A DNA stretch of 64,000 nucleotides, taken from the NCBI GenBank assembly GCA_040216765.1, contig JAVJON010000066.1:20661-84660 (forward strand). Direction: 5' to 3'. The notes beneath the pieces are model-generated. The model did not search any database, had not been told where the DNA came from, and worked only from the letters and a program-made list of their open reading frames with translations. Position numbers and translations under genes: made by a program. This document shows positions 1-64,000 of the stretch, piece after piece (the first letter of the stretch is position 1; the number at the start of each line of letters is the position of its first letter). Source of the DNA: Sneathiellaceae bacterium (GTDB taxonomy: Bacteria > Pseudomonadota > Alphaproteobacteria > Ferrovibrionales > Ferrovibrionaceae).

Positions 1-573
1 GTGATGTCCATGGGCTTCCTGGTGGCCGAGGACACGCCGATGATCTGGCGCGGGCCGATGGTGATGAGCGCCCTGGAGCAGATGCTGCGCGACGTGAACT
101 GGGGCGAGCTGGACGTGCTGGTCGTCGACCTGCCGCCGGGCACCGGCGACGCACAGCTGACCATGGCCCAGCGGGTGCCGATCACTGGCGCGGTCATCGT
201 CTCCACGCCGCAGGACATCGCGCTGCTGGATGCCCGCAAGGGCCTGAACATGTTCCACAAGGTCGAGGTCCCGGTCCTCGGCATCGTGGAGAACATGTCC
301 TTCTTCCTCTGCCCCCATTGCGGCGAACGCTCGGAGATCTTCGGCCATGGCGGCGCCCGGGCGACCGCGGCGGAACTGGATTGCGACTTCCTCGGCGAGG
401 TGCCGCTGCACATCACGATCCGCGAGACCTCCGACAGCGGCCGGCCGGTGGTGGCCAGCGAGCCCGACGGTCCGCATGCGCTGATCTACCGCCAGATCGC
501 CGACCGCATCGGCACGAAGCTGGACGGCCTGCTGGCGGGCGGCCCGAAGGGCCCGCGCATCGTCGTGGAATGA
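1..573 (+). CDS. apbC: Mrp/ApbC-type Fe-S cluster carrier ATPase, C-terminal part (5' end outside window)
   Basis: 190-aa ORF with Mrp/NBP35 hallmarks (VVDLPPGTGD switch region, CPHCG cysteine pair, GEVPL tail). It runs in from the window edge. Confidence 0.9.
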   Translation: MMSMGFLVAEDTPMIWRGPMVMSALEQMLRDVNWGELDVLVVDLPPGTGDAQLTMAQRVPITGAVIVSTPQDIALLDARKGLNMFHKVEVPVLGIVENMSFFLCPHCGERSEIFGHGGARATAAELDCDFLGEVPLHITIRETSDSGRPVVASEPDGPHALIYRQIADRIGTKLDGLLAGGPKGPRIVVE

Positions 574-652
574 GGCGGCGCGCAGCGGCTTCGCCGCCTG
601 GCCGCCCAGCGCACCGGCCCCGCCGCCGCATCGCGGCAGCCTATCCAACATC

Positions 653-748
653 GTCATCCTCGGCCCTCGAGCCGAGGATCCATTCCGCCAGCAGCGCGGC
701 ACTCCACCGCCGGAGGAATGGATCCTCGGGTCAAGCCCGAGGATGACG
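653..748. repeat. REP/MITE-like inverted pair of ~34-nt hairpin elements
   Basis: GTCATCCTCGGCCCTCGAGCCGAGGATCCATTCC at 653-686 and its near-perfect reverse complement at 715-748. Each arm is itself a hairpin (TCCTCGG..CCGAGGA). Intergenic location. Confidence 0.6.
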
Positions 749-819
749 GGCCAGGGGGCAGGGCGAAATAGGGGGCACCTGCACGCCGCCGGGCGCACCG
801 GCCCGGCGCCGGCGGCGGC

Positions 820-1767
820 CTATCGCAGCCGCGGGTTCAGCGCGTCGCGCAGCCAGTCGCCCAGCAGGTTGATCGCCAGCACCAGGATCGCCAGGGCGGC
901 GCCGGGGAAGATGGTGATCCACCATTCGCCGGAGAACAGGAAGTCGTTGCCGATGCGGATCAGGGTGCCGAGCGAGGGCTGCGTCGGCGGCACGCCGACG
1001 CCGAGGAAGCTGAGGGTCGCCTCGGTGATCACCGCCAGCGCCAGGTTGATGGTGGCGATCACCAGCACCGGCCCCATCACGTTGGGCAGGATGTGGCGCA
1101 GCATGATCAGGCCGCGCGGGATGCCGATCAGGCGCGCGGCCTGGACATATTCCTTGTTGCGCTCGACCAGGGTGGAGCCGCGCACGGTGCGGGCATACTG
1201 CACCCAGAACGACATGCCGATGGAGAACACCAGCACCCAGAAGGCGGTGTCCTCGCGGCGCACCCCGGTCAGCAGGCCGTGCACCACGCCGTCGATCAGC
1301 AGCGCGATCAGGATCGCCGGGAAGGTCAGCTGCACGTCGGCGATGCGCATGATCACCGTGTCGAGGGTGCCGCCGACATAGCCCGACAGCAGCCCGAGCG
1401 AGATCCCCAGCACCGCCGCGAAGGCGACCGAGGCGAAACCCACGGCCAGCGAGATGCGGGCACCGTGCAGGATCGCCGAGAGCACGTCGCGGCCCTGGTC
1501 GTCTGTGCCCAGCAGGAAGCGCGGGTCGCCGCTTTCCGACCAGACCGGCGGGGTCAGGGAATCCAGCAGCTGCAGGCTGGCGAGGTCGTAGGGATCGTGC
1601 GGCGCGATCCAGGGTGCCAGGGCGGCCCCCACCAGGAACAGCAGGGTCACGGCGGCAGCCACCATGCTGACCGGCGAGGCGAGGAAGGCATGCAGCATGT
1701 CGCTGTCCATGCCGCGTGCCAGCAGCCCCGGGGCCGACTTCCTGCCGCCTTCGGCCGGCGCGCTCAT
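820..1767 (-). CDS. ABC transporter permease, DppC/OppC-like (peptide/nickel family)
   Basis: BPD-type permease sequence (EAA-like loop ...ARLIGIPRGLIMLRHILPN...). I chose the internal ATG at 1767, which forms an ATGA overlap with the stop of the upstream permease. The 5' extension in the ORF track looks non-coding. Confidence 0.85.
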   Translation of the reverse strand: MSAPAEGGRKSAPGLLARGMDSDMLHAFLASPVSMVAAAVTLLFLVGAALAPWIAPHDPYDLASLQLLDSLTPPVWSESGDPRFLLGTDDQGRDVLSAILHGARISLAVGFASVAFAAVLGISLGLLSGYVGGTLDTVIMRIADVQLTFPAILIALLIDGVVHGLLTGVRREDTAFWVLVFSIGMSFWVQYARTVRGSTLVERNKEYVQAARLIGIPRGLIMLRHILPNVMGPVLVIATINLALAVITEATLSFLGVGVPPTQPSLGTLIRIGNDFLFSGEWWITIFPGAALAILVLAINLLGDWLRDALNPRLR

Positions 1768-2741
1768 TGCACTGTCCTTTCCACCCGCAACCGCGGGTCG
1801 ACGACGAAGTACAGGATGTCCACGACCAGGTTGATCAGCACGAACAGGAAGGCGATCAGGATCAGGTAGGCGGCCATGATCGGGATATCGACGTTCTGCA
1901 CCGCCTGCAGGAACAGCAGGCCCATGCCCGGCCACTGGAACACCGTCTCGGTGATGATGGCGAAGGCGATGATCTGGCCGAGCTGCAGCCCGGTGACGGT
2001 GATCACCGGGATCAGGGTGTTCTTCAGCGCATGGCGGAAATTCACCGCCCGGTCGCTCAGGCCGCGGGCGCGGGCGAACTTGATGAAGTCGGCGCGCAGC
2101 ACCTCCAGCATCTCCGCCCGCACCAGCCGCATGATCAGGGTCATCTGGAACAGGCCCAGGGTGATCGCCGGCAGGATCAGCGCCTTCAGGCCCGAGGCGG
2201 TCAACAGGCCGGTGCGCCAGATCCCGAGGTCGACCACCTCGCCGCGGCCGAAGCTGGGCAGCACCTGCAGGTTCACCGCGAAGACGAAGATCAGCAGGAT
2301 GCCGATCAGGAAGGTGGGCAGCGAGATGCCGACCAGCGAGACGGTGAGAAACACCTTCGACAGCCAGGCATGGCGCCTTATGCCGGTATAGACCCCCATC
2401 GGGATGCCGACGCAGACCGCGAACAGGGCCGAGGCGATGGACAGTTCCAGGGTCGCCGGCAGGCGTTCCAGGATCAGCCCCGCGACGGGCTGCTTGAACT
2501 GATAGGAGGTGCCGAAGTCGAACTGCGCCGCATTGCCGACGAAGCGGGCGAACTGCAGCCAGATCGGCTCGTTCAGGCCGAGCCGTTCGCGCAGCGCCTC
2601 ACGTTCCGCCGGCGTGGTCTCGACCCCGACCATCTGGTTCACGGGGTCGCCCACATAGCGGAACATCAGGAAGGCAAGGGACGCCACCACCAGCATGACC
2701 AGGATGGCCTGCAGCAGGCGGCGGAGGATGAATGCCGTCAT
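1764..2741 (-). CDS. ABC transporter permease, DppB/OppB-like
   Basis: 325 aa starting MTAFILRRLLQAILVMLVV, a typical DppB-family N-terminus, with a conserved permease core. Overlaps the next permease by 4 nt. Confidence 0.9.
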   Translation of the reverse strand: MTAFILRRLLQAILVMLVVASLAFLMFRYVGDPVNQMVGVETTPAEREALRERLGLNEPIWLQFARFVGNAAQFDFGTSYQFKQPVAGLILERLPATLELSIASALFAVCVGIPMGVYTGIRRHAWLSKVFLTVSLVGISLPTFLIGILLIFVFAVNLQVLPSFGRGEVVDLGIWRTGLLTASGLKALILPAITLGLFQMTLIMRLVRAEMLEVLRADFIKFARARGLSDRAVNFRHALKNTLIPVITVTGLQLGQIIAFAIITETVFQWPGMGLLFLQAVQNVDIPIMAAYLILIAFLFVLINLVVDILYFVVDPRLRVERTVQ

Positions 2742-2813
2742 GAACAGTGCCGGCGCATGCGCCGTGCGACCGGCGGGAGCGGGCGGACGAGCCGCCCGCT
2801 CCCGCCTGCGCCG

Positions 2814-4442
2814 CTACTTCTTGTTGACGTGGTAGAACATCAGCTGGTTGTCGGCGCGCTGCACAAGGTCGATATTGTCGGACACGCCCCAGGCCAGGCC
2901 CTGCTGGTGCAGGGGGATATGCCCGACATCCTCGTGATGCATGCGGAAGGCTTCCGCGATCATCTCGTCGCGCTTCGCCGGATCGTTCTCCACGAGGATC
3001 TTCGCGGTCAGCTCGTCCACCTTCGGGTTGCAATAGCCGCCCAGGTTGAAGGGGGATTCGCTGCCCTCGGCGGTGCGGCAATGCATCAGGTTCGATAGCA
3101 CGTTCCAGCTGTCGAAGGATCCCGGGGTCCAGCCCAGCAGGTAGAACGAGGTGTCGAAGCCGTTCGACTGCAGCACCTTTGCGAAATACTTCGCCTTGGG
3201 CTGGGCGTTCAGGTTCACCTTCACGCCGATCCGCGCCAGCATGGCGGTGACCGCCTGGCAGATCGCCTCGTCGTTCACGTAGCGGTCGTTCGGGCAGTCC
3301 ATGGAGACCTCGAAGCCATCCGCATAGCCGGCATCGGCCATCAGCTTCTTCGCCGCCTCGGGGTCGTAGGGATGGCGCTTGAACTGGTCCGAGAGCTTGA
3401 ACTGGAAGGGCGAGATCATCAGCGCCGCCGGCTCCGACAGCCCGCGCATGACCTTCTGCTTGATCGCCTCGATGTCGATCGCCTGGTAGAAAGCCTGCCG
3501 CACCCGCTGGTCCTTGAAGGGATTCTTGCCCTTCACGTTGGAGTACAGCAGCTCGTCGCGCATCTGGTCCATGCCGAGGAAGATCGTGCGCAGTTCCGGC
3601 CCGGTGAGCGCCCGGGTCCCGTCATTGCTGTCGACCCGCTTCAGGTCCTGCACCGGCACCGGATAGACCATGTCCATCTCGCCCGACAGCAGGGCGGCCA
3701 CCCGCGTGGCATCCGATGCGATCGGCACCAGTTCGACCCGGTCGACGTTGAACTTCTTGTCGGCCTTGTTCCACCAGTCGGCATTCTCGTCGAACACCGT
3801 CTTCACGCCGGTCTCGTGGCTGGCGACCTTGAACGGCCCCGTGCCGTTGGCGTTCAACGAGGCATAGTTCGGGTTCTCGTCGGAGGCGGAGGTGACCTTC
3901 ACCGCCTCGTTCGCCTCTGCCCATTCCTTGTCCATGATGCCCCAGGTGTCCCACTCGTAGTGCAGGATGGGGTTGGGCGCGGTGAGCACGAAATCGACGG
4001 TATGGTCATCGACCTTCTCGACCTTCACGTCGGCGCCGATCCGGGTCTTCAGGTCGGACTCCTTGGAGCGCACCCGTTCGGCGGAGAACACCACATCGTC
4101 GGCGGTGAAATCGTTGCCGTTGTGGAATTTCACGTCCTTGCGCAGATGGAAGCGCCAGCGGGTGGGCTCGATCACCTCCCAGCTCTCCGCCAGGCCGGGC
4201 TGGATCTGCAGGTCCGCGCCCCGCTTGGTCAGGCCCTCATAGACATTGCCCAAGGTGCCCAGGGTGAAGGTCTCGTTCAGGCTGTAGGGGTCCAGCCCCC
4301 GCAACTCGCCCTGGAATGCGTACTTGAAGGTCTCCGCACCCGCCGCGGTTGCAGTCAGGGCTACGGCGCCGACAGCCAGCCCAAGGAGCGCACCGCGGCA
4401 TCGCCGCGCTACCGTCCTGGCGGACATCCTGTTCTCGATCAT
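2814..4442 (-). CDS. ABC transporter substrate-binding protein, family 5 (peptide/nickel/opine type)
   Basis: SBP_bac_5-like sequence with a signal peptide (MIENRMSARTVARRCRGALLGLAVGAVALTATAAGA). Start set at the ATG at 4442. The upstream 140 codons of the ORF are Arg/Pro-rich GC artefact. Confidence 0.85.
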   Translation of the reverse strand: MIENRMSARTVARRCRGALLGLAVGAVALTATAAGAETFKYAFQGELRGLDPYSLNETFTLGTLGNVYEGLTKRGADLQIQPGLAESWEVIEPTRWRFHLRKDVKFHNGNDFTADDVVFSAERVRSKESDLKTRIGADVKVEKVDDHTVDFVLTAPNPILHYEWDTWGIMDKEWAEANEAVKVTSASDENPNYASLNANGTGPFKVASHETGVKTVFDENADWWNKADKKFNVDRVELVPIASDATRVAALLSGEMDMVYPVPVQDLKRVDSNDGTRALTGPELRTIFLGMDQMRDELLYSNVKGKNPFKDQRVRQAFYQAIDIEAIKQKVMRGLSEPAALMISPFQFKLSDQFKRHPYDPEAAKKLMADAGYADGFEVSMDCPNDRYVNDEAICQAVTAMLARIGVKVNLNAQPKAKYFAKVLQSNGFDTSFYLLGWTPGSFDSWNVLSNLMHCRTAEGSESPFNLGGYCNPKVDELTAKILVENDPAKRDEMIAEAFRMHHEDVGHIPLHQQGLAWGVSDNIDLVQRADNQLMFYHVNKK

Positions 4443-4617
4443 TGAAACATCCCCTGTCGTACACGCCTTCTCCCGCCGAGTGGGGCGGACCGGCGCTGGT
4501 TGGTTGCGACTTGTGCGGCGGGAAGCGCCGCCACATGTCAGCCGCAACCAGTATCGACGCGGGACCGGGCAGGACGCAAGCCGGCCCGAGCGGAACCGGC
4601 AGGCAGGGCTGCGATCG

Positions 4618-4911
4618 TCAGGACGGGCGACCCGGCGCCTGGGTCTCCACCGTATCCCAGGACTCGCCCGCGGCAATGATACAGATCGCGTTATGGGCAG
4701 GATCGATGGCGGCGACCGTCCAGGTCTCACCGTCCGACGAGGTGTAGAGCAGCACGAGGCGCCCGTCCGCCACGCCGCGGGCGACGGGCTGCTCGTGGTA
4801 CCTCTCGGCCAGCATGCGGTGGCCCTTTTCCGCGTCGACGCACATGCCGCCCTGCGCGGCAACCGGCAACAGGATCGCCAGAGCGGCGGCGGCGGCCAGA
4901 AGCGTTCTCAT
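4618..4911 (-). CDS. small secreted hypothetical protein
   Basis: 97-aa ORF with a clean signal peptide (MRTLLAAAAALAILLPVAAQG) and non-repetitive composition. No family recognised. Confidence 0.45.
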   Translation of the reverse strand: MRTLLAAAAALAILLPVAAQGGMCVDAEKGHRMLAERYHEQPVARGVADGRLVLLYTSSDGETWTVAAIDPAHNAICIIAAGESWDTVETQAPGRPS

Positions 4912-5249
4912 CTCGGCCTCCATGGATCGTCTCCGCCGCGATAGGGGCCGGCGCGGCGCACCGGCTGCCCGGACGGTCGGTCGCGCACCCCGTTCCCGAA
5001 GTGTCGTCCAGGAACGCCACCGGAAAATCGAAGTCTTCTCCAGCCAGCTTTCGGGGGCTTCAAGTCATCGCGACGTGTCGCGAGCATCTATGAAAATGAA
5101 ATGCCAGAACAGGAATTTGGTTCCGCTTCGAATGACGGGCGCCCCCGCCGGGCGCACCGGCGGCGTCCGGTGCGCTGCCGCACCTTCCGCAGATATCGAC
5201 GGGAAAGCGGGGCCGCCGATACAAGCGGGCCGGGATATCGCCCTGCCCG

Positions 5250-7967
<2,718 letters not shown>

Positions 7968-8017
7968 CTCTGCCTCGTCATCGTGGTGCCCGCCGCCATC
8001 CGGCGGCCGGTTGCCGT

Positions 8018-10063
8018 CTATCCTTCGACCTGCGAGAAATCCGCGACTGCATCAAGGGTTCCCCTGATGCGCCGCAACAGGCGCAACCGGTTCTCGCGCA
8101 GGGCCGCATCCTCCGCATTCACCGTGACCCGGTCGAAGAACGCATCGACCGGCTGGCGCAGGCCCGCCAGGATCGCACAGGCTGCCGCGAAATCCTCCGC
8201 CTCCAGGGCCCGCGAGGCGGTCCGGCCGGCCTCCGCCAGGGCCTCGCCAAGGGCTGCCTCCTCTGCCGCCGCGTAGCGGGCCGCATCCGGCGCCCCGTCG
8301 AAGCTGCGCCCGTCGCGCTTTTCCTCGATCGCGACGATGTTCGCGGCCCGCCGATAGGCGGCCAGCAGGTTGGCCCCGTCATCGCTCTGTAACAGATCGA
8401 CCAGCGCCTGCACACGCCTGGAGAGCAGCAGGAAGTCGTCCCGGCCCTCGCCGGCGGTGCCGTCCGCCGGCGCCATGGCGGCGGCGATCAGGTCGTGCCG
8501 CACGCCGTCGTCGCGCAGATGCACCACCAGGCGGTCGGCCATGTAGCCCAGCACCTCGTCCGCCGCCGGCCCCAGCAGCGGCCGCAGCGGCAGCCGCAGG
8601 CCGTTCTCCAGGACGATGCGGATGATCCCCAGCGCCGCGCGGCGCAGCGAGAAGGGATCGCGCGACCCGGTCGGCTTCTCGCCGATCCGGAAGAAGCAGG
8701 CCAGGGTGTCCAGCTTGTCCGCCAGGGCCGTCACGACCGCCACCGGGGCGGTCGGGCAGCCGTCGCTCGGCCCCTGCGGGGCGTAGTGCTGCGCCACCGC
8801 CTCCGCCACGGCCTCGTCCTCGCCGTCGTGCCGGGCATAGTAGCGGCCCATCACGCCCTGCAGCTCCGGGAACTCGCCGACCATCTCGCTGGTCAGGTCC
8901 GCCTTGGCCAGCAGGGCGGCCCGGTCGCAGGCGGCGGGGTCGGCGCCCGGCACCTGCGGCGCAAGCTGCGCGGCCAGGGCGCGCATGCGCGCCACCTTCT
9001 CGCCCAGGCTGCCCAGCTTCGCGTGATAGACGATGCCGTCCAGCGCCGGGACCCGGTCGGCCAGCCGGACTTTCCGGTCCTGGTCCCAGAAGAACCGGGC
9101 ATCCGACAGCCTCGCGCGCAGCACGCGCTCGTTGCCGGCGACGATCCGTGCCCCGCCATCCGTGGCCGCCATGTTGGAGACGATCACGAAGCGCGGCTGC
9201 AGCCGGCCCTGGCTGTCGTTCAGGGCGAAATACTTCTGGTGGCTGCGCATCGAGGTGACCAGCACCTCGCGCGGGATCTCCAGGAATGCCGGGTCGAAAC
9301 CGCCCAGCAGCACCACCGGCCATTCCACCAGGCCCGCGGTCTCCGCCAGCAGGCCGGGATCCTCGGCGACCGCCAGCCCCTCGGCCGCGGCGGCGGCCGC
9401 GGCGGCGGTCGCGATCGCAGCCCGCCGCTCCGCCGGGTCGAGCATCACATGGGCGGCACGCAGCTTCTCCCGGTAGTCGGCAAAGCCTTCGACGGCGAAG
9501 CTGTCGGCCGCCATGAAGCGGTGCCCGCGGGTCTCGGTGCCGCTGTGCAGATGTCCGAAGGCGAAGCGCACCGGGCGGCCGTCCAGCAGTGCCAGGATCG
9601 ACTGCAGCGGCCGGACCCAGCGCAGCTCGGTATCGCCCCAGCGCATGCTCTTCGGCCAGGGCAGCGCCGCCAGCGCATCGGGCAGCAGCTCGGCCAGGAT
9701 GTCGCGCACCGGGCGGCCGGGGATCTCCTGCACGGCGTAGAGGAAGACGCCTTTCGGGGTTTCGCGGCGCTCGCACTGGTCGATGCTGTCCAGGCCGGCG
9801 CTGCGCAGGAAACCGGCGATGGCCTTCTCCGGGGCATCGGCCCGCGGACCGCGCCGCTCCTCGCTGCGGCCCGCCTGCTCCAGCGGCAATCCGGTGACCT
9901 GCAGTGCCAGGCGCCGCGGCGTCACGAACCCGGCGATGCCGTCGAACGCCAGGCCCTGCGCCGCCAGGCGCTCGCGCACCAGGCGCTCCAGCGCGGCGGC
10001 GGCCTCGGCCTGCATGCGGGCCGGCATCTCCTCGGCCAGGGCTTCCAGCAACAGCTCCGCCAT
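8018..10063 (-). CDS. glyS: glycine--tRNA ligase beta subunit
   Basis: GlyS-like sequence from [18 protein letters not shown] onward. The ATG at 10063 lies 2 nt after the glyQ stop. The upstream part of the track ORF is discarded. Confidence 0.93.
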
Positions 10064-10065
10064 GG

Positions 10066-11001
10066 TCAGCCCGCCTGCCCGGCTGTTGGGCCGGCCGCGG
10101 CGGCCTCGGCCTGCGCCGGGGCATGGCCGCGGCTTTCCAGCCAGGCGGTGCAGCTGGCCCGTGCCAGGGTCCGCACCCGGCCGATATAGGCGGCACGCTC
10201 CGCCACGCCGATCACGCCCCGGGCATCCAGCAGGTTGAAGACATGGCTCGCCTTCATGCACTGGTCATAGGCCGGCAGCGGCAGCTTTGCCGCGGTCAGC
10301 GCCAGGCATTCCGCCTCGCACTCGGCGAAGCGGCGGACCAGCACCTCGGTATTGGCGTGCTCGAAGTTGAAGGCGGAGAATTCCCGCTCGGCCTGCAGGA
10401 AGACATCGCCATAGGTCGCGCCGGCGCCGTTCCAGTCCAGGTCGTAGACATTGTCGGCGCCCTGGACGTACATCGCCAGGCGCTCCAGGCCGTAGGTGAT
10501 CTCGCCCGCGACCGGGCGGCAGTCGAAGCCGCCGACCTGCTGGAAATAGGTGAACTGCGTCACCTCCATGCCGTCGCACCAGATCTCCCAGCCCAGCCCC
10601 CAGGCGCCCAGGGTCGGGCTTTCCCAGTCATCCTCCACGAGGCGCAGGTCGTGCTGCATCGGGTCGATGCCGATCGCCCGCAGCGAGTCGAAATACAGGT
10701 CCAGGATGTTGTCCGGGCTGGGCTTCAGCAGGACCTGGAACTGATAGTAGTGCTGCAGGCGGTTGGGGTTCTCGCCATAGCGGCCGTCCTTCGGCCGCCG
10801 CGACGGCTGCACATAGGCGGTGCGCCAGGGCTCGGGGCCAAGCGCGCGCAACGTCGTCGCCGGATGGAAGGTGCCGGCGCCGACTTCCATGTCGTAGGGT
10901 TGTAGTACGATGCAGCGGCGGGCCGCCCAGAACTGCTGAAGGGTCAGTATGAGGTCCTGGAATGACGGCGCCCCGGCTGCCGGGCGCTTAGCCATCGCCA
11001 T
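10066..11001 (-). CDS. glyQ: glycine--tRNA ligase alpha subunit
   Basis: 311 aa, highly conserved GlyQ sequence ([13 protein letters not shown]...[26 protein letters not shown]). Confidence 0.95.
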
Positions 11002-11207
11002 CGCCGCCTTTCACGTCTCGGGTTCCGGAAGAGCGGCCGGAACTTAGCCACCGCCCCGGCCAGGGTCAAGCGACCCGATGCCGCGGCCAGGAGGGCGTGG
11101 CGGGCACCGTTCCGGCGCCATGATTCGCAATGGCATGCGCGGGTGTCGCCGGGTATCGTCGCACCGCATTCCTCCAACTCGCGCCGCCTCCTGCCGGGAA
11201 GCGGGCC

Positions 11208-11259
11208 GCGAGCGGGACGGGCGTGCGGGGCGGGCGAGCGGGACGGGCGAGCGGGACGG
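11208..11259. repeat. 4 tandem copies of a 13-nt unit (GCGAGCGGGACGG; copy 2 degenerate)
   Basis: Read directly: units at 11208, 11221 (degenerate), 11234 and 11247. The array ends 9 nt before the kinase ATG. Confidence 0.6.
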
Positions 11260-11268
11260 GGGCGACAC

Positions 11269-12450
11269 ATGCAGCAACTTCTGGACGCCGCGTCCTACAT
11301 GGCGCACGGCTATTGCCTGTTGTGGCAGCCCTGGCTGATCGCCGTCCATGCCGGCGCCGATATCGCCACGGCCCTCGCCTATTTCGCCATTCCGGCCGCC
11401 ATCGTGATCTTCCTGCGGCGCCGCCGGGACCTGGCCTTTCCCAGCCTGGCCCTGCTGTTCGCCGCCTTCATCCTGCTCTGCGGCCTGACCCACGTGATGG
11501 GCGCGGTCACCCTCTGGCTGCCTGTCTACGAGCTGCAGGGCGCGGTGAAGCTGGCCACCGCCCTGGTGTCGATCGCCACCGCCATCGTGATCTTCCCGCT
11601 GATTCCCAAGGCGCTGGCGATCCCCAGCCCCGCTGCGCTGCAGCGCACGAACCGCCAGCTGGAAGAGGAAATCGCCGCGCATGAGCGGACCCTGCTGGAA
11701 CTGCGGGCAATGAAGGCCGAGCTGGAAGAGCAGGTACAGGACCGCACCGCGGACGTGGAGCAGGCGAACGGCCGGCTGCGCATCCTGGCGCGCGAGGTCG
11801 TCCACCGCTCCAAGAACCTGATGGCCGTGGTGCAGAGCCTGGCCTATCAGACCGCCCGCACCTGCCCCGACAAGGAGAGCTTCCTGGAGCGCCTGAACGG
11901 ACGCCTGAGCTCGCTGTCGGAGGCACTGGACGCGGTGGTCCGCAACGAATCGCGCGGCGCCTATCTGGAAGACCTGGTGCGTGGCCAGATGAGCTACTCG
12001 CTGGACACCTTTCCCGGCCGCATCGAGCTCGACGGGCCGTCGGTCATGGTGCGGCCGGAAGCGGCGCAGCAACTCGGCCTCGCGATCCACGAACTGGCCA
12101 CCAATGCGGTGAAGCATGGCGCCCTGGCCGGCGAGGACGGGACGGTTTCGGTTACCTGGCGACTGCGCCCCGGGGGCGCCGCCGGGGAGCCGCAGCGCTT
12201 CGCCCTGGACTGGCAGGAACGCTGGCCGGCGCGGCCGGACCCCGCGCAGGAGAGGCCTTCCGGCTTCGGCACCCTGCTGCTGGAACGCGCGGTGCCGGCC
12301 TCCCTGCGCGGCACCGCCAGCAGGCAGATCTCGCAGGACGGGTTTTCCTATTGCCTGGACGTCCCCACCGCCGACCTGCTGGCCTCGCCCGATGCCGACC
12401 TGGCGGAGGTGCTGGCAGACGGCCAGGACCGGGCCGCCAACCCCGGCTGA
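11269..12450 (+). CDS. HWE/HisKA_2-family sensor histidine kinase with an ethylene-binding-domain-like 3-TM N-terminus
   Basis: C-terminal half has the H-box HRSKNLMAVVQSL, an HATPase region and the W-x-E motif (LDWQERW) typical of HWE kinases. N-terminal 113 aa align with the ETR1 ethylene-binding domain (see findings). Start at the ATG at 11269. Confidence 0.85.
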   Translation: MQQLLDAASYMAHGYCLLWQPWLIAVHAGADIATALAYFAIPAAIVIFLRRRRDLAFPSLALLFAAFILLCGLTHVMGAVTLWLPVYELQGAVKLATALVSIATAIVIFPLIPKALAIPSPAALQRTNRQLEEEIAAHERTLLELRAMKAELEEQVQDRTADVEQANGRLRILAREVVHRSKNLMAVVQSLAYQTARTCPDKESFLERLNGRLSSLSEALDAVVRNESRGAYLEDLVRGQMSYSLDTFPGRIELDGPSVMVRPEAAQQLGLAIHELATNAVKHGALAGEDGTVSVTWRLRPGGAAGEPQRFALDWQERWPARPDPAQERPSGFGTLLLERAVPASLRGTASRQISQDGFSYCLDVPTADLLASPDADLAEVLADGQDRAANPG

Positions 12451-12496
12451 CCGCGTTGCCGCAGGATCGGCCGCCAGGGTGCGGCAGACCGGGGAA

Positions 12497-12526
12497 CAGT
12501 GGATCGGGGCGCAGTGGATCGGGGCG
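12497..12526. repeat. 2 tandem copies of a 15-nt unit (CAGTGGATCGGGGCG)
   Basis: Perfect tandem duplication read directly in the gap downstream of the kinase. Confidence 0.6.
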
Positions 12527-12540
12527 CAGGAAGGCCGGAA

Positions 12541-12765
12541 TCAGCCGAACGGGCAGTCGGCGCGGGCACAGGCAGCCTTCGTGCCGATCGGCACGAAGGC
12601 GCCGCAGGCCGTGCAGCGCAGGGTTTCGTCGGCCTGGGGCTCGGCCTTCCGGCGGGGCGGCGGTGGCGCACGACGCTCGACCGCCCCGTCCCGGCGGCCC
12701 CAGGCGCGGAAGACGAAGGCCACAGCAAAGATGGCCAGCAGCACGACGAGAATCTTCAGCAACAT
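12541..12765 (-). CDS. small membrane-anchored zinc-ribbon-like protein (PP0621-family-like)
   Basis: 74 aa: N-terminal TM helix, a basic/Pro linker, then CTACG...C..ADC, a four-Cys arrangement. The family assignment is from memory only. Confidence 0.5.
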   Translation of the reverse strand: MLLKILVVLLAIFAVAFVFRAWGRRDGAVERRAPPPPRRKAEPQADETLRCTACGAFVPIGTKAACARADCPFG

Positions 12766-12812
12766 GTCAAGGTCGGCCCTGCCGGATCATGAGAGTGGAA
12801 CAGGCCGCCATG

Positions 12813-13793
12813 CTACAGCCCGAAGCGGCTCCATAACAGCCGGTCCTCGACGGCGCCCAGGATCTGGTCGGGCAATTGCGCAAGTCCGGGCAGTGCCGGC
12901 AGCCCGGGCGGGCCGTCCCGCCCCAGGCGCAGGCCCGCGCGACGCTGCAGCCAGGACGTCCTGGCGTTCACCAGGCGCAGCCGCACCGTCTTGCCGAACC
13001 GGGCGCGCATCACCGAGCGCAGATCGCCCAGCCCGTCGATCAGCCCCAGTTCCCGTGCCTCGGCGCCAAGCCAGAAGGCGCCGCTGAACAGGTCGTCGTC
13101 GCGGCCGGCCGGCAGCCTGTCGCCGCGGCGCTGCCTGACCCAGTCGGTGAAGCCGTCATGCAGGCGGGCCTGCAGGGCCAGCAGCCGGTCCACATCCTCC
13201 TGCCGTTCCGGCAGGAAGGGGTCGAGGAAGGATTTCTGCCGGCCCGCGGTATGGACCCGGCGCTCCAGCCCCAGCCGCTCCAGCAGGCCGACCGCGCCGA
13301 AGCCGGAAGCGATCACGCCGATCGAGCCCAGGATCGACGAACGGTCGGCATAGATCTCGTCGGCGGCGCAGGCGATCCAGTAGCCGCCGGAGGCCGCAAC
13401 ATCCTCCGCGAAGGCGAAGACCGGCACGTTCTTTTCCGCGGCGAGCTGGCGGATCCGGTCGGCGATGGCGGCCGATTGCATGGGTGAGCCGCCGGGAGAG
13501 TTGATCGCCAGTGCCACCGCCGCCAGGCCCTTGGGCCGGAACGCCGCCTCGATCGGCCCGGCCAGGCCGGCAAGATTGAGGCGCGACGGCCGCAGGCCGC
13601 CCGCGGGCGGGCCGATCACCCCGTACAGGCGCAGCACCGAGACCTGCGGCCGCCGGCGGAACCAGCGCCGCGGCGGCCAGAGCGCACGCCGCGCATGCCT
13701 GTCGGCGGGCAGCGGGTCGGCGGGGGACGCCGGGGTCGCGGGGGAAGCGGGGCGGGGCGGCAGGCCCGGCGAGGGCGATAGGGGATCTGACAT
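12813..13793 (-). CDS. sppA: S49-family signal peptide peptidase (SppA, 36K type)
   Basis: Conserved S49 core (LAINSPGGSP..., AEDVAASGGYWIACAADEIYA). Start set at the ATG at 13793 (MSDPLSP...). Confidence 0.85.
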   Translation of the reverse strand: MSDPLSPSPGLPPRPASPATPASPADPLPADRHARRALWPPRRWFRRRPQVSVLRLYGVIGPPAGGLRPSRLNLAGLAGPIEAAFRPKGLAAVALAINSPGGSPMQSAAIADRIRQLAAEKNVPVFAFAEDVAASGGYWIACAADEIYADRSSILGSIGVIASGFGAVGLLERLGLERRVHTAGRQKSFLDPFLPERQEDVDRLLALQARLHDGFTDWVRQRRGDRLPAGRDDDLFSGAFWLGAEARELGLIDGLGDLRSVMRARFGKTVRLRLVNARTSWLQRRAGLRLGRDGPPGLPALPGLAQLPDQILGAVEDRLLWSRFGL

Positions 13794-13837
13794 GGCGGGT
13801 AGATAGGCGGCGTGCGGCGCGGCAGCAAGCGACCGGC

Positions 13838-14599
13838 TCAAAAGGCCGCGTCCGGCACTGCTGCCGCCTGCCGCAGGATCGCCTCTGCCGCCGGCAGGTA
13901 GGCCCCCGCCGAATCGTGCAGCACCAGGCCGGGCCCCAGGCGGAAGGGTGCCCGGCCGTCCTTGCGCCAGCGCAGCAGCAATCGCTTCGCCGGCTGGCCG
14001 GCCGAGGGCCAGAGCGGCGCCACGGCGACGCCGCGTCCCGCCCCCGGGAAGGCGGCCAGCAGCTCCGGCAGCCGCTCCATGCGCTGGACCAGGGTGACCG
14101 TGCCGCCGGGGCGGACCAGATGGGCCATGGTGGCGATCCAGGCGGCCAGGTCGCCGGCGGCGCCCTCCGCCCGGGCCCGTTCGCGGGCTGCCTGCGCCGC
14201 CGGCTGGCGGCCGGCAGCGACGAAGAACGGCGGATTGGCCATCGCATGGTCGAACCGCGCATGGCCGAGCCGCCGGCGAAACGCCGGAACCAGCGCATCG
14301 CCGCAGATCACGCGGAAGTGTGCGGCCCGGCCGTTGGCGGCGGCGTTGAGCACCGCCGCCAGGGCGGCCCCGGCCTGGACCTCCACGCCGGTCAGCTGCA
14401 GGCCCGCCACCCGCGCAAGCAGGCAGAGGGATGCCGCCCCCGATCCGGTGCCGATCTCCACCACGCGCTCGCCTGCGCAGGCCGGCACGGCTGCCGCCAG
14501 CAGCACGGCATCGGAGCCGGCACGCTGGCCGCCCGCCGGCTGCCACAGGTGCAGCCGGCCACCCAGGAAGGCATCGCCGCCTGTCGGATCGGCGTCCAT
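13838..14599 (-). CDS. class I SAM-dependent methyltransferase (N6-adenine/tRNA1(Val) m6A37-like, NPPF motif)
   Basis: SAM-binding motif VVEIGTGSGAASL and catalytic MANPPFF. Start at the ATG at 14599 (MDADPTGG...). Confidence 0.75.
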   Translation of the reverse strand: MDADPTGGDAFLGGRLHLWQPAGGQRAGSDAVLLAAAVPACAGERVVEIGTGSGAASLCLLARVAGLQLTGVEVQAGAALAAVLNAAANGRAAHFRVICGDALVPAFRRRLGHARFDHAMANPPFFVAAGRQPAAQAARERARAEGAAGDLAAWIATMAHLVRPGGTVTLVQRMERLPELLAAFPGAGRGVAVAPLWPSAGQPAKRLLLRWRKDGRAPFRLGPGLVLHDSAGAYLPAAEAILRQAAAVPDAAF

Positions 14600-14630
14600 G
14601 CAGGCCCGCCCGAAGCGCCTGTCGCGCCGG

Positions 14631-14855
14631 TCAGGCGCGGCGCTCGGACATCTCGACACCGGCATCGGAAAGGGCGCCGCGGGCCGCCGCCTCGTCCTCG
14701 TCGACCACCATGATCCGCCGCGGCAGGGCGCCGATGGAGCCCTCCAGGACGCTGGTATGCTGGTCCAGCACGATCGCCTGCACCCCGGCATCCGCCAGCA
14801 GCGCCGAGACATAGGAGATCAGGACCGCATCGTTGGTGCGCAGCAATTCGATCAT
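14631..14855 (-). CDS. DUF2007-like small protein (putative signal-transducing fold)
   Basis: 74 aa, MIELLRTNDAVLISYVSALLADAGV...VVDEDEAAARGAL, a typical DUF2007 pattern. Start at the ATG at 14855. Confidence 0.7.
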   Translation of the reverse strand: MIELLRTNDAVLISYVSALLADAGVQAIVLDQHTSVLEGSIGALPRRIMVVDEDEAAARGALSDAGVEMSERRA

Positions 14856-15133
14856 CGGGCATCTCCTTTGCCGGTGCCCGCCCGGGCTGCGCCGTGCGGA
14901 TACCGGAGTTTGCGGTGCGGCACATGGCTTGACCGGCCAAGGCAGGAAACTATTCTCGCGGTCAGCATGAACCATAGCCCAGGCCGGAACCGCCCAGAAA
15001 CCGCCCCGCCGCCGCAACACGCCCGGAGACCTGCCGTCACGGCAGTCCGGGCCGCGGCCCGGGCGGGCGCCCCGCAGACCGGCGCAGCAGGCGGCGCCTT
15101 CCCCGCCCGGCCAGCCCCGAAAAGATCCGTCCC

Positions 15134-16177
15134 GTGAACCTTTTGACGAGTACCGAAGTCCGCGGCCGGCCGAGCGCCCAGGCGATCGACCAGGCCAAGC
15201 GCGCCAAGCTGGCGCCCCTGCTGGACCTGGTCGGCACCGACCTGGCCCGGGTCAACGACGAGATCCTGCGCCGCATGGACAGCGACGTGGCCCTGATCCC
15301 CGAGCTGGCAGGCCATCTCATCGCCTCCGGCGGCAAGCGAATCCGCCCTATGCTGACACTGGGGGCGGCGCGGCTCTGCGGCTATGGCGGCAGCCGGCAT
15401 GTCCTGCTGGCGGCCTGCGTGGAGTTCATCCACACCGCGACCCTGCTGCACGACGATGTGGTGGACGAAAGCGACATGCGCCGGGGCCAGGCCACCGCCA
15501 ACACGGTCTGGGGCAACCAGGCCTCGGTGCTGGTGGGCGATTTCCTGTTCAGCCGCTCCTTCCAGCTGATGGTGGAGACCCGCTCCATCGAGGTGCTGCG
15601 GATCCTGGCCAACGCCGCCTCGGTGATCGCCGAGGGCGAGGTGCTGCAGCTGACCACCCAGAACGATGTCGCGACCACCAAGGAGCGCTACCTGCAAGTC
15701 GTCGAGGCGAAGACCTCCGCCCTGTTCCGCGCCGCCTGCCGGGTCGGCGCGGTGATCGCCAACCGCCCGGCGGAGGAGGCCGACGCCCTGGACGCGTTCG
15801 GCCTGAACCTGGGAATCGCCTTCCAGCTGGTCGACGACGCGCTGGACTATGCGGCGGAACAGCAGGAACTGGGCAAGACGATCGGCGACGATTTCCGCGA
15901 GGGCAAGATGACCCTGCCCGTGGTGCTGGCGATGCAGCGCGGCTCCGACGAGGAACGCGCCTTCTGGACACGCACCATGGCGGAGCTGGAGCAGGACGAG
16001 GCCGACCTGGCCCATGCCATCGCCCTGCTGGAGCGCCATGGCGCGGTGGCCGATGCCATCGCGCTGGCGGGCCGCTACGGCGAGCGTGCGATCGCCGCCC
16101 TGGACATGTTCCCGGAAAGCGACGTGCGCCTGGCCATGCAGTCGGTCGTCGAATTCTGCATCGAGCGGCGGCACTGA
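15134..16177 (+). CDS. ispB: polyprenyl (octaprenyl-type) diphosphate synthase
   Basis: Both Asp-rich motifs present (LLHDDVVDESDMRRG and FQLVDDALDY). GTG start. Confidence 0.85.
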   Translation: MNLLTSTEVRGRPSAQAIDQAKRAKLAPLLDLVGTDLARVNDEILRRMDSDVALIPELAGHLIASGGKRIRPMLTLGAARLCGYGGSRHVLLAACVEFIHTATLLHDDVVDESDMRRGQATANTVWGNQASVLVGDFLFSRSFQLMVETRSIEVLRILANAASVIAEGEVLQLTTQNDVATTKERYLQVVEAKTSALFRAACRVGAVIANRPAEEADALDAFGLNLGIAFQLVDDALDYAAEQQELGKTIGDDFREGKMTLPVVLAMQRGSDEERAFWTRTMAELEQDEADLAHAIALLERHGAVADAIALAGRYGERAIAALDMFPESDVRLAMQSVVEFCIERRH

Positions 16178-16273
16178 GCGCCACCCTCATGGTGGCCGCG
16201 AGTCCCGCACGGGCCCGCGCCGTATGCCGGCCGCCCGGGGCTGCGAAACGCGGGTCCGGCCGGATCTTCTGAC

Positions 16274-17995
16274 ATGTCTGCCATCGCTCCCTATCTGCGG
16301 CGCACGCGCATCGCCTATTTCTCCATGGAGATCGGCATGCGCGCCGAGATCCCGACCTATTCCGGCGGGCTGGGCGTGCTGGCCGGCGATACGGCGCGGT
16401 CCTGCGCCGATCTCGACCTGCCCATGGTCTTCGTCACCCTGGCCAGCCGCGCCGGCTATTTCCGCCAGCGCATCGACGGGGAGGGCCGGCAGGTCGAGGA
16501 GCCGGACTGGTGGGATCCGGCGGCATGGTGCCGGCCGCTCGACGTCCGCATTGCCGTGCCCGTGGCGGACCGGCAGGTCTGGGTCCGGCCCTGGCTGTAC
16601 CGTCTCGCCGCCGATCCCGGCCGGGCGCCCGGCAACGGCCCGGCCGGTGCCGGGGTACCAGTGCTGCTGCTGGATACCGACCTTGACCTCAACGACGAGG
16701 CGGACCGGCAGATCACGCAGCAGCTCTATGGCGGCGACGCGGAATACCGCCTCAAGCAGGAGATCGTGCTCGGCCTGGGCGGCCTGCAGGTCCTGCATGC
16801 CCTGGGGTTCGATCTGCACACCTACCACCTGAACGAGGGGCATGCGGCGCTGTTGACCCTTGGCCTGCTGAACCGCTGGCGGATCGCGCCGGAGGACCGC
16901 ATCGGCGACTGCGCGCCCTACGATGTCGCGGAGGTGCGCCGGCGCTGCGTCTTCACCACGCATACGCCGGTGGAGGCCGGCCATGACCGCTTTTCGCATG
17001 CCCTGTTCGAGCGCCTGCTGCCCGGTCTGGTCGAGCCCGACGCGCTCCGCAGCCTTGCCGGCGCGGATTGCGTGAACATGACCCGCCGGGCACTGAACCT
17101 GTCGGGCTTCGTGAACGGGGTGGCGCGCCGCCACGCCCGTACCACCGAGGGCATGTTCCCCGGCTATCGGGTGCATGCGATCACCAACGGGGTGCATCTG
17201 GGCAGCTGGGCGCATGACGCTTTCGCCCGGCTGTACGAGGCGCATTTCCCGGACTGGCGGCACGAACCGGAACTGCTGGTCCGCGCCCTGCAGCTGCCGG
17301 AGGACGAGGTCTGGCGCTGCCACCAGGCGGCAAAGGCGGAGATGCTGGACCTGGTGGCGCAGCGCACCGGCGCCCGCCTGGACCCGGCGCTGCCGGTCCT
17401 GGCGTTCAGCCGCCGCATGACCGGCTACAAGCGGCCGGACCTGCTGTTCAGCGATATCGAGAGGCTGCGCGCCATCGCCGGCCGCCACCCCTTCCAGGTC
17501 GTCATGGCCGGCAAGGCGCATCCCCGCGACCAGGGCGGCAAGGAAGCGATCCGGCAGTTGCACGGCTGGATGCACGGCCTGGCCGACGCGATTCCCTGCG
17601 CCTTCGTCCCCGGCTACGACATGGCGGTCGGCAAGGCCCTTGTCGCCGGCGCCGACATCTGGCTGAACACCCCGGTGCCGCCGCTGGAGGCCTCGGGCAC
17701 CAGCGGCATGAAGGCGGCCCTGAACGGCGTCCTGAACCTGTCCACGGTCGACGGCTGGTGGGTCGAGGGCTGCATGGAGGGAATCACCGGCTGGGCGATC
17801 GGCGAGGATCGCGAGGGCGGCGACGGCCATGCCGGCGCACTCTACGACAAGCTGGAGCAGGCGGTCCTGCCGCTCTACGCGGGCGATCCCGGCCGCTGGC
17901 GCTGGATGATGAAACAGGCGATCGCCTATACCGCGTGCTACTTCAATTCCCATCGCATGGTGCGCCGCTACGCCACCGAAGCCTATCTGCGCTGA
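16274..17995 (+). CDS. glgP: alpha-glucan family phosphorylase (GT35)
   Basis: 573 aa with the short-form glucan phosphorylase pattern (YFSMEIG...GGLGVLAGD..., EASGTSGMKAALNG PLP-lysine region). Confidence 0.85.
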   Translation: MSAIAPYLRRTRIAYFSMEIGMRAEIPTYSGGLGVLAGDTARSCADLDLPMVFVTLASRAGYFRQRIDGEGRQVEEPDWWDPAAWCRPLDVRIAVPVADRQVWVRPWLYRLAADPGRAPGNGPAGAGVPVLLLDTDLDLNDEADRQITQQLYGGDAEYRLKQEIVLGLGGLQVLHALGFDLHTYHLNEGHAALLTLGLLNRWRIAPEDRIGDCAPYDVAEVRRRCVFTTHTPVEAGHDRFSHALFERLLPGLVEPDALRSLAGADCVNMTRRALNLSGFVNGVARRHARTTEGMFPGYRVHAITNGVHLGSWAHDAFARLYEAHFPDWRHEPELLVRALQLPEDEVWRCHQAAKAEMLDLVAQRTGARLDPALPVLAFSRRMTGYKRPDLLFSDIERLRAIAGRHPFQVVMAGKAHPRDQGGKEAIRQLHGWMHGLADAIPCAFVPGYDMAVGKALVAGADIWLNTPVPPLEASGTSGMKAALNGVLNLSTVDGWWVEGCMEGITGWAIGEDREGGDGHAGALYDKLEQAVLPLYAGDPGRWRWMMKQAIAYTACYFNSHRMVRRYATEAYLR

Positions 17996-18067
17996 CTTGG
18001 CCGGCGAAAGTCGAGGCAGCCGCCGGGGAGACCGCCGGGTCACCGAGTCGTGCATCCGGTGAAGGCC

Positions 18068-18256
18068 CTCGGCCGCCTCTGTCAGACGCCGGTCGTCGAG
18101 GATCCAGGTGATCTCGCGATCGACCTGCGGCGGCTGCGGTTCCTCGACGATGAGCGGCCCACACGGGCCGCGCCCAAGCTGCTCGAAACTGCGTTGATGC
18201 GGGTGGTACCAGGTTGCGGGGAACGAACGCCGCGTCGGCGTGACCGAACCGGACAT
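18068..18256 (-). pseudogene. truncated multicopper oxidase remnant (paralog of the 33520-34953 gene)
   Basis: MSGSVTPTRRSF (Tat signal) is joined in-frame to WYHPHQRSFEQLGRG..IVEEPQPPQVDREITWILDD.RLTEAAE. 44 of 48 residues are identical to the intact MCO. The codons between the signal and WYHPH are missing, as is everything after TEAAE. Confidence 0.7.
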
Positions 18257-18395
18257 GCGACAGTTTTTCGGAAAGCCGTGGTCCGCAGTCGCCCGGCGAT
18301 GCACTGGGCATGCCTCAAGGAGCAACCGCACAGGCTGTCGAAACCGACATTGGTTCGGCGCAGGCGGAACCCGACCATCCGGGCGGATAGTAGCG

Positions 18396-18739
18396 TCAGG
18401 TCAGAAAGGCAGGTCCCGGTTGATGAGGTTCGAGCGACGTCGGGGCTCCTGCGAGCCATTTGGATCGGGCAGTAGAATGCCGCATCGGTCCTTGGGCGAC
18501 GGCCTGAGCCGCGTCGGCGATCACGCCCTGAACCGGAACAGTACAGTCGATGGTGCAACTCGGCGTTTGGCTGTCATCGTCCGCGGTCAGGCAGGAAACG
18601 CAGCCGGGCTTCGACATGGCGTCGACCGTAACGAAGCTAGCCGCTCGATGGCCCCTGCCATGTTTGTGGCATAGGCAGAGGCGGTCACCGAGACAAGGGT
18701 GACAACGATGCCAGCAAGAATGCCTGTCCCGCGTTTCAT
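18396..18739 (-). pseudogene. frameshifted copy of the small Cys-motif leader protein (paralog of 35094-35432)
   Basis: MKRGTGILAGIVVTLVSVTASAYA... is in one frame and ...SCTIDCTVPVQGVIADAA...WLAGAPTSLEPHQPGPAFLT in another. Together they align colinearly with the 112-aa protein at 35094-35432. Confidence 0.55.
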
Positions 18740-18916
18740 CGTGATTGGAGCCCAGCCTTGCGCCGCGATTGCGTCGAATGCCATTCGGCCAAACTGCTCC
18801 CGATTGTGAAGAAGGCGATCCTCGACCGCAGCCGGACCGTTGGCTGTCTGCTGCAAGAGACAGCCACAACAGCGACGCCCGTGCATCGGAAAAAATGAGG
18901 GCGAAGCGGCATGCAG

Positions 18917-19540
18917 TCAGGGAAGAGAAGAATCGGAGTTAAGAAGCTTAACCCCCTTCTCTCTCAAGGTTCCGTCAGGAGCAATGTAGCGGTACAGCGT
19001 CACGGTCGATATTCCAAGTTGTCGGCAAAATTCTGCGATATTTGCGTCGCGATCTCGCATGACGGCTTGGGCAATAATGAGGTGGCCTTTTGTCAGGACT
19101 GGCTTTCGTCCCTTCGACCGAAAGGATTCGGCCGGTCCGTATCGCATTAACTTCCACTCGCGCAACCGGTAGCGCTCGAACTCCGCAAGGGCTGCAATGA
19201 AGTTGAAGAACTGCGGGCCGCTTCCGGCCTGTGAGGTGTCGATTGACCCGCAATTTGCTTTGAGGACTCTGAGGTCCACTTGTCTGTCCGCCAGGCACTG
19301 GACGGTCCTGACGAGATGCGCCAGATCGCGGCCAAGCCGATCGAGACGCCAGACCACCAGCGTATCCCCCGCTTCGAGGGCATTCATGCAAGCCTCGAGT
19401 TGTGGGCGCGGGTCGCGTCGTGTCGTCGTCTGCTCTTCGAACAGGCGACTACCTGGCACCCCCGCAGCGGTCAAAGCATAGCGTTGCAGGTCGAGCAGTT
19501 CGCTGTCGTCGGACTTGGCCGTCCTGATATAACCGGTCAA
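18917..19540 (-). CDS. serine recombinase (resolvase/invertase family), divergent and possibly inactive
   Basis: Resolvase core GDTLVVWRLDRLGRDLAHLV, IDTS..G..FF.FIAALAEFER, and a C-terminal HTH (IAEFCRQLGISTVTLYRYI). The N-terminal motif is GYIRTAKSDD instead of GYARVST.DQ. A TTG at 19540 gives the canonical N-terminus; the track ORF extends to 19732. Confidence 0.7.
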   Translation of the reverse strand: MTGYIRTAKSDDSELLDLQRYALTAAGVPGSRLFEEQTTTRRDPRPQLEACMNALEAGDTLVVWRLDRLGRDLAHLVRTVQCLADRQVDLRVLKANCGSIDTSQAGSGPQFFNFIAALAEFERYRLREWKLMRYGPAESFRSKGRKPVLTKGHLIIAQAVMRDRDANIAEFCRQLGISTVTLYRYIAPDGTLREKGVKLLNSDSSLP

Positions 19541-19665
19541 CAGGCCAGTCCCCGCTTCCCCCTCCCAGGCAGAACCGTCACGTTCCTGGTGTTCCGGAAG
19601 CGATGTCGTCGCTGTATGCAATCGTTCGCTGAATTGCAGTCCACTACCGGGGCGGGGCTCGATCG

Positions 19666-20142
19666 TCACGGCTTTCCACCCCCGTGACCCTTGGCATGCC
19701 CAAGGGATTGTCGACGGCTTTTCAGGAACCATCGTTCCGCTGTGAACACGGCCAGGATGCCAGGGGCCGACAATCCGACGGGCATGCCAAACAACCGCTG
19801 CGCATAGGTCCCGAAGCTGCGCGCGACCAGGCTTTCGTTGATTACCATCGAGAATGCCATCAGCAATGCTCCCGCGCCGGCCGTTGTGCTACGGCCATAT
19901 GCCTTCTGGAGATACATGCCGATGCCGCCCGTCGAAGGGTGGGCATAGGACAGCTTCGCGCAGGAACAGGCGCTGAAGCCGCTGATCGCGGCCGCAAGAA
20001 CGAAGGCCGCCGGGAACCAGAGCCCGGCATAATCTGCGACCTGGCCAGTCGGAGCAAAGATCCCTGCGCCGATCATCACACCGGTGCCCAGGCCGATTGC
20101 ACCCGGAAACGAAAAGCTGCCCTTCTTGTAGTTTTCGGTCAT
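19666..20142 (-). pseudogene. 5' fragment of an APC-family amino-acid permease
   Basis: MTENYKKGSFSFPGAIGLGTGVMIGAGIFAPTG... matches only the first ~130 aa (about 3-4 TM helices) of a ~450-aa permease. It then runs into unrelated sequence next to the recombinase. Confidence 0.65.
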
Positions 20143-20270
20143 TCCCCTGCCCACTCGATCTTTGAGAGTGCTGCGCACCCGCCGCTGGTCGGACACCGGA
20201 CACCAGACACCGAATGCCGGCGCCAAGGCACCGGCATTCGGTTTTCCAGTCGCTATGGGCGCAGACGGCC

Positions 20271-21005
20271 TTAGAACAGCAGCCTGGTGCCGATAACCAG
20301 GAACAACTCGTCCACATCTGCGCCATCGGCCCGCCGGAAACTGGCGGTATCGCCAAACGCCCTCTCGTAGTGCACCCCGACATAGGGGCTGACGGCGCGG
20401 TCGATCAGGTCGTAGCTAAGACGCAGGCCAAGTTCCGCCGTGCTGAGACCGGCACCGACCTCGGCCTCGGTATCCTCCGAGAAGGCAAAGTCGATCTCCG
20501 CGGCGGGGGTGAGAATGATGCGGTTGGTAATCAGGAGCTCGTACTCGGCATCCAGGCGGGCCGAAACGTCCCCCTTCTCGCTGAGGAACAGGTCGGCATC
20601 GATCTCGAACCATTGCGGAGCCAACCCCTGGACACCCAGCACCCCGTAGAGCCGGTCATAGCCGCGTGGCATGTCGTAGCGGACACCTGCCTTGGCATCG
20701 AAAAATGTGGAGATCGGCGTTTGCAGCAGCAGCTGGTTCTCCAGCGTCTCAAAGGCACTGCTGTCCTTCTCGTACTCGCCCTTGCTCTGCAACCGCAGTT
20801 TCAAGTCGTCGGTCCCGGCAAGAGCGTCCCCATCCCAGGCATAGACGTCGGAGTTCCGTCCGATCCGATACTCCAGCTGCTCCACCGTGACGCCGTAGTA
20901 AAACAGCGGTTCCTTCTCCTGTGCGATGGCAGAATGACTCGTAGCGACCAAGCCAGTGCTGCCGAGGAGTCCGGCCGCAAGTGCCCTTAAATAGCGATTT
21001 TCCAT
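20271..21005 (-). CDS. copB: copper resistance protein B (outer-membrane CopB/PcoB)
   Basis: 244 aa with signal peptide and CopB-family beta-barrel sequence ending ...LFLVIGTRLLF. Starts 3 nt after the copA stop. Confidence 0.9.
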   Translation of the reverse strand: MENRYLRALAAGLLGSTGLVATSHSAIAQEKEPLFYYGVTVEQLEYRIGRNSDVYAWDGDALAGTDDLKLRLQSKGEYEKDSSAFETLENQLLLQTPISTFFDAKAGVRYDMPRGYDRLYGVLGVQGLAPQWFEIDADLFLSEKGDVSARLDAEYELLITNRIILTPAAEIDFAFSEDTEAEVGAGLSTAELGLRLSYDLIDRAVSPYVGVHYERAFGDTASFRRADGADVDELFLVIGTRLLF

Positions 21006-21008
21006 GCG

Positions 21009-23027
21009 TCAGCCCTCCGACCGCTGCGGCCCGGCGATCTGCACCGCCTTCTTTGGACCACCCTCGACAATCACCTTCCGGAACATGCCGCTGGCAGCGT
21101 GGTAGGACAGATGGCAATGGAATGCCCATTGGCCTGGAGCATCGACTTCGGTCTCCATGTACAGGGTGGTCCCGGGAGCAACGCTGACGACGTGCTTGAC
21201 CGGGTTCCATTGCCCAGCGCCAACATCCAAGATCGACCACATGCCATGCAGGTGCATCGGATGTGTCATCATCGTTTCATTGACGAACTTGAACCGGACG
21301 CGCTCGCCGTATTTCAGGCGGATCGGTTCTGCATCCTCATACTTGATGCCGTTGATGGACCAGGAATACCGCTCCATATTGCCAGTCAGACGCAGTTCGA
21401 TCTCTCGCGTCGGCGCGCGCTCCGGATAGAGCGGCCGGGCGGCACGCAGATCCGCATAGGATAGTACTTTCCCGCCATTTGCCGCTGATGGCAGCAATCC
21501 GCTGCCCTTGGCGTAGAATGGATCCTGGCCGGCACGTTCTGTCGTTCCAGCAGCGCCCTGCCTCATGGCGGCGGCATCCATTTTCGAATGGTCCATGCCC
21601 GCCGCCGGAGCGGCTTCCGCCTGGCTCATGCCACCCGTGCCGTGACCCATGGCGGCGTGGTCCATGCCCTGGGCGGGTGTGGAGTCCGCCTGGCTCATGC
21701 CACCCGTGCCGTGCCCCATGGCGGCATGGTCCATGCCCTGGGCTGGTGGAGAGTCCGCCCGGCTCATGCCACCCGTGCCATGCCCCATGGCGGCGTGGTC
21801 CATGCCCTGGGCGGGTGCGGGGTCCGCCTGGCTCGTGCCACCCGTGCCGTGACCCATGGCAGCGTGGTCCATGCCCGCCGCCGGAGCGGCTTCCGCCTGG
21901 CTCATGCCACCCGTGCCGTGACCCATGGCGGCGTGGTCCATCCCAGCCATACTGCCGTGATCCATGCCCATATCCGACATAGTCAGGAGCGAGGCAGGCC
22001 GCAGCTCCGGGACGTCTGCCACCATGCCTGGACGGGGAGCCAGGGTGCCGCGAGCAAAGCCCGATCGACCCATGGACTCCGCGAATATTGTGTAGGCTCG
22101 ATCCTCTTTCGGCTGAACGATCACGTCATAGGTTTCAGCGACCGCAATGCGCAACTCGTCAACCGTTACGGGTTTCACATCATTGCCGTCAGCTTGCACC
22201 ACCGTCATCTGCAACCCGGGGATTCGCAGATCGTAATAGGTCATCGCCGAGGAGTTGATGAAGCGCAGCCGGACTTTCTCACCAGGCTTGAAGATCCCGG
22301 TCCAGTTCTGTTCCGGCCCCTTGCCATTGATCAGGCCGGTGAAGCCCTGCAGGTCCTCGATATCGGTGGGCATCATGCGCATCTCGCCCCAGGCGGCGCG
22401 GTCCGCGAGTGTCGCGTCGAAGCCCTTCGACGCGACGTCGTCGAAGAAATCTCCCAGAGTGCGCTGCTTGCGATTGTAGTAGTCCGGCATCAGCTTCAAG
22501 TTCCGCATGATCCGGTCACCGGAGTGCGGGTGCTTGTCGGTCAGCTGGACGACATAGTCGCGATCGCTGGCAATCGCCTCACCGCTCTTCGGCGTGATGA
22601 CTATTGCTCCGAAGGCGCCATCGGGCTCCTGAAAGCCGGTATGGCTGTGGAACCAATAGGTTCCTGTCTGCCGGATCGGGAAGCGGTAGGTGAAGGTCTG
22701 TCCCGGCGCGATCCCGTCGAAGCTGATCTTCGGCACGCCATCCATCTGGAACGGCAGGATCAAGCCGTGCCAGTGGATCGAGGTGGATTCGTCGAGATTG
22801 TTGGTGACGTTGATAACCACATCTTCGCCCTCGGCAAAGCGAAGGACCGGGCCAGGCGAGGCCCCGTTATAGCCAATCCCAGTCTTGGTGAAATCGCCGG
22901 TGTCGATGGTGACACGGTCGACGCTGAGGTCGTAGGTGCCCGCCTGCAAGGTTGCGCTCTGCGCAAGGCCGAAACCAAGCGCCATGACGGTCAACGCGAG
23001 GCTGCTGCGTCCTGGTATCCAGTTCAT
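21009..23027 (-). CDS. copA: copper resistance multicopper oxidase CopA/PcoA with Met/His-rich repeat insert
   Basis: MCO copper ligand motifs (HWHG, WFHSH, HPMHLHG, HCHLSYHAASGM) plus an internal MDHAAMGHGTGGMSQ repeat array. Confidence 0.92.
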   Translation of the reverse strand: MNWIPGRSSLALTVMALGFGLAQSATLQAGTYDLSVDRVTIDTGDFTKTGIGYNGASPGPVLRFAEGEDVVINVTNNLDESTSIHWHGLILPFQMDGVPKISFDGIAPGQTFTYRFPIRQTGTYWFHSHTGFQEPDGAFGAIVITPKSGEAIASDRDYVVQLTDKHPHSGDRIMRNLKLMPDYYNRKQRTLGDFFDDVASKGFDATLADRAAWGEMRMMPTDIEDLQGFTGLINGKGPEQNWTGIFKPGEKVRLRFINSSAMTYYDLRIPGLQMTVVQADGNDVKPVTVDELRIAVAETYDVIVQPKEDRAYTIFAESMGRSGFARGTLAPRPGMVADVPELRPASLLTMSDMGMDHGSMAGMDHAAMGHGTGGMSQAEAAPAAGMDHAAMGHGTGGTSQADPAPAQGMDHAAMGHGTGGMSRADSPPAQGMDHAAMGHGTGGMSQADSTPAQGMDHAAMGHGTGGMSQAEAAPAAGMDHSKMDAAAMRQGAAGTTERAGQDPFYAKGSGLLPSAANGGKVLSYADLRAARPLYPERAPTREIELRLTGNMERYSWSINGIKYEDAEPIRLKYGERVRFKFVNETMMTHPMHLHGMWSILDVGAGQWNPVKHVVSVAPGTTLYMETEVDAPGQWAFHCHLSYHAASGMFRKVIVEGGPKKAVQIAGPQRSEG
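21591..21941. repeat. 5 tandem 69-bp (23-codon) coding repeats inside copA
   Basis: The anchor string GTCCATG recurs at 21591, 21660, 21729, 21798, 21867 and 21936 (period 69). Copies 1 and 5 are identical over all 69 nt. Confidence 0.9.
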
Positions 23028-23154
23028 ATCCTGCTCCTGTCACGCCCCAAACTCCGGGCAAGCCGGAGGTGGGCGCCGATCGATGCACTGCCGGAGGGCA
23101 GGTTCCCGGTGTCGCAGCTGAACGCCACGACACCGGGACCTGCGATGCCCTGTG

Positions 23155-23733
23155 CTATCGGATGTCGATGACGCCCTTCATTCCTGCCTCGTAGTGGCCG
23201 GGGACGTTGCAGGCGATTTCCACGGTGCCGGCGCTCGGAAAGGTCCAAACGACCTCGCCGCTCTGGCCCGGCTCCAACAGAACGCTGTTCGGATCCGAGT
23301 GACTCATCCCGTGGCCGCCCTTCATCTTGTCATGATTGATACGGTCGGCTTCGAGAACGCCATCGTTCACCATCGCCATCATCTCCTTCTGATGGGCGGC
23401 ATGCATTGCGGGGGTGCCGATATTGAACTCGTGCACCAATGTACCCTTGTTGGTGACAACGAAACGCACGGTCTCGCCGGCTTTCACATCCACCGCCGCA
23501 GGATCGTAGGAATTGTCGACGAGCACGATATCGACAGTCCTGTCCGCCTTGCTTGCCGCGGCAGCCTGCCCCATCAGACCGGTCGAGCCGGCTTGATGGG
23601 CATCACCATCATGGGAACCCGCGGCTTGCACTGGCGATCCGAAGGCAACGCCAAGTGTCAGGAGCGCCGCTGCCGCAGCGCCCCAGACCTGCTTGGTAAT
23701 AGAACTACGAACTCGATTGATCTTGGATTCCAT
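23155..23733 (-). CDS. periplasmic cupredoxin-fold copper-binding protein (plastocyanin/azurin-like)
   Basis: Signal peptide, His/Met-rich linker and a type-1 Cu C-terminal ligand pattern (...VEIACNVPGHYEAGMKGVI). Confidence 0.8.
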   Translation of the reverse strand: MESKINRVRSSITKQVWGAAAAALLTLGVAFGSPVQAAGSHDGDAHQAGSTGLMGQAAAASKADRTVDIVLVDNSYDPAAVDVKAGETVRFVVTNKGTLVHEFNIGTPAMHAAHQKEMMAMVNDGVLEADRINHDKMKGGHGMSHSDPNSVLLEPGQSGEVVWTFPSAGTVEIACNVPGHYEAGMKGVIDIR

Positions 23734-23983
23734 TTAATTCGTCCATCTCTCTCGCATAGCACCCTTCATGGGAAGTCGCCGGCAAGTGAGATTGCCGAGA
23801 CATCCGAATGTGTGGGGACCTGCTTTGAAGCCGTGACTTCGTCACATGACGGACCTACCGCAAGCGATCAGGCTCGCATGATGCGGTAGTCAAGTCATGG
23901 AGAAGTCGGGATTTGTTGCGCCCGTAAGAGCAACAATGGGACCGGTCCTCGTCGGCGTTTCGCGGACTCAGACTTGTGCAGGT

Positions 23984-24388
23984 TCAGGCGCTGACTCGAG
24001 GAGGGCGAAAGAGGCCATCGGAACCGCTCGGCGGCGGAGCGTCGCCTGGCCACCACGACCAATCGCGAAATGCAGTCCGGTGCTCACCAATCAAAGCACC
24101 AGGCAAAAGACCCGACAGGCAGCCAATGGCGCAGCACGACGCCGCATCATGGTCAACTTCGTGGTCATGCTGGCCGGAGTCATGATCGCCCATGGACTGA
24201 TCGTGCAGGTGGTACCCACCAGCAGCCGAAAATGGCACCAGATCGCACACTGCAGCTTGTGTCGGCACGTCCGGTCCAAATACGACCGGACCGGCAGCCT
24301 CGGCGGACGTCGACCAATACCCGATCAACAGCGCGAAAGCCGCGACAGCGAGGAAGAACTTCAACAAATGTGCAGGTACCGTCGCCAC
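23984..24388 (-). CDS. small exported His/Asp-rich CC-x3-C protein with Pro-rich tail (DUF2946-like, tentative), first gene of the cupredoxin-copAB operon
   Basis: A GTG at 24388 gives VATVPAHLLKFFLAVAAFALLIGYWSTSAEA (signal/anchor). Then HLHDQSMGDHDSGQHDHEVDHD, SCCAIGCLSGLLP and the tail ...GLFRPPRVSA. Paralog of 41376-42068. The start is uncertain because there is no in-frame ATG. Confidence 0.5.
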   Translation of the reverse strand: MATVPAHLLKFFLAVAAFALLIGYWSTSAEAAGPVVFGPDVPTQAAVCDLVPFSAAGGYHLHDQSMGDHDSGQHDHEVDHDAASCCAIGCLSGLLPGALIGEHRTAFRDWSWWPGDAPPPSGSDGLFRPPRVSA

Positions 24389-24665
24389 GACCAGTTCAGC
24401 TTTGTAGGTGACGAAGGCGTCCAATCTATCGGGCCGAGCAAGCCGAAGCAAGGCGTCGATAAGGGGGTTCACGCGGCTTTGAAGGGTTGTCGCCGAAGGC
24501 AGATCCAATCTACATCTCGACGGCAGCCTCTTCCGAACTCTTGCAACGTCGCTACCAAGTGGGCGCGGTTCAGGGTGGGCACTGCAGCCCGATCGAATGG
24601 ATACAGCCGATCTTGCCGATCCTTCGACATGGTGATAATGTATATAATACACAGATTCATCTTTA

Positions 24666-25046
24666 GTGAATATCGTGCGCTATCAAATCTACATTTTGAT
24701 TTGTATTGGTATCCTGGTCATCTTGGCACGGAGTGTCCCGGGCGTTTCCGTGGTCACTGCTACGGTTCTGCACAAGCGCCCCTTTGCTACTTCCGTAGAG
24801 ACGTCGACCTTCGCGTTTGTGCATTGTCGAAACGACGAATCCCCTCGACACGGGCATGAGCAGCCCTCCGACAATGGGGAAGGGCTGGCATTCTCCTGTG
24901 CTACGCCGCCATCTGTCGGGCTAACTACCGACCACCTGCAGGCATTCGTCATAGCCAGATCCGAGCGGCTGCGCCCTGACGTTACCAGAGATCCTGCCGG
25001 ACCGGACTTTGCTCCCCCGCGACGTCCTCCACGCACCTTCTGCTGA
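24666..25046 (+). CDS. small membrane-anchored Cys-motif/Pro-tail protein (same loose family), divergent from 23984-24388
   Basis: GTG start, then a TM helix (IYILICIGILVILA). LAFSCATPPSVGL resembles LACDFSCTVPAQGV of the 35094-35432 protein. The tail GPDFAPPRRPP resembles EPHPPRPS. Confidence 0.35.
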   Translation: MNIVRYQIYILICIGILVILARSVPGVSVVTATVLHKRPFATSVETSTFAFVHCRNDESPRHGHEQPSDNGEGLAFSCATPPSVGLTTDHLQAFVIARSERLRPDVTRDPAGPDFAPPRRPPRTFC

Positions 25047-25378
25047 AAGTTTCACGTCGGCGCCGTACGCAGCGCCGACGCCGGATACAGCAGGGTCGAG
25101 ATCTGCGCCCACATTGCTGCATCCGATTCCCGTCTGTAGGCCGCGCTGTCTGCCCCGGAATTCACCTGGGTGCCGGCGCTGCAACATCGGACGATGCCAT
25201 TCAGTGCCGCCAAAGCAAGGCCCGTCCCACGTGGGTAGCAAGCTCCGCTGAACATTCTACCGGTCGGAGCTTTCCTATGCCGCTTCGGATGCGGTCCTGC
25301 CGCCCTGTCGGCCGATCGACCAATACATGGTTTGGGATCGTTCGGAGGTGGCGCCACATCGAACAGGAATCCACGAAA

Positions 25379-25720
25379 ATGAAGATGCCGTTCTACGCCC
25401 ACGCGACGATGCGAAGCGCTCGTCTGTCAGGATTGGGATTGGCTGCTGGACTTGTCTTTCTTCTGGCTGTTCCCGCCGCCGGATTGGCACAGTCGAGGGA
25501 CCCGCACTGTTTCACCCAGATGCGGAACAGAATGCCCGTCGGACTGTTGCGACAGCAGCTGGATCAACAGGGCTGGCAAGTCCAGTCGATACGGCTCAAA
25601 TATGGCTGCTACGTTGTCCAGGCTCTGGATGCCAACGGTGAACAGGTCAGGGCCTATTTCGAGCCCCGCTTCCTGTGGCGCCGCGAAGTCGATGATGAGA
25701 AACAGACAGACAACGATTGA
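25379..25720 (+). CDS. small secreted PepSY-domain-like protein
   Basis: Signal peptide (MRSARLSGLGLAAGLVFLLAVPAAGLA), then LRQQLDQQGWQVQSIRLKYGCYVVQALDANGEQVRAYFEP, a PepSY-like pattern. The start among the nearby ATGs is uncertain. Confidence 0.5.
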   Translation: MKMPFYAHATMRSARLSGLGLAAGLVFLLAVPAAGLAQSRDPHCFTQMRNRMPVGLLRQQLDQQGWQVQSIRLKYGCYVVQALDANGEQVRAYFEPRFLWRREVDDEKQTDND

Positions 25721-25756
25721 GAGTTATAGAGTGCGTACCTAGGTAATGCAGTCGGG

Positions 25757-25784
25757 GCGGTTTCGCATTTTTTTTCGAAACCGC
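25757..25784 (+). terminator. 9-bp-stem hairpin with T-rich loop downstream of the PepSY gene
   Basis: GCGGTTTCG-CATTTTTTTT-CGAAACCGC read directly. The T run sits in the loop rather than after the stem, so it is not a textbook terminator. Confidence 0.3.
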
Positions 25785-25879
25785 TCCGACGAATACCGCA
25801 TTTCAGTCGATCCGGATCACTTTGATTGGGGTGCCGGGTCGTTCGGACAGAGTTCGACATCGGATATTTGGACCGCCTG

Positions 25880-26749
25880 CAGGTTCCGAGGCGCGATCAT
25901 CGCTTTTGCGCCTGTCATGCCGACCTCGCCAAGCGCGCCTGGCAAAAGATCGTTCTCCATCGTCAGCTGTCCGACCTTGGCGCCTTCGGCGGCTTTGTTC
26001 CGCTATTCCCATGACCGCAAGGGCAAGCATCCCCGCGCACATCTGGCCGGCTATGCTGGGATCCAGCAGGCAGATGCCTATGCCGGCTTCAACGAGCCCT
26101 CCAAACCGGAGCGGGCGCCGGGGCCGGTCCGGGAAGCCTGCTGCTGGGCGCATGCGCGGCAAAAATTCTTCAAACTGGCCGATATCAACCGCAAGGCAAA
26201 GGGTGGCAGGCCCGCTTCACCGCTGGCACTGGAGACAGTGCAGCGGTTCAATACCCTGTTCGACATCGAACGTGCCATCAACGGCCAAACGGCCGGGGAA
26301 CGGCCCAAGCCGCGCCAGGAGCAAGCGGCACCTCTGGTTGCCGAACTGCAGGCCTGGACGGGGGCCATCGCGGCCGGATGTCCCGTCACAGCAAGGCCGC
26401 AATGGCGATGGACTACATGCTGACCCGCTGGGCGGGGCTCAGCCGGATTCTCGAACACGGCCGGATCTGCCTGACCAACAATGTCGCCGAACGCGCATTG
26501 CGCGGCATCGCACCGGGTCGGAAGGCCCGGCTGTTCGCCGGCTCCGATCGCGGTGGCAAACGGGCCGCCTCCATGCACATCCTGATCGGCACAGCCAAGC
26601 TCAATGGTGTTGATCCACAAACCCGCCCACGCCGTGGCCGCCTGATCACCTACAGGACGGCGGTACTCACCGGAGGGTTCCGACTAAGCCAGGTGCACCA
26701 TCGCAACCTGGCAAAAGCGCTCGAAGAGCGTTGGCCCAGCCCCGACTGA
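25880..26749 (+). mobile_element. IS66-family transposase remnant (N-terminally truncated, at least one frameshift)
   Basis: FRYSHDRKGKHPRAHLAGYAGIQQADAYAGF...CWAHARQKFF in one frame. MSRHSKAAMAMDYMLTRWAGLSRILEHGRICLTNNVAERALRGIAPGRKARLFAGSDRGG...AKLNGVDPQ in another. No intact tnpA/tnpB and no clear IRs seen. Confidence 0.75.
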
Positions 26750-26791
26750 CCGGGCACAGAACGCCCCTCGCTTTCCCTGTCCGATTCCCAA

Positions 26792-27667
26792 TTATCCACG
26801 GCAACCATAGAAACCGCGATAGCCGACTCGAAGACCGGCGTCCAGTTCCAGCAGCAGATCGACTTCCTGCCGACCCGCCATCGGGTCCAACGCCGCTTCA
26901 CCCAAAGGCGGAGAAATACGCATTGCGATACCAATCGCCGCCAGTGTCAGTCCGTTCGCCGATCCAGCGGCATTGCCTGCATCGACTCGAACCAGGTCAC
27001 CGCTGAGCTTGACCAGTCCCGCTCCGTTTTCGCCGACGGCAAGAACCGGGGGGCTGTCCTCCGTATAGGTGAAGAAGCAGGCGGCGCCGTCGGGGAAGAG
27101 CCTGGCGACTTCGTCCGGCGTCATGAATTCCGGATCGAGAACTGCGACCTCGGCACTCGACAGCGCATCGGCCAGGGTTCCGACCTCTTTGGGCTCGCTT
27201 GCCCCGGATTCCGCGCCGTCGCCCGAGTCATCGATGCTGTCGATCAGATACCGCATCTCGGCGATTTCCTTGTCCTGCGCGAAGATGATTTCGTCAGCCA
27301 GCTTGCGCACCCGGGGGTCGGAAATATTCGCTCGGCTAGACGTCATGATGGCAATCGAATGATGCGGGATCATTGCACGCATGAAACTCGTGTCACCAAC
27401 GGTGACCTGGCTGCGGACCAGCCACAAGGATACACCGAAAGCCAGAAGGGCACCGGCAAAGATGGCGGCATTGAGCGTCTTGTTCGAATACATTGAGAGC
27501 ATGAACCCGAGCATGATCACCGCCATCGTCGCGCCCATGACCAAAGCCATGTAAAGACGGGTTTCCGAGAAAAAAACATGGGTCCACAAATATGTATTGA
27601 GGTACATCAATCCGAACATGACCACAGTGGACGTGAATATCATCGCGGCAAACCGGCCGTAAGCCAT
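26792..27667 (-). CDS. membrane DUF305-domain protein fused to an uncharacterised C-terminal domain
   Basis: 3-4 TM helices, then a DUF305-like half-domain (MIPHHSIAIMTS...DPRVRKLADEIIFAQDKEIAEM), then ~140 aa of unrecognised sequence. Start at the ATG at 27667. Confidence 0.7.
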   Translation of the reverse strand: MAYGRFAAMIFTSTVVMFGLMYLNTYLWTHVFFSETRLYMALVMGATMAVIMLGFMLSMYSNKTLNAAIFAGALLAFGVSLWLVRSQVTVGDTSFMRAMIPHHSIAIMTSSRANISDPRVRKLADEIIFAQDKEIAEMRYLIDSIDDSGDGAESGASEPKEVGTLADALSSAEVAVLDPEFMTPDEVARLFPDGAACFFTYTEDSPPVLAVGENGAGLVKLSGDLVRVDAGNAAGSANGLTLAAIGIAMRISPPLGEAALDPMAGRQEVDLLLELDAGLRVGYRGFYGCRG

Positions 27668-28166
27668 TCTGCCGCTCCCGTTTTTTGGTTCTTCGCTGTG
27701 GTTTGTCACGCCGTACCGACCTTTCACTTGACGCATTCGTATTACGTCATCAGATAACGCGCGTGCGCGACTTCCGGTTCCATAGCAGCGTTCAGCGGTC
27801 CTGGGGCCCCCACGATCCATCGACCGTCGAGTTTTTTGCCACGGGCCGTCGCGCATTCTCCCCCATACATGCATGTCCACAAAGACAGTGGGCTACGCGA
27901 CGACAGAAGACGTCGGAGGACCTCCACCGCACAGGGGCGTCACCACCCATTACACAGAAAACCTGCAACTCAAAAATAATATTGTTTAACCATATTGTTA
28001 TTAAACTGGCGCGATCGCATCATTCTTGCCCTATTTACTGCAGACATTTATTTGCGTATTATGGTTGCATCGACTGGCATCTGACCGGTGCATTGTTTCC
28101 GTCTCTCTCGCTATTCCCCCCTTCTGTGTAGTGGGACGGTTTCAGTAAGACGACGGGCCTCACCTC

Positions 28167-28808
28167 ATGAAAATATCCGACAGTTTCTCTGGTGCCGCTC
28201 TGTCTTTGGTGCAACGCAGGCGCAAAGTGGCGCTTCTTTTCATTGTCTTCGGAACCGTGTCTTGGGCTTTTCTTAACGATCACCATTTTCCAGGACGCAC
28301 TTATGAGCAAATCACCGGGACTGTTGGCATAGTTTTAATTGGAGTATGTGTTCTGGGTCGCGTCTGGTGCTCCTGGTTCATATCCGGAAGAAAGAAAAAG
28401 GAACTGGTTCAAGAAGGACCTTTTTCTATGTCAAGAAATCCATTGTATATGTTCTCTATCATCGGCGCATCCGGAGCGGGATTAACAGCCGGAAGTATTG
28501 TTCTGACTATATTAATCTTTTCAAGCGTTCTATTTGTATTCAACTCAGTTGTGACTCATGAAGAGAATTTTCTTTTAAATCAATTTGGCGATAAATATAT
28601 TTTATACTGCGCCACCGTCCCGAGATGGGGTATTCGTATGTCCAGTTTTTCTTTCTATGTAGAATATTTCACCAACAAACCAAATGGTAAATTGTTTTTG
28701 ATCTCGATCAGAGATTCATCTCTATTTCTCCTTTGTATTCCCCTATTCCGGGCCATCGATGAAGTCACGCACACCGGATTTTTTCGCCCTGTTTTCGCCC
28801 TGTATTAG
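28167..28808 (+). CDS. ICMT/PEMT-family membrane methyltransferase (CzcN/NccN-like)
   Basis: Multi-TM protein with the family motif ...LVQEGPFSMSRNPLYMF... Strikingly AT-rich codon usage compared with every neighbour. Confidence 0.7.
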   Translation: MKISDSFSGAALSLVQRRRKVALLFIVFGTVSWAFLNDHHFPGRTYEQITGTVGIVLIGVCVLGRVWCSWFISGRKKKELVQEGPFSMSRNPLYMFSIIGASGAGLTAGSIVLTILIFSSVLFVFNSVVTHEENFLLNQFGDKYILYCATVPRWGIRMSSFSFYVEYFTNKPNGKLFLISIRDSSLFLLCIPLFRAIDEVTHTGFFRPVFALY

Positions 28809-29036
28809 ACCCTGTGCCTAGAGCATGATCACCTGGGCCGGCAACATACCGTGAGTTACAGCATAACGTGAGTTGATGAGGTAGTTGTTGGTGGGAGTTG
28901 ATCCGGCAGCGTTCCGATGCACCATCAGAGTGCCTCGCGGTCGCGTTCCTGGACAGTCTCAGCAGATATCTGAGCTTGGCGAACAGCTGTTCGAATGGGT
29001 GTTCAGCCCCGGCATGTGGTAGATCCGAACTCCCGA

Positions 29037-29777
29037 TTAGCCAATTCGACCGAGGGCCGGGAACAGGTCCAGCATCCAGTAGGAGAACTCTGCAAGGCGG
29101 CCGGTCATCATGGCGAGCCCCATCAGCACGAGCACTCCTCCCGCCACCACCTGGAGCGCCGCGCCGAGCCGACGGACCCTCTTGAGTCTGACGGTCAGAC
29201 CGTCGGCGAAAATGGCGGTCGCGAGGAACGGCACGCCAAGGCCCATTGAGTAGATCGCGAGAAGCGCCACCCCATCGGCAACGCTCGCGCCCGTGGCACT
29301 GACCGTCAGGATAGCGCCAAGGATCGGGCCGATGCAGGGCGTCCAGCCAAACGCAAAGGCGAGGCCGAGGACGTAGGCATAGATCGGCCGCCCGCCAGGC
29401 AGATCCACATGATAGCGCCAGTCGCGCAGCAACCAGCCCGGCCGGAAGGCACCCATCATGACGATTCCGAAGGCCATCACCACGGCGCCTGCGATGAGAG
29501 ACAGTTCGTAGCTGTTGGCGATCAGCAACTGCCCCAGCGCCGTCGCGCTGGCGCCCAGGACAACGAATACCGTGGTGAACCCCAGCACGAAGTTTATGCT
29601 GAGCCCGATGGCCGGGAGCCGGGCCCGGAACGCACTGCCGCTTGCCGGCGCCTGGCCCGGCCCACCGGCGATGTAGGAAATGTATCCCGGGACGAGCGGC
29701 AGGACGCAGGGCGACAGGAACGAGACCGTTCCCGCGGCAAAAGCCGTGAGCAGGCCGACGTTTGACAGTTCAAACAT
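29037..29777 (-). CDS. ccdA: CcdA/DsbD-core thiol-disulfide electron-transfer membrane protein (ScsB-core-like)
   Basis: 246 aa, 6 TM helices, both conserved Cys motifs (FLSPCVLPLVP and GWTPCIGPILG). Confidence 0.85.
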   Translation of the reverse strand: MFELSNVGLLTAFAAGTVSFLSPCVLPLVPGYISYIAGGPGQAPASGSAFRARLPAIGLSINFVLGFTTVFVVLGASATALGQLLIANSYELSLIAGAVVMAFGIVMMGAFRPGWLLRDWRYHVDLPGGRPIYAYVLGLAFAFGWTPCIGPILGAILTVSATGASVADGVALLAIYSMGLGVPFLATAIFADGLTVRLKRVRRLGAALQVVAGGVLVLMGLAMMTGRLAEFSYWMLDLFPALGRIG

Positions 29778-29798
29778 GCAGGAGCCCGGCCACCGGCG

Positions 29799-30599
29799 TC
29801 ATTCCGGTGCCCGCGCTGCGGCGATCCTGGCCTGCAGCGTGGTCAAGTCGGTGGCACCGCGCAGGATCGCCTCGCCGATCACGAAACCGGGCGTGCCTGT
29901 GATTCTCAGTTTTCGGGCAAGCTCCATGTTGCGCTCGATCGACGCCGCAAGCTTCGGATCGCCCATATCCCGCTGCAGTCGATCGATATCGATGCCAAGG
30001 CTTTCAGCAAGAGCGAGCGCGGTGTCGCGGTCGATCCCACCGGTTTCCGCCATCATCGCCTTGTGGAAATCCACGTAGCGGCCCTGGCGCCGGGCGGCCA
30101 GTGCGGCCTTGGCGGCAAACTCGGAATCGGCGCCGAGGATCGGCAACTCCTTGTAAACGATGCGCAGGTTCGGATCTGCCGCCTCCGCCTCGATCATCAC
30201 CGGAGCGACCCGGCGACAGTATGGGCAGTTGTAGTCGAAGAACTCGACCAGTGTGACATCGCCATCCGGATTGCCGCCGACCGGATCGTCCGTTGCTTGC
30301 AGCAGCGCCTCGCCTTCCGCCGCAAGAGCCTGCCTGGCCGCGCGCTCCTGCTCGGCAAGCTGCCGTTGCTCCAGGCCTCTCATCGCTTCCACGATCACCT
30401 CTGGATGCTCCAGGAGATAGGCCCGAACCCGAGCGCCGAAATCGGTCTCGCCAATCGCCACCGCCCCCTCGCCCGCCGGCGTCTCCTGACGAAAGCCCGG
30501 ATCCAGGAGCAGCCAGGCGCCAATGCCGGCAACCGCGATCAGAAGCACTGCAAGCGCACCAACCAGACCGGACCGCCGGCTTCTATGTTCAACCTTCAT
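29799..30599 (-). CDS. membrane-anchored DsbA-family thioredoxin-fold protein, CPYC active site (ScsC-like)
   Basis: N-terminal anchor, a helical linker and a DsbA fold with FFDYNCPYCRR. Confidence 0.85.
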   Translation of the reverse strand: MKVEHRSRRSGLVGALAVLLIAVAGIGAWLLLDPGFRQETPAGEGAVAIGETDFGARVRAYLLEHPEVIVEAMRGLEQRQLAEQERAARQALAAEGEALLQATDDPVGGNPDGDVTLVEFFDYNCPYCRRVAPVMIEAEAADPNLRIVYKELPILGADSEFAAKAALAARRQGRYVDFHKAMMAETGGIDRDTALALAESLGIDIDRLQRDMGDPKLAASIERNMELARKLRITGTPGFVIGEAILRGATDLTTLQARIAAARAPE

Positions 30600-30671
30600 T
30601 TCCCTGCTCCGAATGGTTGATCGAATAACATGCAGCTACCGGCCGGCTTTCCAGATAACCCAGGTACATTT

Positions 30672-31466
30672 TCATGTATTTTCATCCCAGAGGAATTCAG
30701 TAATACGGTTCCACCAGCCCGGATTCTGGTTCTGCGATTGGCTGTGGGCATTATTCGCGACACCGTTCAGGTAAAGGACAAGATTGAGCGATTTGAATTC
30801 CACACCATGGAAATTCGCCGCCCAGGTCCCATCGGGACCGATCACATGGGTGACGGCGCCATGAATCTGCTGGCCGTCCGGTGTCGGGCTGAAACTGTGG
30901 CCAAAGGCTTCGGCGAGCTTCCGCGTCCTGCCTTCCAACGCCGGGTCGGTCGTGGCCAGGAAGCGCCAGTTCGCCGGATCCAATCCATGCGCGGGACCGA
31001 AAGCCTCGCGGACCTCCGCCGTGTCGTTGGACGGATCGGTCGAAACGCTCAGGAACTGCACGAGCTCCCGCATGGGGGTGTCATTCACCAGGGCCTGTAC
31101 TTCAGCGATCTTATCGGCATGCAAAGGACAGATGTCCGGGCAGGATGCATAAATGAAGTGTAAAACAATGAGTTTACCAGTATAGTCTGAAAGTCTTGCG
31201 AGTTTCCCTTGTGCGTCAGTAAGCTCGAAGCTCGGTGCCGGACGGCCGATGACCTGGAAATAAGGTTCCTTGTCCGCCATGACTTTGTCCAGATCGCCGC
31301 CGGGATGATTTGCAGCGACCGGCGTGACGGCGAGGAGAACTGGAACAAGGAAGAGACTTGCCGACAATAGGCGTGTGAATCCACGCGTTCCGGCCTGTTG
31401 CCGCCGACGCGATGGCAACCCGTTGACGATCATCATTGCCATGCCGTCACGCCTCCGGTTTTTCAT
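30672..31466 (-). CDS. SCO1/SenC-family copper chaperone / thiol-disulfide protein
   Basis: CxxxC motif (FIYASCPDICPLH), a downstream conserved His and a thioredoxin-like fold. Alternative start at 31442 (MAMMIV...) would remove the 20-nt overlap with the upstream gene. Confidence 0.85.
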   Translation of the reverse strand: MKNRRRDGMAMMIVNGLPSRRRQQAGTRGFTRLLSASLFLVPVLLAVTPVAANHPGGDLDKVMADKEPYFQVIGRPAPSFELTDAQGKLARLSDYTGKLIVLHFIYASCPDICPLHADKIAEVQALVNDTPMRELVQFLSVSTDPSNDTAEVREAFGPAHGLDPANWRFLATTDPALEGRTRKLAEAFGHSFSPTPDGQQIHGAVTHVIGPDGTWAANFHGVEFKSLNLVLYLNGVANNAHSQSQNQNPGWWNRITEFLWDENT

Positions 31467-31713
31467 CGTCCGGCGTCGATCTCGATCCGTGCAGGCCCTT
31501 GCACATGCACAGCCCGGCTCCGCACATTGCCAGGCAGGGCAGAACGCTGAGCAGGATCGGTGCGACCCCGATTGCGGACAGCCAGCCCCAGTTCAGCGCC
31601 ACCCCAACGCCGGCGGCGGCGAAACCGGACAGAAGCCATACCCGTCTGTCCCGCAGCCACAACCATCGAATCCGCCCGTAGGTCAAGTCGCTTGAAAGCA
31701 TAGGGTTGGTCAT
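31447..31713 (-). CDS. small 2-TM Cys-rich inner-membrane protein
   Basis: 88 aa with two hydrophobic helices and the cluster LPCLAMCGAGLCMCKG. Sits tightly between tlpA-like and SCO genes. No family recognised. Confidence 0.5.
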   Translation of the reverse strand: MTNPMLSSDLTYGRIRWLWLRDRRVWLLSGFAAAGVGVALNWGWLSAIGVAPILLSVLPCLAMCGAGLCMCKGLHGSRSTPDDEKPEA

Positions 31714-31716
31714 CCT

Positions 31717-32250
31717 CTAGTCCTCTTTGTCGCTCGACGTGACTATTCGCTCGAAGAAGGAAATCATCTCGGCCGTATCCCACTCGGCAGGCCCCACCAG
31801 GCGCGCAAGTTCGCGGCCTTGTCTGTCGATGAGCAGGGTGGCGGGCAGGCCAGGGATTCCCAGCGACCGCGCGGCCGTACCGCGCCTGTCGACGAGGATC
31901 TTCAGATGCTCGATGCCGGTATCGTCGTAGAACCGGCGGACGACGTCCGGGCCCGCCCGATCGATCGAGAGCGCCAGAACCTCGAATGCAGGGCCGCCGA
32001 GGCGCGCCTGCAGCCGATCCAGGGTCGGCATCTCCCTTCGGCAGGGGCCGCACCAGGTGGCCCAGACATTGAGCAGAATGACCTTGCCGCGCCAGGCAGA
32101 GAGATCGTGCCGCTTGCCCGCTTCGTCCTCGAAGGACATCTGCGGCACGTCCCGCGGCTCTGGATGCAGCTGCATGCCGACGGGGTCGGCAGCCCGGGCC
32201 TGAGGCACGACAAGCAGCATCGCGACCATGCCGACAATGAGGAACCGCAT
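31717..32250 (-). CDS. TlpA-family periplasmic thiol-disulfide oxidoreductase (ScsD-like)
   Basis: Signal peptide and NVWATWCGPCRREMP active site. Confidence 0.85.
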   Translation of the reverse strand: MRFLIVGMVAMLLVVPQARAADPVGMQLHPEPRDVPQMSFEDEAGKRHDLSAWRGKVILLNVWATWCGPCRREMPTLDRLQARLGGPAFEVLALSIDRAGPDVVRRFYDDTGIEHLKILVDRRGTAARSLGIPGLPATLLIDRQGRELARLVGPAEWDTAEMISFFERIVTSSDKED

Positions 32251-32254
32251 GGGT

Positions 32255-32854
32255 CTACTCCTTCGGCTCCGCGCGCAGGCGGGACAACAGGGGAAAGATC
32301 TGCTTGAAGACGAGGTCCTGCGTCAGCGGGCCGGCATGCCTGTAGGCAATCCTGCCGTCAGGGGCGACGATGTAGGTTTCCGGCACCCCATAAACTCCCC
32401 AGTCGATGGCGACCCGGCCATCGAGATCCGCCCCGGTGCGGGCATAGGGATCGCCGAGCCGGTCCAGGAAGGCAGCGGCTTCGGCGGGCTTGTCCTTGTA
32501 GTTGAGACCGAAGACGGGAACCGTGCCGCCGTTTGCCAGCCGCATCAGGATTGGGTGCTCGGCCCGACAGGGTATGCACCAGGAGGCGAATACATTGACC
32601 AGGGAAACCTGACCCTCCAGATGCGCACTGGACAGGCCCAGAGCCCTGCCTTGAACCGGCGGCAGGGAAAACTCCGGGACCGGCTCGCCGATCCGGGCGG
32701 ACGGCAGGGCCCTGGGATCGCGGTCGAGGCCCCAGGCCAGCGCGGCGGCAACAAGGGCGAAAACCGCGGCCGGGAGCAGGAAGCGCAATGCCATCCGGTC
32801 CCGCCGCTGTCGCGCGACGGTGCCGACCGCGTCAGCCATCCCGTCCTCCGGCAC
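32255..32854 (-). CDS. DsbE/CcmG-family thiol-disulfide oxidoreductase
   Basis: Membrane anchor, NVFASWCIPCRAEHP active site and the GVYGVPETY motif. The true start may be an internal ATG (32839 or 32794). Confidence 0.85.
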   Translation of the reverse strand: MPEDGMADAVGTVARQRRDRMALRFLLPAAVFALVAAALAWGLDRDPRALPSARIGEPVPEFSLPPVQGRALGLSSAHLEGQVSLVNVFASWCIPCRAEHPILMRLANGGTVPVFGLNYKDKPAEAAAFLDRLGDPYARTGADLDGRVAIDWGVYGVPETYIVAPDGRIAYRHAGPLTQDLVFKQIFPLLSRLRAEPKE

Positions 32855-32996
32855 CCGAACGGGCGAAGAGGTACTTGATCAGCGCCGCTGCGGCGAGAAT
32901 CAGGACCAGGACGACAAGCAGTCCGACAAGCCCCATTCCCCAACCCATCATCCCGCCCATCATGCAGTTCGTTCCATCCATCATGTCTTGCTCCAT
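32832..32996 (-). CDS. tiny Met-rich single-TM protein
   Basis: 54 aa: MEQDMMDGTNCMMGGMMGWGMGLVGLLVVLVLILAAAALIKYLF... Located in the copG/dsbE gap on the operon strand. Coding status is uncertain. Confidence 0.4.
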   Translation of the reverse strand: MEQDMMDGTNCMMGGMMGWGMGLVGLLVVLVLILAAAALIKYLFARSGAGGRDG

Positions 32997-33052
32997 CGGG
33001 CCGGTGGCGGCAGGGCGCCGCAGCCCGTTCAGTTGCTTCCGGGGACGCCCCG

Positions 33053-33493
33053 CTACTCCGTGGCATAGACCCGAGGCGTTTCGGCACCGATCTCGTAGAT
33101 CGTGAACGGTTCCGACTTCCTGCCGCCCATGCCGGGCGAGCCCGACGGCATGCCGGGCAAGGTCACGCCCTTGATGTCCGGCCTCTCGTCGAGGAGGCGG
33201 CGCACCGCCGCGATCGGGACATGACCGCTGACCGCATAGCCGTCGACGAACGCCAGGTGGCAGCCCTGGAAATCGTCGGGGATTCCCGCCTTCCGGCTCA
33301 TCACGACCAGATCGTGGGTTGGCTTGACGTCGACGGCGAAGCCGTTCTCCCGCAGGTAGTCGGCATAGTTCTCGCAGCAATCGCATTGCGGGTTCTTGTA
33401 GAGCGTGGCGCTTTCCTTCGGCTCGGCAGCGAGGAGCGGCGCCGAAATGGCAATACCGAGCCCGAAGGCGGCGATGGTCAGGAGCTTTCTCAT
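33053..33493 (-). CDS. copG: CopG-like DUF411 periplasmic copper-binding protein
   Basis: Signal peptide, CDCC motif (NPQCDCCENYADYL) and the conserved C-terminus GVTLPGMPSGSPGMGG. Start at the ATG at 33493. Confidence 0.85.
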   Translation of the reverse strand: MRKLLTIAAFGLGIAISAPLLAAEPKESATLYKNPQCDCCENYADYLRENGFAVDVKPTHDLVVMSRKAGIPDDFQGCHLAFVDGYAVSGHVPIAAVRRLLDERPDIKGVTLPGMPSGSPGMGGRKSEPFTIYEIGAETPRVYATE

Positions 33494-33519
33494 GAAATCA
33501 GTCCTTGTTGAGGGAAAGG

Positions 33520-34953
33520 TCAGGCGACGCGGATGACGCCCATCATCCCGGCCGCCTGGTGCTCGAGGATGTGGCAATGGAACATCCAGTCGCCCGGATT
33601 GTCGGCGACGAAGGCAATCTCGACCCGCTCCCGCGGGGCCATCAGGACGGTGTCCTGCCATTCGCGCCGGGCCGTCGGGGTGCCGTTTCGCGAGATCACC
33701 CGGAACGAATGGCCGTGCAGGTGGATCGGGTGAGGCCAGGCGGTCGCGTTCGTCATCGCGATCACATGCGATCCGTCGCGCCGCAATGTCAGGAACGGCT
33801 CCAGCACATGGCCATCGGCGGCCACACCGTTGACGAACCACATGCCGCCTGAGCGCATCATGTTCATCATCGAGCCCATCTGGCCGCCCATCTCCTGCAT
33901 GACCATCTGGCCCATCATCCCGCCGTTGAAGGTCACAGCGTGCCGTTCGGCATTGCCCAGGTCCGGTTCGGGCAGAGGATTGGGCGCCAGGGCGACCGCG
34001 CCTTCCGCCCGCGCCTCCCTGACCGGCTTGCCGTCATAGACGAACGCGGTCAGACGGTAGGCAAGACGCGGATAGAAGCGGTCGACAAGGTCGATCCGGT
34101 CGCCGGCGGTCCCGGTCATGTCGATGATCAGATCGGCCCGCATTGCCGGGCCGAGGACGACCAGGCCGTCCTGCGGTTCGTGCGAGGTGACCGGCTGCCC
34201 ATCCAGCGCGATGACCTGCGGCCGTAGCGCTGCGAAATCGAGACCGAAGATCCGCGCGTTGGCGGCATTGATCAGGCGCAGACGGATGCGCTCGCCCGGC
34301 CGTACCGACAATGGTTCCGGCATGCTGCCGTTGATGGTCAGGACGTTCCCGAACCTGCCGCCATGGCTCATGTCGTGACGGTTGCCGAAATCGTCACTGA
34401 TCTCGGCCGCCTCTGTCAGACGCCAGTCGTCGAGGATCCAGGTGATCTCGCGATCGACCTGCGGCGGCTGCGGTTCCTCGACGATGAGCGGACCATAAAG
34501 GCCGCGCCCAACCTGCTCGAAACTGCGCTGATGCGGGTGGTACCAGAACGTCCCGGCATCGACCGCGTCGAACTCATAGACGAAGCCCTCGCCCGGCCCG
34601 ATCGGCCGCTGCGTGAGATGCGGCACCCCGTCCATCGCGTTCGGGATCCGAAGGCCGTGCCAATGCACCGTAGTGTCTTCGGCAAGCCCGTTCTCGACAT
34701 GGATGCGGAGGCGCTGGCCCTGCCGGACCCTGATTTCCGGGCCGGGCAGACGATCGTTGAAACACCAGACTGCCGTCTTGCCGTAGGGCTGCGCAACCAG
34801 CTGGGCGGAGCCTTTCCCGGCACGCAACCGGACCTCCTGTACTGGCGCCGCCCCGGCCTGCGCGAGGCCTGGCAATGGCAGTAGAAGACCGGTAACTGCT
34901 GCTGCAGAGGACGCGAGGAACGAACGCCGCGTCGGCGTGATCGGACCGGACAT
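33520..34953 (-). CDS. Tat-exported three-domain multicopper oxidase
   Basis: Twin-arginine signal (TPTRRSFLASSAAAV) and Cu-ligand motifs HWHG, WYHPH, HPIHLHGH, HCHILEHQAAGMM. Confidence 0.9.
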   Translation of the reverse strand: MSGPITPTRRSFLASSAAAVTGLLLPLPGLAQAGAAPVQEVRLRAGKGSAQLVAQPYGKTAVWCFNDRLPGPEIRVRQGQRLRIHVENGLAEDTTVHWHGLRIPNAMDGVPHLTQRPIGPGEGFVYEFDAVDAGTFWYHPHQRSFEQVGRGLYGPLIVEEPQPPQVDREITWILDDWRLTEAAEISDDFGNRHDMSHGGRFGNVLTINGSMPEPLSVRPGERIRLRLINAANARIFGLDFAALRPQVIALDGQPVTSHEPQDGLVVLGPAMRADLIIDMTGTAGDRIDLVDRFYPRLAYRLTAFVYDGKPVREARAEGAVALAPNPLPEPDLGNAERHAVTFNGGMMGQMVMQEMGGQMGSMMNMMRSGGMWFVNGVAADGHVLEPFLTLRRDGSHVIAMTNATAWPHPIHLHGHSFRVISRNGTPTARREWQDTVLMAPRERVEIAFVADNPGDWMFHCHILEHQAAGMMGVIRVA

Positions 34954-35093
34954 GAGAGACTCTTCCTGGAAGCCGTGGTCCGCAGTCGCCCGGCGCTGCC
35001 CTGGGCATGCCTAGGGAGGCAACTGCACATGCCGCCGAGATCGATGCCTTCTCGGGGCCGAATGGAACACCGCCACCCGAATGGATCGCGGCG

Positions 35094-35432
35094 TCAGCTC
35101 AGGAAGGAAGGTCTCGGTGGATGCGGTTCGGGCGCCGTGGGAGCGCCGGTCAGCCAAAGGAAGCGGGCAGCGAAATGCCGCATCGGGGCTTGGGCAAAGG
35201 GCGTGGCCATATCGGCCATCACGCCCTGCGCCGGGACCGTGCAACTGAAGTCGCAGGCAAGCCTGTCGCCGTCTTCCCCGCTCGCGCAAGCGTCGCAACC
35301 GCTCATCGAAACGGCATCGGCGGGGGCACAATTGTCTCCGGAGCCGCTCGCCATCGTCGTGGCTTCGGCGGATGCCGTCACCAGGAACAGGGCGACTACG
35401 ACACTGGCGACTATGCTAAGAACGCGCTTCAT
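35094..35432 (-). CDS. small exported C-x3-C / Pro-tail protein (DUF2946-like, tentative), first gene of the MCO-copG-redox operon
   Basis: 112 aa: signal peptide MKRVLSIVASVVVALFLVTASA, an Asp/Cys-rich middle (SGCDACASGEDGDRLACDFSCTVPAQG) and the tail FLWLTGAPTAPEPHPPRPSFLS. Confidence 0.6.
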   Translation of the reverse strand: MKRVLSIVASVVVALFLVTASAEATTMASGSGDNCAPADAVSMSGCDACASGEDGDRLACDFSCTVPAQGVMADMATPFAQAPMRHFAARFLWLTGAPTAPEPHPPRPSFLS

Positions 35433-35681
35433 GGCGAAGTCAGACTAGTCTTGCGGCGGGGCCGCGTCGATTGCCATTCTGCCGCAGTGCACTTGATTGT
35501 GAAGGTGACGAGACCCCCGATGCGGACGCAGCATCGTTGAGTGCGCCGCACCGAAAGATGCCGCGCTCGTGGGACCTCGGATCGCGGATGAACCACCGGC
35601 CGGACCTGGCGCCACGAACCGCCGCAACCGGCCCCTTGCTCCGGCGCAGTTCATCGGCTAATAGAGGCGCCCGCGTGGCGA

Positions 35682-35758
35682 CGGAGTGTAGCTCAGCCTG
35701 GTAGAGCACTGTCTTCGGGAGGCAGGGGCCGGTGGTTCGAATCCACTCACTCCGACCA
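35682..35758 (+). tRNA. tRNA-Pro (anticodon CGG)
   Basis: Manual cloverleaf. Acceptor CGGAGTG/CACTCCG. D-arm GCTCAGCCTGGTAGAGC. Anticodon stem CTGTC/GGCAG with loop TTCGGGA (CGG). T-arm GGTGG-TTCGAAT-CCACT. Discriminator A and encoded CCA. Confidence 0.9.
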
Positions 35759-35842
35759 GCGCGCCCGGAACGCCGGCCCGGCAGGACCGGCGGCGCATCC
35801 GGGCCCTGGTCGGGGCCACCCTCGCCGCGCTAGGCTGATGTC

Positions 35843-36376
35843 ATGACGATTTCCCCGGAATATCTGGAACAGCAGAAAGCGCTGCACCAGAACCCGAACT
35901 ACGGCGTTGCCTCGCTGCAATATGCCGACCTGGTGATTGCCGTCGCCGACCAGGTGAAGGCGAAGAGCATCGCCGACTATGGCGCGGGCAAGTGCAACCT
36001 CCGCAGGAAGATGCAGGAACTGGGGCGCGGGGAATTCGCCTACCACCCCTATGACCCGGTGTTTCCCGAATACGGGACACCGACGCCGGCCGACCTGGTC
36101 TGCTGCATCGACGTGCTGGAGCACATCGAACTGGATTACCTGGACGCGGTGCTGGCGGACCTGCAGCGGATCACCGTGAAGGTCGGCGTCTTCACCATCC
36201 ATACCGGCCCGGCGGTCAAGCACCTGCCCGACGGGCGCAACGCCCACCTGATCCAGCAGCCGCCGTCCTGGTGGCTGCCGCGGCTTTGCCGGCATTTCGA
36301 GATCGTGCACCTGCAGCGCACGCCGGGCGGCTTCTGGATCCTTGTGGAACCGCTGGCCGCCAGCGGCACCGCCTGA
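35843..36376 (+). CDS. class I SAM-dependent methyltransferase
   Basis: 177 aa with a SAM-binding loop (IADYGAGKC) and a Methyltransf_11/23-like core (VCCIDVLEHIE). Confidence 0.7.
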   Translation: MTISPEYLEQQKALHQNPNYGVASLQYADLVIAVADQVKAKSIADYGAGKCNLRRKMQELGRGEFAYHPYDPVFPEYGTPTPADLVCCIDVLEHIELDYLDAVLADLQRITVKVGVFTIHTGPAVKHLPDGRNAHLIQQPPSWWLPRLCRHFEIVHLQRTPGGFWILVEPLAASGTA

Positions 36377-36410
36377 CGGCCGCCCCCCTCCCGCGCTTCA
36401 GCGAGGTCAC

Positions 36411-37307
36411 ATGGCGATCACCTTCCACCGCGAGATGAACTTCCGCTATGGCGAGGCGGACCGGATGTCGCCGCTGGTGCGCCGTGTCATCGCCGAGAAT
36501 CCATCGGCCTTCACCTTCCATGGCACCGGCACCTATATCGTCGGCGACCCGCAGGGGAAGATGGCGGTGATCGACCCGGGCCCCGCCCTGCCCGCCCATC
36601 TGGAGGCGCTGCTGGCGGCGACTTCCGGCGGCCAGGTCAGCCATATCCTGATCACCCATACCCATGAGGACCATTCGCCGCTGGCGGTGGACCTGGCGGC
36701 CGCCACCGGCGCGCCGATCTACGGCTTCGGCCCGCATCCCACGCCGCCGAAGGGCGCGCGGTCGGAGGAAGCGGGCGACATGGTGTTCCGGCCCGATGTG
36801 CGGATCGGCGATGGCGGGATGATCCGCGGCGAGGGCTGGACCTTCGAGGCGATCCACACGCCGGGCCATATCTCCAACCATCTCTGCTTCGCCCTGCAGG
36901 AGGAGAAGGCGCTGTTCCCCGGCGACCATGTGATGGGCTGGTCGACCTCCGTCGTCTCGCCGCCCGACGGCAGCATGGCCGACTATTTCGCCAGCCTGCG
37001 CAAGCTGCTGCCACGCGACGAGTCCGTCTACTATCCCACCCACGGCCCGCAGATCCCCGACCCGCTGGACCATGTGCAGGCGTTCATCGCCCATCGCGAG
37101 GCCCGCGAGGAGCAGATCCTGGCCTGCGTCGCCGACGGCCAGGCCACGATCCCGGAGATGGTGGCCCGGATGTACAAGGATGTGCCGGCCCACCTGCACC
37201 CGGCGGCGGCACGCTCGGTCCTTGCCCACCTGATCCACATGACCGGCGACGGCCGGCTGGCGGCCGACCCGGAACCCGGCGAGGCGGCCCGCTACAGCCT
37301 GCCATAG
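36411..37307 (+). CDS. MBL-fold metallo-hydrolase
   Basis: HxHxDH motif (ILITHTHEDHSP) plus downstream His/Asp ligands. Start at the ATG at 36411 (MAITFHRE...). Confidence 0.85.
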   Translation: MAITFHREMNFRYGEADRMSPLVRRVIAENPSAFTFHGTGTYIVGDPQGKMAVIDPGPALPAHLEALLAATSGGQVSHILITHTHEDHSPLAVDLAAATGAPIYGFGPHPTPPKGARSEEAGDMVFRPDVRIGDGGMIRGEGWTFEAIHTPGHISNHLCFALQEEKALFPGDHVMGWSTSVVSPPDGSMADYFASLRKLLPRDESVYYPTHGPQIPDPLDHVQAFIAHREAREEQILACVADGQATIPEMVARMYKDVPAHLHPAAARSVLAHLIHMTGDGRLAADPEPGEAARYSLP

Positions 37308-37386
37308 CGGGGTCCGCGTCCGCACCGGCTCCATCCCGCCAGGAGCCGACCCGCCGCGGCGACTTTCACGCCGATGCTCAGGGTAG

Positions 37387-37418
37387 TTGACTCCGTACTA
37401 TGGTACGGCCTCTAGCAT
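37387..37418 (+). promoter_or_regulatory. mer-type promoter/operator: -35 TTGACT, 19-20 bp spacer holding the dyad CCGTAC-N4-GTACGG, -10-like TAGCAT
   Basis: TTGACTCCGTACTATGGTACGGCCTCTAGCAT read directly. The Tn501/Tn21 merOP, as I recall it, is TTGACTCCGTACATGAGTACGGAAGTAAGGT. GGAGG lies at 37424-37428 and the ATG at 37436. Confidence 0.65.
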
Positions 37419-37435
37419 GCCCTGGAGGCCATGAC

Positions 37436-38104
37436 ATGAAACGCACAACCATCGGTCGCGCAGCAGCATTGACCCGGGTCAATGTAGAGACCATCCGCTT
37501 CTATGAACGACGCGGCCTGATCGCGCAGCCGCCGCGCCCCACCGATGGCGGGTCGCGGGACTATGGCCGGGAGGTCATCGACCGGATCCTGTTCATCCGC
37601 CAGGCACAGGATATCGGTTTCTCGCTGCGCGAGGTTGCGGACCTGCTGGCGCTGCGCAACGAACCCGGCGCCGATTGCGCGGAGATCCGCGTGCGCACCC
37701 AGGCCAAACGCGACGAGGTCCAGGCCAAACTCGGGCATCTGACGCGGTTGCGCGATGCGCTGGACCTGTTGATCGCCAACTGCCCGGGCAAAGGTGCGCT
37801 CGACGCCTGCACAATCCTGGAAGCCATGGCACACCGGTCTGGAACCTCCGCGAAACATCGGGAACAGAGCATGGAAACCACGACCCTGAAGATCGAGGGC
37901 ATGCATTGCCATGCCTGCGCCCGGACGGTCCAGGCGGTGCTGCAGCGGGCGACAGGTGTGCTTCGGGCGGAGGCGTCGTTCGACAAGCGACAAGCCCGGA
38001 TCCTGCACGATCCGCAGAAAGCCGGCGCGGCGGAGCTGGCGGCCCTGATCGAGAACTGCGGCTACGCGGTCGAGATTCTTCCACCCCAGGCCAATGCACC
38101 GTGA
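37436..38104 (+). CDS. merR: MerR-family metalloregulator (Hg-type Cys triad) fused to a C-terminal HMA (MerP/CopZ-like) domain
   Basis: [18 protein letters not shown] (MerR has [15 protein letters not shown]). Cys81, Cys116 and Cys125 have the same spacing as MerR Cys82/117/126. From aa 146 the sequence [18 protein letters not shown]... is an HMA fold. Confidence 0.85.
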
Positions 38105-40554
38105 CCGCGACCGCTCCACTTGCCGATGGACTGCGGCCCCTATGGCCGGCAGAACCGGGCGGACGGCCGGACCGGGCACGGCTGCGCGCGCGGATCGGCG
38201 GTCTGCATTGCTCGCTCTGCACCGGCACCATCGAGAAGGCTCTTGGCCGCCAGGCGGGTGTCCATCGCGTCTCTGTCAGCCTGACGCATGAGCAGGCGCT
38301 GATCGAGTTCGACCCGCGGGCGGCGAACCCCGAGGCGTTGCTGCGCATCCTGCAGGACATCGGCTACACCATCCACGACCCGAACAAGCTGCGCCCCTTT
38401 GATGAAGAGGAGCGCGAACTGGTCCTGGAGGGGCGGCGCTTCCTGATCGCGACGATCTGCAGCCTGCTGTCGATCGCGCTGATCACGGAGCCGGGCGGGC
38501 CCCTGTCCATTGTTCTGCCCGGATTGGCGACAGCCAGCCTGACGGCCTTCGTGTTCCTGGTCCTGCGGGCCAGGGGCGTGCTGCCGGCCCTGGCCGGTGC
38601 GGCCTGCCTGGGCGCGTCGGCGACCGGCCTGCTGCTGCTGGCCGGCGGCGGGCATCTCAGTGTCTTCGCGCCATGGCTGACCGGCGCCCTCGCCGCGATT
38701 CTGGTGTTCGGTGTCGCCCGGCACATCCTGTTCATGGCAGCCCAGGCCCTGCGCCGTGGCATCCTCAACCAGCATGTCCTGCTGGAGGCCGGCGCGATGG
38801 CGGGCATCGTCGGGGGCCTGATCGGCCTGGCGCTGGACCGGCCCGGCTATCCGACCGCCCCGTTCTTTGCTGTGGCTACGATGGTCGTCACCTATCACAT
38901 CTTCTCGGAATGGCTGTCGCTGATCGTCAAGACCCGCTCGTCGCAGTCGGTCAAGCGTCTGCTCGACCTGCAGCCCGACACCGCCCATCTGCTGAGGCAG
39001 GGGACGGAACAGGTTGTACCGGTCCGCGACCTCGCCATTGGCGATCTGCTGCGCGTCCGGCCGGGCGAGCGCATCCCGGTCGACGGCACGATCACCGAGG
39101 GGCGTTCCGCCGTCGACCGGTCGCTGGTGACCGGCGAACCGATACCCGTTGCCTGCCGGACCGGCGACTCGGTGATCGGCGGCACGGTGAACGGCACCGG
39201 AAGCCTGGTGGTGCGCGCCGACAGCATCGGGCAGGACAGCTTCCTGCAGCGCGTCGCCCGGGAAATCGAGCATGCGCGTGCGCTGAAGCCGGGCCTGCTG
39301 CATCTCGTCGACAGGGTGCTCCGCATATACACCCCCACGGTGCTGACTATTGCCCTTCTCGCCTTTGCGGGCTGGGCGGCCCTGCCACTGCTTCTCGGCC
39401 TGGCGCCGGACCTGAAACGGGCCGTTTTCGCCAGCCTGAGCGTGCTGGTGATGGGCTATCCCTGCGCGGTCGGGATCTCGGCGCCGCTATCGATCGTCCG
39501 CGGCGCCGGCGAGGCGGCGGAGAAGGGCATCCTGATGCGCACCGGCGAGGCCTTTCAGGGATACCGCCTAGTGCGGCAGATCGCCTTCGACAAAACCGGA
39601 ACATTGACCGAGGGCCGGCCGAAGCTCCACGAGGTCGAGTCCTGTACCGGCGATCGCGAGGAACTGCTGGCCCTGGCCGCGGCAGCCGAGGCTGCCTCTG
39701 AGCATCCGCTCGCCCGCGCGGTGATCGAGGCCTGTTTCGAGGCCGGCCTGACGCCGCCGGCGGTCGACGGCTTCGAGGCCCTTCCCGGGGAAGGGATCAG
39801 GGCGCATGTCGCTGCGGCCGAGATCCTGATCGGTCGCCCCGATCTCATGCAGGCGCATGGCATCGCCGTTCCGGACCGGCTGCGTCGTCGTGTCGAGGTG
39901 CTCCAGGACCGGGGACGAACGGTGATCCTTGTGGCGCGCGAGGGCATGCTGCTGGGGCTGCTGGCCCTTGGCGACAGTTTGCGCCGGGACGCACAGGAGA
40001 CTGTCGAAAGGCTGCGCACCGGCGGCATCCGGCCGATTCTGATCACAGGCGACAACCGGCGAGCCGCCGACCGCCTGGCACGTGAACTCGGCATCGATGA
40101 GGTCCATGCGAACGTTCTGCCCGGGCAGAAGGCCGCACTGATCCGTGATCTCCAGGCTGGCGGCCGGACAGCCATGGTCGGCGACGGAATCAACGATGCA
40201 CCCGCTCTCATGCAGGCGGATATCGGCATCGCCATGGGCTCGGGCACCGACATCGCGATCGATTCCGCCGACATCATCATCCTCAACGACCGGCTCGCCA
40301 GTATCCCTGCGGCGCAGGAAATCAGCCGCAGCGGCTACCGCAAGATGCTCCAGAACATCTCGCTGGCCTTCCTGTTCAACGGCATCGGTGTGCCGCTGGC
40401 GGCGACCGGGCTGGTCTATCCGGTGTGGGCCATGGTCGCCATGGCTGCCAGCGTGACGGCAATCTTCGTCAATTCGCTCTGGCGGCGCCCCGGGCTGTTT
40501 CTCGACGCGATCGGAAGTGTCGGCGCTCCGGCGATCGGGAGCGGTCCCGCTTGA
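38101..40554 (+). CDS. P1B-type heavy-metal-translocating ATPase with one N-terminal HMA domain and an atypical TM4 motif YPC
   Basis: [10 protein letters not shown] (HMA), [29 protein letters not shown]4 reads [12 protein letters not shown] instead of CPC/CPH/SPC. The GTG start at 38101 overlaps the merR stop (GTGA). Confidence 0.9.
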
Positions 40555-41276
40555 CCGGCGCCGAAGCGCTCCTGCAGGACATCTCGTCCCTCTCGCCGCT
40601 TGCCCTGGCACTTGTCGCCGCAGCGGGGCTGGTGGTCGGCGTCGCTCCAAGTTCCTTTCCGCTTCTGTCCGTGGCCATCGGTCTGACCGTCCAACAGCGG
40701 GAAAGCAGGCTGGCGGGCGGCTGGCGGGCCAGCCTGCGGCTCACCGCCGGATTCGCGCTGGGCATCGCCCTGGTCGATGCGGCATTGGGCGCCCTGTTCG
40801 GCCTGGCCGGCTTTGCTGTCCTCAGAATTCTGGCGAGCTATCTGGCACTGGCCTACCTTCTGATCGCGGCGTTCACCGCCTTTGCCGGTCTGGCGCTGCT
40901 TCGTGTCGTCATCGTCTCGCTGCCCGTACTGCAGCCCGCGGCGCAGCCTGCCGGCGGCTTCCTGCGAAGCCTGCTCCTGGGCCTGCCGTTCGGACTGTCG
41001 ACCTGTCCAGCCTGCACACCTTTGCTCCTGCCCGTGCTGGCCACCGCCGCGGCGACCGGCGACCCGGCCCTGGGCGCCGCCCTGCTGGGCATGTTCGGTA
41101 TCGCCCGCGGCATCCCGCTGGTGGTCGCGGGCCTGGCGGCGCGCAGCCTTTTCCGCACCGACCGCTCCGCCAGGTTCGTTGTCATCGCCGAGCATATTGC
41201 CGCCGCCTTGATGTTCGGCGCGGCGGCCTACTTCGCCTATCAGGCGTTGCGCTATGCGGGATGGCTCGCCCCGTAG
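40551..41276 (+). CDS. CcdA/DsbD_2-like 6-TM membrane protein with a single CPAC motif
   Basis: Topology and sequence resemble the CcdA at 29037-29777. The first conserved Cys motif is replaced by APSSFPLL and the second by [13 protein letters not shown] putative TTG start overlaps the ATPase stop (TTGA). Confidence 0.7.
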
Positions 41277-41375
41277 GCCCCCCATCGGCCGGCCCTCTGC
41301 AGGCTCGGCAACGTCGGGACGGGCGCCCCCATATCATCGCAGGGAAGCAAATCTGGAAATCTTGGCCGACTTGAA

Positions 41376-42068
41376 GTGACCTCATCCTTCGACCGTGTTC
41401 GGACACTGTTCCTGGCCTGTAGCGCAGTCTTGCTGCTGCTGGTTTATTGGGCGGCGCCGGCCAATGCCATGGTCGATGGCCGGCATGCCGTGCACATGAC
41501 ACTCTCGACGGCGGCCATGACCTGCCACCCCGACAATGCGGCCACAGCTGACAATCATCCCGCGGGCGACCCTGCCGAAGAAGGCGCGGCCGCAGCGGAC
41601 CAGGACGGGGATCATCACGGCGGCGGCGCACACCGGGACACAGGCTCCTGCTGCGCGGTCGGCTGCCTCTCCGGTCTCCTGCCCGCCGCCCCGACCGAAG
41701 CGCAGCGGGCAGCCGCCTCCGCGACTGGTCGCGATGGCCCGACAGGCATCCGCCGCGGGCCGGCTTCGCTTCCCCTTATCGCCCTCCTCGCGCCGAGTCT
41801 GAGCCGACGCCGGCCTGAGTCCGCCCTCCGCGGGCACAGGTCGGCCGGGAGTACGGCGCTATCGGCGCCGAAAAGCCCGCCGCCGCTTTCGCCTTGGCGA
41901 CCATCCCGCGGCCGTTCTGGCCGTAAGGCGGGATTCCGCCTGGCAGCGAAGTCGCACCTGGAAGCCCGGCTCCAGCACAGGATCACGGCGGCTTGCCGAA
42001 TGCCGGCACCCTCCGTGACAGGCGCTACTGCGCGTATCTGCGCGACAATGGATGGATCGACCCGATGA
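41376..42068 (+). CDS. small exported His-rich CC-x3-C protein (paralog of 23984-24388); the 3' extent is probably artefactual
   Basis: GTG start; MTSSFDRVRTLFLACSAVLLLLVYWAAPANA; DGDHHGGGAHRD; SCCAVGCLSGLLP. The homolog ends ~50 aa after this motif, whereas this ORF runs on for ~130 aa of low-complexity sequence. Confidence 0.4.
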   Translation: MTSSFDRVRTLFLACSAVLLLLVYWAAPANAMVDGRHAVHMTLSTAAMTCHPDNAATADNHPAGDPAEEGAAAADQDGDHHGGGAHRDTGSCCAVGCLSGLLPAAPTEAQRAAASATGRDGPTGIRRGPASLPLIALLAPSLSRRRPESALRGHRSAGSTALSAPKSPPPLSPWRPSRGRSGRKAGFRLAAKSHLEARLQHRITAACRMPAPSVTGATARICATMDGSTR

Positions 42069-42100
42069 AGATCAGAACCGAGCGAGATCGCTTTTCGACA

Positions 42101-42280
42101 ATGAAGCTGGCCTGTAGCGGCGCAATGGCGTGCGCGATGCTGGCCCTGACAATGGGAGCCCCGCAGGCCGCTGGAGGGCATGGCGGCGGGGCCGACCACG
42201 ACATGCCCGCCGGACTGACGGGGCAGGCGGCCGACGTGGCCGATGCCGACCGGACGGTGGAAATCGATCTGGCGGCCATG
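42101..42280 (+). pseudogene. 5' fragment of a cupredoxin gene (paralog of 23155-23733)
   Basis: MKLACSGAMACAMLALTMGAPQAAGGHGGGADHDMPAGLTGQAADVADADRTVEIDL parallels ...VQAAGSHDGDAHQAGSTGLMGQAAAASKADRTVDIVL. Homology then stops. Confidence 0.5.
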
Positions 42281-42447
42281 TGCCGGTCGCGACGGTCCGC
42301 CGGCTGCTCGACGAAAGGCCGGGCATCGCGGGCGTGACCTTGCCCGGCATGCCGAACGGATCGCCGGGCATGGGCGGACGCAGGTCGGCCCCGTTCCAGA
42401 TCTACGAAATCGGTCCCGCCCCCATGCGGATCTATGCTGTCGAGTGA
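42274..42447 (+). pseudogene. 3' fragment of a copG/DUF411 gene
   Basis: GHVPVATVRRLLDERPGIAGVTLPGMPNGSPGMGGRRSAPFQIYEIGPAPMRIYAVE matches the last 57 aa of the intact DUF411 protein at 33053-33493. It is in a different frame from the cupredoxin fragment. Confidence 0.65.
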
Positions 42448-42585
42448 CCGGATCGCCGGCCCCGCTGCGGCGTGTCGACCGCCGGTGGAATTTGATCTGG
42501 CGCAATGCGGGGACGGCGCGTCCGGCGCAGGATGACGGGTATGCAGAGCGGATGGGCGTCTGCGCCGAAGCCGGGGAGAGACGAG

Positions 42586-43284
42586 ATGCAGGCCAGGGAT
42601 GTGATGACAGGGGCGGTGTTCACCGTCACGCCGGAGACCAGCGTGGCGGCGATCGCCGCATTGCTGCTGGAAAGGCGGATCAGCGCGGTGCCGGTGGTGG
42701 AGGGCGACGGCCGGGTCGTCGGCATCGTCAGCGAGGGCGACCTGATGCGCCGCCCGGAATCCGGGACCGAGCGGCGGCCGTCCTGGTGGCTGTCCCTGCT
42801 CTCGGAACCGCAGGACCGGGCGCTGGCCTACCTCAAGAGCCATGGCGGCACAGCCCGCGACGTGATGACCCGCGACCCGGTCACCGTCGCACCCGACGCC
42901 ACCCTCGAGCGGATCGCGGGAATCCTGGAACGCCGGCATATCAAGCGGGTGCCGGTGGTCGACGGCGGCCGGCTCGTCGGTTTGGTCAGCCGCGCCGACC
43001 TGCTGCGCGGCCTGGTCGCCCGCCAGGCGGGCCCTGTCGATGCCCGGTCGGACCCGGAGCTGAAGGCGGCGGTCGAAAAGGCCCTGTCCGGGGCCGGCCT
43101 GCGCACCGACTTCCTCAGCGTCGTCGTGACCGCGGGCACCGCGCATCTCTGGGGCGTCGTCAATTCGGACGTGGAGAAGCAGGCTGCCGGCGTCGCCGCC
43201 GGATCGGTACCCGGCATCGCCGGCATCCGCAACGAGGTCGGCATCATGCCGGCCAATGTCCGCGCGGCGCTCTGGGCCGAATAG
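42586..43284 (+). CDS. CBS-pair plus BON domain protein
   Basis: Two CBS repeats (MQARDVMTGAVFTV..., ARDVMTRDPVTV...) followed by a BON-like C-terminus (DFLSVVVTAGTAHLWGVV). Start at the ATG at 42586. Confidence 0.8.
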   Translation: MQARDVMTGAVFTVTPETSVAAIAALLLERRISAVPVVEGDGRVVGIVSEGDLMRRPESGTERRPSWWLSLLSEPQDRALAYLKSHGGTARDVMTRDPVTVAPDATLERIAGILERRHIKRVPVVDGGRLVGLVSRADLLRGLVARQAGPVDARSDPELKAAVEKALSGAGLRTDFLSVVVTAGTAHLWGVVNSDVEKQAAGVAAGSVPGIAGIRNEVGIMPANVRAALWAE

Positions 43285-43326
43285 GCATCCAGCCGCCCCG
43301 ACCTCTCCGGCCGGGCCGGCGCAGTC

Positions 43327-45015
43327 TCAGGCCGCGCGCCCGCCCCGCAGCAGGCGGCCCGGCAGGCGCCCGTCGGCGGCCAGGGCATCCTGCCCGGCGC
43401 GCCGGATCACGGTGCCGTTGACGATCACCGCGTCGATGCCGCTGGCCGCCGCAACCAGCCGGTCGGCACCGGCGGGCAGGTCGTGCACCCGGCGCAAGGA
43501 TCCGGCCCCTACCGTCGCCGGGTCGAACACCACCAGATCCGCCGGGCGGCCTTCCGCCAGCAGGCCGCGGTCGGCGATCCCGAACAGCTCCGCCGGGCGC
43601 TGGGTCAGGCCATGCACGGCCTGCTCCAGGGTCAGGGTGCCCTTCTCCCGCACCCAATAGCCCAGCAGGTGGGTCGAATAGCAGGCATCGCAGAGCTGGC
43701 TGGCATGTGCGCCCGCATCGGACAGGGCGATCACGCAATGCGGGTCGGCCAGCAACTCGGCGACCTCCGCCTGGTCGTGGTTCATGATCGGGAAGCGGAA
43801 GCGGGCGCCGAAATCGCTGTCCAGCGACATGTCGAGCGCCAGGTCGAGCGGCGCCACCCCGCGCTCCGCCGCCACCGCCGCCAGCGGCCGCTCCTCGATC
43901 CCGGGATCCTGCGGCGCCATCGAGATCACCGCACGCTCCGCCCAGCCCGACAGCGGGTTCTTCTGCCCGGCCGCCGTGTCGGCCCGGAACGCCTCGCGGA
44001 ACGCAGGGTCGGCATAGATCCCGCGCCGGCCGGCGCGGTCGGTCGCCATCGTCGCCTTGAACAGCTGCCGCACCTCGAAGGGAAAGGGCTCGTTGAAATC
44101 GAAGTCGAACATCAGCGGCCGGCAGGCGACCTGCGGCACGATGCGCAGGCCGTCACGCTGCTCCGCCGCGGTCAGGTCCAGGTGCCGGCGGTGCGAGCCG
44201 GGGCCGGACAGGCCCGCCAGCAGCGCCGTCCAGGTCACCGTCACGTCATGCTCTTCGGCGATCCGGCGGAACTGGTCGTGGAACAGGGTGCGGCCGACAG
44301 TGGCCTGCATCAGGCCCCGCCCGGCCTGCTTCATCGCGCCAACCAGGTCGGCGATCTCGTCGACCGTGGCGAAGCGGCTGGGCACCGGCTTGCCGCCGAA
44401 GCCGTGATGAGTGGCGGCATGGCTGGTCGCGAAGCCCAGCGCACCGGCCTCGCCCGCTTCCCGCGCCAGGCGGGCCATCGCGGCCACCTCGTCGGCATTG
44501 GCCGGGCGCTCCACCGCGGCCTCGCCCATCACGTTGAGGCGCAGCGGCGTATGCCCGAACAGCACGCCGACATTCACCGCCATGCCCTGGCGGTCGAGCA
44601 GGTCGAGATAGTCCGGAAAGGAGGTGAAGGGCCAGTCGCTGCCCAGCCCCGCCTCCAGCGCCTCGAAGCTCATCCCCTCGACCTTCTCCAGGGTGCGCAT
44701 GACCATGTCGCGATGCTCGGGCCGGGTCGGCGCGACGCCGAAGCCGCAATTGCCGATCACCACCGTGGTCACGCCATGCCAGGGCGAGATCGAGGCCATG
44801 CGGTCCCACAGGATCTGGGCGTCGTAATGGGTATGGACGTCGACGAAGCCGGGGCAGACCACCCGGCCCGCGGCGTCGATGGTCGCCTGCGCCTCCTCCG
44901 GCGCGCGGCCGAGCGCCACCACCCGGCCGCCGGCGATGCCGACATCGCCCTGCCAGCCGGGGCGGCCGGTGCCGTCGACGATGGTGCCGCCCGCGATCTT
45001 CAGGTCATAGGCCAT
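43327..45015 (-). CDS. N-acyl-D-amino-acid deacylase (D-aminoacylase) family amidohydrolase
   Basis: 562 aa starting MAYDLKIAGGTIVDGTG...PGFVDVHTHYD, a typical D-aminoacylase N-terminus and metal-binding motif. Confidence 0.85.
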   Translation of the reverse strand: MAYDLKIAGGTIVDGTGRPGWQGDVGIAGGRVVALGRAPEEAQATIDAAGRVVCPGFVDVHTHYDAQILWDRMASISPWHGVTTVVIGNCGFGVAPTRPEHRDMVMRTLEKVEGMSFEALEAGLGSDWPFTSFPDYLDLLDRQGMAVNVGVLFGHTPLRLNVMGEAAVERPANADEVAAMARLAREAGEAGALGFATSHAATHHGFGGKPVPSRFATVDEIADLVGAMKQAGRGLMQATVGRTLFHDQFRRIAEEHDVTVTWTALLAGLSGPGSHRRHLDLTAAEQRDGLRIVPQVACRPLMFDFDFNEPFPFEVRQLFKATMATDRAGRRGIYADPAFREAFRADTAAGQKNPLSGWAERAVISMAPQDPGIEERPLAAVAAERGVAPLDLALDMSLDSDFGARFRFPIMNHDQAEVAELLADPHCVIALSDAGAHASQLCDACYSTHLLGYWVREKGTLTLEQAVHGLTQRPAELFGIADRGLLAEGRPADLVVFDPATVGAGSLRRVHDLPAGADRLVAAASGIDAVIVNGTVIRRAGQDALAADGRLPGRLLRGGRAA

Positions 45016-45016
45016 G

Positions 45017-46147
45017 TCAGTGCCTCCCCGCCTGCGAAACAGGCTTGTCCAGGTCCAGCTTGAACAGCTCCGCGCAATTGTCGCGCAGGATCCACCGCTT
45101 CCGCTCCGGGTCGAGGTCGCGGGTATGCTCGGCCAGGATCTCCTGCGACCAGGGCCAGGTCGCGTCGGAATGCGGGAAGTCGTTCGCCCACATCAGCCGC
45201 CGGACGTTCAGCATGTCGGTCACCCGGAAGGCCGACCAGTCGTCCTGGAACGTCAGGTAGATGTTCTCGGCGAAATATTCCGACGGCAGCCGCGCCAGCT
45301 CCTGGCACTTCATCCAGTAGCGGTGGCGCTTGTAGGCATGGTCCATGCGGTACATGAAATGCGGCACCCAGCCGGCATCGGCCTCCACGCAGCAGACCTT
45401 CAGGCCAGGATGGCGCTCGAACACGCCGGAGAAGATCAGGGTGCCCAGCACGTCCTGGCAGCCGCGGATGATCGACTGGAAGGCGTTGATGCGGGGGCCG
45501 CGCGTCTTGAAGCCGTCATTCGGCCCGGTGAGGATGTGGAAGGCGAGCGGCAGGTCCAGTTCCACCGCCGTCGACCAGAACCGGTCGTAGCCCGGATCGT
45601 CGAAATCGGCCGCGCCCGGCATGCCGGACATCATCACGCCGCGAAAGCCCATCTCCCTGATGCGGTGCAGTTCGGCCGCGCCCGCCGCCGGGTCCTTCAC
45701 CGCGGCCTGGCCCATGCCGATCAGCCGGCCGGGTGCCTCGGCGCAATACTCCTGGAGCCAGCGGTTGTAGGCCTCCATGCAGGCCTGGCGATAGTCGAGA
45801 TCCTTGTGGGCGCAGAGCACCATGCCGACCGAGGCATAGAGGATCTCGGCCGCCACGCCGTCGCGGTCCTGGTCCGCCAGGCGGCAGGTCGGGTCCCAGC
45901 CGGAGCGGTACATGTCCGCGAACCGCACGCCGCCCATGCGCAGCTCCGCCGGGTCCTTGCCGGCCGCCGCCACCAGCCCCATCGGGATCGGGCGGTCCTC
46001 CAGGCCGGGGATCAGGTAGACGGCGCCGCGCGTCTCGTCCTCCACCAGATAGGGCGCGCGATCGCGGAACGCCGGATCGATGAAGCGGCTGTAGCAGTCC
46101 GGCGGCTCGGTGATGTGGGAATCGGCCGAGATCGGCTTGAAATCCAT
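45017..46147 (-). CDS. amidohydrolase_2 (ACMSD/decarboxylase-like) family protein
   Basis: MDFKPISADSHITEP... and ...MWANDFPHSD motifs of the amidohydrolase-2 family. Start at the ATG at 46147. The stop abuts the next gene's start. Confidence 0.8.
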   Translation of the reverse strand: MDFKPISADSHITEPPDCYSRFIDPAFRDRAPYLVEDETRGAVYLIPGLEDRPIPMGLVAAAGKDPAELRMGGVRFADMYRSGWDPTCRLADQDRDGVAAEILYASVGMVLCAHKDLDYRQACMEAYNRWLQEYCAEAPGRLIGMGQAAVKDPAAGAAELHRIREMGFRGVMMSGMPGAADFDDPGYDRFWSTAVELDLPLAFHILTGPNDGFKTRGPRINAFQSIIRGCQDVLGTLIFSGVFERHPGLKVCCVEADAGWVPHFMYRMDHAYKRHRYWMKCQELARLPSEYFAENIYLTFQDDWSAFRVTDMLNVRRLMWANDFPHSDATWPWSQEILAEHTRDLDPERKRWILRDNCAELFKLDLDKPVSQAGRH

Positions 46148-46281
46148 GCGGGTCCCTCCCTGCGCACCGTCTCCGCGGCGCCTGACAGACGTCAGGAGAG
46201 TAGGCGCCGCGGTCAATTCCGCACAAGGGCGGGCAGACTTTCCCAAACCATCCGGTGATCGCGATGAGAACGGAACGACCG

Positions 46282-46572
46282 TCAGTTCAAGCCGGGATCC
46301 AGATCCTGCCGGCCGAGGATGCGGACGACCAGCACGCGAGCCTCGTCGATCCGGTAGTAGATGACGTGACTCTCGTAGACGCTGCGGCGATATCCTGGCC
46401 GGATATGCTCTACGCTTGGGTAGAGCAACGGAGTCTCGGCGATCCGTGCAATCCGGGCCACAATCCCTTGCTGATAGCGCCTTGCCTGGACCTGACCGAA
46501 GGTCCTCAGGCCATAGAGAGCGATCTCCTCCAGATCTGCGGCAGCGGCTTTCGAGAGCCGGACCTCAGCCAT
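46282..46572 (-). CDS. parE: type II toxin, ParE/RelE family
   Basis: ~96 aa, MAEVRLSKAAAADLEEIALYGL...VIYYRIDEARVLVVRILGRQD, a ParE pattern. 8-nt overlap with the antitoxin. Confidence 0.8.
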   Translation of the reverse strand: MAEVRLSKAAAADLEEIALYGLRTFGQVQARRYQQGIVARIARIAETPLLYPSVEHIRPGYRRSVYESHVIYYRIDEARVLVVRILGRQDLDPGLN

Positions 46573-46816
46573 TTCCCGCTTCGTGTCGCTGTCGGGCTGA
46601 GGCAAAGATGTCCTCGACCGAACGATCGCTGATCCCGCTCTCCTCCCCTTCGATCAAGGCGCGACGCAACGCCGCCAGCTTGACCTCATGCTCCTCCAGG
46701 AGTCGCAGTCCGGCCCGCACGACTTCGCTCGTGGAACTGTAGCGGCCATCTGCAAGCTGCTTGCCGACAAAAGCCTCGAAGTGATCGCCCAACGTGATGG
46801 AGGTATTCTTGGCCAT
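46565..46816 (-). CDS. parD: type II antitoxin, ParD family (RHH)
   Basis: MAKNTSITLGDHFEAFVGKQLADGRYSSTSEVVRAGLRLLEEHE, the canonical ParD/CopG-RHH N-terminus. Confidence 0.8.
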   Translation of the reverse strand: MAKNTSITLGDHFEAFVGKQLADGRYSSTSEVVRAGLRLLEEHEVKLAALRRALIEGEESGISDRSVEDIFASARQRHEAGNG

Positions 46817-46861
46817 GGTATAGCCCCCGGTTCGGATACCAACAAATACCATATTTCGGTA

Positions 46862-48358
46862 TCATTGTGCCGGTGCGCAATCCGCCGGGCCGATCCTCGG
46901 AGCGGCAGCATCTGCCGGCAGCCCTATACCAGGATCTCCACCGCCGCCTGCCCGGGTGGTGAAGTTGAAGGCCAGGTAGCGGTAGCGCCAGCCATGCGCG
47001 GCGACCGCCTCCTGGAAGCCGCGATACTCGTGGTCGCGCCAGTCGGGCTGCATGAAATATTCGTCGAAGACGATCACCGTGCCCGGCACGATCCGCGCTG
47101 CCAGCCCCGCCAGCACGTCGCGGGTCGAGCTGTAGAGGTCGCAGTCGATGTTCAGGAGCCGCGCGGGCCCGGCTTCCTGCGCCAGGAAGCCGGGGATCGT
47201 GTCGGCGAACCAGCCGACATGCAGGCGGACATTGTCCGGCACCTGCGGCAGGCGGCCGCCGGTGGTGAAGGTGCCGGCCTTGAACTGCTGCCAATCCTCC
47301 GGCAGCCCCTCGAAGCTGTCGAAGCCATGCACCGGCCCGTCGTTGCGGCCGCCCAGGAAGCGCAGCGAGGCGCCGTGGCGCACGCCGAACTCCGCCGTGA
47401 AGCCCGGCAGGCGCGCGGCAGCATCGGCCGCTGCCAGGGTGCCGCAGCGGCTGCCCAGGAAGCGCGTATCCGGGTCGCGATGCGCATCGGCATAGGCCCA
47501 GCACTCCGGTCCGACATCGTCGCCCTCCCCCGCGGCGGCGAGGCGCGCGAAGACCGGCGCCGCCGCCGGCGGATCGGCCAGGGCGGTCAGCACCGCGCGA
47601 TGCAGCAGCGCCGACCGGTGGCCCGGCGCGGCGGCCAGGATCTCGTCCAGGCAGGCGATCGCGGCGCCCGGCCCCGCGGTTTCCAGCAGCAGCGGATGCA
47701 GGCCCATGCGGGCCTTGATGCTGTCGGGCCGGTGGGCCTGCAGGTCGCGGAAGGCGCGCACGGCGCCGGCGATGTCGCCGGTCTCCTGCAGGGCCTTGCC
47801 CAGGGTGCTGGAGGCGTCCTCGTCCCGCGGCGCGACCTGCAGGGCGCGGCGGCAGAGCTGGATGGCCTCCTCCGGCAGGCCCTGTTCCACCAGCAGGAAG
47901 GCCAGGTCGGCCAGCAGCTTCGGCTCGCGCGGGCTGGCCGTCACGGCTAGGCGATAGCAACCCTCCGCCCCGTCCAGGTCGCCGCGGGCGAAGCGCAGAA
48001 CGCCCAGCGCGTGCTGCGCCCCGGCATGCTGCGGCGCCTGCCGGACACAGGCGGCGAAAGAGGCTTCGGCCGCTTCAGTGTCGTCCGCCTGCTGCTGCGC
48101 CAGGCCCAGGTTGAACAGCATGTCGGGGGATTGCGGCGCAAGCCGCACGGCCTTCTGCAGCAGGACGAGGGCCCGCTCCAGGTCGCCGCGGCCCTGTGCC
48201 ACCAGGGCCAGCAGATGAACCGCATCCGGCGTCTTGGGCCACTTCTTCAGGACCTGGAGATAACCCGTCTCGGCCGCTGCGAGATCCCCGGAGCGATGCG
48301 CGCTCACGGCGCGCGACAGGATCGCCTGTGCCTTGGGTGGTGGCGGCCGCGTCGCCAT
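46862..48358 (-). CDS. TPR-repeat protein fused to a class I (TylF/macrocin-O-MT-like) methyltransferase domain
   Basis: The N-terminal ~230 aa are TPR-like repeats. The C-terminus has GFDSFEGLPED...NIDCDLYSSTRDVL...FDEY, a TylF-type pattern. The start (ATG 48358) is uncertain and 48439 is an alternative. Confidence 0.75.
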   Translation of the reverse strand: MATRPPPPKAQAILSRAVSAHRSGDLAAAETGYLQVLKKWPKTPDAVHLLALVAQGRGDLERALVLLQKAVRLAPQSPDMLFNLGLAQQQADDTEAAEASFAACVRQAPQHAGAQHALGVLRFARGDLDGAEGCYRLAVTASPREPKLLADLAFLLVEQGLPEEAIQLCRRALQVAPRDEDASSTLGKALQETGDIAGAVRAFRDLQAHRPDSIKARMGLHPLLLETAGPGAAIACLDEILAAAPGHRSALLHRAVLTALADPPAAAPVFARLAAAGEGDDVGPECWAYADAHRDPDTRFLGSRCGTLAAADAAARLPGFTAEFGVRHGASLRFLGGRNDGPVHGFDSFEGLPEDWQQFKAGTFTTGGRLPQVPDNVRLHVGWFADTIPGFLAQEAGPARLLNIDCDLYSSTRDVLAGLAARIVPGTVIVFDEYFMQPDWRDHEYRGFQEAVAAHGWRYRYLAFNFTTRAGGGGDPGIGLPADAAAPRIGPADCAPAQ

Positions 48359-48621
48359 GCCGGCAGCCCGGCCTTCCCGCCGCCGCCCTACCGCATCCTT
48401 CCGCCAGCACGTGCCCCCGAGGGGACAGGCGCCCCGCATACGAATGCAAATCTGGATACAAGCCCAGGCGGTGCATTGGCCATCGTCTTTGCCTCCTATT
48501 CGCGCGGCTCTCTGGCGGAGCCGTCGCCTCACGTTTTTTCGGCCCGTCGCGCGGACCGGTTGCCTCCTGTTTCAATCATTTTGCGTCGATTTGGCACGAC
48601 GGTCCAGGCGCGGCGCCAACG

Positions 48622-48650
48622 AAAAGCCCGCAGGGCGGTGCCGTGCGGGC
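48622..48650 (-). terminator. rho-independent terminator of the acyl-CoA synthetase gene
   Basis: On the minus strand: GCCCGCA-CGGCACCGCCC-TGCGGGC followed by TTTTCG, ~45 nt after the stop codon. Confidence 0.6.
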
Positions 48651-48694
48651 TCTCGGTGACCGGCCGGGCGGGAGGGCCCGGCGATTGCGGGCGG

Positions 48695-50350
48695 CTATTC
48701 CGCCGCGTCCGCCGTCGGCAGCTTGTGGTCGGCGAAGTCCTGCCGCAGCTTGGTCTTCAGCAGCTTGCCGGTCGCCGTATGGGGCAGCTGCTCGACGAAC
48801 ACCACGTCGTCCGGCATCCACCATTTCGCGATCTTGCCGTCCAGGAACGCGAGCATCTGCGCCCGGTCGACCTCCTGCCCGGGCTTCTTCACGCAGATCA
48901 GCAGCGGGCGCTCCTGCCATTTGGCGTGGTGCACGCCGATCACCGCCGCCTCGGCCACCGCCGGATGGGCAACCGCGGCATTCTCCAGGTCGATGGAGGA
49001 GATCCATTCGCCGCCGGACTTGATCACGTCCTTGGCACGGTCGGTGATCTGCATGTAGCCGTCCGGGTCCAGGGTGGCGACGTCGCCGGTATTGAAGAAG
49101 CCGTTCGCGTCGAGGATCTCGCCGCCCTCGCCCTTGAAATAGCCGGCGGTGATCCAGGGGCCCTTCACCATCAGGTTGCCGAACGCCTTGCCGTCGCGCG
49201 GCAGTTCCGCACCGTCATCGTCGACGATCTTGGTCTCCACGCCGTATACCACGCGGCCCTGCTTGCTCTGCACGTCGAAGCGTTCCTTGTCGGACTGCTT
49301 CGAATGCTTGGGCAGCAGGGTCCCGGTCGTGCCCAGCGGGCTCATCTCGGTCATCCCCCAGGCATGCACCACATAGGCACCGAGCTGGTTCCAGAACCGC
49401 TCGATCATTGCCCGCGGCGCGGCCGACCCGCCGATCACCACCCGCTCCAGCTTGATCGCGGACTTCACGTCCAGCTCCGGATGCGCGTCCAGGTACTGGA
49501 AGAACATCAGCCAGACGGTGGGCACGCCGAGCGAGAAATTGCACGCCTCCGTCTGCAGCAGGTCGCAGACCGATTCCCCGTCCAGCTTCGCGCCGGGGAA
49601 GACCAGCTTGGCGCCGCACATCGCCGCGGCATAGGGGATGCCCCAGGCATTGGCATGGAACAGCGGCACGATGATCAGGGCATTGTCGTAGGAGGACAGG
49701 CCCAGGCAGTCGCGCATGCAGACCGCGAAGGAGTGCAGCACCGTGGAGCGATGGCTGTACAGCACACCCTTCGGGTTGCCCGTCGTGCCGGAGGTGTAGC
49801 AGAGCGAGGAGGCGGTGTTCTCGTCGAATTCCGGCCAGTCGTAATCCTCGCTCTCGGCCGCCAGCAGGTCCTCGTAGCAGAGCAGGTTGGGCAGCTTGCA
49901 GTCCGCGGGCATATGCGCCCGGTCGGTCATCACCACATAGCCCTTCACGCCGGTCAGCTTGTCCGCCAGCCCTTCCAGCAGCGGCAGGAAGGTGAGGTCG
50001 ACGAACAGGAACCTGTCCCCGGCATGATTGGCGATGTACTCGATCTGCTCCGGGAACAGCCGCGGGTTCAGGGTGTGCAGCACCGCGCCCATGCCGGACA
50101 CGCCGTAGTACAGCTCCATATGCCGGTAGGTGTTCCAGGCCAGGGTGCCGATCCGGTCGCCCTGGGACACGCCCAGCCGGGTCAGGGCATTGGCCAGCCG
50201 TTGGGAGCGGGCATGCAGGTCGCGATAGGTGTAGCGGTGGATCGGCCCCTCGACGGTACGGGTCACGATCTCCGTTTCGCCATGGTAGAGCGCCGCATAC
50301 TTGATCAGGGACGAGATCAAGAGCGGTTCCTTCTGCATCAGGCCCAGCAT
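48695..50350 (-). CDS. AMP-dependent (long/medium-chain) acyl-CoA synthetase
   Basis: 551 aa with the AMP-binding signature ([14 protein letters not shown]), the GWGMTE-like motif and C-terminal TGDV...[13 protein letters not shown]. Confidence 0.9.
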
Positions 50351-50525
50351 GGGTGTCTCCTCGCGCGTTTCAGGCCCGCGCCCTGCGCCAGTCCGTTGCG
50401 GCTGGCAGGCTTCGGCACCGGCAAATCCATTTCCGGACCATCCCTGTCCGGACGATCCGTTCGATGGGGCGGAATATAGGAAGCCGAGCGGAAACGCCGC
50501 AAGCCAAAGCCCAACCGGCGCGCCG

Positions 50526-51515
50526 TCAGGCCCGCCGGTCCAGCCGCCCCAGCCAGGCCAGCAGGTCCGACAGGACCTCCGACCGGTTGACCTCGTTCAG
50601 CAGCTCGTGGCGGGCACCGGGATAGAGCCGCAGCTCGACCTGCCGCATGCCCGCCGCCCCCAGCCGGGCCGCCAGCGCCTGCACCGCCTTGCCGCGCGCG
50701 CCGACCGGATCCTCCGCGCCCGCCACGATCAGCAGCGGCAGCGGCCCTGTGCGCGCCTCTGCCAGGCCCGCGACAGCCGGTACCGCGGTGGCTGCGACAA
50801 GGCCGCGCACCAGGGCCGTCCAGCTGCCGACGCTGACCCGTGCGCCGCACCAGGGATCGTCCAGATAGGCCGCCACGGCCTGGGGATCCCGGCTCAGCCA
50901 GTCGAACGGCGTGGCCGCGCCCGGCACCGCGCGGGCATAGGCGCCGAAGCTCAGGCCGTGCAGCAGGACGCTGCGCCCCCGCTGGCCCAGCCGCAGGGCT
51001 TCCAGCCGGGCCAGGACCAGGCCCGCGCGGGCGGCCGGCGGAGGCAGGCCCGGCGGCCCGGAAAAGATCGCCGCGGCATAGGCGTCGGGCGCCGCCTCCA
51101 GCGCGGACAAGGCCAGGACGGAGCCCATGGAATGGCCGAACAGGATCGTCGGGCGGCCGGGCCAGCGCGCCGCGCCGGCGGCACGCACCGCCGCGACGTC
51201 GGCCACCAGCAGCGGCCAGCCATCGCCGTCCGCCATATGGCCGAATCCGCCATTGGCCGAAGCCGTCAGGCCATGGCCCCGCACGTCATGGGCGAGCACC
51301 GCATAGCCGGCCGCATTCAGCGCCGCCGCCAGCGGCGCATAGCGGCCGCAATGCTCGGCCAGGCCGTGCACGACCTGCACGATCGCGATCGGGTCGGGAT
51401 GCGGCCAGAGGCGCAGCCCCAGTTCTGTGCCGCCCGCGCCCGGATGCAGCGCCTCGACCCCGGCCGCCGGTGCGGCGGCCGGTTCGTCCCCGGGCTCAGA
51501 CGTGCTGTCCGCCAT
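50526..51515 (-). CDS. alpha/beta hydrolase (lysophospholipase/monoglyceride-lipase-like)
   Basis: HG oxyanion motif (VVHGLAEH), nucleophile elbow GHSMGS and a C-terminal His region (ARHELLNE). Confidence 0.8.
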
Positions 51516-52245
51516 TGATGTGGATCTCCGCGCCGTTCACGTAGGAGGCCTGCGGCGAACAGAGGAAGTAGATCGTCGCCGCCACCTCCTCCGGCTTGCC
51601 CAGCCGGCGCATCGGGATCTCGCGCTCGACGATCTCGTCGGTGCCGGGCGACAGGATCGCGGTGTCGATCTCGCCCGGCGCGATGGCGTTCACCCGGATG
51701 CCATGCGGGCCAAGGTCGTTCGCCATCTCGCGGGTCAGCGCGACCAGGGCCGTCTTCGACGTCGAATAGGCGGCGCCTGCGAAGGGATGCACGCGCGAGC
51801 CGGCGATCGAGGTGACATTGACGATGCTGCCCTTCGCCTTCTCCAGTTCGGCGAACAGGCCGCGGGTCAGCATGACGATGGAAAACAGGTTGACGTTGAA
51901 AACGGTCTGCCAGTCCTCGATCGGCGTGTTCATCGTGTTGAGGCGCGCGCCGCCGGGCCCTTTCGGCGAAATCCCCGCATTGTTGACCAGCGCGTCCAGC
52001 CCCGCGCCGTCCAGCCGGCGGCGAAGATCGGCGATGCCGGCCTCCAGCCCGTCCAGGTCCGCCAGGTCGAGCACGACGTGATTCTCCTCGCCCCCGTCCC
52101 AGGGGCAATGCTCGGAGAATGCCTGGCGGGAGATCGTGATGACCCGCCAGCCGGCCGCGCTGAAGCGCTTCACGGTGGCATGACCGATCCCACGACTGGC
52201 GCCGGTGAGAATGAGATTGCGCTGCCGTTCTGCCATGGGCGGCAC
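51496..52245 (-). CDS. SDR-family oxidoreductase
   Basis: TGASRGIG cofactor motif, NNAG, and the S...YSTSK catalytic tetrad pattern. Confidence 0.88.
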   Translation of the reverse strand: MPPMAERQRNLILTGASRGIGHATVKRFSAAGWRVITISRQAFSEHCPWDGGEENHVVLDLADLDGLEAGIADLRRRLDGAGLDALVNNAGISPKGPGGARLNTMNTPIEDWQTVFNVNLFSIVMLTRGLFAELEKAKGSIVNVTSIAGSRVHPFAGAAYSTSKTALVALTREMANDLGPHGIRVNAIAPGEIDTAILSPGTDEIVEREIPMRRLGKPEEVAATIYFLCSPQASYVNGAEIHINGGQHV

Positions 52246-52300
52246 GCTATCGGATCGTCAGGGCGTTTGCCACGAAATTGCGCGGGCGGCCCGGAGGCCG

Positions 52301-54241
52301 TCAGCCCTCCCCGCCGGCCGGGCCAGCGGCTCGCCCCGCGGGGGACTGCCCGTCGGATGCTGCCGGAAGCGGCCGCCCGGCAAGCCGGAAGATCCGCGTG
52401 ACATGGACCTGGCCGCGCAGGCGCACCTCGCCTTCGGGAGAGAAATCGAAGCCGGCTTCCGGCACCGCGGCCTGCCGGGTATCGTCGGAGACCAGGATCG
52501 TCGCCTCGCCGCGGTCCTTCAGCTCCCGCACATGCTCGGAGATCCGCTGCGCGGTGTTCACCGTGTCGCCGACGATCGTGTAGTTGACCCGTGTCGTGCC
52601 GCCGATATTGCCCACGGTCACCGGCCCGGTATGCAGGCCGATGCGCAGCTGGATCGTCGGCAACCCTTCCGCCTGCAGCGCCCGGTTGTCCTTGGCGATG
52701 GCCGCGGCCATCGCCAGCGCGGCGGAGCAGGCGCGCCGCGCATGGTCCGGCACGTCGTCGGGCGCGCCCCAGAACGCCATCAGCCCATCGCCCAGCATCT
52801 TGTCGACCGTGCCGTCATGGGCCTCGACACAATCCTCCAGCAGGGAGAAGTGGCGGTTCAGATAGGCGGCGACCTGCTCGGCCCGCATCGCCTCCGAAAG
52901 GGCGGTGAAACCGGTGATGTCGGTGAACATCACCGTCAGCACCCGGTTCTCGCTGACCAGCCGGTCGGTATGCCCCATCCGGATCAGGCGGCTCACCAGG
53001 CCGCGCGGCACATAGGTGACGAACCAGCGCATTGCGTCGGACATCTGGTTCATCGCCTGGGCGGTGTCGTCGACCTCTCGCACCCGGCTGCGCCGCAGGG
53101 TGGGCGCCGCCTCGAAATCCAGGCTGCGGATCAACCCGGCCAGGGCGGCGAAATCATGGAAGCGCCGGCTGAGCCGGCGCGACGCGACGGCCGCGGCAAG
53201 CACCGCGAGCAGCAGGATCGCCACGCTGGCCAGGACGACATTCACCGACCGGTCCAGCGCGGCATCCACGCTGTCCTCGCGCAGGATGGAGCCCACCAGC
53301 CAGGGTTCCGTGCCCGGACGCGGCACCTCGCGATAGAGATAGACATAGGTCGTCCCGTCGACCTGCCGCAGATGGCCGGTTCCGCCATAGACCCGGTTGG
53401 AGCGCAGGCGGTCGACCAGCGAGCCCTGCTGCCAGATCGCGGCGAGGATCGGGTCGCCGACCTCGTCCAGGCGCGGCAGCGGGCGCATCGCCGCGCGGCC
53501 GGCGAAGCCTCGGGCCAGGTTGGGATGCGCCAGCACGTACTGCCGCTCCAGCAGGATGAACGGCACGACGCCATAGCGCTCGTTCAACTGGTCGAAGGCC
53601 AGCGACAGGTCCGCCATGCTGATCACCGCGACCAGAAGGCCCCGCTGCCCCGCCGGACCGGTTGTCGGCAAACGAAAGTTCAGCAATGGCTGCTGCAGGC
53701 TGTCGTCCCAGAAGATCGCTCCCCAGCTCGGCTCCTCCTCGGCGACGCTGCGCGCCAGGGCCGCGGCGGCGGCCGGGTCCCCGATCGTCCGGCGCCGGAC
53801 GGTGACGCCGGTCTCGCTGTTAAGGGTCACCCGCAGCCAGTCGCCGTCAGCGGAGAAATAGTCCAGCGCCGTGAGCCCGGGAGTGCCGGCCAGGGCACCG
53901 GCCAGCAGGTCGACGAAACCGTCGTCCTGCAGCGGGTCGATGCCGCGCTTCTGCGCGATGTCCGCCACCAGGGCCGTCTGGTCGCGGACATGGTCGAAGC
54001 CTTCCGCCAGTTGCGCCTCGACGATCGTGGCGACAAGGCCGGCCTTCTCCCGCCCCAGGTCCACGATCGTGTTGCTGATGCCCCAGAAGCCGAGTGACAG
54101 CACGGCCATGACGGCGACCAGCACCACGCCGCCGGACGACAGCACCAGAAGCGGTCCGATCGGCACCCGCCAACGGCCGCGCCGGAAGTGCCTCCACAGC
54201 GCGACGCGGCGCCGTCCTGCTGACCCAGTCCCGTTGACCAT
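52301..54241 (-). CDS. membrane sensor adenylate/guanylate cyclase (periplasmic sensor domain - HAMP - class III cyclase)
   Basis: Two TM helices flank a ~290-aa periplasmic domain. A HAMP-like linker follows, then the cyclase core (VMFTDITGFTALSE...KMLGDGLMAFWGAP...IGLHTGPV). Confidence 0.88.
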   Translation of the reverse strand: MVNGTGSAGRRRVALWRHFRRGRWRVPIGPLLVLSSGGVVLVAVMAVLSLGFWGISNTIVDLGREKAGLVATIVEAQLAEGFDHVRDQTALVADIAQKRGIDPLQDDGFVDLLAGALAGTPGLTALDYFSADGDWLRVTLNSETGVTVRRRTIGDPAAAAALARSVAEEEPSWGAIFWDDSLQQPLLNFRLPTTGPAGQRGLLVAVISMADLSLAFDQLNERYGVVPFILLERQYVLAHPNLARGFAGRAAMRPLPRLDEVGDPILAAIWQQGSLVDRLRSNRVYGGTGHLRQVDGTTYVYLYREVPRPGTEPWLVGSILREDSVDAALDRSVNVVLASVAILLLAVLAAAVASRRLSRRFHDFAALAGLIRSLDFEAAPTLRRSRVREVDDTAQAMNQMSDAMRWFVTYVPRGLVSRLIRMGHTDRLVSENRVLTVMFTDITGFTALSEAMRAEQVAAYLNRHFSLLEDCVEAHDGTVDKMLGDGLMAFWGAPDDVPDHARRACSAALAMAAAIAKDNRALQAEGLPTIQLRIGLHTGPVTVGNIGGTTRVNYTIVGDTVNTAQRISEHVRELKDRGEATILVSDDTRQAAVPEAGFDFSPEGEVRLRGQVHVTRIFRLAGRPLPAASDGQSPAGRAAGPAGGEG

Positions 54242-54345
54242 CCGTCCTGTCGACCGTCAGTCGCGTTGACATTCGGCCGCTTGCGGCCATTCCAGGATCC
54301 CGCGGCCCGGCCTCGGCCGCCGCCCCTGCGCCTGCGGGCCGGCGG

Positions 54346-55233
54346 TCAGTGCATCATCAGCGCCGGTATCGGCGACCGGACCAGCACTTCCGCCGTGACG
54401 CCGCCGAAGATCAGGCGGCGCATCTGGCTTCGCGAATAGGCGCCGATGACCAGCATGTCGGCATTGAGCTCCTGGGCCACCCGCAACAGGGCCTTGCCGG
54501 GCCCCGCCGGGTCCGGCTGCACGATACGATGCGCGGCAGGCACGCCATGCCAGGCCAGATAGTCCACCACGGCCAGGGCCGGCGGCCCGAAATTGCGCTC
54601 CGGCTCGACGCCCAGGACATGCACCTCCGACGCGCCCGACAGGAAGGGCAGCGCCGCGGTCAGCGCCCGGGTGCACTCGATGGAGCCGTTCCATCCGACC
54701 GCCACGCGCTGGCCGAATCCGTCCGGCGCGATGCCCTGCGGCACGACGAACACGGGCCGGCCGGTGTCCCGCAGCGCGGCTTCCAGGACCGGCGACGGAC
54801 CGGCATCCGGAAAGGGGCGCGGCATGACGATCAGGTCCGCCATGCGCCCGCGTTCGGCGACGATCTCGTCCTCCCGCCCGACGACATGTTCGTAGGACGC
54901 GCTGTAGGCCGATTGCGGCGCGCCGCCGCCGGGGACGGGCGGGTCCGCCCGGCGGGGCACCCCCACCGCGGTGACCGCGGCCTCGAAGATCTCGTGGCAC
55001 CTGGTATCGCGGACCCGGCAATCCGCCGCGCTCGCTTCCATCACCTTCTCGATCATCCCCGCCGTCATGCCCTCGCCCAGGAACGCCACCGCATCCCGGG
55101 AATCGACCGCGGTGTAGAGCGCCTTGACGTGAGCGCCCCAGCGCTGCCCAAGCCGCAGCGCCACCCGCAGGGAATCGGCATCCGCCGGATGGTCGGCCAT
55201 CGGCACCAATATGGTTCGACACAGATCGTGCAT
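54346..55233 (-). CDS. tandem universal stress protein (UspA family)
   Basis: Two Usp-like halves, the second ending ...LIFGGVTAEVLVRSPIPALMMH. Confidence 0.8.
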   Translation of the reverse strand: MHDLCRTILVPMADHPADADSLRVALRLGQRWGAHVKALYTAVDSRDAVAFLGEGMTAGMIEKVMEASAADCRVRDTRCHEIFEAAVTAVGVPRRADPPVPGGGAPQSAYSASYEHVVGREDEIVAERGRMADLIVMPRPFPDAGPSPVLEAALRDTGRPVFVVPQGIAPDGFGQRVAVGWNGSIECTRALTAALPFLSGASEVHVLGVEPERNFGPPALAVVDYLAWHGVPAAHRIVQPDPAGPGKALLRVAQELNADMLVIGAYSRSQMRRLIFGGVTAEVLVRSPIPALMMH

Positions 55234-55317
55234 CCGCAGAGTCCCGCCTTTTCCTGGCCGGTGCCGCCGGGGTCTCCGCCCCGCATTGGCGCCAGCGCGC
55301 CTCCCAACGCAGACAGT

Positions 55318-56967
55318 CTACGCCATTCCCGAGGCTGCGCGGAGCCAACCGGCCGGCAATACCGCACGGGCGCGCCCGACGACCGCCGGTAGCCCGGCAC
55401 CGCTATCGACCCGCGACCAGTCCAACGGCCCGATATCATAGCGCTTCTGCTGCTGCAGGACCGCCGAATCGGCGTCCGACACATCGCCGCGCCGCTCCTC
55501 GAGCCGTTGCGCCAGCTGCGCTTCCGGCGCCTCCAGCCAGAGGCCGTGGAAGGGCGCGCCGCAATCCCGCGCCACAGCCTCGATCGCCGCCCGCTCAGCC
55601 GGATCGGCATGCACCGCATCGGCGATGACCGCCTGACCGGCCCGAAGCGCCGCCGCGGCCTGTTGCCGCAGCCTGTCATAGACCGCCGCGCCCTGCCCCC
55701 GCGCATAGGCTTCCTTCGGCAGGCTGTCGGTCGGCGCCACGCCCCACATGGCCTTGCGGATCGCATCGCTGCGCAGCACCACCGCCCCGGGGATCCGCCC
55801 CAGATCGGGCGCCAAGGCACGCGCGATGCTCGACTTGCCGGTCCCCGACAGGCCGCCGACCGCCACCAGCACGGCCGGCGCCGGGGCCTGATAGCCGCCG
55901 GCATCCGCCAGATAGGCACGGGCGATGTCCGCCTGCTCCTCTGCCGCCGCGGCGTCGGACTGCACGGCCGCCATGCTGCAATGGACATGAATGCGGATCG
56001 ACGCGCGCAGGGCCAGATAGAGCGGCAGCAGCGACAGGCCCTCGCCCGCCCCGGGCAGGTCGTGCAGCGCCTCCATCCAGGCATTGAGGATCCGGTTGGC
56101 CTGCGCCGGCCGGCCGTCATGCCACAGGTCCATCAGCAGGAACGCCAGGTCGTAGAGGATGTCGATGACCGCGAATTCCTGGTTGAACTCGATGCAGTCG
56201 AACAGCCGGGGCCGGCCGTCGAACAGGCAGATATTCCCCAGATGCAGATCGCCATGGACGTGACGGACGAGGCCCTTGCTGCGGCGGGCCTCCACCGCCT
56301 GGCGGCCGGCATCGAAGGCCGCTTCCAGCGCGTCGGCAAGCGCATCCACCCGGTCCTGCGCCAGGATCTCCGCGCCATGGGTGCGGATCTGCGACAGCGC
56401 GCCGTCCAGGGTCCTTCGCAGCTCCGCGACACCGCCGAAGTCGCATCGCGGCGCCTCGGACCGGTGCAGCCGCGCCACCTCCGCCGCCACCGCGTCGCAG
56501 ATCCGGTCGTCGAGGCGGCCGGCCTGCGCGACTTCGCGCAGCAGCCCGTCCCGGTCGAAGCGGCGCATCACCACCAGCCATTCGGCGACCTCCGCAGGAT
56601 CCAGGTCGCCGGCCTCGGCGCGGATCGCCATGGCGTCCTGGCCGGAACCGCCGGATGTCCGGACCACGGCGCCCAGGCCAAGATAGATCTCCGGCGCGGT
56701 ACGGCGGTTCAGGCGCAGCTCTGTCTCGCAGACCGCCCGGCGACGCTGCAGGGTCGAGAAATCCAGGAACGGGAACCGCACCGCGCGCTTCGCCTTCAGG
56801 ACATGGCTGTCGCCCAGGAAGATCGCCGCGCCATGGGTGTCGATCCGCCGGATCGCGGCCCCGGCGGGCTGTTTCAGCGCGGCGGGCCAGCTGGCGGGAT
56901 CCGCCAGCGCGGCGAACGCATCGCGCTGTGCGGCCTGTTCCGCGCTGCAATCGTCGGAATCGGACAT
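55318..56967 (-). CDS. bifunctional phosphotransferase (APH-like) / P-loop ATP-binding protein
   Basis: The N-terminal kinase-like fold has HGDLHLGNI. The C-terminal half has the Walker A motif GGLSGTGKS. Confidence 0.8.
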   Translation of the reverse strand: MSDSDDCSAEQAAQRDAFAALADPASWPAALKQPAGAAIRRIDTHGAAIFLGDSHVLKAKRAVRFPFLDFSTLQRRRAVCETELRLNRRTAPEIYLGLGAVVRTSGGSGQDAMAIRAEAGDLDPAEVAEWLVVMRRFDRDGLLREVAQAGRLDDRICDAVAAEVARLHRSEAPRCDFGGVAELRRTLDGALSQIRTHGAEILAQDRVDALADALEAAFDAGRQAVEARRSKGLVRHVHGDLHLGNICLFDGRPRLFDCIEFNQEFAVIDILYDLAFLLMDLWHDGRPAQANRILNAWMEALHDLPGAGEGLSLLPLYLALRASIRIHVHCSMAAVQSDAAAAEEQADIARAYLADAGGYQAPAPAVLVAVGGLSGTGKSSIARALAPDLGRIPGAVVLRSDAIRKAMWGVAPTDSLPKEAYARGQGAAVYDRLRQQAAAALRAGQAVIADAVHADPAERAAIEAVARDCGAPFHGLWLEAPEAQLAQRLEERRGDVSDADSAVLQQQKRYDIGPLDWSRVDSGAGLPAVVGRARAVLPAGWLRAASGMA

Positions 56968-56975
56968 GCGGCCCG

Positions 56976-57947
56976 TTATACCGCCCGGCGCCGGGCGACG
57001 GAGGAATGCGGCCGCTCCAGGCCGGCCGGGTCCTGGTGGATGATGATCTCCGCCCCCGGAAACCGCTCCCGGATCCGCTCCTCGATCTCGTCGGCGATGG
57101 CATGGGCAGCGGACAGCGTCATGTTGGGGTCCATTTCCAGATGCATCTGGATGATCGGCAGGGTGCCGGAATAGCGGGTCCGGAGGTCGTGGACCGCCTG
57201 CGCCAGGGGATGCGCCGTCACCACCGCGAGGATCTCCGCGCGCTTCTCCTCCGGCATCTCATGGTCCATCAGGTGGTTGAAGGAATCCCGGAAAATGGCG
57301 TAGGCGCCGCGCAGGATCAGCGCCACGATCGCCAGGCTGATGATCGGGTCGGCAAGCGGCAGGCCGAACCGGCTTGCCAGCACCAACGCCAGGATAACCC
57401 CCAGGTTGACCAGAAGATCCGTGGCGTAGTGCACCGAATCCGCCGCGATCGCGACCGACCCCGTGCGGCGCGAGACCGAGCGCTGGAACAGCACCAGGAT
57501 GGCGGTCACGACGATCGAAAAGCCGATCACCGCCACGCCTTCGATGCCATGCTCCACCGGTTTCGGATGGATCAGGCGCTCGATCGCCGCGAACAGCAGG
57601 AACACCGCGGATCCGGCGATGATCGCCGACTGCACCAGGCCGGCCACCCCTTCCACCTTGCCATGGCCGAAGCGATGCTCCCGGTCGGGCGGGCGGGCCG
57701 CATGATGCACCGCCAGCAGGGTCATCACGCTGGCCAGGCTGTCCAGCAGCGAGTCCACCAGCGAGGCCAGCATGGCGACCGACCCCGTGGCATACCAGGC
57801 GCCAGCCTTCACGACGATCAGCAGGAGCGCAGCGGAGACGGAGGCATAGCCGGCCAGCTTGGTCAGCCGGATCGCCCGCGCACGGTCGATACCGCTCCCG
57901 GCTTCGCCATCGCGCGCGCCCGCATTGCGCTCCTCGTCCATGCCCAT
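56976..57947 (-). CDS. cation diffusion facilitator family transporter (FieF-like)
   Basis: CDF signature (ASLVDSLLDSLAS...HRFGHGKVE) and a C-terminal cytoplasmic domain. Start at the ATG at 57947. Confidence 0.88.
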   Translation of the reverse strand: MGMDEERNAGARDGEAGSGIDRARAIRLTKLAGYASVSAALLLIVVKAGAWYATGSVAMLASLVDSLLDSLASVMTLLAVHHAARPPDREHRFGHGKVEGVAGLVQSAIIAGSAVFLLFAAIERLIHPKPVEHGIEGVAVIGFSIVVTAILVLFQRSVSRRTGSVAIAADSVHYATDLLVNLGVILALVLASRFGLPLADPIISLAIVALILRGAYAIFRDSFNHLMDHEMPEEKRAEILAVVTAHPLAQAVHDLRTRYSGTLPIIQMHLEMDPNMTLSAAHAIADEIEERIRERFPGAEIIIHQDPAGLERPHSSVARRRAV

Positions 57948-57985
57948 GCTACAGCCTCCTGCCGGACCCGGCCGGATCGCCGGGC

Positions 57986-58576
57986 TCAGGGATACAGCCG
58001 GGTATAGCTCCAGCCGCCCCCTGCCGGGATATATTGCGCCCTGTCGTGCAAACGGAACTTGCCGTCGGCCCAGAACTCGAATCGCCGCGGCACCAGGCGG
58101 AAGCCGGACCAGTGCGGCGGCCGCGGCACCCGGCCGACACCGAAACGGGCGGCCTCCCGCGCGACCGCCTTCTCCAGGCCGAACCGGTCCGCCAGCGGCG
58201 CCGACTGGTCCGAGGCCCAGGCGCCGATCTGGCTCTGCCGGGCGCGGCTGGCGAAATAGGCATCGGCCTCGGCGTCGGTGACCGGGGTGACCGCGCCCTC
58301 GACCCGGACCTGGCGCCGCCGGCTCTTCCAATGGAACAACAGGGCGGCCCTGGGGTTTCCCGTCAGGTCGCGGCCCTTCCGGCTGCCCAGATTGGTGTAG
58401 AAGACGAAGCCGGACGGGTCGGCCCCCTTCAGCAGCACCATCCGCAGGCTCGGCTGGCCCTCGGCATCGACCGTCGCCAGTGCCATGGCATTGGGATCGT
58501 TGGGTTCGCTGGCCTCCGCATCGGCAAGCCAGGCGGCGAAACTGGCGAAGGGATCGTCATCGGGACCGGGAAACAT
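57986..58576 (-). CDS. pdxH: pyridoxamine 5'-phosphate oxidase
   Basis: PNPOx pattern ([10 protein letters not shown]...FVFYTN..SRKG, RVEG, FEFW...RLHDR). Start at the ATG at 58576. Confidence 0.9.
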
Positions 58577-58942
58577 GGCTGAGCCTTCATTCTGCTGCGA
58601 CTGCCCCGTCGCCCGGCGACGGGCACGGAAAAGAATACCGGCGGTCACGACAGCGGGAGCGCCGGCCGGCAATGCCTTGAAATGGACCCGATTGCCGGCC
58701 TATTCCATGCGTCAGTGCGTGCCCGGAGTCCAGTTCGGACAGGGCCGCGAAGGGTATATCCTGGCCGCAAGGGGCAGGCGTCGCGCGGCACGCGGGCCGG
58801 GCCGGGCCGCGCCGATACGTTCAGCCTGCGTTCATGCGCGCCTGTCATCCTGCACGCTCGGCGCTTGGACCGTGCGGTCGGGCGCAGGCTGTCATACATT
58901 GGCCCCGGGAACCTGCGAGGGGCAACGAGGAGAGAGGAAGCG

Positions 58943-59434
58943 ATGTTGAGCTTCGGGAAATCGGTGGCCGGCAAGGCCGGAGTCTTTGTGATTGCGGCCG
59001 GGCTGCTGACCGCTTGCGCCGAGGATAGCGGTACGAAGCAGACGTTCGGCACCTTGCTGGGTGGCGTTGGCGGCGCAGTCGCCGGCTCCCAGTTCGGGTC
59101 GGGCACCGGACAGCTGGTCGCGGTTGCCGCCGGCACCCTGGCCGGTGCCTTCCTCGGCAGCGAGGTCGGCAAGTCGCTGGACCGGGCCGACAAGCAGGCA
59201 GCGGCCTCGGCAACCACCAATGCGCTGGAAAACAACGCGTCGGGACGGCCGGCGTCGTGGCGGAACCCGGACAGCGGCAATTACGGCACGGTCACGCCGA
59301 CCAGGACCTATCAGGAAGCATCGGGCCAGTACTGCCGCGAGTACCAGCAGACCGTTGTCGTGGGTGGCGAGAGCCAGAAGGCCTATGGCACCGCCTGCCG
59401 CCAGCCGGATGGCAGCTGGAAGGTCGTCAACTGA
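58943..59434 (+). CDS. outer-membrane lipoprotein, glycine-zipper / 17-kDa surface-antigen family
   Basis: Lipobox (AAGLLTAC), a Gly-zipper ([21 protein letters not shown]) and the conserved C-terminus (YCREYQQTV...[14 protein letters not shown]). Confidence 0.75.
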
Positions 59435-59462
59435 GCGGCGGCGTGGCCCGGCGGCCGGCAGG

Positions 59463-60920
59463 ATGACCGGCCGCCACCTGCCGGATGACACAGCATCGCG
59501 CCCGGCGCCGGTCGACCGGCGCCGGGCGCCCCGGCTGCCGCGCACCCTCAATGTGCTGCCCGCGGCGATCCTGCTCGCGCTGCTGTGCAGCCTTGTGCCC
59601 GTCGCGCGCGGCCTGGCCGATTTCGACGCTGGCCTGAAGGCCTACCAGGCCGGCGAGTTCCGCGCCGCATTCGAGGAATGGATCGACCTCGCCCGTGACG
59701 GCGACCCCGCAGCCATGCGCAATGTCGGCCATCTGTATCGCTGGGGGCATGGCGTCCAGCAGGACCTTCCCACGGCGGCCGACTGGTACCGCCGTGCGGC
59801 GGAGACCGGCCTGGACCGCGCCCAGGCAAACCTCGCCATGATGTATCTGGAAGGCCAGGGCGTGCCCGCGGACCCGGCACAGGCGGCCTACTGGTTCAGC
59901 CAGGCGGCCATCCAGGGCCATACCGTGGCTCAGTTCAACCTCGCGCAGCTCTACCAGCAGGGCCGTGGCGTGCAGCGCAACGAGGGCCTGGCCCTGGGCT
60001 GGCTGCAGCGGGCCGCGAAGGCCGGGCATCCCGGGGCCCTGGCGCAACTGGGCGCCCTGGTCGCGGAGGCACCGCCCCCGACCCCGGGCCTGCAGCGCAA
60101 GGATGCCCCGCCCGGCAGCGATGCCCCGCCGGCCGTGCCGGCGACGCCCGCGCCGCCCCGGCTCGACCCGGCCAGCGGCGAGTCGCTGGAAACGCCGGCC
60201 ACCGGCAGCGCACCGGAAATCCTGGACCGGCTCGCGGGCGTGTTCGGCAGCGACAAGCCCGCCGAGCCTGAGCCCGCGCCGCCGCCGCGACGGGACGCCG
60301 AAAGCGGCACTGCCAGCGTGCAACCGGTCCGGTCGCCGCCACCGCCCGCCGCCCCGCCGGCCGATGGCAGCGACGGGCCGGCCGCCGCCGGCGACCGCAG
60401 CGATGCCGAGCAATGGGTGCTTGCCCTGATCGAGGATGCGGTCACCGAGGAGCCGGCTCAGGCCGATGCCGCACCGGCCTTGCCGCGCGCCACCGCCGCG
60501 CCATCCTCTCCGGCGCCAGCGGCCTCGGCCGTGGCAGGAACCGCAGCATCGCAGTCGCTCCCGCCGGCCCGGAAGCCGGCGGCCGCCCCGCTCCCGCCGA
60601 TCGACCCGGGGGACGAGGCGGTGGCGGCCATGCGCCTCTACGACGAAGGCCGCTATGACGCGATGCGCGGCAATCTGGCCCCCATGGCCGAAGCCGGGAC
60701 GGGCCGGGCGCAGTACCTGCTGGGCTGGCTCTACGAACAGGGTCTCGGCGGGCCGGCCGACCCGGCACTGGCCTATTACTGGTATATCCGGGCCAGCACC
60801 GGCGGCAACCTGCAGGCGCGGCGCGCACTGGAGGATCTGCAGCGCCGGATCGACCCGGCGGTGCGCAGTCGGGCGGAAGCCCTGCTGCGCACCCGCGGAA
60901 GGTCCGGCAATGGCGGCTGA
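59463..60920 (+). CDS. Sel1-repeat (SLR/TPR-like) protein with a Pro/Ala-rich linker
   Basis: Several Sel1 repeats (A..N.G..Y..G.GV..D...A..WY..AA) at both ends, separated by a low-complexity Pro-rich region. Confidence 0.75.
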   Translation: MTGRHLPDDTASRPAPVDRRRAPRLPRTLNVLPAAILLALLCSLVPVARGLADFDAGLKAYQAGEFRAAFEEWIDLARDGDPAAMRNVGHLYRWGHGVQQDLPTAADWYRRAAETGLDRAQANLAMMYLEGQGVPADPAQAAYWFSQAAIQGHTVAQFNLAQLYQQGRGVQRNEGLALGWLQRAAKAGHPGALAQLGALVAEAPPPTPGLQRKDAPPGSDAPPAVPATPAPPRLDPASGESLETPATGSAPEILDRLAGVFGSDKPAEPEPAPPPRRDAESGTASVQPVRSPPPPAAPPADGSDGPAAAGDRSDAEQWVLALIEDAVTEEPAQADAAPALPRATAAPSSPAPAASAVAGTAASQSLPPARKPAAAPLPPIDPGDEAVAAMRLYDEGRYDAMRGNLAPMAEAGTGRAQYLLGWLYEQGLGGPADPALAYYWYIRASTGGNLQARRALEDLQRRIDPAVRSRAEALLRTRGRSGNGG

Positions 60921-61045
60921 TCCGCGCGGCCCGGCCGGGCGAGGGGGCGAAAACCTGCCCCTGCGCGCAAATCGGCCTATACTTTCACCCCCGTTCCGGC
61001 ACCTGTCGCAGCGGATGGTGCCGGAACCGGCCAAGCTGATCTGAC

Positions 61046-62035
61046 ATGCGCGATCTCTACAGCATTCTCGAGGTGCCTCGCAGCGCCAGCCAGGACGACA
61101 TCAAGAAAGCCTATCGGCGCCTGGCGAAGGAGTTGCATCCGGACCACAACCCGAACGACCGGATCGTCGCCGACCGTTTCAAGGAAGTCTCCAGCGCCTA
61201 CAAGATCCTGGGCGACATCAAGCAGCGCGGCCGCTACGACCGCGGCGAGATCGACGGCAACGGCAATCAGCGTGCCCGGGGCGGCCCCGGCGGCTTCAAT
61301 GCGGGGGGATTCGATCCGGGCCAACCGCAGGGCGGCCATCGCGCCGGCGCGCGGCGCGGCAGCCGCGCCCGCGAGGAAAGCGAGTTCTTCCGCCAGTTCG
61401 GTTTCGAAGGCGCCGCCACGGGCGGCGGGCCGGAGGACATCTTCTCCGACCTGTTCGGCCAGGGGCGGCGCGAACGGCCGAACCCCTTCACCGAACGCGG
61501 GGCGGACCGGACCTATGCGATTCGCATCGGCTTCCTGGATTCGGCGCGGGGCACCAAGCGGCGCATCACCCTGCCCAGCGGCAAGACCCTGGACGTCAAG
61601 ATTCCTGCGGGGATCGACAGTGGCCAGCAGATCCGCCTGAAGGGCCAGGGCGAAGCCGGGCCGCATGGCGCGCCGGCCGGCGATGCCCTGATCGAGGTCA
61701 ATGTCGATGCCCATGCCTTCTTCACCCGGAAGGGGGACGACATCCACCTGGACCTGCCGATCACCCTGCCGGAGGCCGTGCTGGGCAGCCGGATCCGCGT
61801 GCCGACCATCGACGGAATGGTGAACCTGAGCGTGCCCAAGGGGTCGAACAGCGGCACGGTGCTGCGGCTCAAGGAAAAGGGCGTGCCGGGCGACAAGGCG
61901 CAGCGCCGCGGCGACCAATATGTCAAGCTGATCGTGACCCTGCCGGACACGGCCGATGCCGAACTGGAGAAGCTGATCCGCAAATGGGGCAAGGACGGCG
62001 AGTACGAGGTCCGCCGCAGGTTCGTGGTCGACTGA
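61046..62035 (+). CDS. cbpA: J-domain co-chaperone, CbpA-like (no zinc-finger domain)
   Basis: J domain (DLYSILEVPRSASQDDIKKAYRRLAKELHPDHN), a G/F-like linker and DnaJ C-terminal substrate-binding domains. No CxxCxGxG repeats. Confidence 0.85.
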   Translation: MRDLYSILEVPRSASQDDIKKAYRRLAKELHPDHNPNDRIVADRFKEVSSAYKILGDIKQRGRYDRGEIDGNGNQRARGGPGGFNAGGFDPGQPQGGHRAGARRGSRAREESEFFRQFGFEGAATGGGPEDIFSDLFGQGRRERPNPFTERGADRTYAIRIGFLDSARGTKRRITLPSGKTLDVKIPAGIDSGQQIRLKGQGEAGPHGAPAGDALIEVNVDAHAFFTRKGDDIHLDLPITLPEAVLGSRIRVPTIDGMVNLSVPKGSNSGTVLRLKEKGVPGDKAQRRGDQYVKLIVTLPDTADAELEKLIRKWGKDGEYEVRRRFVVD

Positions 62036-62107
62036 CGCCCCGCCGCTGCCGGCCGCGACCGCCTGGTGGCGGTCCCGGCCGGCAACCTCCCCTGGCGGGA
62101 CGGCTGT

Positions 62108-63454
62108 CTATTGCGAGCCCTGCTGCTCGCTCGCGGCGCTGCTGTCCAGGGCGCCATAGACCATGTCGCGCAGCACGCTCCGCATCGGCACCCGGTGTTT
62201 CGGCGACTGCATCATGAAGAGGACGAACATGTCCTCCACCGGGTCGACCCAGAAATAGGTGCCGGCGGCGCCGCCCCAGTAATATTCCCCCACGCTCCCG
62301 GCGGCCTGCGCCAGGCCTTCGGAGGTCCGTACCGCGAAGCCGAGGCCGAAGCCGTAGCCGGGGCCCGGGAGGTAGTACTTGCCCGGCTTGATACCCGGGC
62401 CCAGGTGATCGGCGGTCATGAAGGCCACCGTCTTCGGGCCCAGGATGCGGGCGCCGTCCAGCTCGCCGCCGTTCAGCATCATCTGCAGGAAACGGGCATA
62501 GTCGCCGGCCGTGGAGACAAGCCCCCCGCCACCGGATTCGTAGGCCATCTGCTGCAGCGGGTCGAACAGGTCGATGGCGCCGATCTTGGCATCATCGGCG
62601 AAGGGCTGGGCGAGACGCCCGGCCTTCGACTGGTCGGTCACGAAGAAGCTGGTGTCGGTCATTTCCAGGGGGTCGAAGATGCGCGCCTTCAGGAAAGCGC
62701 CCAGGGTCTGGCCGGAGGCAACCTCGACCACCCGTCCGAGCACGTCGGTGGCATGGCTGTATTCCCAGGTCGTGCCCGGCTGATGTTCCAGCGGCATGGC
62801 GGCGATCTGCCGGCCGAACTCCTCGTTCGACCAGGTGGGATTGCCGATGCCGGCCTCGTTATAGGCCTTGCGCGCCGCGCCTGCGCCGAAGAAGCCGTAG
62901 GTCAGCCCGGCGGTATGGCGCAGCAGGTCCTGCACGGTCACCGGCCGGCGGGCCGGCTCCATCTTCGCTTCCCCCGCCCCGCCTGCCGGGTCCACCGCGA
63001 CCTGCAGTTCCTTGAACTCGGGGATGTAGCGGGCGACCGGGTCGCCGATCGACAGCTTGCCGTCCTCGACCAGCATCATCGCCGCCACGCTGGTCAGCGG
63101 CTTGGTCATCGAATAGATGCGAAACAGGCCGTCCCTGGTCATCGCGGGACCGTCGGGGCGGAGCTTGCCGACGGTTTCCAGATAGCCGATCTCGCCATGG
63201 CGGACGATCATCAGCACGGCGCCGGGAAAGGTCTTCGCATCGACGCGGTCCTGCAGCATCCCGGTGATCTTCTGCAGCCGGTCCGGCGACAGGCCAAGCG
63301 CCGCGGGGTCGCCCATCGCCATGTCCGCGGCGCAGACCGCGCCGCCGGACAGAAGGCCTGCCGCAATCAGCGCCGCGCCGAGCGTGCTCCTGATCCGCGG
63401 CGCTCCGGCTCGCAGGTCCCTGCCCCGCAAGCCGCCTACGGGCATTGCCGTCAT
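62108..63454 (-). CDS. serine hydrolase, class C beta-lactamase / esterase (EstB-like) family
   Basis: Signal peptide, SxxK motif (IYSMTKPL) and YxN-like motifs downstream. Start at the ATG at 63454. Confidence 0.85.
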   Translation of the reverse strand: MTAMPVGGLRGRDLRAGAPRIRSTLGAALIAAGLLSGGAVCAADMAMGDPAALGLSPDRLQKITGMLQDRVDAKTFPGAVLMIVRHGEIGYLETVGKLRPDGPAMTRDGLFRIYSMTKPLTSVAAMMLVEDGKLSIGDPVARYIPEFKELQVAVDPAGGAGEAKMEPARRPVTVQDLLRHTAGLTYGFFGAGAARKAYNEAGIGNPTWSNEEFGRQIAAMPLEHQPGTTWEYSHATDVLGRVVEVASGQTLGAFLKARIFDPLEMTDTSFFVTDQSKAGRLAQPFADDAKIGAIDLFDPLQQMAYESGGGGLVSTAGDYARFLQMMLNGGELDGARILGPKTVAFMTADHLGPGIKPGKYYLPGPGYGFGLGFAVRTSEGLAQAAGSVGEYYWGGAAGTYFWVDPVEDMFVLFMMQSPKHRVPMRSVLRDMVYGALDSSAASEQQGSQ

Positions 63455-63503
63455 TGTCGTTCCCTCCCGTTGATTTCTTGCCCCGCGGTTGGCGGCGGGT
63501 GCG

Positions 63504-64000
63504 CTATCGCAACAGCCGCCCGATGCCGCGACGTGGCGCGGCGGCGGTTGCTTCGGCGGAATATTGCGCCAGGAACGTGTCCAGGTCGATGGAAAGTGCA
63601 TCCTGCGCGGCGCCCCGGGCCGTCAGCATCCGCGACTGCAGGTCGGTTGCCCAGGGCCGCGCGCGCCGGCCCGGCCTGCCGCCGGGATGCGGCAGTTCCC
63701 GCCAGGCGAGGCCGGGCAGAAGGCGCAGGGCCGCCACCAGGTCGTAGAGCCGCAGCTGCCGCAGGTCGCGGCACAGCACCAGTTCCTGGCGGCCCTTGCG
63801 CAGGACGATGCGTGCCGCCACCAGGCGGGTGATGACGTCGTCCAGCATGTCCGGGGCCAGGCCCGCACTGCGCACCATGGGCGCCAGGCGCAGCGGCATG
63901 CCGGTCTGGCTGCAGCGCCGCAGCTCGTCCAGCAGCAGCATGCCGACCTCGAGGCGCCGCCGGTCCTGGAACTCCTCCTCCGGCACGCCGGCGGCGACCA
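63504..64000 (-). CDS. hypothetical protein, C-terminal part (gene continues beyond the window end)
   Basis: The open frame runs to the window edge and has coding-like composition. A possible relation to C-terminal extensions of YihY/BrkB-family proteins is only a weak recollection. Confidence 0.4.
   Translation of the reverse strand, partial: VAAGVPEEEFQDRRRLEVGMLLLDELRRCSQTGMPLRLAPMVRSAGLAPDMLDDVITRLVAARIVLRKGRQELVLCRDLRQLRLYDLVAALRLLPGLAWRELPHPGGRPGRRARPWATDLQSRMLTARGAAQDALSIDLDTFLAQYSAEATAAAPRRGIGRLLR

Follow-up and report, generated by a model that had tools for sequence, protein, structure and literature searches.

Among the closest described counterparts of the locus presented here is the mercury resistance system of the Tn501/Tn21 type. 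There, the activator MerR acts from within an overlong promoter spacer of 19 bp, behind a TTGACT -35 hexamer and on the half-sites CCGTAC/GTACGG, and its gene lies divergent from its targets MerT, MerP and MerA. The circuit is also that of the CueR/CopA, ZntR/ZntA, PbrR/PbrA and CadR/CadA pairs, in which a MerR-family activator and a 19-20-bp spacer are combined with a P1B ATPase and often with an HMA chaperone. In CueR and other sensors of monovalent metals, the metal-selecting position is a Ser, as is known from the CueR/ZntR structures. The ATPases of the described P1B subgroups are marked by the motifs CPC, CPH, SPC, PCP, SCA or CSC, the last three being the TM4 motifs of P1B-5, P1B-6 and P1B-7, respectively (PMC13460109). 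A CcdA-like gene behind a P1B ATPase gene is found in Mesorhizobium metallidurans, where cadA and ccdA are co-induced by metal (PMC3668242).

The window, by which we mean the whole 64-kb stretch of DNA that was analysed, contains a unit at 37387-41276 that shares traits with each of these systems. Three translationally coupled genes, for a regulator, a P1B ATPase and a CcdA-superfamily membrane protein, follow a mer-type promoter:

37387..37392, + strand: -35 hexamer TTGACT, from direct sequence reading
37393..37408, no strand: operator dyad CCGTAC-TATG-GTACGG, a perfect inverted repeat and predicted MerR-type site within the spacer
37413..37418, + strand: -10-like hexamer TAGCAT, the best -10, 20 bp after the -35
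37436..38104, + strand: regulator, 222 aa (Pfam MerR_1, MerR-DNA-bind, MerR, HMA)
38101..40554, + strand: P1B-type ATPase, 817 aa (Pfam E1-E2_ATPase, Hydrolase, HMA; NCBIfam)
40551..41276, + strand: CcdA-superfamily membrane protein, 241 aa (Pfam DsbD_TM, PF02683, 36.7 bits against a cut-off of 27.1)

The coupling, which a preliminary description of this DNA had read from GTGA and TTGA overlaps, is confirmed. The regulator stop overlaps the GTG start of the ATPase at 38101-38104, the ATPase stop overlaps the TTG start of the third gene at 40551-40554, and the N-terminus of the ATPase is kept in its homologues. The longest open reading frame of the regulator opens with an ATG at 37400 that falls within the operator; the true start is the ATG at 37436, with GGAGG 8 nt upstream. 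In contrast to the divergent merR of the Tn501/Tn21 type, the regulator gene is co-directional with its targets, the P-type ATPase and the CcdA-like protein, and is expressed from the regulated promoter itself.

The reported lack of merA, merT and merP holds for the whole 64-kb window, in which tblastn found no MerA, MerB, MerC, MerD, MerT or MerP and the sole MerP/MerA matches correspond to the HMA domain of the regulator. A mer operon, taken as merA plus one or more of merT, merP, merC and merF in one unit, is not present in the window. A tblastn search with a reference set found no P1B ATPase and no MerR-family regulator there other than those of the module. Copper genes lie at 20-35 kb and form a separate island, a lower-GC insertion that ends at a tRNA-Pro gene 1.6 kb before the module.

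Promoter and regulator

The likeness of the promoter to merOP, claimed from its layout and dyad, is borne out by the perfect CCGTAC-N4-GTACGG repeat and by a -35 hexamer, TTGACT, that is the same as in Tn501 PmerT (PMC3431237). The spacer had been given as 19-20 bp; with TAGCAT as the -10 it is 20 bp. The sequence TTGACTCCGTACNNNNGTACGG has a single 0-mismatch occurrence in the window, where only 0.02 chance matches are expected even with 3 mismatches permitted. A standard promoter scan with 16-18-bp spacers gave no match at the module promoter, as is expected with an overlong MerR-type spacer. The consensus of 62 module promoters is TTGACTCCGTAc-N4-GTACGGagngTAnnnT with the TTGACT -35 kept, and their spacer is 20 bp at 58 of the 62, whereas all 5 canonical merT/merC promoters of this data set have 19 bp. 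The dyad and the -35 are thus of the Tn501 type, whereas the spacer that goes with MerR proper (TIGR02051) is 19 bp, and the site is predicted to be bound in the MerR manner. When a dyad with at most two mismatches and a TTGACT-like -35 were both required, 79 sites were counted in related loci, 38 of them in front of the regulator gene and 17 in front of the ATPase gene; in some genomes the operator regulon takes in MFS and MacB-type ABC exporters. The alphaproteobacterial mer operons nearby have another half-site (CTGTAG-N4-CTACAG), and the regulator and a canonical MerR never occur together across the 80 loci surveyed. These distinct half-sites and the lack of co-occurrence indicate that the module and the neighbouring alphaproteobacterial mer operons are insulated from one another.

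The regulator had been described as a MerR with Hg-type cysteines fused to an HMA domain, and both Pfam and the alignment to Tn501 MerR agree with this. Residues 1 to about 135 hold a MerR-type HTH, the dimerisation helix and a metal loop, with Cys81, Cys116 and Cys125; the Pfam E-values are 6.8e-17 for MerR_1, 3.2e-16 for MerR-DNA-bind and 2.8e-10 for MerR, so that both the HTH and the coiled coil are present. The fused C-terminal HMA domain (residues ~146-215, DNA about 37871-38104, motif GMHCHAC) shares 46% identity with the free-standing HMA proteins, 71 aa long, that related loci encode. Unlike the Tn501/Tn21-type MerR, the module regulator carries, or precedes, such a domain. Its three cysteines align with Cys82, Cys117 and Cys126 of Tn501 MerR (phmmer to 5crl; MAFFT), with the same spacing, and are kept in the regulator-family rows shown of the MAFFT alignment. 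Tn501-type MerR 5crl is also the best PDB match, and the recognition helix VNVETIRFY is identical in the two proteins. The 35/9 cysteine spacing was, however, over-read as a specific mark of mercury sensing: Cys79, Cys114 and Cys123 of PbrR have the same spacing (PMC3431237), which is therefore not exclusive to Hg sensors.

The top NCBIfam model was MerR (TIGR02051) in all three regulator-family members tested, and the regulator of the window scores 111.6 bits with it, under the cut-off of 150.85. This cut-off appears conservative, since alphaproteobacterial MerRs flanking merTPA also stay below it (138.0 and 115.3 bits). Mean identity of the regulator is highest to canonical MerR, though only about 42%, followed by type-B regulators (40%), ZntR and the alphaproteobacterial MerRs (37% each), CadR (35%), CueR (34%) and PbrR (33%). 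A neighbour-joining tree, which is without support values, likewise places the regulator family as sister to canonical MerR and not with the Cu, Zn or Cd sensors. Where CueR-type monovalent sensors have Ser, the regulator has Cys. Together, the recognition helix, half-sites, three cysteines, identity and tree indicate Hg-MerR descent, and it is in this branch that the sensor would differ from those of the CueR/CopA, ZntR/ZntA, PbrR/PbrA and CadR/CadA pairs.

ATPase and CcdA-like protein

The ATPase matches P1B-1 CopA (A. fulgidus, L. pneumophila) best in both structure and sequence, and the A. fulgidus enzyme is the nearest solved structure. The two have in common the helix spacing of three TM motifs, an N-terminal HMA domain (GGLHCSLC in the module) and the DKTGT core, here FDKTGTLT between the usual actuator and nucleotide domains of a P-type pump. 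The ATPase passes TIGR01511, the copper ATPase subfamily (453.5, cut-off 397), and scores 555.5 with the generic TIGR01525; with ZntA equivalogs it stays far under the cut-offs (410.8 vs 1005; 379 vs 1240). Compared with CopA, however, three of the six transport-site residues are altered. The CPC motif has become YPC (residues 453-455, first Cys to Tyr), YN has become FN (759-760, Tyr to Phe) and MxxSS has become MxxSV (M778, M781 and S784 followed by Val for the second Ser). This leaves a single transmembrane-site cysteine; in addition, the entry-site Glu is displaced and further histidines close to the membrane (H208, H225, H266) are invariant.

The non-canonical metal site that had been proposed is therefore real, with YPC instead of CPC, and it is a stable trait: YPC/FN/MxxSV is found in 120/120 database homologues and in 84/85 genomic homologues. 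The P1B-2 signature is absent, as there is no CPC and neither the ZntA-type Lys nor the Asp in the TM5 and TM6 motifs, TM5 reading N(x)6FN and TM6 P(x)6MxxSV. Membership in P1B-5, P1B-6 or P1B-7, classes that we defined from their description (PMC13460109), was ruled out by the YPC in TM4. The ATPase thus falls outside the characterised P1B subgroups, and appears to represent an unnamed, tightly conserved subfamily, which we refer to by its YPC motif.

The third protein had been taken for a CcdA-like membrane protein with a CPAC motif, which fits its DsbD_TM score above the gathering threshold and its single CPAC. It shares with CcdA/DsbD_TM proteins the fold family, a length of ~240 aa and the internal two-repeat layout, and by hhalign it matches genuine CcdA of copper islands with 97.3% probability and the CcdA genes of Afipia-type clusters with 99.7%. 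It has only two cysteines, both in the one CPAC motif of the second half, and CPxC is invariant in 13/13 orthologues. Its identity as a canonical CcdA was rejected, as the catalytic Cys of the first half is a Ser (APSSFP vs SPCVLP). In place of one Cys per repeat, the CPxC pair flanks the canonical position of the second repeat, which CPAC straddles; in sister subfamilies, either the first repeat contains CPC or each repeat keeps its one canonical Cys. There are exactly two cysteines in each of the four CcdA-like subfamilies. The cytochrome c maturation context of CcdA is absent around the third gene.

Spread and gene neighbourhoods

We found no published description of the module, although it is conserved well beyond the window. 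A survey of its neighbourhoods detected the YPC-subfamily ATPase in at least 80 species-level genomes or loci, at 62-74% identity, with the regulator adjoining it in 44 of the 80 and a two-cysteine CcdA-superfamily partner in 68. This near-constant third partner is a difference from the CueR/CopA-, ZntR/ZntA-, PbrR/PbrA- and CadR/CadA-type pairs. An HMA domain is fused or adjacent in 41 of the 44 regulator loci (fused in 26, a separate gene in 15). A second architecture was also observed, HMA-ATPase-MFS-regulator-Trx-CcdA, the regulators of which score best against ZntR models.

Genes of the Tn501/Tn21-type mer system (merT, merP, merA, merB) are often physically linked to the module. Within 10 kb, merA is found in 27/80 loci (none was seen in the other 53), and merT or merP in 33/80. 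In seven loci checked, the gene is a true merA with the C-terminal LSCC, and many of the linked MerA proteins are of ~475 aa, without an N-terminal HMA domain. In 7 loci merA directly adjoins the module on the same strand. A Desulfobacteraceae operon (L053) runs regulator-HMA-CcdA-like-ATPase-merA with no merT or merP seen, another locus (L082) has the order merA-[operator]-HMA-CcdA-like-ATPase-[operator]-merR-merT-merP, and on Afipia and Nitrobacter plasmids regulator-Trx-CcdA-MerT-MerP adjoins the pump. Copper genes (MCO, DUF411, SCO, CopB) are within 10 kb in 16/80 loci and contiguous with the module in three (L001, L020, L057); in related Rhodospirillales loci, as in the window, the module stands in or beside copper-handling islands. 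The suggestion that such a unit departs from classical mercury resistance is not supported, for it is often found beside or inside complete mer operons. It seems instead to be accessory to the reduction of Hg, and the absence of mer genes would be peculiar to the present window, not to the module family. As metal-resistance genes of all kinds tend to cluster, the mer linkage is suggestive and not specific.

Proposed function and alternatives

Our preferred reading, to which we assign a probability of a little under one half (about 0.48), is that the unit represents an uncharacterised module, widespread and horizontally mobile, that handles Hg(II) or a closely similar thiophilic metal. Its most likely function, judged from sequence, would be Hg(II)-responsive thiophilic-metal trafficking, with export as the direction. 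A dimer of the MerR paralogue would sit on CCGTAC-N4-GTACGG inside the 20-bp-spacer promoter and hold Hg(II) with Cys81 from one monomer and Cys116/Cys125 from its partner, so that the spacer would be underwound and transcription turned on as by MerR. This would activate the regulator's own gene and the two genes coupled to it. The HMA domain, fused to the regulator here and encoded by a separate small gene elsewhere, may act as a cytoplasmic metallochaperone that supplies the ATPase with metal, at the N-terminal HMA and the entry site of the pump, which would then move it out of the cytoplasm through a transport site remodelled to Tyr-Pro-Cys, Phe-Asn and Met-x-x-Ser-Val. It is from the cytoplasmic HMA partners that delivery from the cytoplasmic side, and hence export, is suggested. 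The two-cysteine CcdA-like protein may partner the pump either by binding and handing over thiophilic metal in the membrane or by keeping periplasm-facing thiols reduced. In loci with a mer operon, the module would complement reduction by MerA.

A stronger version, which we hold only tentatively, sees here a P-type ATPase system dedicated to Hg(II) transport, the first of its kind, which would occur widely in and outside the Proteobacteria and form part of many mer operons. In it, an Hg-MerR paralogue, an HMA chaperone, a YPC pump and a CcdA-derived dithiol protein would jointly export Hg(II) or mono-thiolate Hg species, possibly organomercury cations. The frequent recurrence of the module beside or inside mer operons suggests that bacteria may also pump mercury, beyond reducing it; if so, bacterial mercury resistance would rest on more than uptake and reduction. 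Hg(II) normally prefers two thiolates, and the Cu(I) (P1B-1) scaffold with one transmembrane cysteine counts against a mercury pump. The mercury reading is also weakened by the copper-island settings, by the 53 loci in which no merA was seen within 10 kb, by the YPC reported for a Sulfolobus CopA and by the copper accumulation seen with the YPC pump CopAL6.

The P1B-1 scaffold also raises the question of Cu(I), Ag(I) or Au(I) efflux, in which a MerR-like sensor has drifted to a coinage metal and the ATPase is a variant CopA serving the copper genes nearby. The proximity to CopA structures, the TIGR01511 score, the copper linkage (16/80 loci, three contiguous), the copper genes of the window with no other P1B ATPase found by tblastn, and a metal loop that opens with CPG as in CueR would all suit this proposal, and a Sulfolobus CopA, a copper ATPase, has been reported with YPC. 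We nevertheless consider it unlikely: Cys occupies the position at which Ser selects +1 ions, the loop is one residue longer than that of CueR, only PbrR shows lower mean identity than CueR, the operator is mer-type and not CueR type, half of the CopA transport site has changed with the entry-site Glu moved, mer linkage (27-33/80) exceeds copper linkage, and the copper island of the window is separate from the module. Moreover CopAL6, a synthetic metagenomic ATPase that carries YPC and may or may not be a member of the module family, reduced copper resistance as the sole tested YPC pump. In E. coli without copA it increased copper accumulation. Efflux of Zn(II), Cd(II) or Pb(II), with the three-Cys site sensing another divalent soft metal as in ZntR/ZntA, CadR/CadA or PbrR/PbrA, seems more doubtful still. 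Spacers of 20 bp are elsewhere a mark of ZntR promoters, and the PbrR cysteine spacing, the ZntR-like regulators of the second architecture, the invariant pump histidines and the Zn- and Cd-induced Mesorhizobium cadA with its CcdA-like gene all point in this direction. The pump, however, lacks CPC and the Lys/Asp signature and is closer to CopA than to ZntA (463 vs 310 bits), operator and recognition helix correspond to MerR and not to ZntR, CadR or PbrR, and the linkage is to mer genes, in a neighbour search that did not cover czc or cad genes. The Mesorhizobium locus shares the gene order of the module but differs in its induction by Zn and Cd, and we know of no MerR(Hg)-type operator there. 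Its CadA is reportedly (Maynaud 2014) a P1B-2 pump with duplicated metal-binding domains, and would thus belong to a family other than that of the module ATPase.

Mercury could also travel in the opposite direction. In that case the CcdA-like dithiol protein, alone or together with the ATPase, would replace MerT/MerP, and Hg(II) would reach MerA by way of an HMA carrier in the cytoplasm; the window copy would be an orphan of a merA elsewhere in the genome. The genes of L053 do take the place of merT and merP between regulator and merA, and because many linked MerA proteins have no N-terminal HMA, a free or fused HMA could serve them in trans. The paired cysteines of the four CcdA-like subfamilies recall the cysteine pairs of MerT, MerC and MerF, and the rise in metal accumulation with CopAL6 is also in keeping with import. 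We give this uptake route as little weight as zinc, cadmium or lead efflux, since export is the established mechanism of P1B ATPases whose HMA domain is cytoplasmic and since import without reduction would be harmful in the more than half of the loci, the 64-kb window included, that have no merA nearby. It is further opposed by the operator regulon, which in some genomes extends to the MFS and MacB-type ABC exporters.

Promoter and regulator

The mer-like promoter and dyad described ahead of three genes at 37387-41276 are present in the sequence, with the layout reported:

37387-37392: -35 element TTGACT, read from the sequence
37393-37408: perfect dyad CCGTAC-TATG-GTACGG, directly after the -35
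37413-37418: -10-like TAGCAT, after the CCTC that follows the dyad

The preliminary description put the spacer at 19-20 bp; it measures 20 bp. The 22-nt pattern TTGACTCCGTACNNNNGTACGG has a single occurrence in the window, for which 0.02 matches are expected by chance with 3 mismatches permitted. A conventional sigma-70 scan with 16-18-bp spacers returned no promoter at the module, which is not counted as promoter absence because the spacer is overlong, as in MerR-type promoters. Both stop/start overlaps claimed between the genes were found: GTGA (38101-38104) and TTGA (40551-40554). The longest ORF of the regulator has its first ATG at 37400, within the operator spacer; its start is ATG 37436, with GGAGG 8 nt upstream. 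Only 17 nt separate the end of the -10 from this ATG, which leaves room for no more than a very short mRNA leader. The start codon of several related loci apparently lies 6-11 nt past the -10, with starts that are approximate (BLAST alignment starts); if they are real, the transcripts would be nearly leaderless.

The regulator is a protein of 222 aa with MerR_1, MerR-DNA-bind and a C-terminal HMA domain. Among NCBIfam models, the Hg MerR model TIGR02051 ranks first with 111.6 bits, under its 150.85 cut-off, followed by CueR with 100.4. Bona fide merTPA-linked alphaproteobacterial MerRs likewise score under this cut-off, and three members of the regulator family have MerR as their top-scoring NCBIfam model. 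The top regulator match in the PDB is the Tn501-type MerR 5crl (79 bits), followed by Bacillus MerR (74), CueR (72-73), CadR (64) and PbrR (53). In the alignment, Cys81, Cys116 and Cys125 correspond to MerR Cys82, Cys117 and Cys126, which upholds the cysteine spacing noted earlier. However, this spacing is not exclusive to Hg and is no proof of Hg specificity, since PbrR has it as well (Cys79, Cys114 and Cys123; PMC3431237). Moreover, the position occupied by Ser in +1-ion sensors is Cys in the regulator.

The proposed phylogeny among MerR, ZntR, CadR, PbrR and CueR was obtained as a neighbor-joining tree without support values, in which the regulator family is sister to canonical (beta/gamma-type) MerR. 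Mean identity of the family is 42% to canonical MerR, 40% to the ZntR-like regulators of the type B gene arrangement described below, 37% to both ZntR and alphaproteobacterial MerR, 35% to CadR, 34% to CueR and 33% to PbrR, with the CueR, ZntR, CadR, PbrR and Tn501 reference sequences for identities and tree entered by hand.

The ATPase, its partners and their distribution

The ATPase (817 aa) has an N-terminal HMA domain and a P-type core, and its closest solved structure is A. fulgidus CopA. The non-canonical metal-site residues attributed to it are borne out: the spacing of the three helix motifs is kept, but they read YPC, FN and MxxSV in place of the CPC, YN and MxxSS of CopA. YPC, xFN and MxxSV recur in 120 of the 120 best database homologues (63-74% identical; Tistrella, Minwuia, Fodinicurvata, Henriciella and a Klebsiella-labelled protein among them) and in 84 of 85 homologues from genomic loci. 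The HMA motif GGLHCSLC is invariant among the latter, and the remodelled site further includes the invariant H208, H225, H266, M778 and M781. Published P1B subgroup motifs are CPC, CPH, SPC, PCP, SCA and CSC (PMC13460109; PMC4932525). YPC matches none of these, and the pump defines a conserved, unnamed P1B subfamily. Membership in P1B-6 or P1B-7 is ruled out, as those carry SCA and CSC, respectively (PMC13460109). In the literature, YPC was found only in the synthetic metagenomic pump CopAL6, comparable by motif alone, and in a remark on Sulfolobus CopA. In their source records the homologues carry a general label ('cation-translocating P-type ATPase').

Across GTDB, scanned at one genome per species, 80 loci encoding the ATPase were found (62-74% identity), in Alpha-, Beta- and Gammaproteobacteria, Desulfobacterales, Gemmatimonadales and Thermomicrobiales. 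The neighbourhood survey envisaged in the preliminary description, with neighbours named from their BLASTP matches to reference proteins of five annotated plasmid loci, showed that the unit recurs, the regulator standing beside the ATPase in 44 of the 80 loci. Type A, the arrangement in the window, combines a MerR-like regulator, an HMA domain, a two-cysteine membrane protein and the ATPase. The membrane partner is present in 41 of these 44 loci, and the HMA domain is fused to the regulator in 26 and encoded by a separate adjacent gene in 15; fusion and fission of the HMA domain thus tie sensor and chaperone together. Type B runs from HMA and ATPase, in some cases through an MFS transporter, to a ZntR-like regulator, a small thioredoxin and CcdA, and some loci continue with MerT-MerP; carriers are Afipia pOC167, Nitrobacter plasmid 2 and a B. 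thailandensis plasmid. A type-B-like set lies on a Tn3-family transposon in a Klebsiella-labelled contig (L086, 4374-21200), where the YPC-ATPase is found between Tn3-family transposase/recombinase genes and a TrwC relaxase, accompanied by two HMA genes, an MFS transporter, a MerR-family regulator, a DsbD-like gene, a MacB-type ABC exporter and a redoxin. Pfam records for the called genes of this interval contain no mer families. The pump is thus mobile into Enterobacteriaceae.

The third protein (241 aa) is indeed CcdA-like: it matches Pfam DsbD_TM above threshold, and its only two cysteines form the CPAC motif. At least one such membrane partner occurs in 68 of the 80 loci, the role being filled by four subfamilies that profile-profile comparison places in the CcdA/DsbD_TM superfamily. 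The window type matches the Afipia type with 99.7% probability, the Methylobacterium type with 98.8% and genuine CcdA with 97.3%, and an unannotated 228-aa type matches genuine CcdA with 96.3%. Kinship of the window protein with this 'hypothetical' 228-aa partner of other loci is visible only by profile-profile comparison, BLASTP between them not being significant. Each subfamily has exactly two invariant cysteines, at differing positions: a second-repeat CPxC in the window type (13/13) and the Afipia type (24/24), a first-repeat CPC in another (11/11), and the canonical single cysteine per repeat in another (29/29). The window protein has Ser for the first-repeat cysteine, and its CPAC straddles the canonical second position. 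A conserved dithiol in the membrane core could serve as a thiophilic-metal site, as in MerT, MerC and MerF, or just as well as a reductant relay.

Two neighbours were rejected as module members after a search of 85 related loci, where neither is kept beside it: the upstream MBL-fold gene (36342-37307) and ORF 41376-42068, directly 3' of the CcdA-like gene. The latter has a signal-peptide-like N-terminus and is Cys/His-rich (HAVHM, DGDHHGGGAH, GSCCAVGC); it has no Pfam or NCBIfam match and may be spurious.

Operator sites and mer linkage

Searching the loci for TTGACT plus the dyad with at most 2 mismatches gave 79 sites. The regulator follows 38 of them and the ATPase immediately follows 17; 4 precede periplasmic-HMA/CcdA operons, 2 precede CcdA-like genes and 1 precedes the first gene of the L082 module, a stand-alone HMA gene. 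A further 5 are canonical merT/merC promoters, 1 lies upstream of a canonical merR, and for 11 the downstream gene was not recognised. The module operator consensus is TTGACTCCGTAc-N4-GTACGGagngTAnnnT, and the spacer is 20 bp in 58 of 62 module promoters, the window's among the 20-bp class, as opposed to 19 bp in 5 of 5 canonical mer promoters.

Operator copies also stand ahead of exporter genes, so the regulon exceeds three genes in some genomes. In L056 (4413-9480), and also in L047 and L055, extra copies of operator and -35 precede a set of two FtsX/MacB-type permease genes and an ABC ATPase gene. Two of the 11 unassigned sites belong to L056 and precede a MacB-type ABC exporter and an MFS gene; the divergent copy faces the MFS gene (2580-3875, minus strand) about 550 bp off and is separated from the operator at 6210 by an IS110-like transposase (4874-6103).

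Many modules adjoin alphaproteobacterial mer operons, which use another half-site. Their CTGTAG-N4-CTACAG, located in the merT-merR intergenic regions of L008, L016, L020, L021, L034, L048 and others, differs from the Tn501-type dyad of the module at two positions per half-site. In addition, the regulator and a canonical MerR occur together in none of the 80 loci. The distinct half-sites and this lack of co-occurrence suggest insulation between paralogous MerR circuits, and such paired but distinct operators would be a natural case useful for biosensor design.

Within 10 kb, 27 of the 80 loci have merA and 33 have merT or merP, both lower bounds because many contigs are short. The seven merA genes checked are all true merA, encoding GGTCxNxGCVPSK and, at the C-terminus, LSCC, and merA directly adjoins the module on the same strand in L022, L026, L030, L053, L062, L066 and L082. 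In L082 the module and its operator lie between merA and merR-merT-merP. L053 (8500-13920, a Desulfobacteraceae MAG) has an operon of regulator, HMA, CcdA-like gene, ATPase and merA behind the operator CAGTAC-N4-GTACGG. No merT or merP is found in this operon, and the pump set occupies the usual place of the mer transport genes.

A 447-aa NAD(P)/FAD disulfide oxidoreductase is repeatedly near the module (L005 12231-13574, L024 8521, L027 3329, L031 19473, L045 15671, L062 16131, L068 19954 and L083 4842). Its best NCBIfam model is MerA (317 bits, under the 454 cut-off), and the L005 reference protein is without the C-terminal CC.

Metal and direction of transport

In the textbook account, bacterial resistance to Hg(II) relies on import and reduction by MerA, with no pumping out, which is unusual among metal resistances. 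A MerR-family sensor with a P1B pump is itself a well-known type of circuit; the new elements here are the P1B subgroup, the Hg-type sensor with a fused chaperone and the constant CcdA-derived partner. Literature searches turned up no relevant mercury-exporting P-type ATPase, MerR-HMA fusion or unit of MerR, ATPase and CcdA/DsbD, and a broad 2021 survey of mer genes nowhere mentions ATPases, efflux or CcdA.

The loci establish the anatomy, the conserved regulator-operator pair, the conserved gene set and the linkage to mer operons. Hg(II) on the three cysteines would, by analogy with the established mechanism of MerR activation (PMC3431237), turn the operator-bound dimer into an activator that underwinds the 20-bp spacer. 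The fused HMA domain may be a cytoplasmic chaperone that feeds the pump, and perhaps also serves MerA enzymes without an N-terminal HMA domain of their own, which occur among the merA genes checked. The pump would move the metal out, helped at the membrane by the CcdA-like dithiol protein. Hg(II) as the metal is favored by the kinship of the regulator with canonical MerR, the Cys at the +1-sensor Ser position and the mer linkage.

Of the main alternatives, Hg uptake serving MerA would keep the metal but have the opposite direction; the chaperone and the N-terminal HMA domain, both cytoplasmic, argue for export. A second alternative is a Zn/Cd/Pb efflux unit. Zn/Cd would be pointed to if the Mesorhizobium cadA-ccdA pair were of the same family; on its published description the pair is judged to be of another, its CadA reportedly being P1B-2, and it serves as an analogy only. 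The remaining alternative is a Cu/Ag/Au efflux unit. Counting against Hg(II) are the CopA-like scaffold, the single transmembrane cysteine, copper genes in 16 of the 80 loci, modules that in Thalassobaculum, L020 and L057 extend a series of MCO, DUF411, cytochrome c, TlpA, SCO and CcdA genes, and the copper island adjoining the module in the window:

20274-20972: CopB-like
about 21009-23027: multicopper oxidase
29037-29777: genuine CcdA
30702-31361: SCO
31717-32854: two TlpA genes
33056-33493: DUF411
33520-34953: multicopper oxidase

It also counts against Hg(II) that searches found no P1B ATPase or MerR-family regulator in the window other than those of the module. GC is lower from about 18000 to 35760 (0.46-0.66 vs 0.70-0.74 in the flanks), and this block ends at tRNA-Pro(CGG) (35682-35758), with the module past it. 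The copper block has the look of a genomic island that integrated at this tRNA gene, and it is distinct from the module.

Conserved, mobile and often inside mer operons, a module coupling an Hg-MerR-type sensor to a P1B pump would give mercury detoxification a second arm, and would set up a new P1B subclass whose transport site has one cysteine. Function would follow for many plasmid and transposon genes annotated as 'cation-translocating P-type ATPase', 'CcdA' or 'MerR family', those of the Tn3-family element on the Klebsiella-labelled contig among them, and if the substrate is Hg(II), the understanding of mercury resistance changes.

Within the copper island, GC dips sharply to 0.459 at 28000-28999. 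Just downstream of the module, a fragment at 42274-42444 is 63% identical to the last 57 residues of a DUF411 (CopG-like) protein and looks like a remnant of another copper cluster.
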